Source: a virus
Virus record (IMG/VR): IMGVR_UViG_3300025141_017118
Coordinates: 1-64,000 of that record
DNA length: 64,000 nucleotides
Strand: one strand, 5' to 3'
The translations under genes were made by a program, and so were the position numbers. The notes below the pieces were generated by a model, which searched no databases, was not told the origin of the DNA, and saw nothing but the letters and a program-made list of their open reading frames with translations. Position 1 is the first letter of the stretch; each line of letters opens with the position of its first letter. Shown here piece after piece: positions 1 through 64,000 of the stretch.

Positions 1-114
1 CGGATTGGGCTTGGACATAGAATCATACTCAGCCATAAAACCATCGAAATCGGATGGGTTATTATCGTTTACTTCAGCCAACAACTCTCTCATGTATTCG
101 CGTAGTAGGTTCAT
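1..114 (-). CDS. Partial CDS running off the left edge; N-terminus MNLLREYMRELLAE (leader-motif protein)
   Basis: Manual translation from ATG at 114 gives MNLLREYMRELLAEVNDNNPSDFDGFMAEYDSMSKPNP with no stop. ATGA overlap with the stop of 111..608. Not in the ORF track. Confidence 0.8.
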   Translation of the reverse strand, partial: MNLLREYMRELLAEVNDNNPSDFDGFMAEYDSMSKPNP

Positions 115-608
115 TTCGGCCCCACGTAGACTACGTTACCGGATGATGGATAGTCCCTGGCCAATGATCTCCATACGCCTAAGGCACCTTTCGAGGTTGA
201 TCCGCCTGCACATACATCTGCGCCGATAAATGCGCCCCGGCGGCCTGCTTCTTGGCGGATGGTATCAATCAGGACTTTATACATCTTCTTTCCCCAGCCT
301 TGGCCCCGGAATGCTTGGTCAATTGCAGAATTACCTACCGCGAAAAGTTTAGGTCCTAATGATGGCCAGCGTGGGTCTTCGTAATCATACCCTTGTGCCC
401 TTAGCTTCTCTACGTCATCGGCACAGTATTTCCAGCGCGAAACTTCACGAGCTATGATGCTTCCCACCTTTTGCCCACTCATCATTAAGACAACAGATAT
501 ACCATTCCCATAATTCTGGACTTTCCATGTAACCCCGGGCCAATCGTCTTCTATTATTTCAGGGGCCTCGATCATGACTGACCTTATGTACTCGCGGAGT
601 AGATCCAT
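111..608 (-). CDS. GNAT-family acetyltransferase with leader MDLLREYIRSVMIE
   Basis: Acetyl-CoA binding motif A: AIDQAFRGQGWGKKMY; C-terminal S..ALGVWRSL helix typical of GNATs. Confidence 0.7.
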   Translation of the reverse strand: MDLLREYIRSVMIEAPEIIEDDWPGVTWKVQNYGNGISVVLMMSGQKVGSIIAREVSRWKYCADDVEKLRAQGYDYEDPRWPSLGPKLFAVGNSAIDQAFRGQGWGKKMYKVLIDTIRQEAGRRGAFIGADVCAGGSTSKGALGVWRSLARDYPSSGNVVYVGPK

Positions 609-910
609 TAGTCTTCCTCAAATACCTTGTCTAACCCTAGTAAAGACTTACACATGCTATACGAATAATGTAATTGTTCAAATGTTTTCCATACGTGCTC
701 TATGTTCACGGGACGAACCGACTTTGTTTTCCAATATTCTGGATCACTCTCTAAAGCAATATCTTCAGCCTCTGAGATAGACGTGGCGTTTATAAACTGA
801 ATGTGGCTCTTAAACTCAAAGTTTGATGTTCTCTCATATAGCTCAAATATATTTCCCTCTAACTCTTCGACAGTACCGAATAAATCCATTTGTATCACTA
901 ACCCTTTCAT
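608..910 (-). CDS. Hypothetical protein
   Basis: 100-aa ORF, stop overlaps the next start (TAATG), same strand as neighbours. Confidence 0.65.
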   Translation of the reverse strand: MKGLVIQMDLFGTVEELEGNIFELYERTSNFEFKSHIQFINATSISEAEDIALESDPEYWKTKSVRPVNIEHVWKTFEQLHYSYSMCKSLLGLDKVFEED

Positions 911-923
911 AATTTTAACCCGC

Positions 924-3011
924 CTATCTAACGTCCTCGGCTAGCAAACCTCTTATGTAAGTGCGTAGAACGCTTTCTTTCATAGAAGTCTTCTGCAGCC
1001 TGATCTCTACCGGTGATTGGCCGAATCCGTCAAAGGCACTTGTTATCTTGTACCCAAGAGCCTCAATACCCTCTACTTCTTTTGGGAATTGTGCCGTGAA
1101 CTTCTCAGGGTCCATAACACCCTTTTCAGATTTGAGCCCGGTATCAAATATTAGTTCTTCAACGCCCTCTTCTTTATAGCTTTCATCGAAGTACTTAAAT
1201 TCTCCGCCCATTGATTTGATGTGATCGATGAGTGGGCCGTGGTCCACCTGCATTTTTTCTTCGGCTTGTTTCCTTGCGCGGTCTACTTCACGGTTTTCGA
1301 CCTCGAAGATGTTGAACATTGCAACTTTTCCCTTGAGCGGGTCTAGTACTGTATCGAATAGGTCTTTGAATTTCTTTTCGTATTGTTGCGCTCGTTGATC
1401 GTGCTTAGAGCCGGGGTTCAATTCGATGATATCACCGTTCTTCATGCTAAGCTGTTCTGGAACACCGAGGACTAAGTCTCCATCGTTCTTCAGGTAGTCA
1501 GCAAAGATATCGCCGAATAGATCAAAATCACCGCTGGGTAGTTTAACGCCTGGAAACAAATCACTCAGTAAGATGTCAGGGTTTGATACACCAAGTCTGC
1601 GACCGGTATGTTTCATTGAATCTCGAACCTGTTCAGCTTCCATGGTTCCGCCGCCGTGAGACAGCCAAACTAGTTCCATCAGGTATTCTTTTATGAGAGA
1701 AGAGAATTTGTCTTTTTCTCTGCTTCCTCGGCGGGGGACTCCTTCAAGCATATGATGAAGATCGTGGGCCAGATAGTGAGGGTTAACGTCAGCAATAAAT
1801 GTGTCTGCGCCGGCAGGAACCTCAAAAGACTTGGGATAGACATAAAGAAGGTTGATTCCCTGTGGGTTCATCGCCCTCTGTATCTGGGGATATAACTTTC
1901 CGATGTTTGAAATGTCAGTAAGGGTGACTTGGCCTCGGCTTTTGAATCCGGATACTTTACCCTGTATTTCGTTTGGTAACCTGTATGCCCAACCTAGGTC
2001 ATCTGTATGGGCGACGTAGATGTTAACGCTCTGAGGAATTGCTTTAAAGTAGTTTGCGACCTCTTCTCGTACCATTACGTCATCATCGCTCTGTGTGAGA
2101 TACTCGAAATCGTCTAGCGGGACTTCCATAAGGAGCTGCCTTACATACGTACGCATTTCTTTAATATTGTTTTGCTTTGGCGACCATAGTTTGCTTCGCT
2201 CCGTATCGTAAATCGGAACGCCAAGATCTAGTGAGGTTAGCATAATCTCCTTCGTCACGCCTGCGGAAAAATGGTCAATGTCTTTAGCAGTATTGCCACT
2301 AGGGGCGCTGTGACCACCGGATATCAGCATCTCGGCCGTTTTGAGAATAGCATCTGCAATATCATCCTTTACGATGATAATCCCCCTAGGCCGCCAGTTA
2401 TCTATGAGCGCTTCATTGTTGGACTTAGTCTTGCTAGGATCCCATGTTGATTGATCTAAGATGTAAGGAATGCCGTCTCTTACCATCTTCTCCATATATT
2501 CATTTCCACGTTCAAGCTGTGCGTAGTTCTTGTAATTCTTAGACACAGTTGGGCGCTTGTTTCGGCCTGAAGATTTATCTCTGTGTGCAACTTCTTCTTC
2601 GGAACCCTCTGCACCCGGGCCGTAGTCTCCGTGGAACCCTGAGTACATATTGTCTTGCTCATTAGTCGCTAGGGTTATTCGTCCTTTGACCCATAGACCA
2701 TATGGGAGACCTGCTGCCGGATCAAAGACATCACCAGGAAGTGTCATTGTCACAGAGAGTTCATCTTTGCCACGCCCTTTCATAGCTTTAAGTCCATAGA
2801 AATCGCCGGTCCAGTGAACTGTGTCCAGAGTGCTAAGAAACTGATGGTCTGCGTTGGCGTTAAATGCACGCTTGATTTCTCGGCCGGCGTCTTTGCCTAT
2901 ATTGCCACCAAAGAACTGATCACCGAACTTATCAGATGCAGCAAGATCGTGAGCAAACCCCATCGGATCTTCTTTTAACAGCTCTTTCATATATTCCACT
3001 AATAACTTCAT
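924..3011 (-). CDS. Large hypothetical protein with three copies of the leader motif (possible polyprotein / internal head protein)
   Basis: Likely start ATG 3011 (ATGA overlap with the upstream stop). Motifs MKLLVEYMKELLKE, EMRTYVRQLLME and ESVLRTYIRGLLAE; degenerate metal motif AHDLHHMLE in the second half. Confidence 0.7.
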   Translation of the reverse strand: MKLLVEYMKELLKEDPMGFAHDLAASDKFGDQFFGGNIGKDAGREIKRAFNANADHQFLSTLDTVHWTGDFYGLKAMKGRGKDELSVTMTLPGDVFDPAAGLPYGLWVKGRITLATNEQDNMYSGFHGDYGPGAEGSEEEVAHRDKSSGRNKRPTVSKNYKNYAQLERGNEYMEKMVRDGIPYILDQSTWDPSKTKSNNEALIDNWRPRGIIIVKDDIADAILKTAEMLISGGHSAPSGNTAKDIDHFSAGVTKEIMLTSLDLGVPIYDTERSKLWSPKQNNIKEMRTYVRQLLMEVPLDDFEYLTQSDDDVMVREEVANYFKAIPQSVNIYVAHTDDLGWAYRLPNEIQGKVSGFKSRGQVTLTDISNIGKLYPQIQRAMNPQGINLLYVYPKSFEVPAGADTFIADVNPHYLAHDLHHMLEGVPRRGSREKDKFSSLIKEYLMELVWLSHGGGTMEAEQVRDSMKHTGRRLGVSNPDILLSDLFPGVKLPSGDFDLFGDIFADYLKNDGDLVLGVPEQLSMKNGDIIELNPGSKHDQRAQQYEKKFKDLFDTVLDPLKGKVAMFNIFEVENREVDRARKQAEEKMQVDHGPLIDHIKSMGGEFKYFDESYKEEGVEELIFDTGLKSEKGVMDPEKFTAQFPKEVEGIEALGYKITSAFDGFGQSPVEIRLQKTSMKESVLRTYIRGLLAEDVR

Positions 3012-3865
3012 CTGTAGCAAGACTCATTTTTTTGGTTATATTTTTTCATTTTCTCAACCTGTGCATATGTTTTTCCTAAAAACTTTCTGGTCGCCGGATC
3101 AGAGGGACCTAGGACTTCAAAATAATGCTGAATTGCATTCGGCATTTTAGAGTCTGACATGTCCCCCTTGCCTCTCAATATGTCACGAATTTGTGTGTCA
3201 TCAAATACGGCCAAAAGCTCTTCAGCAGCATCATGAGCATGGGCATCAATCTCGATGTGGGAGCTTAAATACTTCTTTTGCCACTCAGGATCTGATGAAT
3301 CACCCTGTGGAATCTGGCTCGGGTCATTCAACATTTCATCGAACGTGTCTAAATCACTTAACCCTTTATTTGCAGCCTGCTTTTTCATTTGTGTATAATG
3401 AACTAGTTCATGGCGCACCGTCTGTGCAATGTGTCTCATAAGGGCGTTGGGATTAATATCGGCAACATCGAAGCCGTTGTCTTCATCACTTAACATTAAC
3501 CATAGGTCAATCGTATTCCTACCAGGCCGATCTTTAGATACATACCAATTGGCGTCTATAAGCCACCGGTTTGGGTATGCGGGGTGCTGTGGGTGTAAAG
3601 TATAGTCAGGATCAGCGGTAAAATATGAACCCACCATCACATCAATATCTAAGCCAAGATCATCAAAAACTTTAGATAAAGCGCTTTCCAGCGCACTAGC
3701 TGCAGGTGTTTTTCCGGGACCATCGGCATCTGGATCATCCTCCTCATCATTAGGGTACGTCCAGAAGGTAGAACCAAGTATCGCAGAGTCTATAGACGAA
3801 AAATAGCTTGAAGGCAATTCACTGACCTCATTTAAAATTTCAGCTATGTATTCGTTTAATAACAC
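3008..3865 (-). CDS. HExxH (zincin-like) putative metallopeptidase with leader MLLNEYIAEILNE
   Basis: GGAG RBS before GTG at 3865; VRHELVHYTQ plus downstream HIEIDAHA supplying a candidate third ligand. Confidence 0.6.
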   Translation of the reverse strand: MLLNEYIAEILNEVSELPSSYFSSIDSAILGSTFWTYPNDEEDDPDADGPGKTPAASALESALSKVFDDLGLDIDVMVGSYFTADPDYTLHPQHPAYPNRWLIDANWYVSKDRPGRNTIDLWLMLSDEDNGFDVADINPNALMRHIAQTVRHELVHYTQMKKQAANKGLSDLDTFDEMLNDPSQIPQGDSSDPEWQKKYLSSHIEIDAHAHDAAEELLAVFDDTQIRDILRGKGDMSDSKMPNAIQHYFEVLGPSDPATRKFLGKTYAQVEKMKKYNQKNESCYR

Positions 3866-3890
3866 ATTTAGTCTCCAACCCAAATAAACA

Positions 3891-4163
3891 CTAAAACGTG
3901 GAACTAGTTAATTGATCCATCGTCTTTGTAAGAAGATCGCCCTTATCCCAACTTTTTCCATTATTAGTACATTTATAGGTTACCGTCTTACCCTTGTCAT
4001 CAGGCAAGCTACCTACCCTAACAACAACACCTTCACTCTCATAATGCTTGCAGCCGGGATTATTGTTGGTGACTGAATCACCCACGGTGGGCTCGTCATG
4101 ATGGCTTACGAAATTTTCACGAAGGATCTCATAAACATAAGATCGAATAATTTTTTTATGCAT
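3891..4163 (-). CDS. Small hypothetical protein (SH3/KOW-like pattern) with leader IIRSYVYEILRE
   Basis: VGDSVTN...EGVVVRV beta pattern after the leader. Confidence 0.55.
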   Translation of the reverse strand: MHKKIIRSYVYEILRENFVSHHDEPTVGDSVTNNNPGCKHYESEGVVVRVGSLPDDKGKTVTYKCTNNGKSWDKGDLLTKTMDQLTSSTF

Positions 4164-4566
4164 TCTTTCTTACCTTTGGTGTATAGTTGCGGATGTGATA
4201 TTTTCGCCAGGACCACAGTTCTCTTTTCTCTAAATACGTTCTCTTTTTTTCATTGGCATATGCCTCCTGTTCAAATGGATTTGCACGATAAGCATCTTTG
4301 GCATTTCGATGAATTACTAAACCGATGATCCAAAAAACTGCATATAGAATCCACTGAAATACTAATAAGAGCTCCAGCTGTTGCTGGAAATGTATCGTCT
4401 CATGGCGTCGTGTTGTCTTGTTAATGGTGCCTCTACAAAACACCCAAAAAGCAAAACTTATCGCACCGATCACAATAGGTGCAATTTTTGTTAAAATAAC
4501 GGGTACCCTGCTATTTTCTACAAAGACAGGCTCCCACATTCTTATCCTCTTTGGAAACTGTATCAT
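4156..4566 (-). CDS. HExxH putative metallopeptidase with hydrophobic segments
   Basis: GGAGG RBS before ATG 4566; RHETIHFQQ and NPFEQEAY motifs. Confidence 0.6.
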   Translation of the reverse strand: MIQFPKRIRMWEPVFVENSRVPVILTKIAPIVIGAISFAFWVFCRGTINKTTRRHETIHFQQQLELLLVFQWILYAVFWIIGLVIHRNAKDAYRANPFEQEAYANEKKRTYLEKRELWSWRKYHIRNYTPKVRKNA

Positions 4567-4597
4567 AAAACAAACCTCCAAGGATTAAATATCATCT

Positions 4598-5305
4598 CTA
4601 TTTGGAATTATGACGTATTTCTTTGTAGGCGGTGACGGTAAGCGGCCACAGGTCTTGAGCTATCTGCATGCATGCATTAGCTAATTGCCTAATTTCCCAT
4701 TGGGCACCCTCATGGGTACGAAGCTCAATAAACTTTAAAAGATTGTTCAGGTTGGTGGTACCATAATATTCCGTGTACAAATTTTGTGGAAGAGCGCCGC
4801 GCGCTTGCTCACGAGAAATACCCGAATCAATAAGCTTATTATACACAAGCAAAGATGCCTGGTGATGTTCTTTTAGAAATTGCGACGCCTTATGCACGTC
4901 ACCATCCTTCGGCGTGTGTACCGTGGGATTGATGAGCTCATCGGTGCTAGCCTGCCTGTTCGACTTGCTTTGCATTCGAAACCCTGTTGGTTCATAAAAT
5001 CGTATTTTCTCTGCCGTATAACGTCGTGAGATCTCATTATAGCTCCAAGTGCGATGGCGGTGATGCTGACTACGAATGAAAAGAGGTACAATAAAGCGAA
5101 ATGTGACATTGTTATGCTCCAATGTTGATGTATGCTTATGTCTGATTAAGTATCTTATTAGTTTTAAATCTTTATTATCAAGCTCTTTTTTTTCTTTTCC
5201 GAATGACACACGAGCCGAATTGACCACCGTTATATCTTCACCCATATGTTGTACATACTCAACCGCGCCGATTCCATCATCATAAAGTTCAATTCTTTTT
5301 TTCAC
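4598..5305 (-). CDS. thyX: Flavin-dependent thymidylate synthase ThyX
   Basis: ThyX signature RHRTWSYNEISRRY; SARVS, HTSTLEH, REQARGALP, AQWEIR. Confidence 0.95.
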   Translation of the reverse strand: MKKRIELYDDGIGAVEYVQHMGEDITVVNSARVSFGKEKKELDNKDLKLIRYLIRHKHTSTLEHNNVTFRFIVPLFIRSQHHRHRTWSYNEISRRYTAEKIRFYEPTGFRMQSKSNRQASTDELINPTVHTPKDGDVHKASQFLKEHHQASLLVYNKLIDSGISREQARGALPQNLYTEYYGTTNLNNLLKFIELRTHEGAQWEIRQLANACMQIAQDLWPLTVTAYKEIRHNSK

Positions 5306-6190
5306 CTAGCACCCCGGGGGAAAAAGACCTGTGATTTTAAATACACTATTACCAATTTGGCCATGAGTCCAGTATTTTCTATTCAAAACTTGATAACGCA
5401 CATCAGCCGTAGGCAAAGATTTACTGCGCTTGATTCTCTTTATTAATCGCTGAGCATTTTTGTGGGGCTTATCCCATTTTCTCACTAAGATATGCAACTC
5501 TGTATCAGTATCTTTGATGCATCCTTTCCATGCGGAGTCAAGCCAGTGTCCATAGCTTGCGTCAGACCAGATTATTGCCTCTGGCTGCAGACGGCATATA
5601 CCACCTTCTTTAGCAGCGGACATTATGGCACTACCACCAGCGGAGTGTCCTACAAATATTATACGAACTGATCCTAGTTTCACGCCATGTGTATCGAGCG
5701 CCCATATACGCAAGCGACCCTTTACACTAGCAATATATCTCTCCAGTTCACCGGGGCGTCTCCAGATCTGGCCTTGTCTTTTTCGAGGTGTGGAGGTATT
5801 AACTGACCAGGGCATTTCAGGTATTGCAACAGCAACCGAGTGGCCGTCTTCAACTATATTTTCAATCTGAGGGATTATTCTTTTCTCAAGCGTACGTTTC
5901 CCAAACCCCCCGAGGCCGTGAAACCAAACTACCAATGTTATATCATCCGGTATAGCAGAGTCTGGTACCATCAGAATGGAATCCCTGCTACCATTCCTAT
6001 GCTTTCTATCAGGTGCCCCTAAGCTCCAGACCCAAGAAATAGAGTCAAATGATGTATTACTCGCTGCCTCTTTCCAGACGGACAGGGTAGGTTTGTAAAC
6101 ATTGACACCGGTGTTCACTTTTATTTTTGCCGATGTCGGTGAAGCTGTTCCGAAAATAAAACATATAAGAAATATCTTAAGGACGGTCAT
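5306..6190 (-). CDS. Secreted alpha/beta hydrolase
   Basis: N-terminal signal-peptide-like segment; WFHGLGG oxyanion motif; GHSAGG nucleophile elbow; C-terminal His (THG). Confidence 0.7.
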   Translation of the reverse strand: MTVLKIFLICFIFGTASPTSAKIKVNTGVNVYKPTLSVWKEAASNTSFDSISWVWSLGAPDRKHRNGSRDSILMVPDSAIPDDITLVVWFHGLGGFGKRTLEKRIIPQIENIVEDGHSVAVAIPEMPWSVNTSTPRKRQGQIWRRPGELERYIASVKGRLRIWALDTHGVKLGSVRIIFVGHSAGGSAIMSAAKEGGICRLQPEAIIWSDASYGHWLDSAWKGCIKDTDTELHILVRKWDKPHKNAQRLIKRIKRSKSLPTADVRYQVLNRKYWTHGQIGNSVFKITGLFPPGC

Positions 6191-6581
6191 CCTTCACACC
6201 TCTGCCATACCACCGAGCATTCCTTCCACGTACATCATAGTGAGTAAAAGTACGATACAGGCCAATTCCACCCTTCATCATTTTTCCATCTTTGATAAGC
6301 ATTATGATGGTATCCTTCACCTCTTTGGGAGTCATACCGGTGATCTTTATATCTGCAGCCTTGGCTACCATATGTTGACTTCTTTTGGCTCCACCGATTC
6401 TGCGATTGTATTTTGGAGATCGATAACCGCTAATCACGCGAATTGGTTTGCCTATATACTCTCTTAAAACCTGTAAGTTCTCACAAAGAAGCTTTACATT
6501 ATCCATGAGATCATCCGGTACAGCAGTACCGTCTTTGCACTTAAACTCCCATAAACTAAAATTCTTTGATAATTTGCTCAT
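6177..6581 (-). CDS. Peptidase M15A (YcbK/D-Ala-D-Ala carboxypeptidase-like), candidate endolysin
   Basis: LSKNFSLWEF, SGYRSPKYN, SQHM..KAADI, GGIGLY..FTHYDVR. Confidence 0.88.
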   Translation of the reverse strand: MSKLSKNFSLWEFKCKDGTAVPDDLMDNVKLLCENLQVLREYIGKPIRVISGYRSPKYNRRIGGAKRSQHMVAKAADIKITGMTPKEVKDTIIMLIKDGKMMKGGIGLYRTFTHYDVRGRNARWYGRGVKDDRP

Positions 6582-6608
6582 GCTTACCTCTTTGTGTGAA
6601 AGTAAATG

Positions 6609-6812
6609 CTAGGGCTCTACAGGATTTGCAAATATAAGTTTGCACATCATACTTTTGTCGTCCCACTTGCTAGTGTGCCACTCAAAAATTACAGTTGTAC
6701 CAGCTGTACAACGTTCTGACACATCTGGATCCTGAATCAGTTCCTTCACCAGGATATCCTTTATCTGCTTTTCTGTTAGTGTTACCGTAGTGGCGATACG
6801 AGCCTCTTTCAT
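6609..6812 (-). CDS. Hypothetical protein
   Basis: 67-aa ORF in the operon-like array. Confidence 0.55.
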   Translation of the reverse strand: MKEARIATTVTLTEKQIKDILVKELIQDPDVSERCTAGTTVIFEWHTSKWDDKSMMCKLIFANPVEP

Positions 6813-6824
6813 TACAAAGCGCCC

Positions 6825-7013
6825 CTAGTTAAACTCTACATGGCCTGTGCGGGACACAACGTCCTCGAGGCTTTTAATTATTGTCATTAATGTAACAGCA
6901 ACATCCTGCTGTTTTATCATTGATGAAGGCTCATTTTTTCCGTCTAAGCTTTCAAAAGCATTAATCGTATATTTTCTGAGCTCTAATAGCATAGTTGTTT
7001 CATCTTTCTTCAT
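6825..7013 (-). CDS. Hypothetical protein
   Basis: GGAG RBS before ATG 7013. Confidence 0.55.
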   Translation of the reverse strand: MKKDETTMLLELRKYTINAFESLDGKNEPSSMIKQQDVAVTLMTIIKSLEDVVSRTGHVEFN

Positions 7014-7078
7014 TCTAATCTCCAATTGTTATATTAAATGTTTAACACAAAGTACAGGCCATAGTAAAATATTTCGCA

Positions 7079-8317
7079 CTAAAATTGTTCGGCCTCAGTG
7101 GACTCTTCCAACGCTAACGTTGATATATCACCCGCAGAAATTGTTTGAGCAACTGCATCAAAGTATCCAGTACCAACCTCTCGCTGGTGTTTTGTTGCTG
7201 TATACCCACGGGACTCAGCTCCAAACTCTTTTTCTTGAAGCTCAGCATACGCAGACATGTCGCGACCTTCATAATCCTGTGCTAATTCAAACATGTGATA
7301 ATTCAAGTTATGAAAGCCGGCTAAGGTTATAAATTGAAACTTGTAACCCATGGCCCCCAGCTCACGTTGAAATTTTGCGATGGTCTCATCATCTAGATTC
7401 TTCTTCCAGTTAAAACTGGGAGAGCAATTATAGGCCAAGAACTTGCCTGGAAACTTCTCATGAATTGCCTCTGCAAACTCTCTTGCCTCGTCTAAGTCTG
7501 GCTTACCTGTTTCACACCAAAGAAGGTCCGCATAGGGGGCATATCGAAGGCCTCTGGATATCGCCATCTGTAATCCACCGGTTATCCTATGAAAGCCCTC
7601 ACTAGTGCGCTCAGATGATGTTATGAATGGCTTGTCTTCATCGTCAATATCCGATGTCATTAATCTTGCGCTGTTGGCATCAGTACGGGCGATTAAAACA
7701 GTCTCCGTCCCCATTACGTCAGCTGCTAGTCGCGCAGCAACAAGCTTCTTAATAAACTCAGTTCCGGGTACCAAAACCTTCCCACCCAGATGACCACACT
7801 TCTTTGCAGAACTAAGCTGATCTTCAAAATGCACGCCGGCAGCGCCGGCGCGGATCATCGCCTTCATAAGCTCAAACGCATTCAGGGATCCCCCGAATCC
7901 CGCCTCTGCATCTGCAACAAGCGGAACAAACCAGTCACGAACTTTCTGGGCATCATTCTCAACCCACTCGATCTGATCTGCACGGCGGAGAGAATTATTG
8001 ATCTTCTGTACAAGCATAGGGACACTATGCACTGCGTATAGGCTCTGATCAGGATACATTTCGTGAGAATCATTTGCATCGGCCGCGACTTGCCATCCGG
8101 AACAATATATCGCGGGGACTCCACCCTTTACCATTTGCATGGCCTGGTTCCCTGTTACGGCACCCATCGCGTGCACATAATCCTTTTCGTTTAAAAGGTG
8201 CCATAACTTCGTGGAAGACTTCTCTGCGAGTGTATACGTCTCAGGAAGTGAGCCTCTCAGCCTGGTTACATCTTTTTCGTCATAGGGCCGTACTATTCCC
8301 TCCCAACGATTTTTCAT
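7079..8317 (-). CDS. aceA: Isocitrate lyase
   Basis: KKCGH catalytic signature; [51 protein letters not shown]. Confidence 0.97.
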
Positions 8318-8329
8318 TTAAATTTCTCC

Positions 8330-17990: not shown

Positions 17991-18599
17991 CTATACAGAA
18001 AGTGATTTAGAATCCATATGCAGGGTTAATTGTTTAGACTGTTGTAGCAAGAGGGCTAGTGATGGTTCATGTCCTACATAAAATCGGTTTTCTTCAAAAT
18101 GTGAACCTTGTGCCAATTGAATTGCCAACCACTCGTTGTTAGTCAGCTGAATACCAAAATGCTGCAAAAGATATAAAGAGCGATGTGATACAGCCATTTT
18201 ATTTAATTTCTCATTGTATTTGTAAAGTTGGCCCAGTTTTTCTCTATGCCATTGTGACGTTTGTTCAACAAAATAATCATGTTCAAGGGAACCTACTTTA
18301 CCTAAATCATGAAACAACCCTACTTTTAAAATAGAGCCTACTGGGACATTCCATTCAAGGGCTTTATTTAGTCTGCGCATCGTTGCTGTTACCTGGAGGG
18401 CATGTGCAACAAGGCCTCCAGGGTGTGCACCAGGCTGTCCATCTTTTGTAAATGCAGGACACATAACAATTCGCTCACCCAATGCTTCAAATAATGCGCC
18501 GGCAGGTTCACCGGCAGCCTTTACTCCCAGGTTTTCATAAGTATCCCAATTTGACTTCAAGTCATTTAGCTTATCTTTATCGGGCATCTGGATCCCCAT
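17991..18599 (-). CDS. HD-domain phosphohydrolase
   Basis: HPGGLVAHALQV and LFHDLGKVG; later His in AVSHRS. Confidence 0.8.
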   Translation of the reverse strand: MGIQMPDKDKLNDLKSNWDTYENLGVKAAGEPAGALFEALGERIVMCPAFTKDGQPGAHPGGLVAHALQVTATMRRLNKALEWNVPVGSILKVGLFHDLGKVGSLEHDYFVEQTSQWHREKLGQLYKYNEKLNKMAVSHRSLYLLQHFGIQLTNNEWLAIQLAQGSHFEENRFYVGHEPSLALLLQQSKQLTLHMDSKSLSV

Positions 18600-19035
18600 G
18601 AGGCTCAGGCTTCTTTATACTCTTACAATTAAGTGAATAAAACCCTGCGTTGGGCACTTTCCCTGATCCCTCAGAAAACTTTAAAAGTACCGGTGAACAT
18701 TCAAGCTCTAGAGCTTGTCGTCTATACTTAGAATAGGTCAGTACTAGAAGCTTCGCAGATGTACGTTCTAGTTCAGTAATCTCACCGAACCAAGTTGCCA
18801 TAAATAAATCGTCGTAATCTAAGCATTTTTCAAAAACGCCCACGATGGTATAAAGAGACATAACCGGTACCGGATATACCTCAGACGCCTTAGGGCAGAA
18901 ATTGCCAACATTTTCCATGGTCAGCTTGGGGTGAGGATCCTTATTATCGGGTCCAGTAGCAGGTGATTGTTTTGAACATCCCACTACAAACAAAAATAAA
19001 AATAGTGCCGAATATATTCGCGGTGAATTAAACAT
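18577..19035 (-). CDS. Putative lipoprotein
   Basis: Hydrophobic N-terminus ending in lipobox-like VVGC. Confidence 0.55.
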   Translation of the reverse strand: MFNSPRIYSALFLFLFVVGCSKQSPATGPDNKDPHPKLTMENVGNFCPKASEVYPVPVMSLYTIVGVFEKCLDYDDLFMATWFGEITELERTSAKLLVLTYSKYRRQALELECSPVLLKFSEGSGKVPNAGFYSLNCKSIKKPEPHGDPDAR

Positions 19036-19041
19036 ATGTTT

Positions 19042-19070
19042 ATTATACTAGGCTATAATTTGTATGTACA
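19042..19070 (-). promoter_or_regulatory. Candidate sigma70-like promoter
   Basis: TGTACA-N17-TATAAT, a few bases upstream of ATG 19035 (near-leaderless). Confidence 0.55.
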
Positions 19071-19086
19071 CAATTCTGCGTATTTT

Positions 19087-19665
19087 TTATGATGACTTTT
19101 TCGCCGCGGGAGTTGCCTTTGGTTGTGGTTTTTGTGCCGGTTTCTTTCTAGGCTTTTTTTGCTTTAAGGGCATGTCCCACGTATATTTCGAACGGGAAGG
19201 ATAAACCAGTATCTTATTCCCAAACAATTCTACCTGAACTGGTTCAGGGGTTGTGAGAATACCAGCGCTCCTAGCACCTCGTACTGTATGTTTTATAAAG
19301 ATTGCAGCGTCTCTAACTGACATTTCTTTTGCGGCATCACCTGACATCCCTACCGATACGCCAGCGCGACCATATGAATCTTCTATGCCCTGTGGAGCTG
19401 AATATGCATCACCCATCTCGGGTGAATTATTGACTGCTTGTGCTATAAGATCAGCAACCTGGTCCCCCGGCTTTTCACCGGATACTCCCCCAACGCCTAG
19501 TCGGTTCATAAGCTCCGACGGATTTGAGTCCGCTAGCGCCTTAAGGCCTCGGAGTTCTTTCTTTAATCCACCACCAAGACCCCTTGTCTGAGGTGTAGGA
19601 GCCTCGTCCTGTTCTAAAATGATCCGACGTACGTGCCTGGCAATAAATTTCTCAATATCTTCCAT
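19087..19665 (-). CDS. Hypothetical protein with leader FIARHVRRIILE (probable virion protein)
   Basis: AGGAG RBS; ATAATTAT motif upstream; Lys/Pro-rich tail. Confidence 0.6.
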   Translation of the reverse strand: MEDIEKFIARHVRRIILEQDEAPTPQTRGLGGGLKKELRGLKALADSNPSELMNRLGVGGVSGEKPGDQVADLIAQAVNNSPEMGDAYSAPQGIEDSYGRAGVSVGMSGDAAKEMSVRDAAIFIKHTVRGARSAGILTTPEPVQVELFGNKILVYPSRSKYTWDMPLKQKKPRKKPAQKPQPKATPAAKKSS

Positions 19666-19694
19666 CTGTGCTCCTACAATATAATTATCACGCT

Positions 19695-20903
19695 TTAAGC
19701 CAAGTGGCTTACATTCAATGGTAAATGGCCCAACTTATCCAAAAAAATACCTTTCTCTATGACGTGTGTTAAACTAGAGACATCTTTTTCTTTGATATCC
19801 ACAACCATCGCATCGTGAATCAAAAACAAGGGTTGTAACATAATATTATTGTCTGTTGTCTTTTTAATCAACTCAAAGAATCCCAACATCGCAGCATCCA
19901 CTGCGCTAGACTGGATAAAGTTATTATAGAGAAGATGTAATGCACTTTTCTCTACAAAAATTGGACGACCAAACATGTTTTTTATGTGGCCAGTCTCCTG
20001 AAACTCTTTCTGTAGATCATACGCTACCTTATTAAAATTAAAATACTCTCTAACTTTTTTGATCACATCTCTGGATGACATTGTCTTCTTTATCATGTCA
20101 TCCAGCTTTCGAGCCGACACCCCATATAAAGCACATAATGTTGCGATCTTTGATTCTTTTCGTGATAAGTTACCGTTGAAAACTACCTGGGATATGTGTT
20201 CATAGATATCTGTAGAGCATTTCTTTCCCGCACATAAGAGTGCAATGCGGGGCTCCAGAGAAATATAGTCAATCTCCACAACTTTTCCATTCGTATAACT
20301 ACTTGCTATAATATCTCTATACGCACTCGGTAATGTAAGGATACGAGGTCCACCTGACACTATTAAACGACCGGTTACCGTGGATGCCATATCGTATTTT
20401 ACACATGGGGCGTGACCCGTTGCAGAATAAAAGGTTGCAAGGGTTGAAAGGGTCGTCTTATTCTTTTCACTATCCTTGTATCCGTTGTAGGTATCAAAGT
20501 CAATCTTTGCCGGCGCCAGTTTGGCCATAACTTTTTTAGACTTTTGATATATCTTAGAATAGCCACATTCCGTCAGTGTGGCTAGCCCCTCCCAAAGCGT
20601 GTTAAAGACCTTACGAAGTGACATCAACAACTCATCATTCCTCATTGTCAAATGCCACTTCACTGATGATGTATCAATCCCCAGTTGAATAATTGAATTG
20701 TAGTATGCTGCAGGAACTAGGGTAGGAAAATCTATGTTTTGAATTTTAAAGACTTCCCTTAGGTCAAAAAGTGACCCATTCATATCATTTGCCCACACCC
20801 ATGCATCAGATGAAATATGTTTCACCCAAATAAAATCACCACTGCTCTCTAATTGGCAAAGGTGGCGGGATGTTCCTAATACATCCTTAGAAATTATAAT
20901 CAT
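19695..20903 (-). CDS. Short family-A DNA polymerase-like protein (polymerase domain only)
   Basis: TVTGRL, motif A IDYISLEPRI, motif B RKESKIATLCALYG, NNFIQSSAVD, motif C IHDA; no exonuclease motifs seen. Confidence 0.78.
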   Translation of the reverse strand: MIIISKDVLGTSRHLCQLESSGDFIWVKHISSDAWVWANDMNGSLFDLREVFKIQNIDFPTLVPAAYYNSIIQLGIDTSSVKWHLTMRNDELLMSLRKVFNTLWEGLATLTECGYSKIYQKSKKVMAKLAPAKIDFDTYNGYKDSEKNKTTLSTLATFYSATGHAPCVKYDMASTVTGRLIVSGGPRILTLPSAYRDIIASSYTNGKVVEIDYISLEPRIALLCAGKKCSTDIYEHISQVVFNGNLSRKESKIATLCALYGVSARKLDDMIKKTMSSRDVIKKVREYFNFNKVAYDLQKEFQETGHIKNMFGRPIFVEKSALHLLYNNFIQSSAVDAAMLGFFELIKKTTDNNIMLQPLFLIHDAMVVDIKEKDVSSLTHVIEKGIFLDKLGHLPLNVSHLA

Positions 20904-20946
20904 ATAAAATGATAAATTGATTCAGCAGAATGTTCATTGAAATGCT

Positions 20947-23900
20947 TTATGTTTTGTTGCTATCTGTCTGTGTTTTTAATTTAAGAAGGGCATCGTCTAT
21001 CGTTTGGCTCATATTTACGACCTTTCCATATGCGTCATAGCTGACAAAATCTAGGTCAGTTCGAAATTCACCTGGTGCTATTCGATGTGTTATTGAACCT
21101 AGACGATAGACATTGTCAGCTGATGTCCCTGTTTTAAAATCAATAAAGTATTCTTGGCCGAAGGAAAAGAATGGACACCCTAAGACAGATAGTGATGCCT
21201 TAAGGCCGCCAATCTGTACAGGTAAACCATTCGTAGACATCTGGCTTGTGCTGCTGCCACGTAAAGCTCTACTATTTGCGATGTTTGCCATAAGGCCATT
21301 TTTTATGGTATCCAAGTCGGCCTGCAGTACATTCGATGCATTCCCCCCGATATGAATCGTAGGCATCATATATGACATATACTTTTTCATCCCATAAAAA
21401 CCAATACGTGGTTGATACTTCTGGTTCAGTAGCCGCTTTCCGGCCTCTTTGACCGCGCCCAGGCCGGAGCTGGTGTTCTGGTTTGAGTTGATCACAAGCT
21501 TGAGATCAGCCTCGAATTGTTTTTTGTTATCGGCGGTCATTACTAAGGGCTCTACAACACCTGCATCGTAAGAGTGCTTTAGTGCAGCTACCCATGTTTT
21601 CAAGTGTTGATTTTTGTTCTGCACTGCTTGCTGGGATTTCGCGGGATCGGTTTTGGTTTTTTCCCAGTTTAACTTTGCAGCGGTGGCGGATATGACGCCA
21701 AAATGATTATCATATGTTGACTTTAATATTTGCTGGTATGCCTGTGTAGGTGAATGTTGGGCGTCTGATATGTGAAACCTCATAATATATTTTTCAGGAA
21801 CCCCTCGCGAAACAAAATCGAACTTGCTGCTAGCAGTAGTTTTCTCATATAACTGCATAGGAACCGTCTCAATCTGAAATGTCATACGAGGTAGTTTGAA
21901 TGTTAGTTCTTCAGGTGTGGCGTCGGAGCCGGCACCATAGGCTTCTGTAAGAACTTTCCTTACCTGCGCATCATATGCGTTTCGATCCTCATATTTATCT
22001 TTGACCTTGTACCCGTCAGACTCTAGATCATATAAAGAATGAAGGCCATATATCCTACACGCTTGGTTGGAGACGAAATATGATTGAATCATCTGAAGAA
22101 ATGAGCTTACTGACATGGCTGGACCATTTTTAATTATGTATTTTTTAAAAAGTGCCTTAAAGTCACCTATATGTATGGGAAATTGTGCCAGATCCAAATT
22201 TCGTGCCCAACTAGCCTTAGAGTTAATTGGATAATAGATAAATTGAATCTCATCCTGTATGCCTGATGATGCGAGGGGGTAGCCAACAAATATATTCAAT
22301 AATTTTGCTAACGACACCCAGGTTCGTCTTGCATTTGTTTGTGTCATTGTATCAGCAATTGGGCCCTTCCCTTTTGCGTTGACATGGAGTGGTTGTAGCC
22401 AGGGATCATTGGTTTTATTTATTGTATCCACCTTTACTTGAATCTCGTTGGCAATTACACCACTCTTGCTTTTAAGGGCTTGAATCTGGCCGAATCTTGC
22501 ACCGAGTTTTTTCTTTCCCCTTCCAGTACCAAAGAGGTCTTGTAGCTTGTTCACGATGTTCTTAGTTGTGGGGTCGTTTTGTGTTGCGTTGGCACGGACA
22601 TATTTCTGGATTTTTTTTATCGTATCTTCCTCAAGGTTCATTGCAGCGCTAACTGAGCCTATGGAATTTAAGAAGTTTGATCCTCCTATATCTTTGGCAT
22701 TTTCTCCGCGGGCTTGTTGGGTTTTTCTTTTTATAAGCTGAATTGCTTCAACGAGTAATCCCACTGACTTATAGGCGTCTGCAATGTTTTCTGAAAATGT
22801 TATCTTAACAGCGTCTGTTGCAGACGCAGCAACAGTTCGCAGGGAGATGTTAACATCCACCTGACTATCTTCCGTAAAGCTCATCGATGAGTTTTGAATA
22901 GCAAATAGATCACGTGTTCTTAAATTATTAAGAAAATGGCCATAGGGATTATTACTTATTGCCTCATCCGTGGACGGGCCCACCGGATATGACCATCCCC
23001 ACTCAACAAGGATGCGTATTCGGCCGGAAGCATACATCGCAGGCTTGATTAGGGGGGCTAGCTCATCCAAACGAGATTTGTCGTGAATCTTTAGCTCAAG
23101 ATTTGCATTTTTATATGCAATTCCATACGTAGGTGAGACTTTAATATCGAATGCTTGAATTGATGCAAGGGGGCGCAGAGGATCAAGGATGGGTGGCCTT
23201 TTTAATAACTTAGGCTTTTTCGAAGGATCTGACTGGCCGGATTGAGACTTTTGCTTGAAGGGATCAAGTAGATCGCCAGGATCATGGTAAGTAGGATAGT
23301 TTCCGTCGTACCCTAGGGGAATAAGGGTTTGAGGATATGTAAACAGTTCCATTCCAGCAGCATTCATATATCCGGAGGTATTGTCTTTGCCGAAATTGGC
23401 TGCCTGGCCATTCTCCGCCTGCAATGCTTGGGCTACGTCTTGAGGGCTTGAGCTTGCCATTACCCATGATATATTATCCTCACTTTTATCCATTGTGGAT
23501 GGATCTTGTCCCAAGCTTTTTATAAGACCTATTCCCTGACCGGTTTCTCTTGCACCTGGCTCAAACGGCGACACAATATACATCTGAAAGTATGGGACAC
23601 ACTGTGACATGTGAATTGTAGGAATGCTGTTTAAAAATATCTGCCCGATCCCCGAAGATAATGTTGAAGGTGTTGCCTCAGGCTTTCTTATCTGAATAAC
23701 TGCTAAGTTGGGTGCGTTGTTGTCAGGTGCTGCAGGCTTGGAGTTAATAGTCGTCTTGCCACCAGGCATCAACTTTTTTATGGAGACTACTTGATCGTTT
23801 GACACGCCTTTATTGGACGCACCCATGTTATAATGGTGGCCGTATGCATTCGTTATTCCTATCTTTGCAGGAGAATAGGGGTTTTCTTTTGCTTTCTTAC

Positions 23901-24237
23901 CTCCTTCAGGCTCAAATGTAATTATCAAGGTGTTGGCAAGCAGATCCAGATATTTACGCTGTTGACCGGATTCGTTAGTGACCACTGATCCGGCTTGTGA
24001 TTTGACATATTCTAAAACAGCCTTGACCGATGGTGCATATTCAACACCTACCGTTTGAAACCAGTTAATAAGTTTAGAAACCTCAGCGTTGCTTTGATCA
24101 TTCACTGCAACAAGCGAACGAGCACCCTCCTGATCAGGAGATATTTTTATCTTCTCGTACAATGCCTTGTGCGCATTAACATCAGCAATTCCCAGGTAGG
24201 GTCCCAGGACCTCAACAATTTTATTAATCTTGGCCAT
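20947..24237 (-). CDS. Baseplate hub-like protein (gp27/GpD-type C-terminus)
   Basis: ILVEWGWS; C-terminal SLSVLGCP...GQEYFIDF...DNVY.L.SITH.I.PGEFRT; position after the LysM/tail-X-like gene. Confidence 0.6.
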   Translation of the reverse strand: MAKINKIVEVLGPYLGIADVNAHKALYEKIKISPDQEGARSLVAVNDQSNAEVSKLINWFQTVGVEYAPSVKAVLEYVKSQAGSVVTNESGQQRKYLDLLANTLIITFEPEGGKKAKENPYSPAKIGITNAYGHHYNMGASNKGVSNDQVVSIKKLMPGGKTTINSKPAAPDNNAPNLAVIQIRKPEATPSTLSSGIGQIFLNSIPTIHMSQCVPYFQMYIVSPFEPGARETGQGIGLIKSLGQDPSTMDKSEDNISWVMASSSPQDVAQALQAENGQAANFGKDNTSGYMNAAGMELFTYPQTLIPLGYDGNYPTYHDPGDLLDPFKQKSQSGQSDPSKKPKLLKRPPILDPLRPLASIQAFDIKVSPTYGIAYKNANLELKIHDKSRLDELAPLIKPAMYASGRIRILVEWGWSYPVGPSTDEAISNNPYGHFLNNLRTRDLFAIQNSSMSFTEDSQVDVNISLRTVAASATDAVKITFSENIADAYKSVGLLVEAIQLIKRKTQQARGENAKDIGGSNFLNSIGSVSAAMNLEEDTIKKIQKYVRANATQNDPTTKNIVNKLQDLFGTGRGKKKLGARFGQIQALKSKSGVIANEIQVKVDTINKTNDPWLQPLHVNAKGKGPIADTMTQTNARRTWVSLAKLLNIFVGYPLASSGIQDEIQFIYYPINSKASWARNLDLAQFPIHIGDFKALFKKYIIKNGPAMSVSSFLQMIQSYFVSNQACRIYGLHSLYDLESDGYKVKDKYEDRNAYDAQVRKVLTEAYGAGSDATPEELTFKLPRMTFQIETVPMQLYEKTTASSKFDFVSRGVPEKYIMRFHISDAQHSPTQAYQQILKSTYDNHFGVISATAAKLNWEKTKTDPAKSQQAVQNKNQHLKTWVAALKHSYDAGVVEPLVMTADNKKQFEADLKLVINSNQNTSSGLGAVKEAGKRLLNQKYQPRIGFYGMKKYMSYMMPTIHIGGNASNVLQADLDTIKNGLMANIANSRALRGSSTSQMSTNGLPVQIGGLKASLSVLGCPFFSFGQEYFIDFKTGTSADNVYRLGSITHRIAPGEFRTDLDFVSYDAYGKVVNMSQTIDDALLKLKTQTDSNKT

Positions 24238-24242
24238 TCATC

Positions 24243-24542
24243 CTACCCTACCAAAGCCTCTATGTCTTGCATTTTTGTTGGTATAACGAGACGTGTTCCT
24301 GGGGGACATTGGAGAGCCCAACCTATACCGCTAGCAGCAGCGATGATCCACCATAACTTCGCGCTACCGTAATACTGGCCAGCGAGCGCATCAATTCGTT
24401 GTGCCTCTTTCAGCATTACTGTGCTATACCCAATGGTACCATTTGCACATGCGCTGTATATTCGCCATGCGCCCAGTGAGGTCCCATATGCTGTACCTCC
24501 TAGTATTTTCTTTGTATCACTATATCTATTGTCAATGGACAT
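24243..24542 (-). CDS. Baseplate wedge / tail-X-like (LysM-like) protein
   Basis: RIDALAGQYYGSAKLWWIIAAASGI...GTRLVIP. Confidence 0.75.
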   Translation of the reverse strand: MSIDNRYSDTKKILGGTAYGTSLGAWRIYSACANGTIGYSTVMLKEAQRIDALAGQYYGSAKLWWIIAAASGIGWALQCPPGTRLVIPTKMQDIEALVG

Positions 24543-24580
24543 ATATCAATTTCCTCGTATAAGATATGCACTCGCCCGTG

Positions 24581-27500
24581 CTATGGGTTAGTTTTCGCTG
24601 TCTTCGCATCCACACTGGCCATATTCGCAAATTTTGCGTCGCCACCTAAATAGTCATAGGATGCTGGCCCACCTGGATGAATGAATGTGCGTTGTGCACC
24701 TGCATGATCTAATCCCGGTGAAATATCATGAATCACACTAAACTCTATGTTAACGTTACACCACATGGGTAATTTGTATTCTGGTGCAGTCTCCCAATTG
24801 GAATCCATATACTCAAGATTTAATGATGTGATAACTCCCCCCAGGCCACCTATACCACCCCCTATTCTGTTGATGGTTTCAAAAGAACGCACCACAGGAT
24901 TTGATTTTTTGGCATCATCTCCAGATCCCTCGTACCCGCTCTTAAAAAAGTTTGCAGCTAGCTTGTTGGCGGCGTTGGGATCTTTTTCAAAATCATCTAA
25001 TTTTTTGAACTTCGGTTGCGACTTCTTGAGCTTGTCGATCTGGCCGTTTCGCACCGATTTTTTGGGATGTGGACCGGTCGTGAGCGTTACAGCTTGTGAC
25101 CAGTTCATCGGCGAAATATCAACGCAGCCTGGCATATGAGCAAAGAATATGTTATATTCCTTATTAAATTTGTTGATCCCTGCTCGTTGTGCTGCTAACT
25201 CGGCTGCAGGGGTTGTATTTTGAGAATCTAATTCAAACCGTTGCAGTTCACACTGATACCACAGCTGCGTTTGGTTGGCATCACCTTGTACTGGATCGTT
25301 GACAATAAAGACATTGTCAACCAGCAGCTGGAGCCCGGATGCAAGTGAGTTGGGTACCACCCAGCCCTTGCCAAGCATCTTATAATTAGAAACCTGGTTT
25401 TCTGGATTGGCCAGCCATTCAATTGAAGTTCTCCAAGGTGCGGTCTCCAGTCCACTGAACTCCATGGCGAGCTGATCGTCAAACTGCTGGGCAGCGCTGG
25501 TTTGATATCGGTGGTTGGTGTTTAATACCTCAGCTATAGCTCTTGCTTTTTGGATCGTAAAGTCCCACTCTGGGGGGTTAAGCTTGTCAAGCTTCGCTTG
25601 GGTGTCCTTAATATTTTTCTTGCGTGCATTTTCATCCATCTTCGCGACGTCCCCAATCTTGTGCTTTAGGTCAAACAACTGGCTGCTGAGTATCTCATAC
25701 TCCTGTTGTTTCTTGCCAATTGAGGTCAATAACTTCAAGACCGGTGCGGCGCCGATTCGAGTCCCCCACGAATACGAATCGCCCCGAGAGTCGCCGGGGT
25801 AGGGGTTTTCCGGGGCTGTGCCCACGAGGTCGCTTTTAATTTGACTACGAGGAATAACCCACACATACGACAGTGAAAAGCCAGACTTATAAGGATCCAT
25901 GCCGCCGTCGATCTTGTAGCCGGCCTGGTTTGGCATCTCCGCGGCACGTAGATTGATTAATTCATACCTACTTGGCGCCGACTTGATCATTTCAGTGGTG
26001 ACGTCCCCCTCTATTCCGTTCTGCTCCTTTCTTTGCTTTTCGGAGTCCCAGTCAGAGTCCGTCCAAGGATTAACAAGTTGATCACATGCGCTGGTCCTTT
26101 TTTGAATCCAATTGATGTACGCCTCACGAACCATAACAAGATATAGCTCCATCTCACGTATTAGTTGTTTCTTTCTTGCGTCCATTGCAGTTTGGCCAAA
26201 GGCGGGGTCGTCAGACCCGAATAACCTTGCAACAGCGAACTTAGAATAATTGCTACCAAATAGATTACCCAATCTCATGCGTACTACTGGACCTGCTGAC
26301 ATAATTTGCGAAAACGGAACGCGAAATTCCGCGCCAGCTTTTGTCTTATACAGTGCACCGGCAGTATATTGAGGGTATATCATTGCGATAAACCTGTCTA
26401 GATGAGCCCACATTTGACCTAGCTCATGGCTGTCATGCATTGCCGCGACCATAAAACTAAGTGTGATAGTTCTCCCAGTCTTTTTATAGATCATTACATC
26501 ATCAACTCGGCCCATACCCTCTTCTTGTGACCAGTCAGGTGTAAAATTCTCATTAAGACTTGTTAAAAATGCATGAAAAGAAAGTAGTTCGTTAGTTCTC
26601 AAGTCCTGGAACCAGAAAGGCATATATTCCCCATCCAAAGCATCTTGTGTCTCTTTTATTTGAAGGGGGCTAATCATATTCGATCCCTGTGGGGTTATCA
26701 ACTTGGTACCCATACTCCACACCCATCCAGGTACTTCACCTACCAGCTGGTAGTTGACTCTGCTGGAAACGCGGGCGCGGCCGAATATCATGGATTGAGG
26801 TAATATCTTCACCGATGGTGACGTGCCAAATGCAAAAGAGCTTAAAAATTGATTTCCACCCTTTACACCAGGCCCTAATCTGGCTTTCATGATGCGGTTC
26901 TTTGGCTGAGGTGGTAGAAGGGCAGGATTTTTTCGTAAAGGGCCCCAATGTGTCATGGCGTTTAAATATATATCACCAACTTGTGCTGTACGCATGAACC
27001 ACCGTATTGTGGTAGAATCAAAAAACACGTGGATTAAATTAGCAAACTCGATTATAGAAGTGAAGGGGCTAGCCCCTGTTGGGCCGCCGACCGTCGAGCT
27101 CGTCATGGACACGTTACTCATTTTTTTCATGTGTTCGGTTATCTGTTCAGTGTCCTGTGCCACCCGCCTCATCACTGTGACATAATACCCAGGACCATAC
27201 AAGAAATTCATAATGCGTGAGAAAACTGACTCAAATGATGGAGGTGTGGGGGGAATTACACTATCAGCAGACGGTACACCAAGCCAGCCCCATGTCTCTT
27301 CGATGGGAGGAATACCAAAAAATAATGCGGTACCTCGCGAAATGCATGACATTATATTGTTCCTAGTGTAGGGTATACCTAGATACTCAAGTGCAAATGC
27401 CGCATCACCGGAGCGTGTGTTGCGACGTGAAGAGCCCAATGGCTGTCTGGCCAGCGTGTCTTGGCCACTTGCTCCGAGAATTTTGCTGAATATCGCACCC

Positions 27501-28843
27501 AAAATAAAAGTAAGAACAAGGAAAAAAACCAGTAGTGTCAATGCTATCAAAAACATTCCAGCAGAAATCATGCGGGTATTCCCATAAGGTTCCCCGGGAT
27601 GATTTACCACACCATAACTGCGATCACTATCAACACGCTCTCGAAAATAAAAAATCCCCGGAAGTGCACGATTAACCGCAACCTGCATTTCGGTATCAGG
27701 AATTATTGTCTTTGCAGGAATCCCCAATAAGTTTGCAATGTATGCTGCATACAAGTCACCGACGCCTATTGTCCCTCGTCCCATCTGGATGTTTTGAGTT
27801 TCACCAAAGCCCCCGAATATTGGAAATGGATCAGCCAAGAATTTATCTATACTGGCATCATTAATGTCAAAGTTGTCCGGATCTAGTTGTCCGGTTGCAG
27901 AAACCATCAATTGAATGCCTATTGCCCTTAATTCGTCCCATTTAACTGTAACTGCATCAGGGCTATATCTCCCCAGCTCTGTCTGCTGGGAGAAGGGAGA
28001 GCCTCCTGTTGTTTCAACGGGTTCGCCTCCGACAAACTGAGTCTCGAATGAAGTGCCGGCTTTGTTGGCGTCAAGAACCATCGCTTCCTGGCCGCCGGCT
28101 AGCGTTGTTGTGGGTATCTTACTATGGATAAACGGAGAATCTCCACCTGGAGAAAACCTGTTATATTTTAGAATTGATGATATCTTTTGCTGCATATTCA
28201 AGGCAGCATTTAGGCCGGGGTCCTCTTCTCTCAATTTATTAAGCTTCGGGTTCTCCCATGGAGGTACAGAATTTGGGGAGGGCTTTCCCGCAGAACCATC
28301 GGTGCGTTGATCCGGGTTACGACCGGCAATGACGCTAGCTAATAACTGGTGAATAGTTGTAGGATCATCAAAGTCAATAATAGTGTCCTTTGAAATTGTG
28401 CCGTCTGGGCCTATGGCCTTTGTGGAACCGTGGCCACCAGCCGTACCATATGCACCCCACCAGTCGCTTGTGGATTTAAAAAACCGTTCTTTTGCCTGCT
28501 GAGGGCCTCCATAGTCCAACTCTTCATAGTCCGATATAACATCAGTGAATTGCTGGAAGGGTGGATCGGCAGAGCCCTCGGAGGGGCTGGATGACTCAAT
28601 AAATCCATCTTTTGTAATAAATGCATTACTCGAATTATCAAGCGTTGCCTTTAAAAATCCACGGAGGCTCTTCAGAACTTGTGGTTGTACGTCATCACCC
28701 TCCTGGTATCCAGTACCTTTATGGAGAGAGGAAGGGGGACTTGAGGGCTGGGGTGCAATCAGGGTACGCTTGACATCCTCCACGTAATCCGTTAGTAGTC
28801 CCTTATCATCCTTTTTTGCTTTGTCCCCACTATCATCTGACAT
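24581..28843 (-). CDS. Large baseplate / tail-tube-initiator-like protein with a transmembrane-like segment
   Basis: Tube-initiator-like FHAFLTSLNENFTPDW...GRVD..IYKKTGRTITLSF and GVITSLNLEY..WE..LP..CNVNIEF; hydrophobic stretch MFLIALTLLVFFLVLTFILGAIF. Confidence 0.55.
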   Translation of the reverse strand: MSDDSGDKAKKDDKGLLTDYVEDVKRTLIAPQPSSPPSSLHKGTGYQEGDDVQPQVLKSLRGFLKATLDNSSNAFITKDGFIESSSPSEGSADPPFQQFTDVISDYEELDYGGPQQAKERFFKSTSDWWGAYGTAGGHGSTKAIGPDGTISKDTIIDFDDPTTIHQLLASVIAGRNPDQRTDGSAGKPSPNSVPPWENPKLNKLREEDPGLNAALNMQQKISSILKYNRFSPGGDSPFIHSKIPTTTLAGGQEAMVLDANKAGTSFETQFVGGEPVETTGGSPFSQQTELGRYSPDAVTVKWDELRAIGIQLMVSATGQLDPDNFDINDASIDKFLADPFPIFGGFGETQNIQMGRGTIGVGDLYAAYIANLLGIPAKTIIPDTEMQVAVNRALPGIFYFRERVDSDRSYGVVNHPGEPYGNTRMISAGMFLIALTLLVFFLVLTFILGAIFSKILGASGQDTLARQPLGSSRRNTRSGDAAFALEYLGIPYTRNNIMSCISRGTALFFGIPPIEETWGWLGVPSADSVIPPTPPSFESVFSRIMNFLYGPGYYVTVMRRVAQDTEQITEHMKKMSNVSMTSSTVGGPTGASPFTSIIEFANLIHVFFDSTTIRWFMRTAQVGDIYLNAMTHWGPLRKNPALLPPQPKNRIMKARLGPGVKGGNQFLSSFAFGTSPSVKILPQSMIFGRARVSSRVNYQLVGEVPGWVWSMGTKLITPQGSNMISPLQIKETQDALDGEYMPFWFQDLRTNELLSFHAFLTSLNENFTPDWSQEEGMGRVDDVMIYKKTGRTITLSFMVAAMHDSHELGQMWAHLDRFIAMIYPQYTAGALYKTKAGAEFRVPFSQIMSAGPVVRMRLGNLFGSNYSKFAVARLFGSDDPAFGQTAMDARKKQLIREMELYLVMVREAYINWIQKRTSACDQLVNPWTDSDWDSEKQRKEQNGIEGDVTTEMIKSAPSRYELINLRAAEMPNQAGYKIDGGMDPYKSGFSLSYVWVIPRSQIKSDLVGTAPENPYPGDSRGDSYSWGTRIGAAPVLKLLTSIGKKQQEYEILSSQLFDLKHKIGDVAKMDENARKKNIKDTQAKLDKLNPPEWDFTIQKARAIAEVLNTNHRYQTSAAQQFDDQLAMEFSGLETAPWRTSIEWLANPENQVSNYKMLGKGWVVPNSLASGLQLLVDNVFIVNDPVQGDANQTQLWYQCELQRFELDSQNTTPAAELAAQRAGINKFNKEYNIFFAHMPGCVDISPMNWSQAVTLTTGPHPKKSVRNGQIDKLKKSQPKFKKLDDFEKDPNAANKLAANFFKSGYEGSGDDAKKSNPVVRSFETINRIGGGIGGLGGVITSLNLEYMDSNWETAPEYKLPMWCNVNIEFSVIHDISPGLDHAGAQRTFIHPGGPASYDYLGGDAKFANMASVDAKTAKTNP

Positions 28844-28844
28844 C

Positions 28845-29159
28845 TTATGGCTCCGTGGTATTCTTTACCGATTCAGCCGTGTATTTTTGAGGTCCGGCCT
28901 CAAAAGCTTGGCGAAGGTTTTTTAAAAAATTTGAATCTTTGGAAAGGCCATCCATTGAATTAACTATAGGTTCATATTGCTCCATAAGCGTTGACACAAA
29001 TTTCTCAGCACCCTCTAATGTCCCAGATGCATGCGTCATCGATAGTACCATATCAATCGCGCCGGCGCGCCGAGCCTTTATATAAAGGGGGCTGAGATCC
29101 TTAACATACTCAGGTTCATCTTTCTCAATGCTCTTATAATTTTCGTTATCTTTATCCAT
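28845..29159 (-). CDS. Hypothetical protein
   Basis: Likely start ATG 29159 (MDKDNENY); the longer track ORF overlaps the tape measure gene. Confidence 0.55.
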   Translation of the reverse strand: MDKDNENYKSIEKDEPEYVKDLSPLYIKARRAGAIDMVLSMTHASGTLEGAEKFVSTLMEQYEPIVNSMDGLSKDSNFLKNLRQAFEAGPQKYTAESVKNTTEP

Positions 29160-29205
29160 ATCCAAAAAAATCCTTAATAATATATACGTTATTATAATGT
29201 GTCGT

Positions 29206-32200
29206 TTAACTTCCCACAAGGACCAAGGGCTTGTAACCGACTGAGCCGTCCCCAAACTCCTTAAGTTTCGGATTTGCCTGGGTCGCTGCGACTCCACCCA
29301 TAAGATTCTTAATGACTCCCTTTCTATCCAGGTTAACGTTAACAACCACCTTGAGTGAATAGTCACCCCTCTGAATCTTTACACGCTTCGAGCCAATCGC
29401 AGCAGCGGCAGTAAAACGCCTCAGCTTCACATCTAACGCGATGTCCGTTGCCTTCTCCAAGCCCGAATCAATACCTGAAACTATCTTTACGACCTTCTCA
29501 ACTTGAGCTGCGACACTGGTCTCAGCAGTTTTAGAGATCAGGTAAAGCTTGGGTGCGAGCTTTTCCAGCTCTGCTGACACAGTCACGGTCTTTTTGCTGA
29601 GATATTTTATCATCTTTAGGACAGCCGGAAGATTCTTCTTAGCTTTCTTCAGGGTAGTCTTAGCATTGTTTATCATCTCTGCCTTTGAGACCTTGTCCCA
29701 GTCAACTGCCTTTGCTGCAGCCTTCTCCTTGGCTATCCTCTCAGTTTCGGAGATTTGCTTGAGAATTTTCTTACCCTCTTTCACCAGCTTTGTGCCTTCC
29801 ATCTTTGTTCTTGCGGCACCCTCTTTATCATATTTATCCTGGACCTTCTCAAGCTGCTTCAATGTCTCACCCTCCAGCTTTGTGACCTGACCTCTGAGTT
29901 TGCTGGCGTTCGCGCGAAGGACTGCTACACGATCGTGCGTTTGTTTGGTGACAGTGCCATTCATGAGCCTATGCTCTTTGTCCCTGAGGCTCTTAAGCTC
30001 CTTATACTTGCGGTCGAGCTTGGACTTCATAGCGTCTACTTCTTCCTTGTCCAGGTACTTCAACTTCAGGTTTTTTATCTTCACGGCTCTTTCAAAATTG
30101 CCGAACATTTCGAAGACTTTGTCGGTTCGAACACGTGCCTGGCGCTCAATGTTTTCCTGGGTTACCTTACCCGTGTGTAAAAAGTCAGCAGCCACGCCTG
30201 TCCGCACGGTATCACCCTGCTTTTGTATCAGCAACTTCTCTTTTTCGCCGAGCTCATCGTATCCTTTCTTGATATTTTGAGAGAGTTGGTGCATCCGACC
30301 CTTAAGGCACTTAAGCTGGGATTCTGCTAGCTCTTTTTGGGCGGCCGAGGCGCCGTCGGCCGTTGCTTTCTTGTGTGCTTCCGTCACCTTCGCTACGACG
30401 CTCTGGTATTCCTTAAGTGATCCCCCAATGTTTTTCTTTAGATTTTCTGCGGCTTTGATTGTTGCTTCGTCTCCAGAGCAAATTGCCTTTTGAATCAGTT
30501 CATTTGTTGTAATAACAGTGGCCTGGCCTTCTTCCACAATCTGGTGGGAGCTCTTTGCGATGGTGTTGAGATAGGATGTCCAAGCCTGGAGCCGCTTGTT
30601 CGACTCCTCAATCATTGTCTCCGTCGACTTACCAAACGTGTCGGTCAGAAGACCCTCTAGGCCATCGGAAAGCATACCCCCATATTTCTTTATGGTCTCC
30701 TTATCGACAAGGCCGAATGACAAACTAGATAGGATGGATGCACCAGCCTCCTGGAAGCCTGCCTCTGCTTTTGCGAACGCATTTCCCGGGGTATTAACGG
30801 CAGTTGAAATACCAGAGAATATTCCGCCCACAACTGCAGCACCAACGCCGAGAACACCGGCGCCCTTCATAAAGCTACCACCACCAACTTTCTTAACAAA
30901 TTTTCCGGCATTACCCATGAAGCCCTTTAGTGCGCTGCCAACCCGGCCCTTGGGCCGCCACCTGGCTAGCTTCGAAAACATGCCATCGGCCATTGAGTTT
31001 CCAATTGAGGCAAACTTGCTTATGCCTTTGCCTATCCAGCCCTTGATTCCTCCAGCTAGGCGCATAACCCAACCCTTTGTGGCTGGGCCGGCTGGATTGG
31101 CAGAACTAAAAAGCTTGCTTACAAGCCATGCGCCCGCTTTATTAAGAAGATATCCACCGGCAATATACCAGATCATCCCCTCAATTAATGCTTCCATCAA
31201 CTCTTCACCGAGCGCTTTTGCAAGGGGTTTACCGGTCTTCTCCCACCACTCCTTCATGGATTCGACAACACCACCGTCTTTATTCGCTGCGTCCCATAAG
31301 TTGTTCCAGGCTGCTTTCATCTCTACAAAAAGCTCATTGTCACCGCTGAACTTTCTCTTGAAATACTTAACAAGATTGTCCCATGCAGTTCCAACGGCAT
31401 CTATGAATTTATCACTCCAACTCTTCTTATACTCCGGTGTTCCGAATGCTGACTTATCAGGATCAATTGCACTGGCAATCTTATTCATTATGGATGTCGC
31501 ACCCATCATGAGCATATCAATGGCCCAGTCAAAAGCGCCACTGAATATTTTCCAGATTGCAGCCCCAAACTCAAAGGTACCCTCCTTGACCATCTTCCCG
31601 CCTTTGGAACCCATGTCGAACCATTCGGTGACCGCTTTCCAGAGATTCTTCATAAGATCACCTATGGCCTCTCGGCCGGTTTTGCCGGAGTTCTTGATGT
31701 CTTTGAAAAAAATCTCAAATATATCTCTGAACTTCTTGGTCAGTTTTTTGAAGTTCCCTGGCTTGAAGATCTCTGCCAGGCCACCGAAGAATTTCTTAAC
31801 GCCGGGGAACATTTTAACGAACATCTTGCCGACATCTTTTCCAAGTCGTGACGTCGCCCGAAGGGCTTTTCGGATGTTCCTTTTCATCGCAAGAAACTCT
31901 TTACTTCTTCGAATTCCTTTGCCGAATCCTTTAGTAAAGGCATCCCAGAAACCTTTCACCTGTCCGCCGCCACCCTTAAAGGTCTTCTTGATGTTCTTAG
32001 ACAACTCCTTAAGAATTTTGATCTGCTTCATTTGCACAGTCTCATTCTTCTTAGCGCTCTTATTTATCTGATCATAAGACATCCCCTGCTTCTCTGCTGA
32101 AAAGGCAGCCTCTAGACTTGCGCCTTGCAGGCCGGTGGTCTCTGACAATAATTTTCTTTCTGCGAGCGACATGCCATCAATAGACTTGCCGGCCCTGAAC

Positions 32201-33402
32201 ATGGCTTGGCGTAAGTGCTCAATTTGCTCAGCGGGATTTTGTGCCTGCATAAGTTTCATAGTATCGACGTTGGCACCAAATGCTTGCTGAAGCTTTGCAG
32301 CTGACTCAGCCGCATCTTCAAAGTCAAGGAACTTGTCGACAACACCAGCCAGCTGCTTGACCTCAACACCCAACTTACGAGAATATACAGCAATTGAAGC
32401 TAGCTCGGTCGTTCCCATGTGGCCAAAGTGTTCCATATCAGCGGCCATTTCACCCAGGTCTTTTCCGATAAGCTTGGATGAAATATTAAACTCTTGGCCA
32501 AGCAGGACGGCCTGCTTTCCTATCTCTGTCAATTTCTTGGTAAGGTCTTCACCTCGTGCGTCCGCCTGTGCTGCCAATGCACCAAATGCCTCATCTGAAA
32601 GGCCTAAACCCTTTCTTAATCGAATAAGTGCTTCAGCATTTTTTGCAAATTGATCTTTTAAGTTTGAAAATGCAGCACCAGCGGCCTGGGCCATCTTATT
32701 AAGCTCTTTTAGAGCCTCCGCCATACCACCTCGGCCAGGACCAAATATTCTAGCCATTGAGGTTCCCATCTTTGCACTGCTGTAGAACCCGCTTCGAATA
32801 TCCTTAAGGCCGGCCTTTAGCGCTGCGCCTTCATTAGATGCAAGGCTACCAAACTGCTCACGGATCTCTTCTAGAGCCAACTTAAGGGGACTCGGCCCAC
32901 CACCCCCCGATCCCCCGATCCACTCGACCAGGTTGCCGAACATCTGAAAAGGTAGTTTGAGTATCGCAAAGCCGAGCTTAAAAAAGCCGCCGATCAAGCT
33001 GCCAATCATGCTGACGGCACCACTTAAAATGCCACCTATCTTTTGAAAAAAGCTCATGGCACCGCCTAGGATACCCATTATACCACTTTTTGCAAAACCC
33101 CCTAGTTTGCTTAAGAACCCACCGGCGCCGGCGTTATTTGCGGCATCGGCGCCACGCTCCATCTCATCCGCAAGCTCTTCCGCGGAGTCAATCGATTCTT
33201 CAAGGTTCTCTTTAAGCTCTTCTGCAGCCCGGGCTGAGCCTTCGGCACCACCGCCACAACGGTCCATTAGCTTACACAACTTCTTCCACTGGCGTAAATT
33301 ACTAGTAAGCGCACTTTTCTGTGACTTAATAATCTTTTCGCGGTCAGCTAAAACCTGGTTGATTTGTTGCTGAAGTTGTAATTGTTGACTAAGGTCGGAC
33401 AT
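29206..33402 (-). CDS. Tape measure protein
   Basis: 1398 aa, helical, Ala/Lys/Gly-rich with hydrophobic Gly-rich segments; lies downstream of the tube and chaperone genes. Confidence 0.82.
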   Translation of the reverse strand: MSDLSQQLQLQQQINQVLADREKIIKSQKSALTSNLRQWKKLCKLMDRCGGGAEGSARAAEELKENLEESIDSAEELADEMERGADAANNAGAGGFLSKLGGFAKSGIMGILGGAMSFFQKIGGILSGAVSMIGSLIGGFFKLGFAILKLPFQMFGNLVEWIGGSGGGGPSPLKLALEEIREQFGSLASNEGAALKAGLKDIRSGFYSSAKMGTSMARIFGPGRGGMAEALKELNKMAQAAGAAFSNLKDQFAKNAEALIRLRKGLGLSDEAFGALAAQADARGEDLTKKLTEIGKQAVLLGQEFNISSKLIGKDLGEMAADMEHFGHMGTTELASIAVYSRKLGVEVKQLAGVVDKFLDFEDAAESAAKLQQAFGANVDTMKLMQAQNPAEQIEHLRQAMFRAGKSIDGMSLAERKLLSETTGLQGASLEAAFSAEKQGMSYDQINKSAKKNETVQMKQIKILKELSKNIKKTFKGGGGQVKGFWDAFTKGFGKGIRRSKEFLAMKRNIRKALRATSRLGKDVGKMFVKMFPGVKKFFGGLAEIFKPGNFKKLTKKFRDIFEIFFKDIKNSGKTGREAIGDLMKNLWKAVTEWFDMGSKGGKMVKEGTFEFGAAIWKIFSGAFDWAIDMLMMGATSIMNKIASAIDPDKSAFGTPEYKKSWSDKFIDAVGTAWDNLVKYFKRKFSGDNELFVEMKAAWNNLWDAANKDGGVVESMKEWWEKTGKPLAKALGEELMEALIEGMIWYIAGGYLLNKAGAWLVSKLFSSANPAGPATKGWVMRLAGGIKGWIGKGISKFASIGNSMADGMFSKLARWRPKGRVGSALKGFMGNAGKFVKKVGGGSFMKGAGVLGVGAAVVGGIFSGISTAVNTPGNAFAKAEAGFQEAGASILSSLSFGLVDKETIKKYGGMLSDGLEGLLTDTFGKSTETMIEESNKRLQAWTSYLNTIAKSSHQIVEEGQATVITTNELIQKAICSGDEATIKAAENLKKNIGGSLKEYQSVVAKVTEAHKKATADGASAAQKELAESQLKCLKGRMHQLSQNIKKGYDELGEKEKLLIQKQGDTVRTGVAADFLHTGKVTQENIERQARVRTDKVFEMFGNFERAVKIKNLKLKYLDKEEVDAMKSKLDRKYKELKSLRDKEHRLMNGTVTKQTHDRVAVLRANASKLRGQVTKLEGETLKQLEKVQDKYDKEGAARTKMEGTKLVKEGKKILKQISETERIAKEKAAAKAVDWDKVSKAEMINNAKTTLKKAKKNLPAVLKMIKYLSKKTVTVSAELEKLAPKLYLISKTAETSVAAQVEKVVKIVSGIDSGLEKATDIALDVKLRRFTAAAAIGSKRVKIQRGDYSLKVVVNVNLDRKGVIKNLMGGVAATQANPKLKEFGDGSVGYKPLVLVGS

Positions 33403-33426
33403 GTTGTGTACTCTCTGGGCCTATTA

Positions 33427-33434
33427 TTAAGTAT
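33427..33434 (-). promoter_or_regulatory. Candidate late promoter ATANTTAW (representative copy, upstream of tape measure)
   Basis: ATACTTAA; the motif recurs upstream of ~10 genes (see findings). Confidence 0.55.
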
Positions 33435-33454
33435 CTACCACCAGAGTTTTTGGG

Positions 33455-33709
33455 TTAAAATCGCCAAACTAGTCCTGTCACCTTTCGAAATACACGCGCT
33501 GCATTTCGTTTCTGGTTCAATTGTTCAATAATGCTAGGGAGAGATGTTTCATTATTAAGCATATCATATAGCTTTTTTGACTCTTTCACAACAGTGTTTA
33601 ATGCAGTCCCCTGGGGCGTGTCTTCACGAAATTGAACATTTCCAGGTTTGCCTAAAATTTTTAATGCTGCTTCTTTAAAGATTATTTTCTCTAATAAATG
33701 AGATGACAT
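33455..33709 (-). CDS. Hypothetical tail-region protein
   Basis: AGGAGG RBS; ATATTTAT motif upstream; 84 aa. Confidence 0.65.
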   Translation of the reverse strand: MSSHLLEKIIFKEAALKILGKPGNVQFREDTPQGTALNTVVKESKKLYDMLNNETSLPSIIEQLNQKRNAARVFRKVTGLVWRF

Positions 33710-33746
33710 TTATAAATCCCTCCTTGCACTAATAAATATAACGCTC

Positions 33747-34017
33747 CTACGTAAACCTTCGTAATCTTGCCGGTGGGTGTGTTCGGCTCATCCCTTGCAT
33801 GGCACGGGTCTCAGGATCATTATGTTGGGCCGCTCGGGTCTGGCTTACCTCAGCCTCTTGGGCAGACTTAAGTTCCTTATTGATTCTTTCTATGAACCAA
33901 AACCTTTGCCATAATGGTAAATGATATGCCTCAGAATATGTAAAGCCCATCCAATACATCAGTAAGAAAATTGGCTCTAAATAGACTTCTTTATCACTCG
34001 GTGTCAGGCCAAAAAAA
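33747..34017 (-). CDS. Tail assembly chaperone extension (GT-like), probably reached by frameshift from 33994..34845
   Basis: FFGLTPSDKEVYLEPIFLLMYWMGFTYSEAYHLPLWQRFWFIERI (Y.LP...R..F pattern of tail chaperone second ORFs); begins at the T7 run. Confidence 0.7.
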
Positions 34018-34845
34018 GCTTGCGCCCATAGGTAGGCGCACCTCCGATTCCTCACTACAGTGTGGGCATGACATCCAGGTTTTCATATCTATACCAGGCT
34101 CGTTCTTATCAACATATCGACGCAGGGCCAAAGAATCACCTGCAGGCATATGACGAATAAACTGGTTTATTTTATTCTTGTCGGAAATACCCCCGACTGA
34201 AAGGAGCTGATGCATTAGTCTTTGTGTTACAGAAGAGTCGGTTGTCGCACCTTGCTTTTTTCTTCTCTCTGCAATTGTGGACATTTCTTGCTCATCACGG
34301 CCAGTTAAAAACTTAAACCTCACCGTCTTTTTTGTAAGAGGTAATACATACTCAAAAACATTTGATCCCTCCGCAACCGGCTGAATGCCTAGCCTCTTAA
34401 TTGCAAGATCAGCTAATTGAAAATCTTGTTTTGATTTTTCATCGCATGCCGGGCATTCAACTTCGACTGAATATTCGGAACCATAGCCGGTCACACGAAT
34501 AGCAATCATTAATGCATTTCTATCACCGGATAATAGATCATCAGGATTAACAGATTTATCAACTATGCAGGAACGAATAAGCTCGCTTATCACAGTTCCT
34601 TTCTTAATCAACGCGCGTGAAGTTAGAATATCCTCCTCACGAGCGGTCATGGCCTTCACATCTACGAGCTCTTGGCCGTACAGGGGACTCTCGGCTACAT
34701 ATACAATTCCCATTGAAGGAAGTGGAACGGATTCAACAGGGATAGAAATACCAAAATCCTGTTCCATTACGTTTCTTGTGGGTATACCTTGCTGGCCCCC
34801 AGAAAAAACCTGGTTTCTATTTTCGCGTGTTTGCTCTTCAGACAT
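33994..34845 (-). CDS. Baseplate hub assembly / tail assembly chaperone (T4 gp26-like)
   Basis: VPLPS.G..Y, MTAREEDILT, GDRNALMIAIR.TGYG, CPAC and CPHC, ends FFWP; directly after the tail tube gene. Confidence 0.8.
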   Translation of the reverse strand: MSEEQTRENRNQVFSGGQQGIPTRNVMEQDFGISIPVESVPLPSMGIVYVAESPLYGQELVDVKAMTAREEDILTSRALIKKGTVISELIRSCIVDKSVNPDDLLSGDRNALMIAIRVTGYGSEYSVEVECPACDEKSKQDFQLADLAIKRLGIQPVAEGSNVFEYVLPLTKKTVRFKFLTGRDEQEMSTIAERRKKQGATTDSSVTQRLMHQLLSVGGISDKNKINQFIRHMPAGDSLALRRYVDKNEPGIDMKTWMSCPHCSEESEVRLPMGASFFWPDTE

Positions 34846-34933
34846 TTATTAGACTCCTCAACATTAAAGCTTGAACCATAAATAAATATCCGCTATTTAA
34901 ATTTTAAGTAAAATAAAAAAGGAAAGATGGCAT

Positions 34934-34959
34934 AAAAAAACCCCCTTAAGAAAGGGGGT
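34934..34959 (-). terminator. Rho-independent terminator after the tail tube gene
   Basis: ACCCCCTT-tctt-AAGGGGGT followed by a T-run. Confidence 0.85.
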
Positions 34960-34986
34960 CTAATTTTTAGATAGCCCTAAAGAATA

Positions 34987-35475
34987 TTAGTACTGTAGCA
35001 CACAGTTATCAAATCGTAGTGTCAAGGAAATTTCCATTGGATCCTCAGCACCATAATCTAGATCACCATAAGCAGCGCTTGTGATAAAGCATCCCTTCAT
35101 ATCCCAAAGTTCTATGACTGTACCCACCGGATCCAGCAACTTGATTTGACAATCTCTTTTGTAAAAATCAGCATAGCCTGCACGACCTGACACTGACTCA
35201 AAATGAGTTCGTACCCACTCCATCACCTGTTGGGCACCAGAAGGAGCAATGGCATCATGTAATGTAACTGTCATCGTCTCAAACTTTGTCTTACCAGCTA
35301 AATATCGAGTTGAGTTCAGGAATGAAACTTCCTGCTCAGTCGTGGTGAAAGTTGGGCGAGCGGCGGTCTTTATCAAAAATGAGTCAATTCCTTCTATCGC
35401 AAATATCCATCTAAACTTGCGCTTTGGCTCAAATTTATTAGGTAGCATATCTATAACTGATAATGTCTCTGCCAT
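34987..35475 (-). CDS. Tail tube protein (T4 gp19-like)
   Basis: FEPKRKFRW, YLAGK, V.EW, YKRD, W.MKGCF, LTLRFD. Confidence 0.9.
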   Translation of the reverse strand: MAETLSVIDMLPNKFEPKRKFRWIFAIEGIDSFLIKTAARPTFTTTEQEVSFLNSTRYLAGKTKFETMTVTLHDAIAPSGAQQVMEWVRTHFESVSGRAGYADFYKRDCQIKLLDPVGTVIELWDMKGCFITSAAYGDLDYGAEDPMEISLTLRFDNCVLQY

Positions 35476-35577
35476 TCTTTAATCTCCTAGAGTGTATCCT
35501 AAATTGTTTCCTTATTTAAATATGGCGCAAGAGATGAATTATCCCCAATTCGGCGCCACCTTTATATTAACTCTTCC

Positions 35578-38500
35578 CTAAGCCCCCTGCCCGGGTCCTG
35601 TAACTACGAAGTCTAGCGCAATAAACTCAACCGACTTTGTAGGTTGAAGGAATATCTTTCCACGGATTGTGTTATTTTCCACGTCCGCTTGTGTTGTAGT
35701 TGACGAATCAATTACCACACGGTACCTATCAACCCCCTGGTGGGATTGTGCATATGAAAGAATCGGATCAACTGCCGATGAGAATTTCGCCAATGTAGTA
35801 GCGCGGTTGGGCTCAAACAGTATTGTGTTCGCGACATTTCGCACCTTACGGCGGATATCTATAAGCAGTCGACGAACATTAATACGATCCAGTGCTGATT
35901 GTGCTTTATAAAGCGTCTTATTCCCCATCACCGCCAATCCATAAGACGGCATCGCTGTAATTGGGTTAATGTCAGCGGCGTAAATCTTGTCCATATTTGC
36001 AGGGAAGAACTTAACCTTCGATTCTTTTGCATTCTGAATCTTTGCACGATTAACACCTGCAGGTGCGAACCATGGCTGTCCTATACTATCATTATATCCT
36101 ATTGCACCCAGCGCGCAAACCGTAGCAGGTGCTGTCATTGTCTCACCATCGCTATCCTGTATAATAACATCCGGATAGTATGCGGCAGCAAATGAACTAT
36201 CTAAATTACGATCATTGAAGCGCCGTACGGTGTTAGTTATACTCTGGTCATTCGCCATTTCGGACCCCGTCACAAACTGGTCACTTGCATCTTTTAATTC
36301 GATATCCATCAAATAAAGTGCGTCGAAACGATCTTCCATTGCGTCCATGGCATAATTTGTGATAGATGGATGTCGAATCCCTGGAATTGCAAGTAGCTGT
36401 ATGTCAACGTTTGCAGACTCTTCCAGAATATCAACAGCTTTTCGGTATGCTACCACCGTCGGGCCCTCTATACCCCCCTGGTTTGTATTATCAAATTCTC
36501 TACGAACGGCCGTGGTGGACATCTTATCTTTCTCTTTATCAAAGATATTGAGGCCATCAAAGCCTCCCTGAAGGAAGAAAGAGAAGTTCAAATATGAATT
36601 AATGTTTAAGGTTGTAAAGTCGTCTGGTGTTAAGAAACGACCTGCCTGTGTACGAGGTAGTTGGCCGGTTGCACCATCTTTATCTTTAGGATCTTTCGTA
36701 TTACTATATACCATTTCACGTAAACGACTATCTCTACGGTAGAGCCAAGCAACTGCCTGGTTTATATCAGGACCGGCATCGCGTGCAGGATCACCAACAC
36801 TAGCTGTAATTACCTGAATATTTTCCAGCGTAAAACTATTGTTGTTGAACTTATCACAGTCTAAAACCGTCCCTCCCCGTGAAGGTGTACCCGCGTTGTT
36901 CCCTACAGAAGCATTTTGAAAGGTTGTCTGGTAGTCAGGGTAATATTTAACCCAACTTTTAAAGCTTTTATTAAACTTGGCGGACTTGCTATCTGTTGGT
37001 TGCTTTACAGACGTCTTTTGCTCAAATTGTATGCCCCAGTATGGCCAGGATGTGGCCGTCGCAGCTGGAACTTTGGATGCCGCGCGGGCTGCAGGGGAGC
37101 TTCCGCGGATTGGGATCATTGACCCCAAACACTCACGCATAGGCATTGGAAGCTCTACTAGATCTCTAAATGCATCATCAACGCTTCCAGCTGATTGCCA
37201 AGCGGCAATTGTAGGTTGTCCGATGGTATCACTGGCTACCGTAAGTTTACTAGCGACAGCGGTGACGCTCTGAACAATATCAGACCCGGAAGTTACAAGG
37301 TGCGCATGGCCTCTAAAGCCGCATGGTACCGTCTTAACATCAACTGTGGGTGCACCTTCTTCCAACATGGGATTAAGCTCAAGTCGAATGTATTTTGACT
37401 TGTTAGGATATTTACCTTCGACCACTAAAACTTGATCGGTTGTCTCCTTGTCCCAGTCGTAAAAGCGGTTCATATCACCGACCATCCTACCAACAAAGTT
37501 GGCATCATCCGGATCAAGCGTACAAGCTTTGAATGTTTCGACCGCTGGGCCTGTAACTGCATTACTTCCATAATCTAGATCATCTATGTGTCTTACTTCT
37601 AGATCAAATGTTGAATACACGTTGGGATCTGTGTGTGCAGTAATATTGGAGACACTCATCTTGATACGATTAGGTAATAAGTCTGTCTGTGGATCCTCCC
37701 AAGTGCCAGCACCATCTGCTATCGCATGAACCCTAAAGAGGTTTAGTGGGTTAGCACCAAAGTTTTGTGAGATTACCCATGGGGATATTGCATGCTTATA
37801 ACGATCTTCGAATCCCTCAAAGTTTGGAATTCCCGCCGAACCCACAACCATACCATCACCCTCACCATTAGTTGGTGCCAGTATTGTCGCTGTGCTTAGC
37901 GCCGATCCGCTGTTGTATGATAGTGAGGAGGTCAGCAGGAACGCAATCTTGTCACCGAACCCAATATAATTTGTGGGCTCAGGATAGGTATACCCACCTG
38001 GGGATGCATTAACACAATCCACCCTAGAGAATGCACCTGATACTACGGCAAGTTGAGGGTGGACATCCCAGTGAGAATAAAGAACATATCCATGCTCCTC
38101 TAGAGCAGAAATATCCTGGTTCATCTTGGCTGCAAAGTAAGATTCACCCTGCATGTCAAAAGATGCTGTCACATAGCGTGTATTACCGGTGTGCCCATTA
38201 ATGAACATAACAAACCCGTCATCAGGTAAGTTAACATTCTTCGTGTCAGGTGCCGCCAGGGCGTTGGTGTTGCCCGCTTTCCTAACAAGACCAACAGGAC
38301 CACCAACATTATTGTTGCTAGCAACTGTAGGTGTGGAAATAATATTTACCTGGCCCGGGCCCTTTGCACCTGATAGTGTAAGAGTAACACCACTCGCTGC
38401 CATAAGAATACCACGCAAGATCGGCTTACTTCCGGTCACATGAGCGGCGCCTGTGCCCCAGCCGGTGTTGCCGATGCTGGGTATAATTCCGGAGTCCGAA

Positions 38501-39021
38501 AATATGGATGATTCTCTCATCTCGGCCCCGGTGAGGCCATTGGAGCCTGAGCTCATAAAACAACCAAAGAGGTATGTTCTACCGGTAGAAGCATCCGCTA
38601 CGCCTGTAGCAGAAGCCAGAGCATGAGGGTTGTTCCCTAACTGGCCGTCGGCCTGGACCAATTGTCCTCCGACAACAAAACCGGCATTGTTAACCCTTCC
38701 TGTATTATTACCTGTTGTCACACGGCGTTTGCCATCACCGGCGCCAAGAACACGTAGATATGTACCGGCAGAGCGATTTGCTAGCCATTGTCTCATGGCC
38801 ATGGGGCCAAATGTTCGATCTGACTTCCCTGTTGCAATATCTCCAAACCGTTCTACGAACTGTGTAAAATTAGCTACCGTGACAGGCACGAATGCAGGCC
38901 CGGTTCGGGAGGGACCGACAACGGCTGCAGGAACTCCTGTGGGCGACTCTACGGGAGAGCCACCTGTGAGGTCAATTTCGGAGGCTTTTACACCCGGTGA
39001 TCCAAACGTTACGTTAGACAT
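35578..39021 (-). CDS. Tail sheath protein (copy 2)
   Basis: SPGV..SEID, GPAFVP, PWFAPAG.NR, INPI, SALDRINVRRLL, FEPN, PTKSVEFI. Confidence 0.92.
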   Translation of the reverse strand: MSNVTFGSPGVKASEIDLTGGSPVESPTGVPAAVVGPSRTGPAFVPVTVANFTQFVERFGDIATGKSDRTFGPMAMRQWLANRSAGTYLRVLGAGDGKRRVTTGNNTGRVNNAGFVVGGQLVQADGQLGNNPHALASATGVADASTGRTYLFGCFMSSGSNGLTGAEMRESSIFSDSGIIPSIGNTGWGTGAAHVTGSKPILRGILMAASGVTLTLSGAKGPGQVNIISTPTVASNNNVGGPVGLVRKAGNTNALAAPDTKNVNLPDDGFVMFINGHTGNTRYVTASFDMQGESYFAAKMNQDISALEEHGYVLYSHWDVHPQLAVVSGAFSRVDCVNASPGGYTYPEPTNYIGFGDKIAFLLTSSLSYNSGSALSTATILAPTNGEGDGMVVGSAGIPNFEGFEDRYKHAISPWVISQNFGANPLNLFRVHAIADGAGTWEDPQTDLLPNRIKMSVSNITAHTDPNVYSTFDLEVRHIDDLDYGSNAVTGPAVETFKACTLDPDDANFVGRMVGDMNRFYDWDKETTDQVLVVEGKYPNKSKYIRLELNPMLEEGAPTVDVKTVPCGFRGHAHLVTSGSDIVQSVTAVASKLTVASDTIGQPTIAAWQSAGSVDDAFRDLVELPMPMRECLGSMIPIRGSSPAARAASKVPAATATSWPYWGIQFEQKTSVKQPTDSKSAKFNKSFKSWVKYYPDYQTTFQNASVGNNAGTPSRGGTVLDCDKFNNNSFTLENIQVITASVGDPARDAGPDINQAVAWLYRRDSRLREMVYSNTKDPKDKDGATGQLPRTQAGRFLTPDDFTTLNINSYLNFSFFLQGGFDGLNIFDKEKDKMSTTAVRREFDNTNQGGIEGPTVVAYRKAVDILEESANVDIQLLAIPGIRHPSITNYAMDAMEDRFDALYLMDIELKDASDQFVTGSEMANDQSITNTVRRFNDRNLDSSFAAAYYPDVIIQDSDGETMTAPATVCALGAIGYNDSIGQPWFAPAGVNRAKIQNAKESKVKFFPANMDKIYAADINPITAMPSYGLAVMGNKTLYKAQSALDRINVRRLLIDIRRKVRNVANTILFEPNRATTLAKFSSAVDPILSYAQSHQGVDRYRVVIDSSTTTQADVENNTIRGKIFLQPTKSVEFIALDFVVTGPGQGA

Positions 39022-39060
39022 TCTCTAAACTCCTATTTCTATCTTTTACATATGTATTCA

Positions 39061-42000
39061 TTACTGGAAGGTAACCCCTGCTTGATCAATAATGAAGTCC
39101 ATGGCAATAAACTCTACGCTTCGCGTCGGTACCACAATAATTCTACCATTGAGGCGGTGATTTAAACGATCCGACTCTGTGTTGTTAGTGTCATCCATTA
39201 CCACGCGGAACCTCTCAATGCCTTGTGCGGCCTGAATGGATGCAAGTATTGGTGTGACATTTGATACAAATCTTGAACGTACAGCAGGCGTATTTTGTTC
39301 AAATAACAACCTTCTGGCCACATTAATTATCTGTCTCTTAAGCTCAAGTAACATTCTACGAACGTTAACCCTGTCTAGGGCCGACGGCGTGGCTTGTAGG
39401 TTTTTCTGTCCGAAGATAACAAACCCTGGATTATTATTTGATCCCGCCGTTGGTAAGGTTGCAATGGGGTTGATACGACCTTCGTAAAGTGTATCGCGAT
39501 CCGATGCAGCCAATCTTAGCGTGGTGTTAGATACACTTGCTAGTGACCCTCTAGAAAAGCCTGCAGGAGCAAACCATGGGCTTTGCATTCTGTCATTTAA
39601 TCCTAACGCGCCCAATACAGCAGTTGATGCCGGCTGGCGAACTATCCTTCCGGTCTGGGGGTCAGCTGCAAAGACATCCGGGAAATATGTAGCAACATAA
39701 TTGTTGTCTATATTTTTCATTTCCAGCTCTAGGGTAGTTTGTTTTACCTGAGGTCTTTCGACTGAGTCTGCATATAGCCTACGACCATTTTCATCATACC
39801 CGGGAATATCCATTATATAGATGGCTAGCCCATACTCTCTGACCAGGTCACTTACAGTATCAGTAACAAGATCACTTCGTATACCCGGTACCGCCAGGAT
39901 ATTAATCATCGACTGGTACTTATTTGTCATTATACGAGATGCAAAGTTATATGCCGTTATATTCTGGTTTTTATTTCCGGTACCCGCAGGATTTGTTGTT
40001 CCATTTGTCTGCGTTCCCAGTCCAGTATCGCTATAGTCAGTAGCAGCTTTACCTCCGGAAAGGTCCGCGGAGGAAGCACGATCATTCATGAAAAATTGAT
40101 CTTTATCCAGAATATTCAGGCCGTCGAAACCACCATAGAAAATATTCGTGAACTTTGCATATGAACTAAATCTATTCCACACCGCAGAAGATGTTGCAAA
40201 CAGCGTAGCGAACGTTATTCTACTAAGGCCGGTTGCATTAGGATCAAGGATAGTCCCGTCCGTTGTACTTACCACCCCATTTCGAATGTACGCGGCTTCT
40301 TTCATCTCAGTTTTGAGTGCGCCTGTTAAGAATGATATATGCCCAGCAGTATCCAGTTGGGTCCTTAGAGCGACGCGTGACAATGAAAACTTGTTATTAT
40401 TGAAGACGTCTGCGCCCGTACCCGTAACCAAGGTATCCATTTTTTTGATACCCACAAACTTCGTATAGGCATCCACAATTCGATTAAGCGTTGCCCCCGC
40501 GTTGGGTTGTAAGACTGTATTATTCAGCCCGGTTTCAACCTGCGAAGAAGATGCAACTAGTAAAGTATTTTGAACCCCCCAATAAAGGTTTTTATTGGCA
40601 CGCTCATCAGCACCAGCCTGGCCAACCCATGTAGGATTGTCTTGAAGCGCGCCCTTTGTGCACTTAAACCTAAATGGTAGTGGAGGTACAATTCCAAATC
40701 GTAACCTGCGTGCGATTGACCTAGTTGTTGAAGCCCCATCATCTGGATCGGCGCTAGCGCCCATGGCGCCACTAGACCAGAGTCGTGGTAGTTTGTTCGC
40801 GGTCTCGGCTCCGTCTAGATTTGTTTGGCCAAGGGCAACACCATTATAACTCAACACAGAACCTGAAAGGTCTGTCAACGAGTTTGTGGTTTTTAAAGTT
40901 GGTACTCCCCGGAAACCAAATACACCAGCAGACTCTGGAACGTCACCATTCTTAAGTTGCTTACTTAACTGAACCCTTACATACGCGGACTTGACTGGCC
41001 ACTGTCCTGTGACAATAATGTTTTTCTCATCCTCATACTCGGAGTCAAAATTAACCTTGTACTTGATGTCACCTATTCTTTTTCCGACATAATTTGAACT
41101 TCGCGGGTCTAAATTACACTCCGTAAAGGATTCTAAGATCACTCTTTTCTTATCCGTATCCGTAAATTTACGAATCTCCACATCAAATGAAGGATAAGGA
41201 TATGAAGGATCAGCAGATTTCCTTAGATTACTAATTGATGCCTTAAACTTATCATTTGCATGAGCTCCGTCATCTAAAGCCTCGAGGTAAAATAGGTCCC
41301 ACTCTGTTCCAGCGTAAGGTTGCGAAATAAACATTGTTGTGCGTGGTGACGTATACCTAGCATCAAACCTTCCATATGCCTGCAGAAACTCTGAAGGAGA
41401 TATTTCACCACTAGTATTACTATGGGCCTTACTCCCCGAACAAAGTGCAACCGAACCGGTAATAGGGCTTAGCCTACAAATATTATGATCTACTGGCCAG
41501 TGTGCATAAAGAAGGTGAGATTCCTCCTGAAACTTGAGAGGATCAGTATTAAGAACATTTGAAAGGTAGTTGATGTTTGAAGGATCAAGGGACGCAGTTA
41601 GAACTCTTAAGCCGGTAAGGCCTGAAGGCGCTGTTCCAAAATTCTGTGTAGAACTAGAAATAACTAGTTTGAAACCCTTTCTTGTCCCTTCTCTATTGAT
41701 AAAGCTTGAACCGGCCGTGGTGAAATCACCAAAGGGTGTTGCCTGATCGCCATAGGCCGCGTCGGTCCAGTTTCTTCCGCTGGTGGGGCCACCAACATTT
41801 GGCTGGGGATATCTAGACGTTCCGGCAAAGGCGCCGTTATCACCATCTAGAAGCTGTAGCCTGGTTCCCGTAGCTACCAAAATCATAGCTCTCGTTAGAA
41901 CCAGACCGCTAGCGGATTTTTGAGAGTGAGCAGCTTCCTGCAAGTTTGCTAAAACGCTAACTGGAAAACTATCATTCTGAGTAAACATTGGAAACCCAAT

Positions 42001-42474
42001 GCCCTCTTGTGAACCTGATATCTCATGAAGCGCGTTGATAAATGTAACGGCACCTACTGCGCCTCCTGGGACGGAGGAGTTAAATGCCGGAGCACCTGGA
42101 ACGGAGCTGGCCTTGCCAGAAATCTCAGAACCGGATAACCTGAACCCAGCGTTCCTAACGGTTCCCTGTCGAGCTGTAGTAAGAAAATCTGCAGCCGAAT
42201 TATTGGAACCAGCGCCTAAAACTCTCATGTAGGTGCACGCTTGTTGCGTCTTCAAGTACTCTGCCAGGGCATAAGGCCCCGCCATGTGTTGGTTTAAATC
42301 ACCGAAAGTCTTAATAAAATCATCAAGACTGGCCACGGTGACTGGAATAAATGCGGGGCCCCGCTGGGCAACACCAATCACACCTGCGGGTGTGCCTTGC
42401 GGTGATGTTGTCGGAAGCCCTATATCAACTTCGCGGGGATAAAAACCCGGGGATTTAAATGTTTGCTCAGCCAT
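39061..42474 (-). CDS. Tail sheath protein (copy 1)
   Basis: SPGFYPREVD, GPAFIP, PWFAPAGFSRG, INPI, SALDRVNVRRML, FEQN, PTRSVEFI. Confidence 0.92.
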   Translation of the reverse strand: MAEQTFKSPGFYPREVDIGLPTTSPQGTPAGVIGVAQRGPAFIPVTVASLDDFIKTFGDLNQHMAGPYALAEYLKTQQACTYMRVLGAGSNNSAADFLTTARQGTVRNAGFRLSGSEISGKASSVPGAPAFNSSVPGGAVGAVTFINALHEISGSQEGIGFPMFTQNDSFPVSVLANLQEAAHSQKSASGLVLTRAMILVATGTRLQLLDGDNGAFAGTSRYPQPNVGGPTSGRNWTDAAYGDQATPFGDFTTAGSSFINREGTRKGFKLVISSSTQNFGTAPSGLTGLRVLTASLDPSNINYLSNVLNTDPLKFQEESHLLYAHWPVDHNICRLSPITGSVALCSGSKAHSNTSGEISPSEFLQAYGRFDARYTSPRTTMFISQPYAGTEWDLFYLEALDDGAHANDKFKASISNLRKSADPSYPYPSFDVEIRKFTDTDKKRVILESFTECNLDPRSSNYVGKRIGDIKYKVNFDSEYEDEKNIIVTGQWPVKSAYVRVQLSKQLKNGDVPESAGVFGFRGVPTLKTTNSLTDLSGSVLSYNGVALGQTNLDGAETANKLPRLWSSGAMGASADPDDGASTTRSIARRLRFGIVPPLPFRFKCTKGALQDNPTWVGQAGADERANKNLYWGVQNTLLVASSSQVETGLNNTVLQPNAGATLNRIVDAYTKFVGIKKMDTLVTGTGADVFNNNKFSLSRVALRTQLDTAGHISFLTGALKTEMKEAAYIRNGVVSTTDGTILDPNATGLSRITFATLFATSSAVWNRFSSYAKFTNIFYGGFDGLNILDKDQFFMNDRASSADLSGGKAATDYSDTGLGTQTNGTTNPAGTGNKNQNITAYNFASRIMTNKYQSMINILAVPGIRSDLVTDTVSDLVREYGLAIYIMDIPGYDENGRRLYADSVERPQVKQTTLELEMKNIDNNYVATYFPDVFAADPQTGRIVRQPASTAVLGALGLNDRMQSPWFAPAGFSRGSLASVSNTTLRLAASDRDTLYEGRINPIATLPTAGSNNNPGFVIFGQKNLQATPSALDRVNVRRMLLELKRQIINVARRLLFEQNTPAVRSRFVSNVTPILASIQAAQGIERFRVVMDDTNNTESDRLNHRLNGRIIVVPTRSVEFIAMDFIIDQAGVTFQ

Positions 42475-42562
42475 TCACTAGTCTCCTTGGACTTAACTCT
42501 TTACTGAAATAAGTATAACGTCCATAACTTAAAATACCGACCCTTATCGCCGAATATTGTGT

Positions 42563-43915
42563 TTACATATCTAAATTTTCTAAAAACTCAAAATCAGTGT
42601 TAATTTTCCCAGTATTGGGATCCTTAAAAATTGTTTCTCCCTTGCGTGTAGATGCTCGTGCCTTCAACGGATCCTTGTACTTTTTACCGGTAAACGGATC
42701 AGTCAAAATTTTAGGAGAGGATACTAAACTTTTGCCGGCAACTGCACCTCCCACATTCACTGTCTTATGATTATTCACGGCGACGCCCTTTTTCAAGTTT
42801 GCATCGAAAGATGATGCTATGGCGTGACCACCACCTATTGCATCTGCAGGATAGTCACTATCCCACTCGTCTAAATCATCTAAAATATATTTTGATGGAT
42901 CACCACTTGGTGGGCCATTTACTACCGTCTGCTGCAAGTCATTTTTATTTTCTATAATTTCAAATACAACGTCTGGAGAAGTAGTAAACGACCTGAATGG
43001 TACCGGGGCACCGGTAAAATCAGGATTGATAATATACCCTGGAACTTCTGCATTGAAACTATACCTAACAAGCCTCTCGTTGTCGGCAAAGTCATCAAAA
43101 TTTGTAGCAGATGTTATATCGGCATTCACATAGGCGACAAACCAATATCCTTTATCACTCTCTATGCGAAATGTACGCTGATTATTATCCTGGTATGAAC
43201 TCATTAATGCCATCATCATTTCATTCATCTGTTGTGTATACTGGGCCCAGAAAGTCACTTCATAAGTAACAGTAAAAAACTTCGTAGGCGGAATAGTGAT
43301 AATTTCATAAATATTTCGCCCAATATTATTGCGTAGAAGCTGGCCCTGGCGGGCCCTTAAACCAACTACCGGTTGGCGGCGGCGGGTGCCCACGGTCCCA
43401 GGCTTTGTGCTATAGGACTGTATCGAACCTGATGCCGCTGTATACATTCCGGGATCACGAAGAACATGTGTGGGACTTGCAACATTATCCTGATTTTTTA
43501 GACCATCCTTGTTTAATATGCGTTGATAGTTCACATCATCTTTGCTCAAACGCTTCTTAATTACCATAGGTGCATTCTGTCCTGGCATTGAGCCCTTCGT
43601 AGAATCTTGGGTAACTGTCGTTCTCATCATTGATATTAAGGGAAGAATAAGCGCGCCACTATTGTCACGGAGCGGGCGCTTTCTACGGAGTATAGCAAAT
43701 CTCTCACCAGTAGCAAAAATAACCGGGATCCTCCGGGTATCTTTTTGAAGCTTATAAAAGAATGGAATCTCCTCATTAAAAAGATTAAAAAATGCCCTAT
43801 CGATATCTTCAATGGTACATGAGGGTAAACTAAAGTCATCAGGAACATTAGTTCCCTCTAGGCCGGTGGGAACAGATACGTCGTCTGATATTGTTTTTGT
43901 ATACCTGGTTGACAT
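42563..43915 (-). CDS. Tail completion / sheath stabilizer-like protein (gp15-like)
   Basis: IEDID.AF, IPVIF..GERF, LPLIS..R, VTYEVTFW..Y..QMN; position between neck and sheath genes. Confidence 0.65.
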   Translation of the reverse strand: MSTRYTKTISDDVSVPTGLEGTNVPDDFSLPSCTIEDIDRAFFNLFNEEIPFFYKLQKDTRRIPVIFATGERFAILRRKRPLRDNSGALILPLISMMRTTVTQDSTKGSMPGQNAPMVIKKRLSKDDVNYQRILNKDGLKNQDNVASPTHVLRDPGMYTAASGSIQSYSTKPGTVGTRRRQPVVGLRARQGQLLRNNIGRNIYEIITIPPTKFFTVTYEVTFWAQYTQQMNEMMMALMSSYQDNNQRTFRIESDKGYWFVAYVNADITSATNFDDFADNERLVRYSFNAEVPGYIINPDFTGAPVPFRSFTTSPDVVFEIIENKNDLQQTVVNGPPSGDPSKYILDDLDEWDSDYPADAIGGGHAIASSFDANLKKGVAVNNHKTVNVGGAVAGKSLVSSPKILTDPFTGKKYKDPLKARASTRKGETIFKDPNTGKINTDFEFLENLDM

Positions 43916-43925
43916 TTCTTATCTC

Positions 43926-44609
43926 CTAGGAGTCCGAGTAGAATGCAGAATCGATCGTGCCTATCTCATTCTCGCTTCCGGTTCCGCCTTTCTCTGAAAC
44001 TTCTGCAGGACCGCTTATTGGTTTAGTTAATACGTCTTTCTTTTGTAATGATCGAACATCACCTGTTGGGCCTTCTGCATTTTCGGCAAATCCACGTTGC
44101 TGGATAAACGTCTCTTGCACTGCGTCCTTCTCAGAATACTCTTCGCCTAATGGCCCTATAGGATTCTTATCAATCTGTCCAATCCTGGCCTGTTTGCCTA
44201 TTATTTTTATTCCAGTTGTATGCTCAATTTGCCCATATATCTGGCTCTGTTCTAGGACAGACGTAATCTCAAAAAAAGTTGTTCCATAACTAAAATAATC
44301 ACCCGCCTCTATTAATAATTCTTTATCTATCATGTCACGATACTGAATGTAAGCAGTTATAGAGTAATAATACTCCATACCAAACTCATTAGTTCGTACA
44401 TCGGACTCTTCCCATTCAACGCTTGAATCAATTTCTGTTGGTGGATCAAAAACCTTGTCTATAGATTCTTCATAGATATCATGAATAGCAGACAGGTCTT
44501 CTCTGGCCTTATAGAAATAGATCTTTTGACCGATTACATCCTTTATCAGTTCTTTATTTGTGTCCGCGATAAAGTCAATTTCGCGTGGTGTTATAAACAG
44601 TCTTGCCAC
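43926..44609 (-). CDS. Neck / head-closure protein (gp14-like)
   Basis: ELIKDVIGQKIYFY, IYEE, GDYF.YG..FFEI; follows the gp13-like gene. Confidence 0.65.
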   Translation of the reverse strand: MARLFITPREIDFIADTNKELIKDVIGQKIYFYKAREDLSAIHDIYEESIDKVFDPPTEIDSSVEWEESDVRTNEFGMEYYYSITAYIQYRDMIDKELLIEAGDYFSYGTTFFEITSVLEQSQIYGQIEHTTGIKIIGKQARIGQIDKNPIGPLGEEYSEKDAVQETFIQQRGFAENAEGPTGDVRSLQKKDVLTKPISGPAEVSEKGGTGSENEIGTIDSAFYSDS

Positions 44610-44619
44610 TACCTACCCC

Positions 44620-45816
44620 TTATCCCATAATAATTGCTTTACCATTTGGAACTGGAATATTTCTTAATATTCTCGTCATAGCCTCAGACTGATCCGCCTG
44701 CTTTGAAATGAGGTTTCCATACGTCATTCCTTCTAAAGTTTCTCTCAGGCTTGTCTTTAACGCTTCTTTTTCTTCCCGACCACCGGATACTAAATCATCA
44801 CCATTTAGGGTTAGATCAGCATTGGGTATGGGGATTGTAGAAAACTTTGATCTTACAAGACCTAAAAGCTCCTTACAACATGCTAGTGTATATTGACGGA
44901 TCCACTGTCGTCCTATGCTGTTTATCTTGTCAAATGCAAGATTGCCATATGGAATATTTGATAAATTACTTACCCCATATATGCTTGAATCTTTAAACGC
45001 CGGCCGAAAGGGATCGTTAGTAAATCCAACCCTTATCCATAGCTTTCTAGGATCATCATGTGTTGGTTTAGGGTATAACCTTATTTGGGTACCAAAAGTG
45101 CGAAATGAATAGTTCGAACGCCTCACACGATTAGATAGATCCAACTGGCCCGCCCTTAAGACATCTTCAAATACCGGCAGAACATAAAATACTGTCTCTG
45201 GTGTAAATGACTCAAAGCTAAATTCGTTGTTCAGGTAATTAATTGCCGATGTTGTATCAAAAAACCTATATGCGGCCTGGGGACTAAAATGGAAGACCTC
45301 CATTATCTTAAGTCGGCTTCTCCTGTTGGAGGGTTGTGAATTGAATATATTGTTTCCATCACCATCCACCAAGTCTTCATAGATATCATAGTCTTGGATA
45401 TTTTTCTTTAGTGAAATAGAGCCAGAGATAGTATCATAAGATCCTCCTATGGAAGCCTCACTAGCATATGGCTCTGCCTGCCTGTTAAGGAACTCCATTG
45501 TTTCCCTAGGGAGCATACTTTCATATCCGTGTGGACCAATATTAAAGGAACCTGATACGGAACTACCCGTAGGAAACCCCATCAGATTCATCAAATTGGA
45601 TTCCGCCTGGTACCTATTGATAACTGCCCCATATTCCATTAGGGACTCTTCAAAGCATGCCCAGATCTGTTTTTTCGTTAATTCAACCGATAAAATATCA
45701 TCGCCCAGCTTTCTCTTTACATAGACGACCATAGAATCGGCCTCTGTCTGGAAAGCTGCGTCTGCGTTAAAAAAACCAAAAGGCGTCGGGTTTAGTGTGT
45801 TCGCAAAAGTCGGCAC
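44620..45816 (-). CDS. Neck / head-tail adaptor protein (gp13-like)
   Basis: RKLG..ILSVELT..Q, WIRQYTLA..KELLG.VRSKF..IP, LNGDDL..G.EE; GTG start with GGAG RBS. Confidence 0.8.
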   Translation of the reverse strand: MPTFANTLNPTPFGFFNADAAFQTEADSMVVYVKRKLGDDILSVELTKKQIWACFEESLMEYGAVINRYQAESNLMNLMGFPTGSSVSGSFNIGPHGYESMLPRETMEFLNRQAEPYASEASIGGSYDTISGSISLKKNIQDYDIYEDLVDGDGNNIFNSQPSNRRSRLKIMEVFHFSPQAAYRFFDTTSAINYLNNEFSFESFTPETVFYVLPVFEDVLRAGQLDLSNRVRRSNYSFRTFGTQIRLYPKPTHDDPRKLWIRVGFTNDPFRPAFKDSSIYGVSNLSNIPYGNLAFDKINSIGRQWIRQYTLACCKELLGLVRSKFSTIPIPNADLTLNGDDLVSGGREEKEALKTSLRETLEGMTYGNLISKQADQSEAMTRILRNIPVPNGKAIIMG

Positions 45817-45909
45817 GAATATTCTCCCTAACTAGAATTCAAACAAAGCTCAGTGTTATAAATAGGCAAGTGATCTGTTGATTACTTGAACGAAATATAT
45901 TTGTTGTAT

Positions 45910-45943
45910 AAAAAACAGAAGGGGCCCCATGAGGGGCCCCTTC
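45910..45943 (-). terminator. Rho-independent terminator
   Basis: GAAGGGGCCCC-tcat-GGGGCCCCTTC followed by TGTTTTTT. Confidence 0.85.
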
Positions 45944-45971
45944 CTTAAACTTTAAAAAATATTATTAAATT

Positions 45972-46484
45972 CTATTGCGGGCCCGGACCACCAGTTGCAA
46001 TTCGATGTGATCCAGTCAGGCTATAGCAAAAATACCTACGACCATCGCTTACAACCTTAAGGCAGTCGCCTTCACTGTTTCCTAACTGAATACGCTGGCC
46101 AGCAAGGACACCCCCCGGGGCGGATTGTGAGCCGGATGCCCAATAAAATAAGTCAAGGATCGCATCGCTGGTTGATCCAGAAATGACATTGCACCCTGAC
46201 TTTCCTTTTTGGGCAACACCACCCCCCGACTTGCGGGAACCACCTGCTCTAAAATAAAACTCCTGACCGGTAGCTGATGCTACCGCTGGTAGTCTTGCCA
46301 TGGCACCCGTGCCTGTGTTCTGACCACCATCACCTGTGCCTGATAGTATCGTAAACGCAGTGCATGATCCTGTCGTCCCACCATTGATTTGTGACGTCCT
46401 TAACTTTGGACTGTGTTCTAACTCAAAACCACGTCCTCGGGACTGAACGAGGCCTTTGTCATTCGTAATAGTAACCTTAGGCAT
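45972..46484 (-). CDS. Gly/Ser/Thr-rich probable virion (head decoration/fibre) protein
   Basis: AGGAG RBS; LP....GQEFYF beta pattern; own terminator; located between capsid and neck genes. Confidence 0.5.
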   Translation of the reverse strand: MPKVTITNDKGLVQSRGRGFELEHSPKLRTSQINGGTTGSCTAFTILSGTGDGGQNTGTGAMARLPAVASATGQEFYFRAGGSRKSGGGVAQKGKSGCNVISGSTSDAILDLFYWASGSQSAPGGVLAGQRIQLGNSEGDCLKVVSDGRRYFCYSLTGSHRIATGGPGPQ

Positions 46485-46714
46485 GATCTCTCCTTGAAAA
46501 TATTTTATGCGATTTTAAGCTATCGACAAAATGGGTTGTTTTTGATTTGCGCCTGATCATATATATCAGAATATGTATGAAAAAACTATGGCTTAAACAT
46601 TTTTTTTAAATTCTATTAATTAAAGTCTATGGTACCAATGCTGAAGGCGAATGGGACGTCGATGTGGTGATATTATCATTATCTATTATCGACTCTAGGT
46701 GTGACCTGTGTTGC

Positions 46715-47047
46715 CTATCCAAAAGCCTTAAGCGCCCATACAAATATACCCATAGCAACCTGGATACCTGCAAACATCGTTATTGCTTTTGTCTTGAATG
46801 TCTTAAGGCTTGCTACTTCACTTAACAATTCTTTTAGTTGTGTGGGTGAACAAACATCATCGATTTTTTCTTTCCACACCTTAAGTTCATCCACCTTGTC
46901 TTCCCTGACTTGCATTTTCGCAATTTCTTGTTTGACATTCTGAAGTTCTGTCTTTAATCCGTCAATGCCGTCTGATAGCGTCTCTAGTTCTTTTAAGACT
47001 AGACGTGAATATTCATTCCAGCCGTTTTGATTAGTGTGTGGTACCAT
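46715..47047 (-). CDS. Coiled-coil protein with a single C-terminal TM helix (holin-like)
   Basis: GGAG RBS before ATG 47047; heptad-rich body; AITMFAGIQVAMGIFVWAL. Confidence 0.5.
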   Translation of the reverse strand: MVPHTNQNGWNEYSRLVLKELETLSDGIDGLKTELQNVKQEIAKMQVREDKVDELKVWKEKIDDVCSPTQLKELLSEVASLKTFKTKAITMFAGIQVAMGIFVWALKAFG

Positions 47048-47051
47048 TTTA

Positions 47052-47588
47052 TTACTCCGGGATCTCAAGTAATTGTTTTAACCGACTTACGCTGAGGGCT
47101 CTTTTAGAGATAGAATTTATATTCTTATAGTCGCCTCTTCTTTTCAAAGTCATACTATGAATGTCTTCAAGGCATGATAACATTATTGCATTCACAGTTA
47201 CATCCCAAGCGATCCCTGAAACACCTATGATTTGTTTGGCTTCATTTGTCCTGGGTACTAGCTTTACATAGTGTACGCTATGATCTGTTTTTACAAAATA
47301 ACTTACAACATCGCCCGCTAGTGCTTTTTCGTGATTTTCTAATGACTCATTTTTTACATTCGGACAATCAAATAAATCACAAAGATTTTTGGCACCTGGA
47401 CTGATGAATCCATTTCCGCGTTGTGATACAACAACATGCTCTTTCGTTATTGACCACATAGTTACCGGAACGGGAAATGTATCAAAGAATTCTTCGAATA
47501 GCTTCATGTCTTTTTTGAGCTGCTGATCTCTATCACTCAACTCATTTACCAGCTCATGAAGCCTATTAAAGTTTTTCTTATTTTTCAC
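47052..47588 (-). CDS. Stand-alone PAS-domain protein
   Basis: AGGAG RBS before GTG 47588; coiled coil, then FFDTFPVPV, HEKALAG, VKLVPRTNEAKQIIGVSGIAWDVT (PAS/PAC terminus). Confidence 0.75.
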   Translation of the reverse strand: MKNKKNFNRLHELVNELSDRDQQLKKDMKLFEEFFDTFPVPVTMWSITKEHVVVSQRGNGFISPGAKNLCDLFDCPNVKNESLENHEKALAGDVVSYFVKTDHSVHYVKLVPRTNEAKQIIGVSGIAWDVTVNAIMLSCLEDIHSMTLKRRGDYKNINSISKRALSVSRLKQLLEIPE

Positions 47589-47688
47589 CCTAGGGCTCCT
47601 GTGTTGAAAGATGTTGAAAGACAAAAATAAATATAAGACTAAGCATGCTTCAACCACAAAAAACGGATAAAGTATACTCAAATTTAAC

Positions 47689-47724
47689 AAAAAAAAAGGG
47701 GATACCCATATGGGTATCCCCTTT
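47689..47724 (-). terminator. Strong terminator after the major capsid gene (perfect 30-bp palindrome)
   Basis: AAAGGGGATACCCAT|ATGGGTATCCCCTTT followed by a T-run. Confidence 0.88.
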
Positions 47725-47743
47725 CGAACTAACCTAATCTATA

Positions 47744-49702
47744 TTAGATAATGTTCAAGTCGAGCACTGTAACAGTACCGTAGAAGTCGGAACGAACCAT
47801 CTTCTTACCGTAGCGAGTCATGACACCCTTACGCGGGGTGAAGTCATCTGGCTGGAAGATAGTCGGCGTTACGATGAGAGGCACATACGGAGCGTAGACA
47901 TAGCCTGTCTCCAGATAGCTACCACCCTTGTATCCAACAAGAACCTTATTCCGTGGGAAGTAAGGATCCTTGTAGACCGTAAAGCGATTGCTAAGTGTAC
48001 CAATCTTCTCAGCGCCGAGTGACATCGGAGCACTTACCTGGCCTTCACCATCAAGGGTGTAGGACGGACGGTAAAGAACCGAAGCCTCAAGAATCGTTGC
48101 AATATCGGGTGAAACCACGACAAAGTTTGCCGAGCCACGCAATGTTAAGCGGTGAATCTCATTAGCGACATCAATGATTGTCTCAGTAAGGGTCTCATAC
48201 CACTCGCGGACTGTACCGGTGAAGGCCGGTCCAGGAGCCAATGTATCAGACTTGCTGACCTCAGTACCTGTCTCACGATTGACAAACTTACCAGGGGCAC
48301 GTGACCAGTAGCGACGTGTCTTAGCTTGTACCAGAAGATCATTAAGAACCTCACGGTCAATCTCTAGAGCAATCTGCTCTGAAAGGATTTGAGTAAGCTC
48401 AACCTCAGCATCTAAACTATGGTATGCATTCAAGTCCTGAGCAAGTTCTGGTGACCATCGTGCACGCAACTTACGTGTAACGGCGGTAACAGCAACAGAC
48501 TCAATCTTGATATCAATCTCAGGAATAACCGGAGAAGGAGTAGCACCAAAATTAGACTCAAACGAAGGAATCGTAAGAGTTGAACCATCAGCATCCACAT
48601 CGAGTGTAGAAGCAATTGGAGCACTTATGTTGAGCTGCTGAAGGCTGGTTACGAACGAGCTATCCTGTACAGTACCAGTAACAACTGCCATGAAACAAGC
48701 ATTTGCAGTGGCCTTTGTAACCATAGGATCAGCAGTAAAGACGCCGGCCGTGAATGTACCAAGCTGGTTCAAACGACGGATATTGACGATATTCTGACCA
48801 CCCTGCATTGTCTGTGGTACCACACCAACACCTGCAGAACTTGGTGAGTTCTGTGATGTTACACCTGGAACGACTGGGCCTGTATTAAGAGCCCACTCCT
48901 GAACCTGTGTAAGATCGTATTGAGCGAATGCCGAACTACCCAACGCAAAGAATACAGCCTGGAATCGACCATCGTTAGATTGATTTGGGTCACCTTCAAT
49001 AAGTGTTGTAACCTGCGGGTCAAACTGAATAAGCTTGCCATCAGTACCGGTAGCAACAAGAAGGCCACCATCCTGAATTGTGGTACCGCCAACATTACCA
49101 ACGGAACCAGAAGCAAGGATCTTCACCGGTGCAGTCTCAGCACCGACCACACCATTTAGTGCGGAGCCACTGTGTACCTTTGTGAAGCCCTGACCTACAA
49201 GATCATAAAGACCACCGGCACCCAATGAACCAGAACGAATTCCCTTACCTGCGGGGTTATTATAAATGGAAGAACCGGATGCATATACCTCAACCTTATC
49301 ACTAATGGTTGTATCAGAAGTATATGACTCACGGGAACCATATGTGTAATCCAAGTAGAAAAGCAGGCCAGAAGGCAAGCTCATCGGCTGGATGGAAACG
49401 AGCTCGTTAGCAACGAGACCGCCAAAGACCCGACGAACGATCGGGAAAGCAATATTTGTGAAGCCCTGCAAGTCACCGGAGCGAGCACCTAAGCCCCCAC
49501 CAGTACCTACTGAATTTGCTTCACGAAGAAGTTGTCCTGCTTGGTTCTCCAATAGACGTGACATGTTCTCACGATGAGTGCCGTCCATGCCTCTCAGGAG
49601 TCCCGTACGAGACCACTTCTCCACAAGCCGACGGTTTTGCGTACCCAAGTGACGGGAACGAATACCTTCAGTCAGCGATTCAAGTGAAAAAGATTTTGAC
49701 AT
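47744..49702 (-). CDS. Major capsid protein (T4 gp23-like)
   Basis: LLENQ, FPIVRRVF, VSIQPMSLPSGL.FYLD, TRKLRARW.PELAQDL.AYH.LDAE.EL, YAPYVPL, FTPRKGVMTRY. Confidence 0.96.
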   Translation of the reverse strand: MSKSFSLESLTEGIRSRHLGTQNRRLVEKWSRTGLLRGMDGTHRENMSRLLENQAGQLLREANSVGTGGGLGARSGDLQGFTNIAFPIVRRVFGGLVANELVSIQPMSLPSGLLFYLDYTYGSRESYTSDTTISDKVEVYASGSSIYNNPAGKGIRSGSLGAGGLYDLVGQGFTKVHSGSALNGVVGAETAPVKILASGSVGNVGGTTIQDGGLLVATGTDGKLIQFDPQVTTLIEGDPNQSNDGRFQAVFFALGSSAFAQYDLTQVQEWALNTGPVVPGVTSQNSPSSAGVGVVPQTMQGGQNIVNIRRLNQLGTFTAGVFTADPMVTKATANACFMAVVTGTVQDSSFVTSLQQLNISAPIASTLDVDADGSTLTIPSFESNFGATPSPVIPEIDIKIESVAVTAVTRKLRARWSPELAQDLNAYHSLDAEVELTQILSEQIALEIDREVLNDLLVQAKTRRYWSRAPGKFVNRETGTEVSKSDTLAPGPAFTGTVREWYETLTETIIDVANEIHRLTLRGSANFVVVSPDIATILEASVLYRPSYTLDGEGQVSAPMSLGAEKIGTLSNRFTVYKDPYFPRNKVLVGYKGGSYLETGYVYAPYVPLIVTPTIFQPDDFTPRKGVMTRYGKKMVRSDFYGTVTVLDLNII

Positions 49703-49726
49703 TTTATTCTCCTATAAAAAATAATT

Positions 49727-51478
49727 TTACTTTTTGTTGTCAATTCCTGCAAGGACTGCCCAGCGATCTGTCTCACCCGATTTCTTTGCCGAAGCGGCGG
49801 AGCGGGTTGATCTGGAAGATGAACCGAGTAGCTTGCGTCCCTCACGAAGAGTACCTCTCTTCTTTAGGGATGTTGTTAAGCTCTTATAGAGCAGTTTTGC
49901 CTCGCGGAGCGTCTTGGCATTATCTAAAGCCTCGACAATAGCTCTTTGCTGCTTGGATGATAAATTTCTATTTTGCATAAGCTTATTGACATAAAGAAGC
50001 TTAGCATTAAAGAGATTCATTTCAGTTAACTGATTTTTGAGTGCAACGACTGCTCTCTTATATTCCTTTAACTGGTTTCCTGTTTTACGTACGGCCTTTC
50101 GACCACGTCCTTTTCTTGTTCTTGCACGAGATTCAGCAATTCGCTGTGCACGTCGACGGCGGAGGTTGCGGCGACGGCGTGATTCGACTGTTACCTCGGT
50201 TTCCGATACGGGACCGAGCTCATCAGCCAAAGCGTTTAAAAGATCTTCTTCGCTGACATCAACAAGGACATCACCTAAATCTTCTCCACCGTGATCCAGG
50301 CTTGGATCAGCATCCTTTGCCTCTTCTTGCTCACGAAGGCGTCTCATATGACGAAGAGCACGACGTAAAGAAGCTTCATCTAACTCATAAACCTCTTCCT
50401 CAGTCTCCTCTTCAACATCTACAACCTCTTCATCTTCATCAGCAGCTAGCTCAATAGACACATCAAGGTCATCAACGTTAACCTCATCAGTATCTTCGAC
50501 GCCTAAGACATCAAGATCATCGTCAGTAAGCATAAGATCAAGTTCACCCAGATCCATCTGCTCATCTTCAACGTCAATCTCTTCCTCTTCAACGTCCTCT
50601 GCACCAGCCATGCTGACAACAACATCAAGGTCGTCAACGCTAACCTCCTCAGTATCTTCGACACCGAGTGTTTCTAAATCCTCATCAGAAAGTACAACAT
50701 CTAACTCATCAAGAGTTTCCTCTTGATCAGCTTGATCGGCTGCATCTAACTGCTCGAACAATCTATCAAATAGTGATTCTGCATGTCGCCTTGACATTTT
50801 TTTCATCTCCTTTATTACCTCATTAAATCTCGAGCGAACATTATTTTTATTTTGCGCTCTTTTTGTAAATATTACGTGATCTCGTAAACTGATTGCTTCT
50901 TTTAACAATTGTGTGTAATGTTTACGGGCAGACTCTCGTAGGGTCACATCATTTTTATTAATATTTGCCCACTCAAGAAGCCTATTAAACCTTTTAACTC
51001 TTATAGCCAAATCGTTTACACGATTATCAATTGCCCTCTCACCCAACAACGCTGGATTTTTTATAAACATTGCAAGAGCCCGGGCAGACTCCGTATTGAG
51101 ACTCATCAAGTCATCTTCCTGATCCGTTGAATACATTAGATCATCATCTTCTGTACCAATATAAGAAGACTCATCATCAGTCTCATATTCATCCTCAGCC
51201 TGGGTTATATCACCGGACGAAAGAGCGATGGTTGCGTCACCTTGTACGTCAATATCAATAGTAGGACTATCAATATCTGAATCTTCAAGTGAATCCATTA
51301 CGGAATCCATCCCTATGTCGTCATTCTCAGTATCTTCAATATCGTCTATAAGCTCTTGTTCAATCAACATTCGAATTCGAGGTGTTATAGATTCCAAAAT
51401 TTTATTTTTCGCATTTTGCTCAGCAACTTTTCTTAATTGCCTTGCGTCTGCGATGGCTTCATCAAATAATGTTGTCAT
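49727..51478 (-). CDS. Prohead core / scaffold protein (gp22-like)
   Basis: LFDEAIADA..LR..A..NAK, very acidic middle, EMNLFNAKLLYVNKL, RWAVLAGI; directly upstream of MCP. Confidence 0.8.
   Translation of the reverse strand: MTTLFDEAIADARQLRKVAEQNAKNKILESITPRIRMLIEQELIDDIEDTENDDIGMDSVMDSLEDSDIDSPTIDIDVQGDATIALSSGDITQAEDEYETDDESSYIGTEDDDLMYSTDQEDDLMSLNTESARALAMFIKNPALLGERAIDNRVNDLAIRVKRFNRLLEWANINKNDVTLRESARKHYTQLLKEAISLRDHVIFTKRAQNKNNVRSRFNEVIKEMKKMSRRHAESLFDRLFEQLDAADQADQEETLDELDVVLSDEDLETLGVEDTEEVSVDDLDVVVSMAGAEDVEEEEIDVEDEQMDLGELDLMLTDDDLDVLGVEDTDEVNVDDLDVSIELAADEDEEVVDVEEETEEEVYELDEASLRRALRHMRRLREQEEAKDADPSLDHGGEDLGDVLVDVSEEDLLNALADELGPVSETEVTVESRRRRNLRRRRAQRIAESRARTRKGRGRKAVRKTGNQLKEYKRAVVALKNQLTEMNLFNAKLLYVNKLMQNRNLSSKQQRAIVEALDNAKTLREAKLLYKSLTTSLKKRGTLREGRKLLGSSSRSTRSAASAKKSGETDRWAVLAGIDNKK
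50440..50710 (-). repeat. Intragenic two-copy tandem repeat, period 162 bp (54 aa), in the scaffold gene
   Basis: acatcaaggtc.tcaacg.taacctc.tcagtatcttcgac at 50460 and 50622; LGVEDT.EV.VDDLDV twice. Confidence 0.8.
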
Positions 51479-51520
51479 TATTAACTCCAAACATGCTACC
51501 TCTTAAATATACGGCTGTAC

Positions 51521-51745
51521 TCATTTCTTTCCCTTAATTTTGTGCGCCACATTGGTCTTATGTCTCATTTTGGCAGCATGCTTTTTTCTTCTTCGCTTTG
51601 TACCCTTTGATTCATGAAATGATCTGTCTTTAACTTCTTTGACAATACCTTCCTCTTTGCACTTACGAGTAAATTTTCGTAACAATTGTTCAAAGGTACG
51701 TATTTTTCCCCCCATGTGTACACTAACGTTGGTCGGCTTAGACAA
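51521..51745 (-). CDS. rpsU: Phage-encoded ribosomal protein bS21
   Basis: FEQLLRKFTRKCKEEGIVKEVKDRSFHESKGTKRRRKK matches the bS21 pattern; TTG start with GAGG RBS. Confidence 0.85.
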   Translation of the reverse strand: MSKPTNVSVHMGGKIRTFEQLLRKFTRKCKEEGIVKEVKDRSFHESKGTKRRRKKHAAKMRHKTNVAHKIKGKK

Positions 51746-51747
51746 AA

Positions 51748-52356
51748 TTACCTCTTTTTACCGGTAGATTCAATGCTTGCCAGCGAATCAATATAATCTT
51801 GTGTTGCCTGAACTTTTGCAATTGCAATCTCATCATCGTCTAAAATATCCTGTAATGTGTATGCTCCAATTTCATCATGTGTGGGAAATTCGGGATCGGG
51901 AGGGCGGTGGGCATAGCCCTGCAGGGTGCCCGTCTTCTTTGCTGGTCTTTCATCATATGCCGCCTGCTGTGTAAATCCCCCAGTAGAAACTCCTCTCTTT
52001 TTATATAATGAAGGAATGGGTGATATGCCGTTCATCGTTGCTATAACCTCACTAATTTTAAGGTTTCCAGCAACAAAGTAAAACGGGTCGGTACCATTAG
52101 CCGCTAAGTAGTCGGTGGGCATATAATCCATGTTCGCCTTTGTTACGACTGCCATGTCATCATCTAACAGGTCAACCTCATCATCTTCGTATATATCTGG
52201 TTCCACATAAGGATAAGACGATGCGGATATACGGGGATCATGAAACTTTGAAACCATTGTGCCGTACCCTAAGTCGGAACGAGCATCGGAAAAAAGAGGA
52301 GAATGAGAAGGTGTAGTCCCTTTTATATCTGTCTTCGCTTTTTGAAAGGGTGGCAT
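51748..52356 (-). CDS. Hypothetical head-region protein
   Basis: 202-aa ORF in the head gene array. Confidence 0.6.
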   Translation of the reverse strand: MPPFQKAKTDIKGTTPSHSPLFSDARSDLGYGTMVSKFHDPRISASSYPYVEPDIYEDDEVDLLDDDMAVVTKANMDYMPTDYLAANGTDPFYFVAGNLKISEVIATMNGISPIPSLYKKRGVSTGGFTQQAAYDERPAKKTGTLQGYAHRPPDPEFPTHDEIGAYTLQDILDDDEIAIAKVQATQDYIDSLASIESTGKKR

Positions 52357-52371
52357 CTAAAGTATTCCGAC

Positions 52372-53184
52372 CTAAAGTATTGTGGTGTTGGCCACTGTAT
52401 AAGAAGACTTACCCATAGCAAGAGACGGCATAGTGATACTGCTTTGTGCTTTTCCTGGGTTTGACGGGAAGCCCTGGATATTCCATGATCCAGGTGATGT
52501 TTCTACCAAAAGGTTATAGGGGCTGCCATATTGTGCATCTCGAATGGATTCAGCAGGTGATAAAACATTATCACCACCCATCACCTTTTCATATTGGGAT
52601 ATGAAATAGGCGGTCACCCCTGCGTTTTTTCCAAAAATATGTCGCGAGCCCCAGGCGGCGCCGGCGGGTACATCGTAACCGCTAGTTGTTCCTTCAGGTA
52701 ATGCAGGGTTTGGAACAAAAGGGATGATGGGAGGCAGCGAAACGTTTTTCGCTTGTGAGATGCCCCCACCCAGGGCGGCGGCGGGATCTTTATCTTCGGC
52801 CCACACCCCAGGAGGTGTAAGAGCTGGATCACCATCAAAAACAATCAGTGACATATCTTTTTTATTAGTGCCAGCTATTCTAGGGGGTCCAAACCGGGGA
52901 TTAAAATAAGGTAAACCCCAATAATCTGCTTTATAGTTGGGTGCCTCTGTGCCCAAGGGAGTTATTGCCGGAGCATTATTCATAACATGATTAACCCAAT
53001 ATACGGTTACATAATCATTATCCGGAGCATCTAATGCAACATCCAGACCGGTGCCGTCATTGATGAACCCGTTAGGGCCATAGGGAAATCCATGATAAAA
53101 CAGTCGCTGTGTATTGGACGTTGTACCACGCGTTGACCAGGTGTCTACTGCGGCCGGAACGTTGATCTTTGTATAGTTGGACAT
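52372..53184 (-). CDS. Pro/Gly-rich probable virion protein (paralog of 53218..53760)
   Basis: Shared motifs FVPNP, LSP and LAMGKSSY. Confidence 0.6.
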   Translation of the reverse strand: MSNYTKINVPAAVDTWSTRGTTSNTQRLFYHGFPYGPNGFINDGTGLDVALDAPDNDYVTVYWVNHVMNNAPAITPLGTEAPNYKADYWGLPYFNPRFGPPRIAGTNKKDMSLIVFDGDPALTPPGVWAEDKDPAAALGGGISQAKNVSLPPIIPFVPNPALPEGTTSGYDVPAGAAWGSRHIFGKNAGVTAYFISQYEKVMGGDNVLSPAESIRDAQYGSPYNLLVETSPGSWNIQGFPSNPGKAQSSITMPSLAMGKSSYTVANTTIL

Positions 53185-53217
53185 AATCGTTAGATCCCCC
53201 TACAGGCTGGCGGTACG

Positions 53218-53760
53218 CTATGCAATAACATCAGTATAAGACTTACCCATAGTCAATACTTCACCCAATGTCTGGGCCCTTATGTCTTTCGTGGTTTTTC
53301 GCGGGCTGAGTGTGTTTTCACCTACAAATGGGGTCTTGTTTGGAGGGGGAGCATTATCACCTGACATAAAATCCGCAGGAGGTGCCGGTACTTTATTTGG
53401 ATCCACACCATTTCCTTCACCAGGAGATACAGGATTAGGAACGTATGCGTTTGCCGGATCACCGGGCTTGGCGTATTTGAAGCCAGCAAGATCAAGCGAC
53501 TTCATTTCCTCACCCTCATTACCCAGGAACTTTGTCCATACTGGCTTGTCAAACTGGAAACCATTCTCCACCTTACCAGATATAACCGCCTCGTATATCG
53601 CTACAGCCGCTGTGTCGGTGTAATTTTCTGCTCCATACATTGGACTGCCCGGAAAGCACGCAGTTAACAAGTTGGAATCAGAGGTAGAATAACCAGCAAC
53701 TGTTCCTAGGCTTTGGTTTGTTTTGGTTGGCATGTCCACCATATTTTGTTTTTTTGACAT
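53218..53760 (-). CDS. Pro/Gly-rich probable virion protein (paralog of 52372..53184)
   Basis: YVPNP, LSP and LTMGKSY; GGAG RBS. Confidence 0.6.
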   Translation of the reverse strand: MSKKQNMVDMPTKTNQSLGTVAGYSTSDSNLLTACFPGSPMYGAENYTDTAAVAIYEAVISGKVENGFQFDKPVWTKFLGNEGEEMKSLDLAGFKYAKPGDPANAYVPNPVSPGEGNGVDPNKVPAPPADFMSGDNAPPPNKTPFVGENTLSPRKTTKDIRAQTLGEVLTMGKSYTDVIA

Positions 53761-53799
53761 CTTTAGTCTCCAAAATTTTGCATGTTAATCATGCATGTA

Positions 53800-54081
53800 T
53801 TACTTAAGTCTCTTAATTACTCTAGCACGTAACTTTCTTTTAACTTCATTAACTCGCTTAAGGCTCTTGCGCAGGCGTGATTCCTTTATCTTAAGTGCCT
53901 TCATCCAATCCACATCTTGTTCAATGGTGCCTGCCATTTCATCAGCATCGACCTCATCAGTCTTTGCAGCAGCTTTTTCTACGCTCTCTTCACCAAGCTC
54001 TAATGATTCTAACATTTTTCTACGTTCTCTAAGAACCAGCTTCTTTAATAAAGCTGGAGTTAATTTTTTTACCTTCGCCAT
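53800..54081 (-). CDS. Small helical head-region protein with leader-like N-terminus
   Basis: LTPALLKKLVLRERRKMLE; AGGAG RBS. Confidence 0.65.
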   Translation of the reverse strand: MAKVKKLTPALLKKLVLRERRKMLESLELGEESVEKAAAKTDEVDADEMAGTIEQDVDWMKALKIKESRLRKSLKRVNEVKRKLRARVIKRLK

Positions 54082-54149
54082 TGTGTATCTCCTTTTAAAT
54101 GAGGCATATTAATATTTATTACGAAATTTTGTTTTTATCAGCAACAATG

Positions 54150-54596
54150 TCATCTAATTTTTTTTTCTGCAAATGCTAGGTCTGCCCAATTAGTGGCCGA
54201 CTCACCAAAAAGATCCATGGGATCAGCAGAAGCAGCTGCGCGGGTGGCAGAATCTGCCATGCCCAATTGGGACCCTCCCCTCTCAGCGTCAATCTGTTCT
54301 TGCAACGTACCCATTGCCGTATCTGCAAAAATAGAAGCCATGACAGGATCTGCTGTTAATGTATTAACTGTCTGGTGCACACGCTCTTCATGCTTTTCCT
54401 GCTTGCTTCCAAATGTTATATGGTCCAGTGCAGGTCTCGAATTAATTATTGATTTTTTTTGTGTTTTCTTGCGAGGCTTTCCTCTTTTATTCGACTCATT
54501 CACTAAGTCAGAGCCGCCAGCTAATCCCTCCGCTAGAATCTCAACCAAACACTCTTTAACTATTCCCTTAAGTTTTTCTCTAGATAACCTTGCCAT
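54150..54596 (-). CDS. Head-region protein with leader-like N-terminus
   Basis: LSREKLKGIVKECLVEILAE; follows the prohead protease. Confidence 0.65.
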   Translation of the reverse strand: MARLSREKLKGIVKECLVEILAEGLAGGSDLVNESNKRGKPRKKTQKKSIINSRPALDHITFGSKQEKHEERVHQTVNTLTADPVMASIFADTAMGTLQEQIDAERGGSQLGMADSATRAAASADPMDLFGESATNWADLAFAEKKIR

Positions 54597-54601
54597 TATT
54601 T

Positions 54602-55210
54602 TTACTCGTCCCAATCCAGTATATCATTAAAAACCCTATCAACCCTATCGCTTTTGTTAAAGTATGTCTTTAACTGTTTGCTGGATAATTCTTTTCCTTC
54701 TGACATCATAAAAGCACCGGGGGTGGAGGGTTCGGAGACAAAGTCCCAGCATATTAACTGAAAATCATCTTGTACCACATCATAATCGCCATCCCTGCGT
54801 GTGCTTCCTACCCCCCTAGACGAGATACCCAGGGTTACCCCGGACTCTACTAAGCTTTGAAGAATTTTCCCACAAGGTGTATCAAGCAGCTCTACATTTC
54901 CATAACATACATCACCGTCCATCCATGCTTCTCTCACAATATGAGAAACATTTTTTAATTCAACAACTGAGGAGTCTGGGTGATCACATTCACCTAGTGC
55001 ACGGTTCTCTCGAATAAACTTTTGATAATTTCTTACTTCTCTCTCTAAAATAGGCAGAGGATAAATACGTCCGTTTTGATTTAAGGTATCAGCTTTTTGT
55101 AACACCCCCTTAAGGATAACTTTTCCATTATTTGTATCTCGTGACTCTTTTATCATATCCTCGGAATATTCAAAGGGTCTCCAGTCTGAAAGTACTTTTA
55201 GTTTACTCAT
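54602..55210 (-). CDS. Prohead protease (T4 gp21-like)
   Basis: NQNGRIYP, ALGECDHP, VSH, LGISSRGVGS, DFVSEPSTPGAF. Confidence 0.95.
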   Translation of the reverse strand: MSKLKVLSDWRPFEYSEDMIKESRDTNNGKVILKGVLQKADTLNQNGRIYPLPILEREVRNYQKFIRENRALGECDHPDSSVVELKNVSHIVREAWMDGDVCYGNVELLDTPCGKILQSLVESGVTLGISSRGVGSTRRDGDYDVVQDDFQLICWDFVSEPSTPGAFMMSEGKELSSKQLKTYFNKSDRVDRVFNDILDWDE

Positions 55211-55214
55211 TAAA

Positions 55215-56075
55215 CTACTCCTCTTCTAAAAGCGTTTGTTTTAGACGGCTTATCGTCAATAGTTTTGTAACCGTGGCATCGGTTATATTTTTAATATCAA
55301 CTGCCAATATCTTTGACTTGACATCATTGACCTTTTCATTCAAAATCGAATTACTAGTTTTTCTCATGAACTGATCGATTTCTTGTAATGTGTCACTCTT
55401 AATACTGTTAAATACCTTTCCTAAAGAGCTATGTGAGCCCTCATTTAACGCATATTCTCTTATAATCCTGGTTTGCTCAGAGTTCAATGTACTGTAATAT
55501 TTCTTATTAAATTTCTCTGTCATTAATCGTACGGTAAGTGTATCAATACGTCCAGAGATATCACGTTCCGTTGTATCGTTCATTGCGTGGTCAGGGACCA
55601 CGGGACTTTCACTTAATAATCTTTTGCATACGCCATCTTCATACTCTGCAATCCTGCCAATGTCTTTGCTTCCTGCTCTCCAGTCGTTGAGCAACGTTTG
55701 GATAGTAGCATAGTCTCGATAGTTGGAAACTCTTCTATTATAAAAATTACTTTCGTTAATAAGATGATTAATTTCCTTGATCAACAATGACTTTTGCTTT
55801 CTAAGCTCTTGCTTGTCAAATTTGGTCGATGCCTTTTTTGATTCCATGATTATACGATTAGCAATAACAGGATTCTCTACACGAGTGCGGACCAGGGAAT
55901 TAAACAATCTAAACTCTTTGTACAGTTCAGTGCCTGGCCGGAAGTGCCTGCGGATCAACGATAAGATAGTATTACCTCTCTTCACGTCAGATGCAACAAT
56001 TGACTCAGACATTGCCTGAACCAATTGTTCAAAGATTATTCCTATATTTCTTTTTTTATTATGTGTCTTATTCAT
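55215..56075 (-). CDS. Head-module protein between portal and protease
   Basis: HNKKRN.GIIFE.L, LYKEFRLF, FNKKY..LN.EQ; position. Confidence 0.65.
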   Translation of the reverse strand: MNKTHNKKRNIGIIFEQLVQAMSESIVASDVKRGNTILSLIRRHFRPGTELYKEFRLFNSLVRTRVENPVIANRIIMESKKASTKFDKQELRKQKSLLIKEINHLINESNFYNRRVSNYRDYATIQTLLNDWRAGSKDIGRIAEYEDGVCKRLLSESPVVPDHAMNDTTERDISGRIDTLTVRLMTEKFNKKYYSTLNSEQTRIIREYALNEGSHSSLGKVFNSIKSDTLQEIDQFMRKTSNSILNEKVNDVKSKILAVDIKNITDATVTKLLTISRLKQTLLEEE

Positions 56076-58059
56076 CGAGATCATTCTCCAAAACAATATC
56101 GAGTGACATTACTGTCTCCTCTTTCTCTTCCGATAACAAGCCGTCCTTTTTAATACTTATGGCATTCGACAAGTTATTTAAAATTGTTTGGACTTCATTT
56201 GTCATCTTTGTGTTGGTGTCTATTTTCTTATCCAAGAAATCATCCATAAATGCCTCACTATTTTCGCCTAAAGGGTTGTTAAAGAAATCTTTATCAAAAG
56301 GACGATTTAGCGTGTCCTGTGTTCGTGCACGCTTGCCCACTGCTGTCATTTTTGCAAAATCCGGCATATGAGTTTTTGAAGCACCAGCAGTAGTTGTGCG
56401 GCGCTTCTCTATTGGTTCATTGAAAACATTTCGAATTTGATTATGTGCCTTTTGAGGGGCATCATCATCGTTCATTGACATTGCGGGAATCTCATCTAGA
56501 TCATCTAGATCCTCCAGCCCCTCACCTGAATCGCTTGTTCCGGGTAAGGCTGTCAACAGCTTTTCTTCATCCTTTATGTCGGCCGCAAATAGACCACCTT
56601 CCTCATCTCCACCGGCTTCATCTCCTCCGGTGTCACCAGCAGCGGGCTCAGCAGCTGCCGTTGCCTCAGTTGCTGCCGTTTCCAGCTCAGCGTCGCGGAC
56701 CTTGTCTTCTTCCTTGCCTTTCTCAATCTCTTCTATATCATAGTTGGTAAGTCCCATTACATTCTTTCGAATCCATCGACGATCAACTAGACCTTCTGGG
56801 GCAGTACCTGCAATTTCAAACTTGGTACGTATTAACTCAAGCTTTTGTTGCTGTGCGATTGATGAAGGGTTAGATAGTTTAAGATCAAAATCGACCAAAT
56901 CATCACCCTCATAGCCATGACAAAATAAATGAATCATAGCTAGTTTATTAAGCTCAGCAATCACGGTCTTTTGAATTCGTTGAATCGTTCTAGAAAAGCG
57001 AATATCCTCCTGTGCAAGAGTTGCCTTAGCACCGACCTCTTCATCATATCCCAGATATGCTCTAGGTATCTTTAGGGCCGCGAAGAGCTTTTTTTGGATA
57101 TACTCTACATCTTCTATGGCAGCCGTATTCTGGCCACCTGCTAGAGTATCAATCCTGGTTCCAGACTCGCCGCCACGTACTGGTAAAAAATAATCTTCAT
57201 CAACAGACAACGGGTTGTATCTTAAATCTACCTGGCCTGTTGATTTATCAATTACCTGGTTTCTTTTTAGTGATGTCTGTGCTTGCTCAAGGTATTCGCC
57301 CACGTTTTCCGGAGGAACATTTCCTACATCAATATAAAATACCCTACGCTCAGGCGCGCGGATTACGCGATAGACCAGCATCGCATCTTCTATTAAAATA
57401 AGCTGGCGCCAAATTCTCCTCGAAGACTCTAGTACTGACGATCCGTATGGTAGGAATGCATCATTACCTAAGAGCCTAAAGTGGGATATTTGCCAGTTTT
57501 CTAAGACTGTATTTCCCTGTGTGAGCCACCTAAATCGCACGGCAGACGGATTGTTAGGATCAAAGCCCTCTTCACGCTCTATCTCTGAAATTGCTATAGG
57601 AAATGCGTTGATGACTCCGTACTCCGGAGAAACATCATTGAACAGAAAGAAGTCACCATACTTGCATAAGTTTCTTATCCACATGCATAAATTAAACTCG
57701 ATGTTTAAAGTATCATAAAAAAGTTCATCTAATATCTCCTGGACCATCCTATTCTCAGAATAAATGTGTAACATCCTACCCCGATCATCCGGGGATGCAG
57801 TCTCTTCCGCATATATGTCTAATGCAGACGCAATCTCCGGTGTGGCCTCCATTTCACTAAAGTCACTGTATCGTGACATTCTATCGAATGCACCGTATGC
57901 GCTTAACGTACTATTGTAAACGTCACTATGCGCCCTTCTAAATATTTCCAGGGCGGTGGATGCCATTGGTTCATTAAAGTTTCTAACTTTTCTTTTAACG
58001 ATTGGGCCTGCCCTGAATAACTGGGTCAGTCTCTGAAATAGTGATTGTTTTCTAGCCAT
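56068..58059 (-). CDS. Portal protein (T4 gp20-like)
   Basis: PEIASALDI, EDAMLVYRVIRAPERRVFYIDVGN, EDYFLP.RG...T.IDTL.GG, ALKIP. Confidence 0.95.
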   Translation of the reverse strand: MARKQSLFQRLTQLFRAGPIVKRKVRNFNEPMASTALEIFRRAHSDVYNSTLSAYGAFDRMSRYSDFSEMEATPEIASALDIYAEETASPDDRGRMLHIYSENRMVQEILDELFYDTLNIEFNLCMWIRNLCKYGDFFLFNDVSPEYGVINAFPIAISEIEREEGFDPNNPSAVRFRWLTQGNTVLENWQISHFRLLGNDAFLPYGSSVLESSRRIWRQLILIEDAMLVYRVIRAPERRVFYIDVGNVPPENVGEYLEQAQTSLKRNQVIDKSTGQVDLRYNPLSVDEDYFLPVRGGESGTRIDTLAGGQNTAAIEDVEYIQKKLFAALKIPRAYLGYDEEVGAKATLAQEDIRFSRTIQRIQKTVIAELNKLAMIHLFCHGYEGDDLVDFDLKLSNPSSIAQQQKLELIRTKFEIAGTAPEGLVDRRWIRKNVMGLTNYDIEEIEKGKEEDKVRDAELETAATEATAAAEPAAGDTGGDEAGGDEEGGLFAADIKDEEKLLTALPGTSDSGEGLEDLDDLDEIPAMSMNDDDAPQKAHNQIRNVFNEPIEKRRTTTAGASKTHMPDFAKMTAVGKRARTQDTLNRPFDKDFFNNPLGENSEAFMDDFLDKKIDTNTKMTNEVQTILNNLSNAISIKKDGLLSEEKEETVMSLDIVLENDLDE

Positions 58060-58117
58060 CTTTAACCTTTTCGTGCTCTTAATATCATTTTAATTAAATT
58101 CATAATTTTGAATTGTA

Positions 58118-59455
58118 CTATATTTCCGCCGCATGTGTATTATATCCTTTTGATCGGAGGAATTTCGCCAGTGAGTGTGTTTGACCCTCTTTTGTTAACG
58201 GTATCGGTACCTTATAATATAATATCGTACGTGCGTGGTGGAAAAGCGCAGTGCGCGACTTTCGCGGGCTTATAGGACACGCCACGGGCATGCCCTCACC
58301 CTCTGCTATCACGGTCAAGTCAGGTAGAAACATAAATTCCTCAAAAAAATTATCGTCCCATGGTACACGGTCCATGCGGAGGAGATGGAACGGGCGTGGC
58401 CAATCAGGCCATTGCCTCTTAAACGTTGTCTTCCCGTTTTCAGTTTTTAACTCAACACAACATGCGGTTCCCCTAAATATAAATTTTTGATCATCAACAG
58501 CATCACGAAAGTATCCTGTGCCGTGTTGATAGTCAAAATACCGGCGATTCAAAGTATAAAATGATGTAGATATGCGGTGAATCTCCTTATGGTATAGCCC
58601 TATAGAAGCTGGTGACATTTCTGCCAGCGAATGAATGTTAATGACGATATCGATCGCCTTTGATTCTATCTTAGGGATATCATGGGCGCCTATAAACCAG
58701 ACCCCGGGATTATCATCACCGGTGGCCAGTAATGTATCTTTGTCTATCGTGTCCAGATCCCTATTGTCCATATAGCTGTGTATCTTCTCACCAGGTAAGG
58801 TTTTAGGTAAGTAATTACTAGAAACAACTAAAGACTCAGGAAGATCACACGCCACATAACAGATCAGCGGATTGGCTTTCTTTAATATGTATCCCATTCT
58901 ACCCCATCCCGAACCTAGGTCTAATACCGTAGTTCGCTCAGATAATATATGAGGAGCACATCCTATAATTGACAGCACACTCCACATTGATAAGACGTGA
59001 TCCCATGTTAATAAAACACCCTTGTACTTAAAAGAATCGGTTGTTGGGTATGCATCAATTTGTGTTACAGTGTCAGCATGTGGTAGTGTACAACACAAGT
59101 CGTACAATGACATTACTGATTTTTTCCAAGCAGGTGTGTTAGGCTTATCCGTGAGTATACCTTCACGGAGGGACTGATATTGTTTAACCTTATAAATAGA
59201 GTCAACCAGGTTTTTGTAATAAATGTTATAAACATCGGAGCTTGAGGGTCGCATCGAATAATGTGAATTAATGTTCAACGAGGGGACATCAACAATTTGT
59301 TGTGGCGTCATATTTTCAATATAAGGTTTTATCTTTTCCGTAGGTGACCACTGATCGTTGCGAAAGGGTTCTCTTGCGTTTAGGGCATCGGCCTTCATAG
59401 TGGTATAGAGCTCCATGATGCTACTCTTACCTATCTCGTCACGCATGCGTCTCAC
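58118..59455 (-). CDS. SAM-dependent putative sugar O-methyltransferase
   Basis: VLDLGSGWGRMG (motif I), CDLPESL, INIHSLAEM. Confidence 0.7.
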   Translation of the reverse strand: MRRMRDEIGKSSIMELYTTMKADALNAREPFRNDQWSPTEKIKPYIENMTPQQIVDVPSLNINSHYSMRPSSSDVYNIYYKNLVDSIYKVKQYQSLREGILTDKPNTPAWKKSVMSLYDLCCTLPHADTVTQIDAYPTTDSFKYKGVLLTWDHVLSMWSVLSIIGCAPHILSERTTVLDLGSGWGRMGYILKKANPLICYVACDLPESLVVSSNYLPKTLPGEKIHSYMDNRDLDTIDKDTLLATGDDNPGVWFIGAHDIPKIESKAIDIVINIHSLAEMSPASIGLYHKEIHRISTSFYTLNRRYFDYQHGTGYFRDAVDDQKFIFRGTACCVELKTENGKTTFKRQWPDWPRPFHLLRMDRVPWDDNFFEEFMFLPDLTVIAEGEGMPVACPISPRKSRTALFHHARTILYYKVPIPLTKEGQTHSLAKFLRSKGYNTHAAEI

Positions 59456-59573
59456 CTCACCACACTATAAATGTATTTACAAGTATATTTCGCCAGCATG
59501 TTTTTTATACTGAAAACTTGGAGAAAGTTTAAACAAGAGTTATAGGGACCAGCCGGTATTACCATAATATAAT

Positions 59574-61172
59574 TTAAAGCAGCCATGACATATCACCATA
59601 AACTGGATGAATTGAACCTGACGTTTCAGGTAAACTATTCATGACGATTGGTCGCCGGGGATCCATTCGCCTATGAACAAATGGACTGCGAGGTGATATA
59701 TTGTCATTTTTGTTATTAACCCCAAACCCATCTAGCATAGCCTTATTAAGATCTGAGGTATTCTTACTATAGTAGACATTCGTGTCATATAACCACACAC
59801 CTATCGCCAACGCCATAACTAGATCATCATTTTTACCTTTCATTGCCTGGGCCTTAGAACCCTTCCAAATAAATGTTTTCATCTCTTCGTAAAGGCGTGA
59901 TGAATAAAGCTTAATCTGTTTGTTTCTAATTACCTCTTCCAATTTTGTCAATATCTGATTTCTGCTTTGGCCAGAAGTTGTAAACCCGATTTTGTGTAAA
60001 TTAGAGTCTGAGGTGTACATGCTGGCAAACTTGTCCTTGGGGTTTTTGTAATAAAGGTTCGGATAGTTCAGTTCTGATAGTTTCATCACAACAGCGTAGC
60101 CGTACGTATTATTTTCCGGACATAATAATGCATTATTGTATCTTTTGGCCGCCTCATTTAATAGTATTGCAAATTGATCCGGGGGTACTTTTCCCTTATA
60201 CTCTGCGACGACCTCCGACTCATTAACATCTATTACATGAAATGTTGAATAATCAGCAGCATCACCCCTTGCAACATCAGCCGATATTACATAGTCATGC
60301 TCAGTGAGTGAGTATTTCCACACCCACACACCCATGTCAGGACCCCATCGTTCTAGAGGTTGACGAACTGATGTCCTTATAAAATCTAAATCCTCTGCAC
60401 CTAGATAGGTCTCTCCAGAAGCGGCAAAATCGCACAAGAGCTCTTGTGCGATTTGCTTTTGGCTCATATTCTTAGTTTCAGTCTCAAACCACTCGTCATC
60501 TCTCTCCGGATGTACGTCCCAAGGAAGCTTTATAGGATTAAACTCATTCTCGCCAGCTTCGGCTTTTACATATAGATCATAGTATTGGCCACCGACACCA
60601 TTAGGGGTTGAAAGCACGATGGCGCGACCACCTGTTGACAGCGTAGGATAGAGGCCCATCCACAACTCATCAAAGTTTCTGACAAATGCGGCCTCATCGA
60701 CGATTAGTAATGTTAGAGCTTCTGAACGACCTGCATCATCCGAAGTAGGAATAGCCTTGATTTGAGAACCATTGCTGAATTCTATACTTTGCTTATTATT
60801 TGAAACAATTTCAGGAAGAATAATCCACGGAGGCAAGTTCCTTAGAGCAACTTTCACTTTTTTAATAAAATTCATTGCAACGCTGAGCTTTGTTGCAATA
60901 ACTAAGACATTTTTATCTTTATAAAAAATTGTTTGCCAGACGGCATATGCAGCGCTTAACGTTGATATCCCTAGCTGCCTGGACTTTAAGATAATATTAA
61001 AGCGATTCTCAACGAATTGTTCCACACATTCATCTTGAAACTTGTATGTGTCAAATGACACGAGGCCCTTAGTTGGATGTTGAATCTTTACGTACTTATT
61101 TAAAAAATAGGTTGGATCCTTACCACACTTTACTATTTCTTTTATCTGTCGTTGTTTGTTGTTGGGTGCCAT
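59574..61172 (-). CDS. Terminase large subunit (T4 gp17-like)
   Basis: KSRQLGIS, LIVDEAAF, STPNG, ADVARG...DYS, DDLVMALAI. Confidence 0.95.
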   Translation of the reverse strand: MAPNNKQRQIKEIVKCGKDPTYFLNKYVKIQHPTKGLVSFDTYKFQDECVEQFVENRFNIILKSRQLGISTLSAAYAVWQTIFYKDKNVLVIATKLSVAMNFIKKVKVALRNLPPWIILPEIVSNNKQSIEFSNGSQIKAIPTSDDAGRSEALTLLIVDEAAFVRNFDELWMGLYPTLSTGGRAIVLSTPNGVGGQYYDLYVKAEAGENEFNPIKLPWDVHPERDDEWFETETKNMSQKQIAQELLCDFAASGETYLGAEDLDFIRTSVRQPLERWGPDMGVWVWKYSLTEHDYVISADVARGDAADYSTFHVIDVNESEVVAEYKGKVPPDQFAILLNEAAKRYNNALLCPENNTYGYAVVMKLSELNYPNLYYKNPKDKFASMYTSDSNLHKIGFTTSGQSRNQILTKLEEVIRNKQIKLYSSRLYEEMKTFIWKGSKAQAMKGKNDDLVMALAIGVWLYDTNVYYSKNTSDLNKAMLDGFGVNNKNDNISPRSPFVHRRMDPRRPIVMNSLPETSGSIHPVYGDMSWLL

Positions 61173-61546
61173 TAAACATCAACTTGCACATCCACAAAAC
61201 GTCGATAGCATGCAATCTTTCGAGGTGAATTTGACGTGGCCTGTACTAACTCTAAATCATCTCTTGATGAAAGCTCATTAATTTTTAATGTGTTATCTGT
61301 TATGTCACGAAAGTCTTTCTTTAAATTGCTAAGTTTATTTTTTAGTCTCGCAATAGACTCTTCGGCAACAAGGTTGACCTGATCTCTCATACTTCTTTCG
61401 CACGCAAAATAAACCATGGTACTAAATTTTAACGAAAGAACGTCACCCTGTAGTGTGCCTGTTACGGTCGAAGTTCCTCCGCCACTTTTTCCAAACGTTG
61501 TGTTTAAAAGATTCCCTAATATGTTAACGTCATTTGTGCTTAGCAT
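61172..61546 (-). CDS. Hypothetical protein upstream of terminase
   Basis: AGGAG RBS; ATAATTAT motif upstream; stop overlaps the terL start. Confidence 0.65.
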   Translation of the reverse strand: MLSTNDVNILGNLLNTTFGKSGGGTSTVTGTLQGDVLSLKFSTMVYFACERSMRDQVNLVAEESIARLKNKLSNLKKDFRDITDNTLKINELSSRDDLELVQATSNSPRKIACYRRFVDVQVDV

Positions 61547-61583
61547 TTATTGCTCCTTACTGGTATAATAATTATGCCTATCT

Positions 61584-61883
61584 TTATATATCTGCTATAT
61601 AGCTGTACTGTTCTTTTCTCTTTTTGACTAAAGTATCAATCCGTTCCTGAGCCGGCCGCCAGCCCTCTTTCCATTTCTCACGGTTGGGCTCGGCAAAATA
61701 TGATGAACAAATTGAACAACACCCAAACTCTCTAAACTTAATTATATCTCCCTGATCCCTCATTAAATACTCACATATAGGGCAGCACAGAGGTACTGGA
61801 TATTCGCTTACTGCGGGTGATACGATAAAAATGTCTTTCTTTTTTACCACTACTCTTTTGTCATTGCTGTCTTCTTTATTCAT
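61584..61883 (-). CDS. Small Zn-finger-like hypothetical protein
   Basis: CPIC...CSIC and W..GWRP. Confidence 0.6.
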   Translation of the reverse strand: MNKEDSNDKRVVVKKKDIFIVSPAVSEYPVPLCCPICEYLMRDQGDIIKFREFGCCSICSSYFAEPNREKWKEGWRPAQERIDTLVKKRKEQYSYIADI

Positions 61884-64000
61884 AAAGCACCCTAGTGTCA
61901 GTTTTTACTTTTGTAATATCTAGTACGTTATCAACGGCATCTTTTACGGCATCAACATGTGAAATTACCAATATATTTTTAAACCAGCGTTTTAGTGACC
62001 TAAGCAGACGGTTACACGCCTCAACGTTCATTTCATCCAAAGCACCAAATCCCTCATCGATCACCAGCAAGTCAGTTTTTGGTAGGGATGATATATTAAT
62101 TAGCGCCACCCGGATTGCTAATGAAGCAATCATTTTCTCCATTCCCGAACCACATTCTATTATTCGCCGAGAATCACCATAATTTATATAGATGTCCATC
62201 GCATTTGTGGATGGATCTCCTTCTAGTTCCACAGTAAACCCTACAACGTCCTGAAGAATTTTTGATATTTCACTATTGATGACAGGTAATTGATTTGTCA
62301 TTATCTGGAGGGGGATCCCCTTTTTTGAGACTGCATTCATAAAAAGTTCATAAACTCTCCACTTTGACATTAGCCCCTTGTATTTGTCTTGTTCCTCTTT
62401 AAGCTTTTCAACATCGGACGTCAATAAGCCAATCGACTCTGATAGTTGCATTCTTCTGGAGTCTAGCTTATTAATTTTGTCTGTTAACTCGTTAATAACG
62501 CATTTTAATTCATTAATCTCATGTGCATCATCGTCCGATGATACCCTAGTCGACATGTCATTTAACGTTATAATACCATCATCAATATTTTTTAAAAGCG
62601 TTGATGATCCTGTTTGTAGTTCATGTAATGAAACCGCGTGTTCCGATTGTTCAATTCTCAACTGTGCTTGCTGAGCTAGTATATCATCATATTTTGTAAT
62701 CTTTACCTGGAGATTTTCTAGTGCGTATTTCTTAAGTGACCCTTTTGTGACTTTTACACTTTCAGATATTGTTGAAATTAGCTCCGCCTGGGATTCAAGT
62801 AGCTTTTTATTTTTGTGTGAATCTTCAATAAACTTGCATGTGGGAAACATATCCCCACATGGCACATCCTGTAATTTTTTTACAGACTTTTGCTGGTTCT
62901 TTAAAAGCGTACGCTCCTTCTCTAGACTATGTTGTAAGTTAACCAGTGATCTTTCTAGATTTTGTTGTTCTTCAAGCTGCATCTTTAAATCATCAATGGG
63001 AAACTGATTTTTAAGATCTTTAATCTTACTAAGTTTAAGACTTATTTCGTTAGCTTCACTTTCTTTCTCTGCTATCTTTTTTAAAAGCTTTTTTCTCTCA
63101 AACTGCGCTGATTCTATCTTTTCCTTATGGCGATCAATGTCGGCATCGGTAATGAGATCCTTGTTTTTGTTGGTCGCTAGTGAGATGTTAAGCTCTTGTA
63201 GCCGGAGCCGGAACTTACTTAATGCTGTATCAACCTCGTTTCTATCAATTTCCTTTTGTTTTTGAGATGTTTGTTTCTCTAAGATTGCAACATCCCATTC
63301 ACGATCAGGAGCATCTTTTATTAGTGACTTAATAGATGATGAATTTTCCTTTGCTAGGTTAAATAAACTCTCGAATATATTGAGATCTAAAAAAGATGAT
63401 AAAATTCGCTTCCTCTCGGTCGCACGATGCTTTATAAAGGAATTCATCTCTCCCTGGCTAGCCAGGGATGTTAGTAAAAAATCCTCCGACGTACCTACCA
63501 ACTTCCTAATAACCTTTTCTGATTCTCGGCGTTGTTCTTCTGATACGTCTTGGATGACATTTCCTTCATCATCCACCCTCAAAACATTTAAGTGGGTTAC
63601 TGCATGGAGCAATCCCTTTCTAGTCTCATGTTTGACAGACTGCCTTTCTATCTGGTAATTTTGGCCATTTACACAAATCGTAACTCGCCCTAGACAGTAT
63701 CCCTTTCGAGAATTGATGATGTGTAAATTTTTGATAGGGCCACGATCAGTTGTGTTATAAAGGGTATACATGATGGCACCGGGGATTGATGACTTTCCAC
63801 TTCGATTTTTCCCAAATATACCTGTGATGCCTCCCAGTTTTTGAAAATTAATCCTATTTCCCTTGCCATATGCAAAAATATTATCAAACTCTAGGTTGCG
63901 AATAGACCATTTGATATTTCGTGAGGTATCATCATGTGCCAGCTGAGTCATGCAGTCGGTTGTAAGATCTTCTAACTTCTCCCAAACTTCATCATCTAAA
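61876..64000 (-). CDS. SbcC/Rad50-like ATPase (T4 gp46-like), 5'-truncated by the window edge
   Basis: Walker A GKNRSGKSS, Q-loop SQGE, candidate Zn-hook region CGDMFPTC, GSGMEK, Walker B LVIDEGFG, ISH; frame stays open to the window end. Confidence 0.9.
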   Translation of the reverse strand, partial: LDDEVWEKLEDLTTDCMTQLAHDDTSRNIKWSIRNLEFDNIFAYGKGNRINFQKLGGITGIFGKNRSGKSSIPGAIMYTLYNTTDRGPIKNLHIINSRKGYCLGRVTICVNGQNYQIERQSVKHETRKGLLHAVTHLNVLRVDDEGNVIQDVSEEQRRESEKVIRKLVGTSEDFLLTSLASQGEMNSFIKHRATERKRILSSFLDLNIFESLFNLAKENSSSIKSLIKDAPDREWDVAILEKQTSQKQKEIDRNEVDTALSKFRLRLQELNISLATNKNKDLITDADIDRHKEKIESAQFERKKLLKKIAEKESEANEISLKLSKIKDLKNQFPIDDLKMQLEEQQNLERSLVNLQHSLEKERTLLKNQQKSVKKLQDVPCGDMFPTCKFIEDSHKNKKLLESQAELISTISESVKVTKGSLKKYALENLQVKITKYDDILAQQAQLRIEQSEHAVSLHELQTGSSTLLKNIDDGIITLNDMSTRVSSDDDAHEINELKCVINELTDKINKLDSRRMQLSESIGLLTSDVEKLKEEQDKYKGLMSKWRVYELFMNAVSKKGIPLQIMTNQLPVINSEISKILQDVVGFTVELEGDPSTNAMDIYINYGDSRRIIECGSGMEKMIASLAIRVALINISSLPKTDLLVIDEGFGALDEMNVEACNRLLRSLKRWFKNILVISHVDAVKDAVDNVLDITKVKTDTRVLYE

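What the first reader, a model, noticed from the sequence alone, without database searches (positions are those of the whole stretch)
1..4163. Shared amphipathic 'LLREYIRxLLxE' leader on unrelated proteins: candidate capsid-addressing system for cargo enzymes
Seen: five of the six leftmost genes start with the same ~13-aa helix ending in Glu: MNLLREYMRELLAE (114), MDLLREYIRSVMIE (608), MKLLVEYMKELLKE (3011), MLLNEYIAEILNE (3865) and IIRSYVYEILRE (4163). It recurs far away as MNILRKLIRQILYE (17972) and FIARHVRRIILE (19665), and more loosely in head-module genes (LKGIVKECLVEILAE at 54596, LLKKLVLRERRKMLE at 54081). The bodies behind the tags are unrelated (GNAT, HExxH peptidase, SH3-like, unknown). 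The MCP propeptide also ends in QLLRE-A. Established: T4 internal proteins carry a short N-terminal capsid-targeting sequence ending in Glu, removed by the gp21 prohead protease, which cuts after (I/L)-x-E; a gp21 homologue is encoded here. Inference: the tag is a modular address label that loads diverse enzymes into the prohead, is clipped at maturation, and lets them be delivered into the host with the DNA. Genes 17972 and 19665 sit in the replication block yet each has the late-promoter-like motif upstream.
Basis: partly seen in the sequence, partly recalled or inferred. Interest (0 to 1): 0.85.

Follow-up and report, generated by a model that had tools for sequence, protein, structure and literature searches.

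The report
T4-style capsid-loading leader on phage cargo
An uncultured marine jumbo T4-like phage and its relatives start dozens of unrelated enzymes with the same 14-residue helix, which closely resembles the tag phage T4 uses to load proteins into its head and clip them there, so these are probably proteins injected with the DNA, though no experiment has tested this.

Summary
A leader model built only from relatives gives 8 hits of 15 bits or more in this 102-kb contig, against 0.05 in shuffles. Six sit at N-termini; two lie inside or at the end of the 924-3011 ORF.

In relatives (IMG/VR contigs of 20-293 kb) the consensus M-[N/K]-LLREYIR-[E]-LL-x-E heads arrays of ten or more adjacent genes. 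It is attached to at least 39 unrelated protein families.

The best reading is a clade-specific, extended version of the T4 capsid targeting sequence (CTS):
- It aligns in register with T4's MKTYQEFIAE.
- It ends in the gp21 motif L-x-E.
- The phage encodes an intact gp21/S77 protease.
- The predicted capsid-protein maturation site is LLRE|A.

The leader is detachable. Paralogues and fusions exist with and without it, and AlphaFold gives it low confidence on two well-folded bodies. Codon use shows selection on the peptide, not the DNA.

Packaging, cleavage and injection are untested. The claimed late promoters at 17972 and 19665 are not supported, and the 19665 tag is weak.

This scan has already reported CTS-like leader systems on other marine T4-like phage DNA (e1-5376900, e1-5826867, e1-5862810, e1-6033753, e1-6006006). 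I class this as a new member of a known kind.

The parts
1..114 (-). 5' part of a leader-bearing cargo gene cut by the contig end; leader MNLLREYMRELLAE at 73-114
   Evidence: (31 bits). The contig is a fragment (CheckV 32%).
111..608 (-). 165-aa cargo with a GNAT fold; leader at 567-608
   Evidence: leader pLDDT 43-46, body 73-90; all top fold matches are GNAT enzymes such as AtaT and TacT
608..910 (-). 100-aa orphan gene inside the array, without a leader
924..3011 (-). 695-aa fusion of two cargo modules, with leaders at 2970-3011 (N-terminal), 2124-2156 (internal, MRTYVRQLLME) and 936-971 (orphan C-terminal, VLRTYIRGLLAE)
   Evidence: Module 2 is a stand-alone leader gene in L044. The C-terminal leader runs on into a third module in L054.
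3008..3865 (-). 285-aa cargo with invariant HExxH and His/Asp/Glu cluster, fold unassigned; leader at 3827-3865 (GTG start)
   Evidence: (leader pLDDT 56-72, body above 93)
3891..4163 (-). 90-aa cargo; leader variant IIRSYVYEILRE at 4116-4151
   Evidence: (17.2 bits). Orthologues carry other leader variants (L002:1197, P0034/P0036).
4156..4581 (-). Conserved neighbour of the arrays: small membrane protein with HExxH (phrog_15610 'protease'); no leader
4585..4592 (-). ATATTTAA, the late-promoter-like motif found 20-50 nt upstream of structural genes, here just upstream of the array block
17685..17972 (-). 95-aa acidic protein with leader MNILRKLIRQILYE (17931-17972), outside the array
   Evidence: 18.6 bits
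19087..19665 (-). 192-aa protein with a weak, N-terminally extended leader-like segment FIARHVRRIILE (19612-19647)
   Evidence: below 10 bits
54602..55210 (-). gp21-type prohead protease (Peptidase_S77), the presumed processing enzyme
   Evidence: His of GECDHP and Ser of GISSRG present; 78-80% identity in relatives
54150..54596 (-). Small core-type protein next to the protease, with a conserved leader-like N-terminus ...LKGIVKECLVEILAE|G
   Evidence: not significant alone
53800..54081 (-). 93-aa head-module protein with a leader-like N-terminus and dense L/I-x-E sites
55215..56075 (-). Protein between portal and protease with 12 L/I-x-E sites (4.0 expected); candidate degradable core protein
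49727..51478 (-). Acidic coiled-coil scaffold candidate with 18 L/I-x-E sites (11.5 expected), preceded by ATATTTAA
47744..49702 (-). gp23-type major capsid protein; predicted maturation site LLRE|A at 49517-49531 (residues 58-62)
56068..58059 (-). gp20-type portal

Best explanation
The 14-residue amphipathic helix M-x-LLREYIR-E-LL-x-E is this clade's version of the T4 capsid targeting sequence (CTS). Inferred steps: the leader-bearing proteins are made late. The leader docks them onto the scaffold and core of the assembling prohead. The gp21-type protease then cuts after the Glu of L-x-E, and possibly also after the I-R-E one turn earlier. The freed bodies stay in the head and enter the host with the DNA. 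Internal leaders in fused ORFs would serve as cut points that separate the modules. Shown: the motif, its N-terminal position, its modularity, its clade-wide conservation under peptide-level selection, its register match to the T4 CTS, and the presence of the protease and a matching MCP site. Not shown: packaging, cleavage and injection.
For: (1) T4-type head module: portal, S77 protease with catalytic His and Ser, and gp23 MCP.

(2) Register match to the T4 CTS MKTYQEFIAE (PMC8442874; T4 ipII and ipIII). The shared positions are M1, hydrophobic 4, E6, aromatic 7, I8 and E10. Positions 4 and 7 matter for targeting in T4, and 8 and 10 for processing (PMC9026906 sec 2.6). A PSSM from this clade's leaders ranks IPII and IPIII at #3 and #4, gp24 at #6 and gp67 at #9 among 409 T4 ORF N-termini. 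The tail I-R-E-L-L-x-E resembles the T4 gp24 propeptide I-N-E-L-L-R-E.

(3) The leader ends in L-x-E, the gp21 motif (PMC9026906 sec 2.5). E14 is present in 83% of 89 distinct leaders, and conservation stops right after it.

(4) The MCP has a conserved [L/V]-L-[R/K]-E|[A/S] between the same anchors as T4 gp23 E65|A66.

(5) Modularity: 183 hits in about 30 loci, 137 of them exactly two codons after ATG, on 39 unrelated body clusters. Domains include RNase_T, Zeta-toxin/AAA_33 kinase and PAP2, plus weak ART-PolyVal, HAD and GNAT matches. The Pfam domains start after the leader.

(6) Detachability. HAD paralogues occur with and without the leader. The 111-608 body occurs at 93.5% identity as a C-terminal fusion with no leader of its own. 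AF2 gives leader pLDDT of 43-72 against 73-97 for the bodies.

(7) Codons differ at 56-65% of identical residues, which points to selection on the peptide.

(8) The late-type motif ATATTTAA lies upstream of the array here and in G001, as it does upstream of the scaffold and tail genes.

(9) Head-core proteins are the richest in L/I-x-E, and one has a leader-like N-terminus.
Against: There are no proteomic or biochemical data, and no cultured relative has the tag. The leader HMM finds no T4 IP and nothing in four other T4-like phages. The link to T4 therefore rests on a fixed-register PSSM ranking and on motif logic, not on significant alignment. The very strong conservation of R5, E6, Y7, I8 and R9 would fit any specific partner, not only a scaffold. 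The similarity between the core protein N-terminus and the leader is not significant. The promoter motif is a consensus-level inference. The two dispersed genes (17972, 19665) lack it.
Confidence: 0.7

Rival explanations
1. The leader is a recognition helix for some other common partner, not the prohead. Candidates are a modifying enzyme, a chaperone, a membrane, or the conserved neighbouring HExxH membrane protein 4156-4581.
For: The strict conservation of R-E-Y-I-R implies a specific partner but does not identify it. A homologue of 4156-4581 (phrog_15610 'protease') lies near leader arrays in many relatives. An earlier scan case (e1-127136) found a shared phage N-terminal tag better explained as the recognition site of a radical-SAM enzyme.
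Against: No radical-SAM gene occurs in G000, G001 (92% complete) or G002. This rival does not explain the register match to the T4 CTS, the L-x-E ending, the matching MCP site, or the leader-like N-terminus on a head-core protein. The co-location of 4156-4581 may be plain synteny, since its position relative to the array differs between genomes.
Confidence: 0.12
2. The leader is a short oligomerisation helix (coiled coil) that assembles the array proteins into a cytoplasmic hetero-complex. It has no role in packaging and is not cleaved.
For: The hydrophobic positions 3, 4, 7, 8, 11 and 12 with charged flanks form a classic amphipathic, heptad-like pattern. AF2 predicts a helix.
Against: Twelve residues is short for a stable coiled coil. 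Unrelated enzymes such as a kinase, an exonuclease, a phosphatase and a GNAT have no obvious reason to co-assemble. The invariant terminal Glu and the abrupt loss of conservation after it fit a cleavage boundary better. The L050 fusion dropped the internal leader without changing the body.
Confidence: 0.08
3. The shared 5' segment is conserved mainly at nucleic-acid level, as a translation-initiation or regulatory module or as a recombination joint for cassette exchange. The peptide itself has no function.
For: Module boundaries and swaps fall at the leaders. These include an orphan C-terminal leader at 936-971 and the same module found fused or separate in relatives. Genes in the arrays overlap as if translationally coupled.
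Against: Codons differ at 56-65% of positions where the amino acid is identical. Internal, non-initiating copies keep the peptide. DNA-level identity is too low for efficient homologous exchange. Recombination at leaders may be a by-product, as proposed for T-even ip loci.
Confidence: 0.05

Closest known systems
Phage T4 internal proteins IPI, IPII, IPIII and Alt, with the capsid targeting sequence processed by gp21 (Mullaney and Black 1996; reviews PMC9026906, PMC3012670)
   Same: A short N-terminal propeptide is shared by unrelated proteins. The register is the same (M1, hydrophobic 4, E6, aromatic 7, I8, E10). The ending is the gp21 motif L/I-x-E. The head module is of the same type, with an S77 protease. 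The cargo includes enzymes (Alt is an ADP-ribosyltransferase; a weak ART-PolyVal match occurs here).
   Different: The leader is 14 residues, not 10, with a second L-x-E one helical turn later. Its sequence is not detectably homologous by HMM. There are far more cargo families (at least 39 in the clade), arranged in arrays of ten or more genes. Leaders are also retained between modules of fused ORFs. Nothing has been tested experimentally.
Polymorphic ip loci of T-even phages, with variable bodies behind a conserved CTS (cited in PMC9026906 sec 3.1 and PMC3012670; Repoila et al. 1994 from my own knowledge)
   Same: A hypervariable gene cluster in which only the leader is conserved. Gene content differs between close relatives.
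   Different: The phage clade (uncultured marine jumbo T4-like) and the leader sequence are different. The cargo is mostly recognisable enzymes, not small basic proteins.
Processed inner-body and ejection proteins of phiKZ, 201phi2-1 and SPN3US (PMC5694885, PMC7411985)
   Same: A gp21-related protease cuts after Glu at a three-residue motif. Multiple sites occur per substrate. The proteins are packaged with the DNA.
   Different: Those propeptides are long (about 80-270 residues) and are not one shared short tag. Their motif is S/A-x-E.
Polyvalent proteins of phages and conjugative elements (Iyer et al. 2017, PMC5512222)
   Same: The domain repertoire is similar (ART-PolyVal, Zeta-toxin-like kinase, nucleases, peptidases), and the domains are thought to enter the host with the DNA. 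Some ORFs here are multi-module.
   Different: Most modules here are separate genes, each with its own address tag. Where they are fused, a protease-type joint sits between them.
Earlier findings of this scan on other marine T4-like phages (e1-5376900, e1-5826867, e1-5862810, e1-6033753, e1-6006006)
   Same: Arrays or polyproteins of unrelated cargo with CTS-like leaders ending at the head-protease motif.
   Different: This appears to be a different leader sequence in a different lineage.
Encapsulin cargo-loading peptides (from my own knowledge)
   Same: A short, transferable peptide addresses diverse enzymes to the inside of an HK97-fold shell.
   Different: Those peptides are usually C-terminal, are not cleaved, bind the shell protein directly, and involve no DNA or injection.

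Membership tests
T4-type CTS / internal-protein system | gp21-family (Peptidase_S77) prohead protease encoded in a gp20-gp21-gp23 head module, with catalytic residues intact | tested here: met
   Pfam S77 at 90.6 bits, Portal_T4 at 256.8 bits, Gp23 at 264.2 bits. The protease aligns to the T4 gp21 structure 5JBL at E 1.9e-15. His (GECDHP) and Ser (GISSRG) are present where wild-type T4 has GELNHP and GVSSRG.
T4-type CTS / internal-protein system | A short (10-19 residue) N-terminal peptide shared by otherwise unrelated proteins | tested here: met
   6 N-terminal copies here, against 0.005 expected; 39 unrelated body clusters in the clade.
T4-type CTS / internal-protein system | The peptide ends in the protease motif L/I-x-E | tested here: met
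   L12-x-E14 in 83% and I8-R9-E10 in 62% of 89 distinct leaders; conservation ends after E14. The motif definition is from PMC9026906 sec 2.5.
T4-type CTS / internal-protein system | Sequence relationship to the T4 CTS MKTYQEFIAE | tested here: inconclusive
   A fixed-register PSSM ranks IPII, IPIII, gp24 and gp67 within the top 9 of 409 T4 N-termini. The leader HMM does not retrieve them in a six-frame search of T4.
T4-type CTS / internal-protein system | The peptide is separable from the body (it works as a transferable tag) | tested here: met
   Natural pairs exist with and without the leader. Pfam domains start after it. AF2 gives the leader low confidence. Transfer to a reporter was not tested.
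T4-type CTS / internal-protein system | Tagged proteins are incorporated into proheads | not testable with these tools
   There is no cultured member and no virion proteome.
T4-type CTS / internal-protein system | The tag is removed by the prohead protease at maturation | not testable with these tools
   Only inferred, from the motif and the matching MCP site LLRE|A.
T4-type CTS / internal-protein system | Expression together with head genes (late) | tested here: inconclusive
   ATATTTAA lies upstream of the array block here (4585-4592) and in G001 (L002:1174), as for the scaffold and tail genes. It is absent upstream of 17972 and 19665. The promoter identity is unproven.
Leader recognised by a co-encoded radical-SAM maturase (RiPP-like tag) | A radical-SAM enzyme encoded in the same genome or neighbourhood | tested here: not met
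   PF04055 has no match in G000, G001 (92% complete) or G002, while the control genomes all match.
phiKZ-like processed ejection proteins | Long (over 80 residue), protein-specific propeptides cut at S/A-x-E | tested here: not met
   The leaders are 12-14 residues, are shared between proteins, and end in L-x-E.

The most novel reading that the evidence does not exclude
The leader is the hub of a plug-and-play effector-delivery platform in an abundant clade of uncultured marine jumbo T4-like phages. One 14-residue helix would serve at once as capsid address, protease cut site and cassette joint. It would let the phages load, swap, duplicate and fuse dozens of enzyme families into the head as separate proteins or as polyproteins cut apart inside the capsid. 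The families include a GNAT similar to tRNA-acetylating toxins, a Zeta-type kinase, an RNase T exonuclease, a PAP2 phosphatase and an ADP-ribosyltransferase-like protein. The tag would then be a sequence key for mining hundreds of injected host-takeover or anti-defence proteins from metagenomes.
Probability: 0.45. Interest if true: 0.7.

Novelty: new member of a known kind. Interest (0 to 1): 0.55.

Why it matters
If the tag works as in T4, it is a simple sequence label marking which proteins of an uncultured, widespread marine jumbo-phage clade are packed in the virion and injected ahead of gene expression. That class is enriched in anti-defence and host-takeover effectors and is otherwise hard to recognise. 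It would extend the CTS principle well beyond the T-even phages. It would show a much larger and more enzymatic cargo set than T4's, and would document natural multi-cargo fusions jointed by the tag. It also offers a second, longer targeting peptide for capsid-loading applications. The concept itself is established for T4, and this scan has already seen analogous systems, so the gain is in breadth and cargo catalogue, not in principle.

Tried and rejected
- **Circular join.** The ORF at 114 is in frame with the ATG at 102120. However, the contig has no terminal overlap and is a 32%-complete fragment, so I dropped the join.
- **Near-identical or cultured relatives.** Megablast and tblastn of the region and of the 285-aa cargo against 50,697 phage records found nothing.
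- **Leader HMM on other phages.** There were no hits on T4, Flavobacterium phage immuto, Microcystis phage Mel-JY01, P-SSM2 or Pelagibacter phage Mosig, apart from one weak non-IP hit in T4. This particular leader sequence is clade-specific.
- **Fold of the 285-aa HExxH cargo.** Foldseek gave nothing below E 0.6. VIA-wide gave at best Z 5.9 over 64 residues, which is only helical noise. The function stays unknown.
- **'Long-type' leader PSSM against this proteome.** The head-core protein N-terminus ranks #5, but below the best score of a shuffled proteome. This is suggestive only.
- **T4 consensus late promoter TATAAATA.** It is not used here. ATATTTA[A/T] fits the structural genes, but it is not upstream of 17972 or 19665.
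- **Radical-SAM maturase rival.** No such gene is present.
- **Literature.** A search for LLREYI and for CTS outside the T-even and phiKZ-like phages found no prior description.
- **Pfam and PHROGs on the window's leader proteins.** These gave essentially nothing.

Full report
**Context.** The window is the first 64 kb of a 102,120-bp viral contig. All of its roughly 80 genes are on the minus strand. CheckV rates the contig 32% complete. The nearest long relative, G001, is 281 kb and 92% complete, so the phage is a jumbo of about 300 kb. It has a T4-type head module:
- a gp20 portal at 56068-58059;
- a gp21/S77 protease at 54602-55210;
- a gp23 MCP at 47744-49702.

The protease aligns to the T4 gp21 structure. 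It keeps the His and Ser that the T4 wild-type sequence has at GELNHP and GVSSRG. The closest cultured phages share only about 48% identity in the protease.

The five leaders in 1-4163 are exactly as reported. A regex gives 7 six-frame hits in the whole contig, all in the true frame: 6 at residues 3-8 of ORFs and 1 at a C-terminus. In an unbiased all-against-all short BLAST, the leaders are the strongest similarity between proteins after one real paralogue pair. A PSSM built only from relatives' leaders finds 8 hits of 15 bits or more, against 0.05 in shuffled proteomes, and 6 N-terminal hits against 0.005 expected. The copy at 17972 is solid. The copy at 19665 is weak, below 10 bits, although its leader region resembles that of L002:10873. 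The head-module copies are leader-like and conserved in relatives but not significant alone.

**The leader is clade-wide.** Homologues of the 285-aa cargo led to relatives at 50-58% identity. In G001, ten or more adjacent genes each start with M-x-LLREYIRELLxE. A leader HMM finds 12 strong hits in that 281-kb record, all within one 6-kb array. The exact canonical leader occurs in 29 stretches on about 22 IMG/VR contigs of 20-293 kb.

Across these loci I counted 183 hits of 16 bits or more. Of these, 137 lie exactly two codons after an ATG. They sit on 125 distinct bodies that fall into 39 unrelated clusters. The logo from 89 distinct leaders is M-[N/K]-L-L-R-E-Y-I-R-[E 62%]-L-L-x-E [83%], and conservation stops abruptly after E14.

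Among 107 homologue clusters of the 285-aa cargo, most carry the leader at residue 3. Some orthologues carry a second, longer form such as MKITKRNLRHLIREVLVTE.

**The leader is a peptide-level, detachable module.**
- Where two leaders have the same residue, the codons differ in 56-65% of cases. The conservation therefore reflects selection on the peptide and not recent DNA copying.
- G001 has HAD-like paralogues with and without the leader. Their alignment starts right after it.
- The 111-608 body occurs at 93.5% identity in L050 as the C-terminal half of a fusion, with no leader of its own.
- Pfam domains in tagged proteins begin after the leader. RNase_T starts at residue 38 and AAA_33/Zeta_toxin at residue 21.
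- AlphaFold predicts the leader as a helix with pLDDT 56-72 on a body above 93 (285-aa cargo). For the 165-aa cargo the values are 43-46 against 73-90. That body matches only GNAT enzymes, with AtaT and TacT on top.

**Fusions.** The 695-aa ORF at 924-3011 is a fusion.
- Module 1 (residues 1 to about 280) is a separate gene in L029, L030, L033 and L055.
- Module 2 is a stand-alone gene in L044 at 85% identity. There it starts MLLHEYIRDLLME directly after a stop codon.
- The C-terminal leader continues into a third module in L054. In the window the ORF stops three codons after the Glu, leaving an orphan leader.

In fused forms of the 285-aa family, the leader is kept at the junction. Leaders are thus also module joints.

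**Link to T4.** The T4 CTS is MKTYQEFIAE (PMC8442874), which I confirmed on T4 ipII and ipIII. It aligns from the Met in the same register as M-x-L-L-R-E-Y-I-R-E. Position 4 is hydrophobic, position 6 is E, position 7 is aromatic, position 8 is I and position 10 is E. In T4, positions 4 and 7 matter for targeting and positions 8 and 10 for processing (PMC9026906 sec 2.6).

I built a PSSM from this clade's leaders (positions 2-10, fixed register) and applied it to 409 T4 ORF N-termini. It puts IPII and IPIII at ranks 3 and 4, gp24 at rank 6 and gp67 at rank 9. All four are known prohead or gp21-processed proteins. Rank 1 is the uncharacterised gp61.1. The leader's second half, I-R-E-L-L-x-E, resembles the T4 gp24 propeptide I-N-E-L-L-R-E. 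gp21 cuts after L/I-x-E (PMC9026906 sec 2.5), and the leader offers L-x-E at its end and usually I-R-E four residues earlier.

The MCP carries a conserved [L/V]-L-[R/K]-E|[A/S] site, which is LLRE|A at residues 58-62 here. It lies between the ENQ box and the conserved core, the same segment as T4 gp23 E65|A66. The proteins densest in L/I-x-E in the genome are head-module proteins: 55215-56075, 53800-54081 and the scaffold.

One caveat applies. A leader HMM does not retrieve the T4 IPs, so homology as opposed to convergence is not settled.

**Expression.** ATATTTA[A/T] lies 20-50 nt upstream of the scaffold, tail and baseplate genes. It also lies at 4585-4592, just after thyX and ahead of the block that holds the array. 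In G001 the same motif precedes the first gene of the leader block and the scaffold gene. This supports late co-expression only at consensus level.

**Cargo.** Above Pfam thresholds are RNase_T exonuclease, Zeta-toxin/AAA_33 kinase and PAP2 phosphatase. Below threshold are ART-PolyVal, NT5C/HAD, GNAT, 2H phosphoesterase and SprT-like. The 285-aa family has an invariant HExxH plus a His/Asp/Glu cluster but no recognisable fold. This repertoire overlaps that of polyvalent proteins thought to enter the host with the DNA (PMC5512222).

**Rivals.** A tag for a radical-SAM maturase, as in scan case e1-127136, is excluded by the absence of such a gene. A different partner remains possible, for instance the conserved neighbouring HExxH membrane protein at 4156-4581. 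That would not explain the T4 register match, the L-x-E end or the MCP site. Roles purely in oligomerisation or at DNA level fit the data less well.

**Verdict.** The CTS reading is the best explanation at about 0.7, resting entirely on sequence logic. The kind of system is known from T4, and this scan has reported analogues on other marine T4-like phages. This leader sequence and its cargo set were not indexed before, and I found them in no paper.

Noticed in passing
T4 genome NC_000866 18966-19130 (locus L017), gene 61.1: The 54-aa hypothetical protein gp61.1 of T4 starts MKTFKEFIKE. This closely resembles the IPI start (MKTFKEF...) and the IPII/IPIII CTS, and it was the top-scoring T4 N-terminus with this clade's leader model. 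It may be an unrecognised CTS-bearing small protein.
   Followed up: partly
window 51521-51745 (-): A ribosomal protein bS21 gene (Pfam Ribosomal_S21, 44.2 bits) sits inside the head module between the scaffold and the upstream core genes. Microcystis phage Mel-JY01 has an RpsU gene at a similar place next to its protease.
   Followed up: partly
window 4156-4581 (-): A small membrane protein with an HExxH motif (phrog_15610 'protease', E 8e-24) lies next to or near the leader arrays in many relatives (L002, L031, L035, L037, L040, L051, L053). Its role is unknown, and it could simply be syntenic.
   Followed up: partly
window 936-971 (-) and 608-910 (-): An orphan leader copy sits at the very C-terminus of the 695-aa ORF, followed by an unrelated leaderless 100-aa gene. 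In L054 the same leader reads on into a further module of about 270 aa. This looks like the scar of a cassette replacement just downstream of the leader.
   Followed up: yes
G000 contig ends (window 1 and genome 102120): The record is flagged 'provirus' by IMG/VR and ends exactly at the ATG of a gene at 102120, while the left end cuts the 114 ORF. This is probably trimming of a fragment of a lytic jumbo phage, not a true prophage boundary.
   Followed up: no
window 111-608 (-): The best structural matches of this tagged GNAT are the tRNA-acetylating toxins AtaT and TacT (Foldseek prob about 1.0, TM 0.45-0.5). This hints at a translation-directed injected effector.
   Followed up: no
window 35578-39021 and 39061-42474 (-): Two adjacent genes of about 1140 aa are paralogues (32-41% identity over several segments, E 5e-38). 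They were the only true paralogue pair seen in the all-against-all comparison.
   Followed up: no
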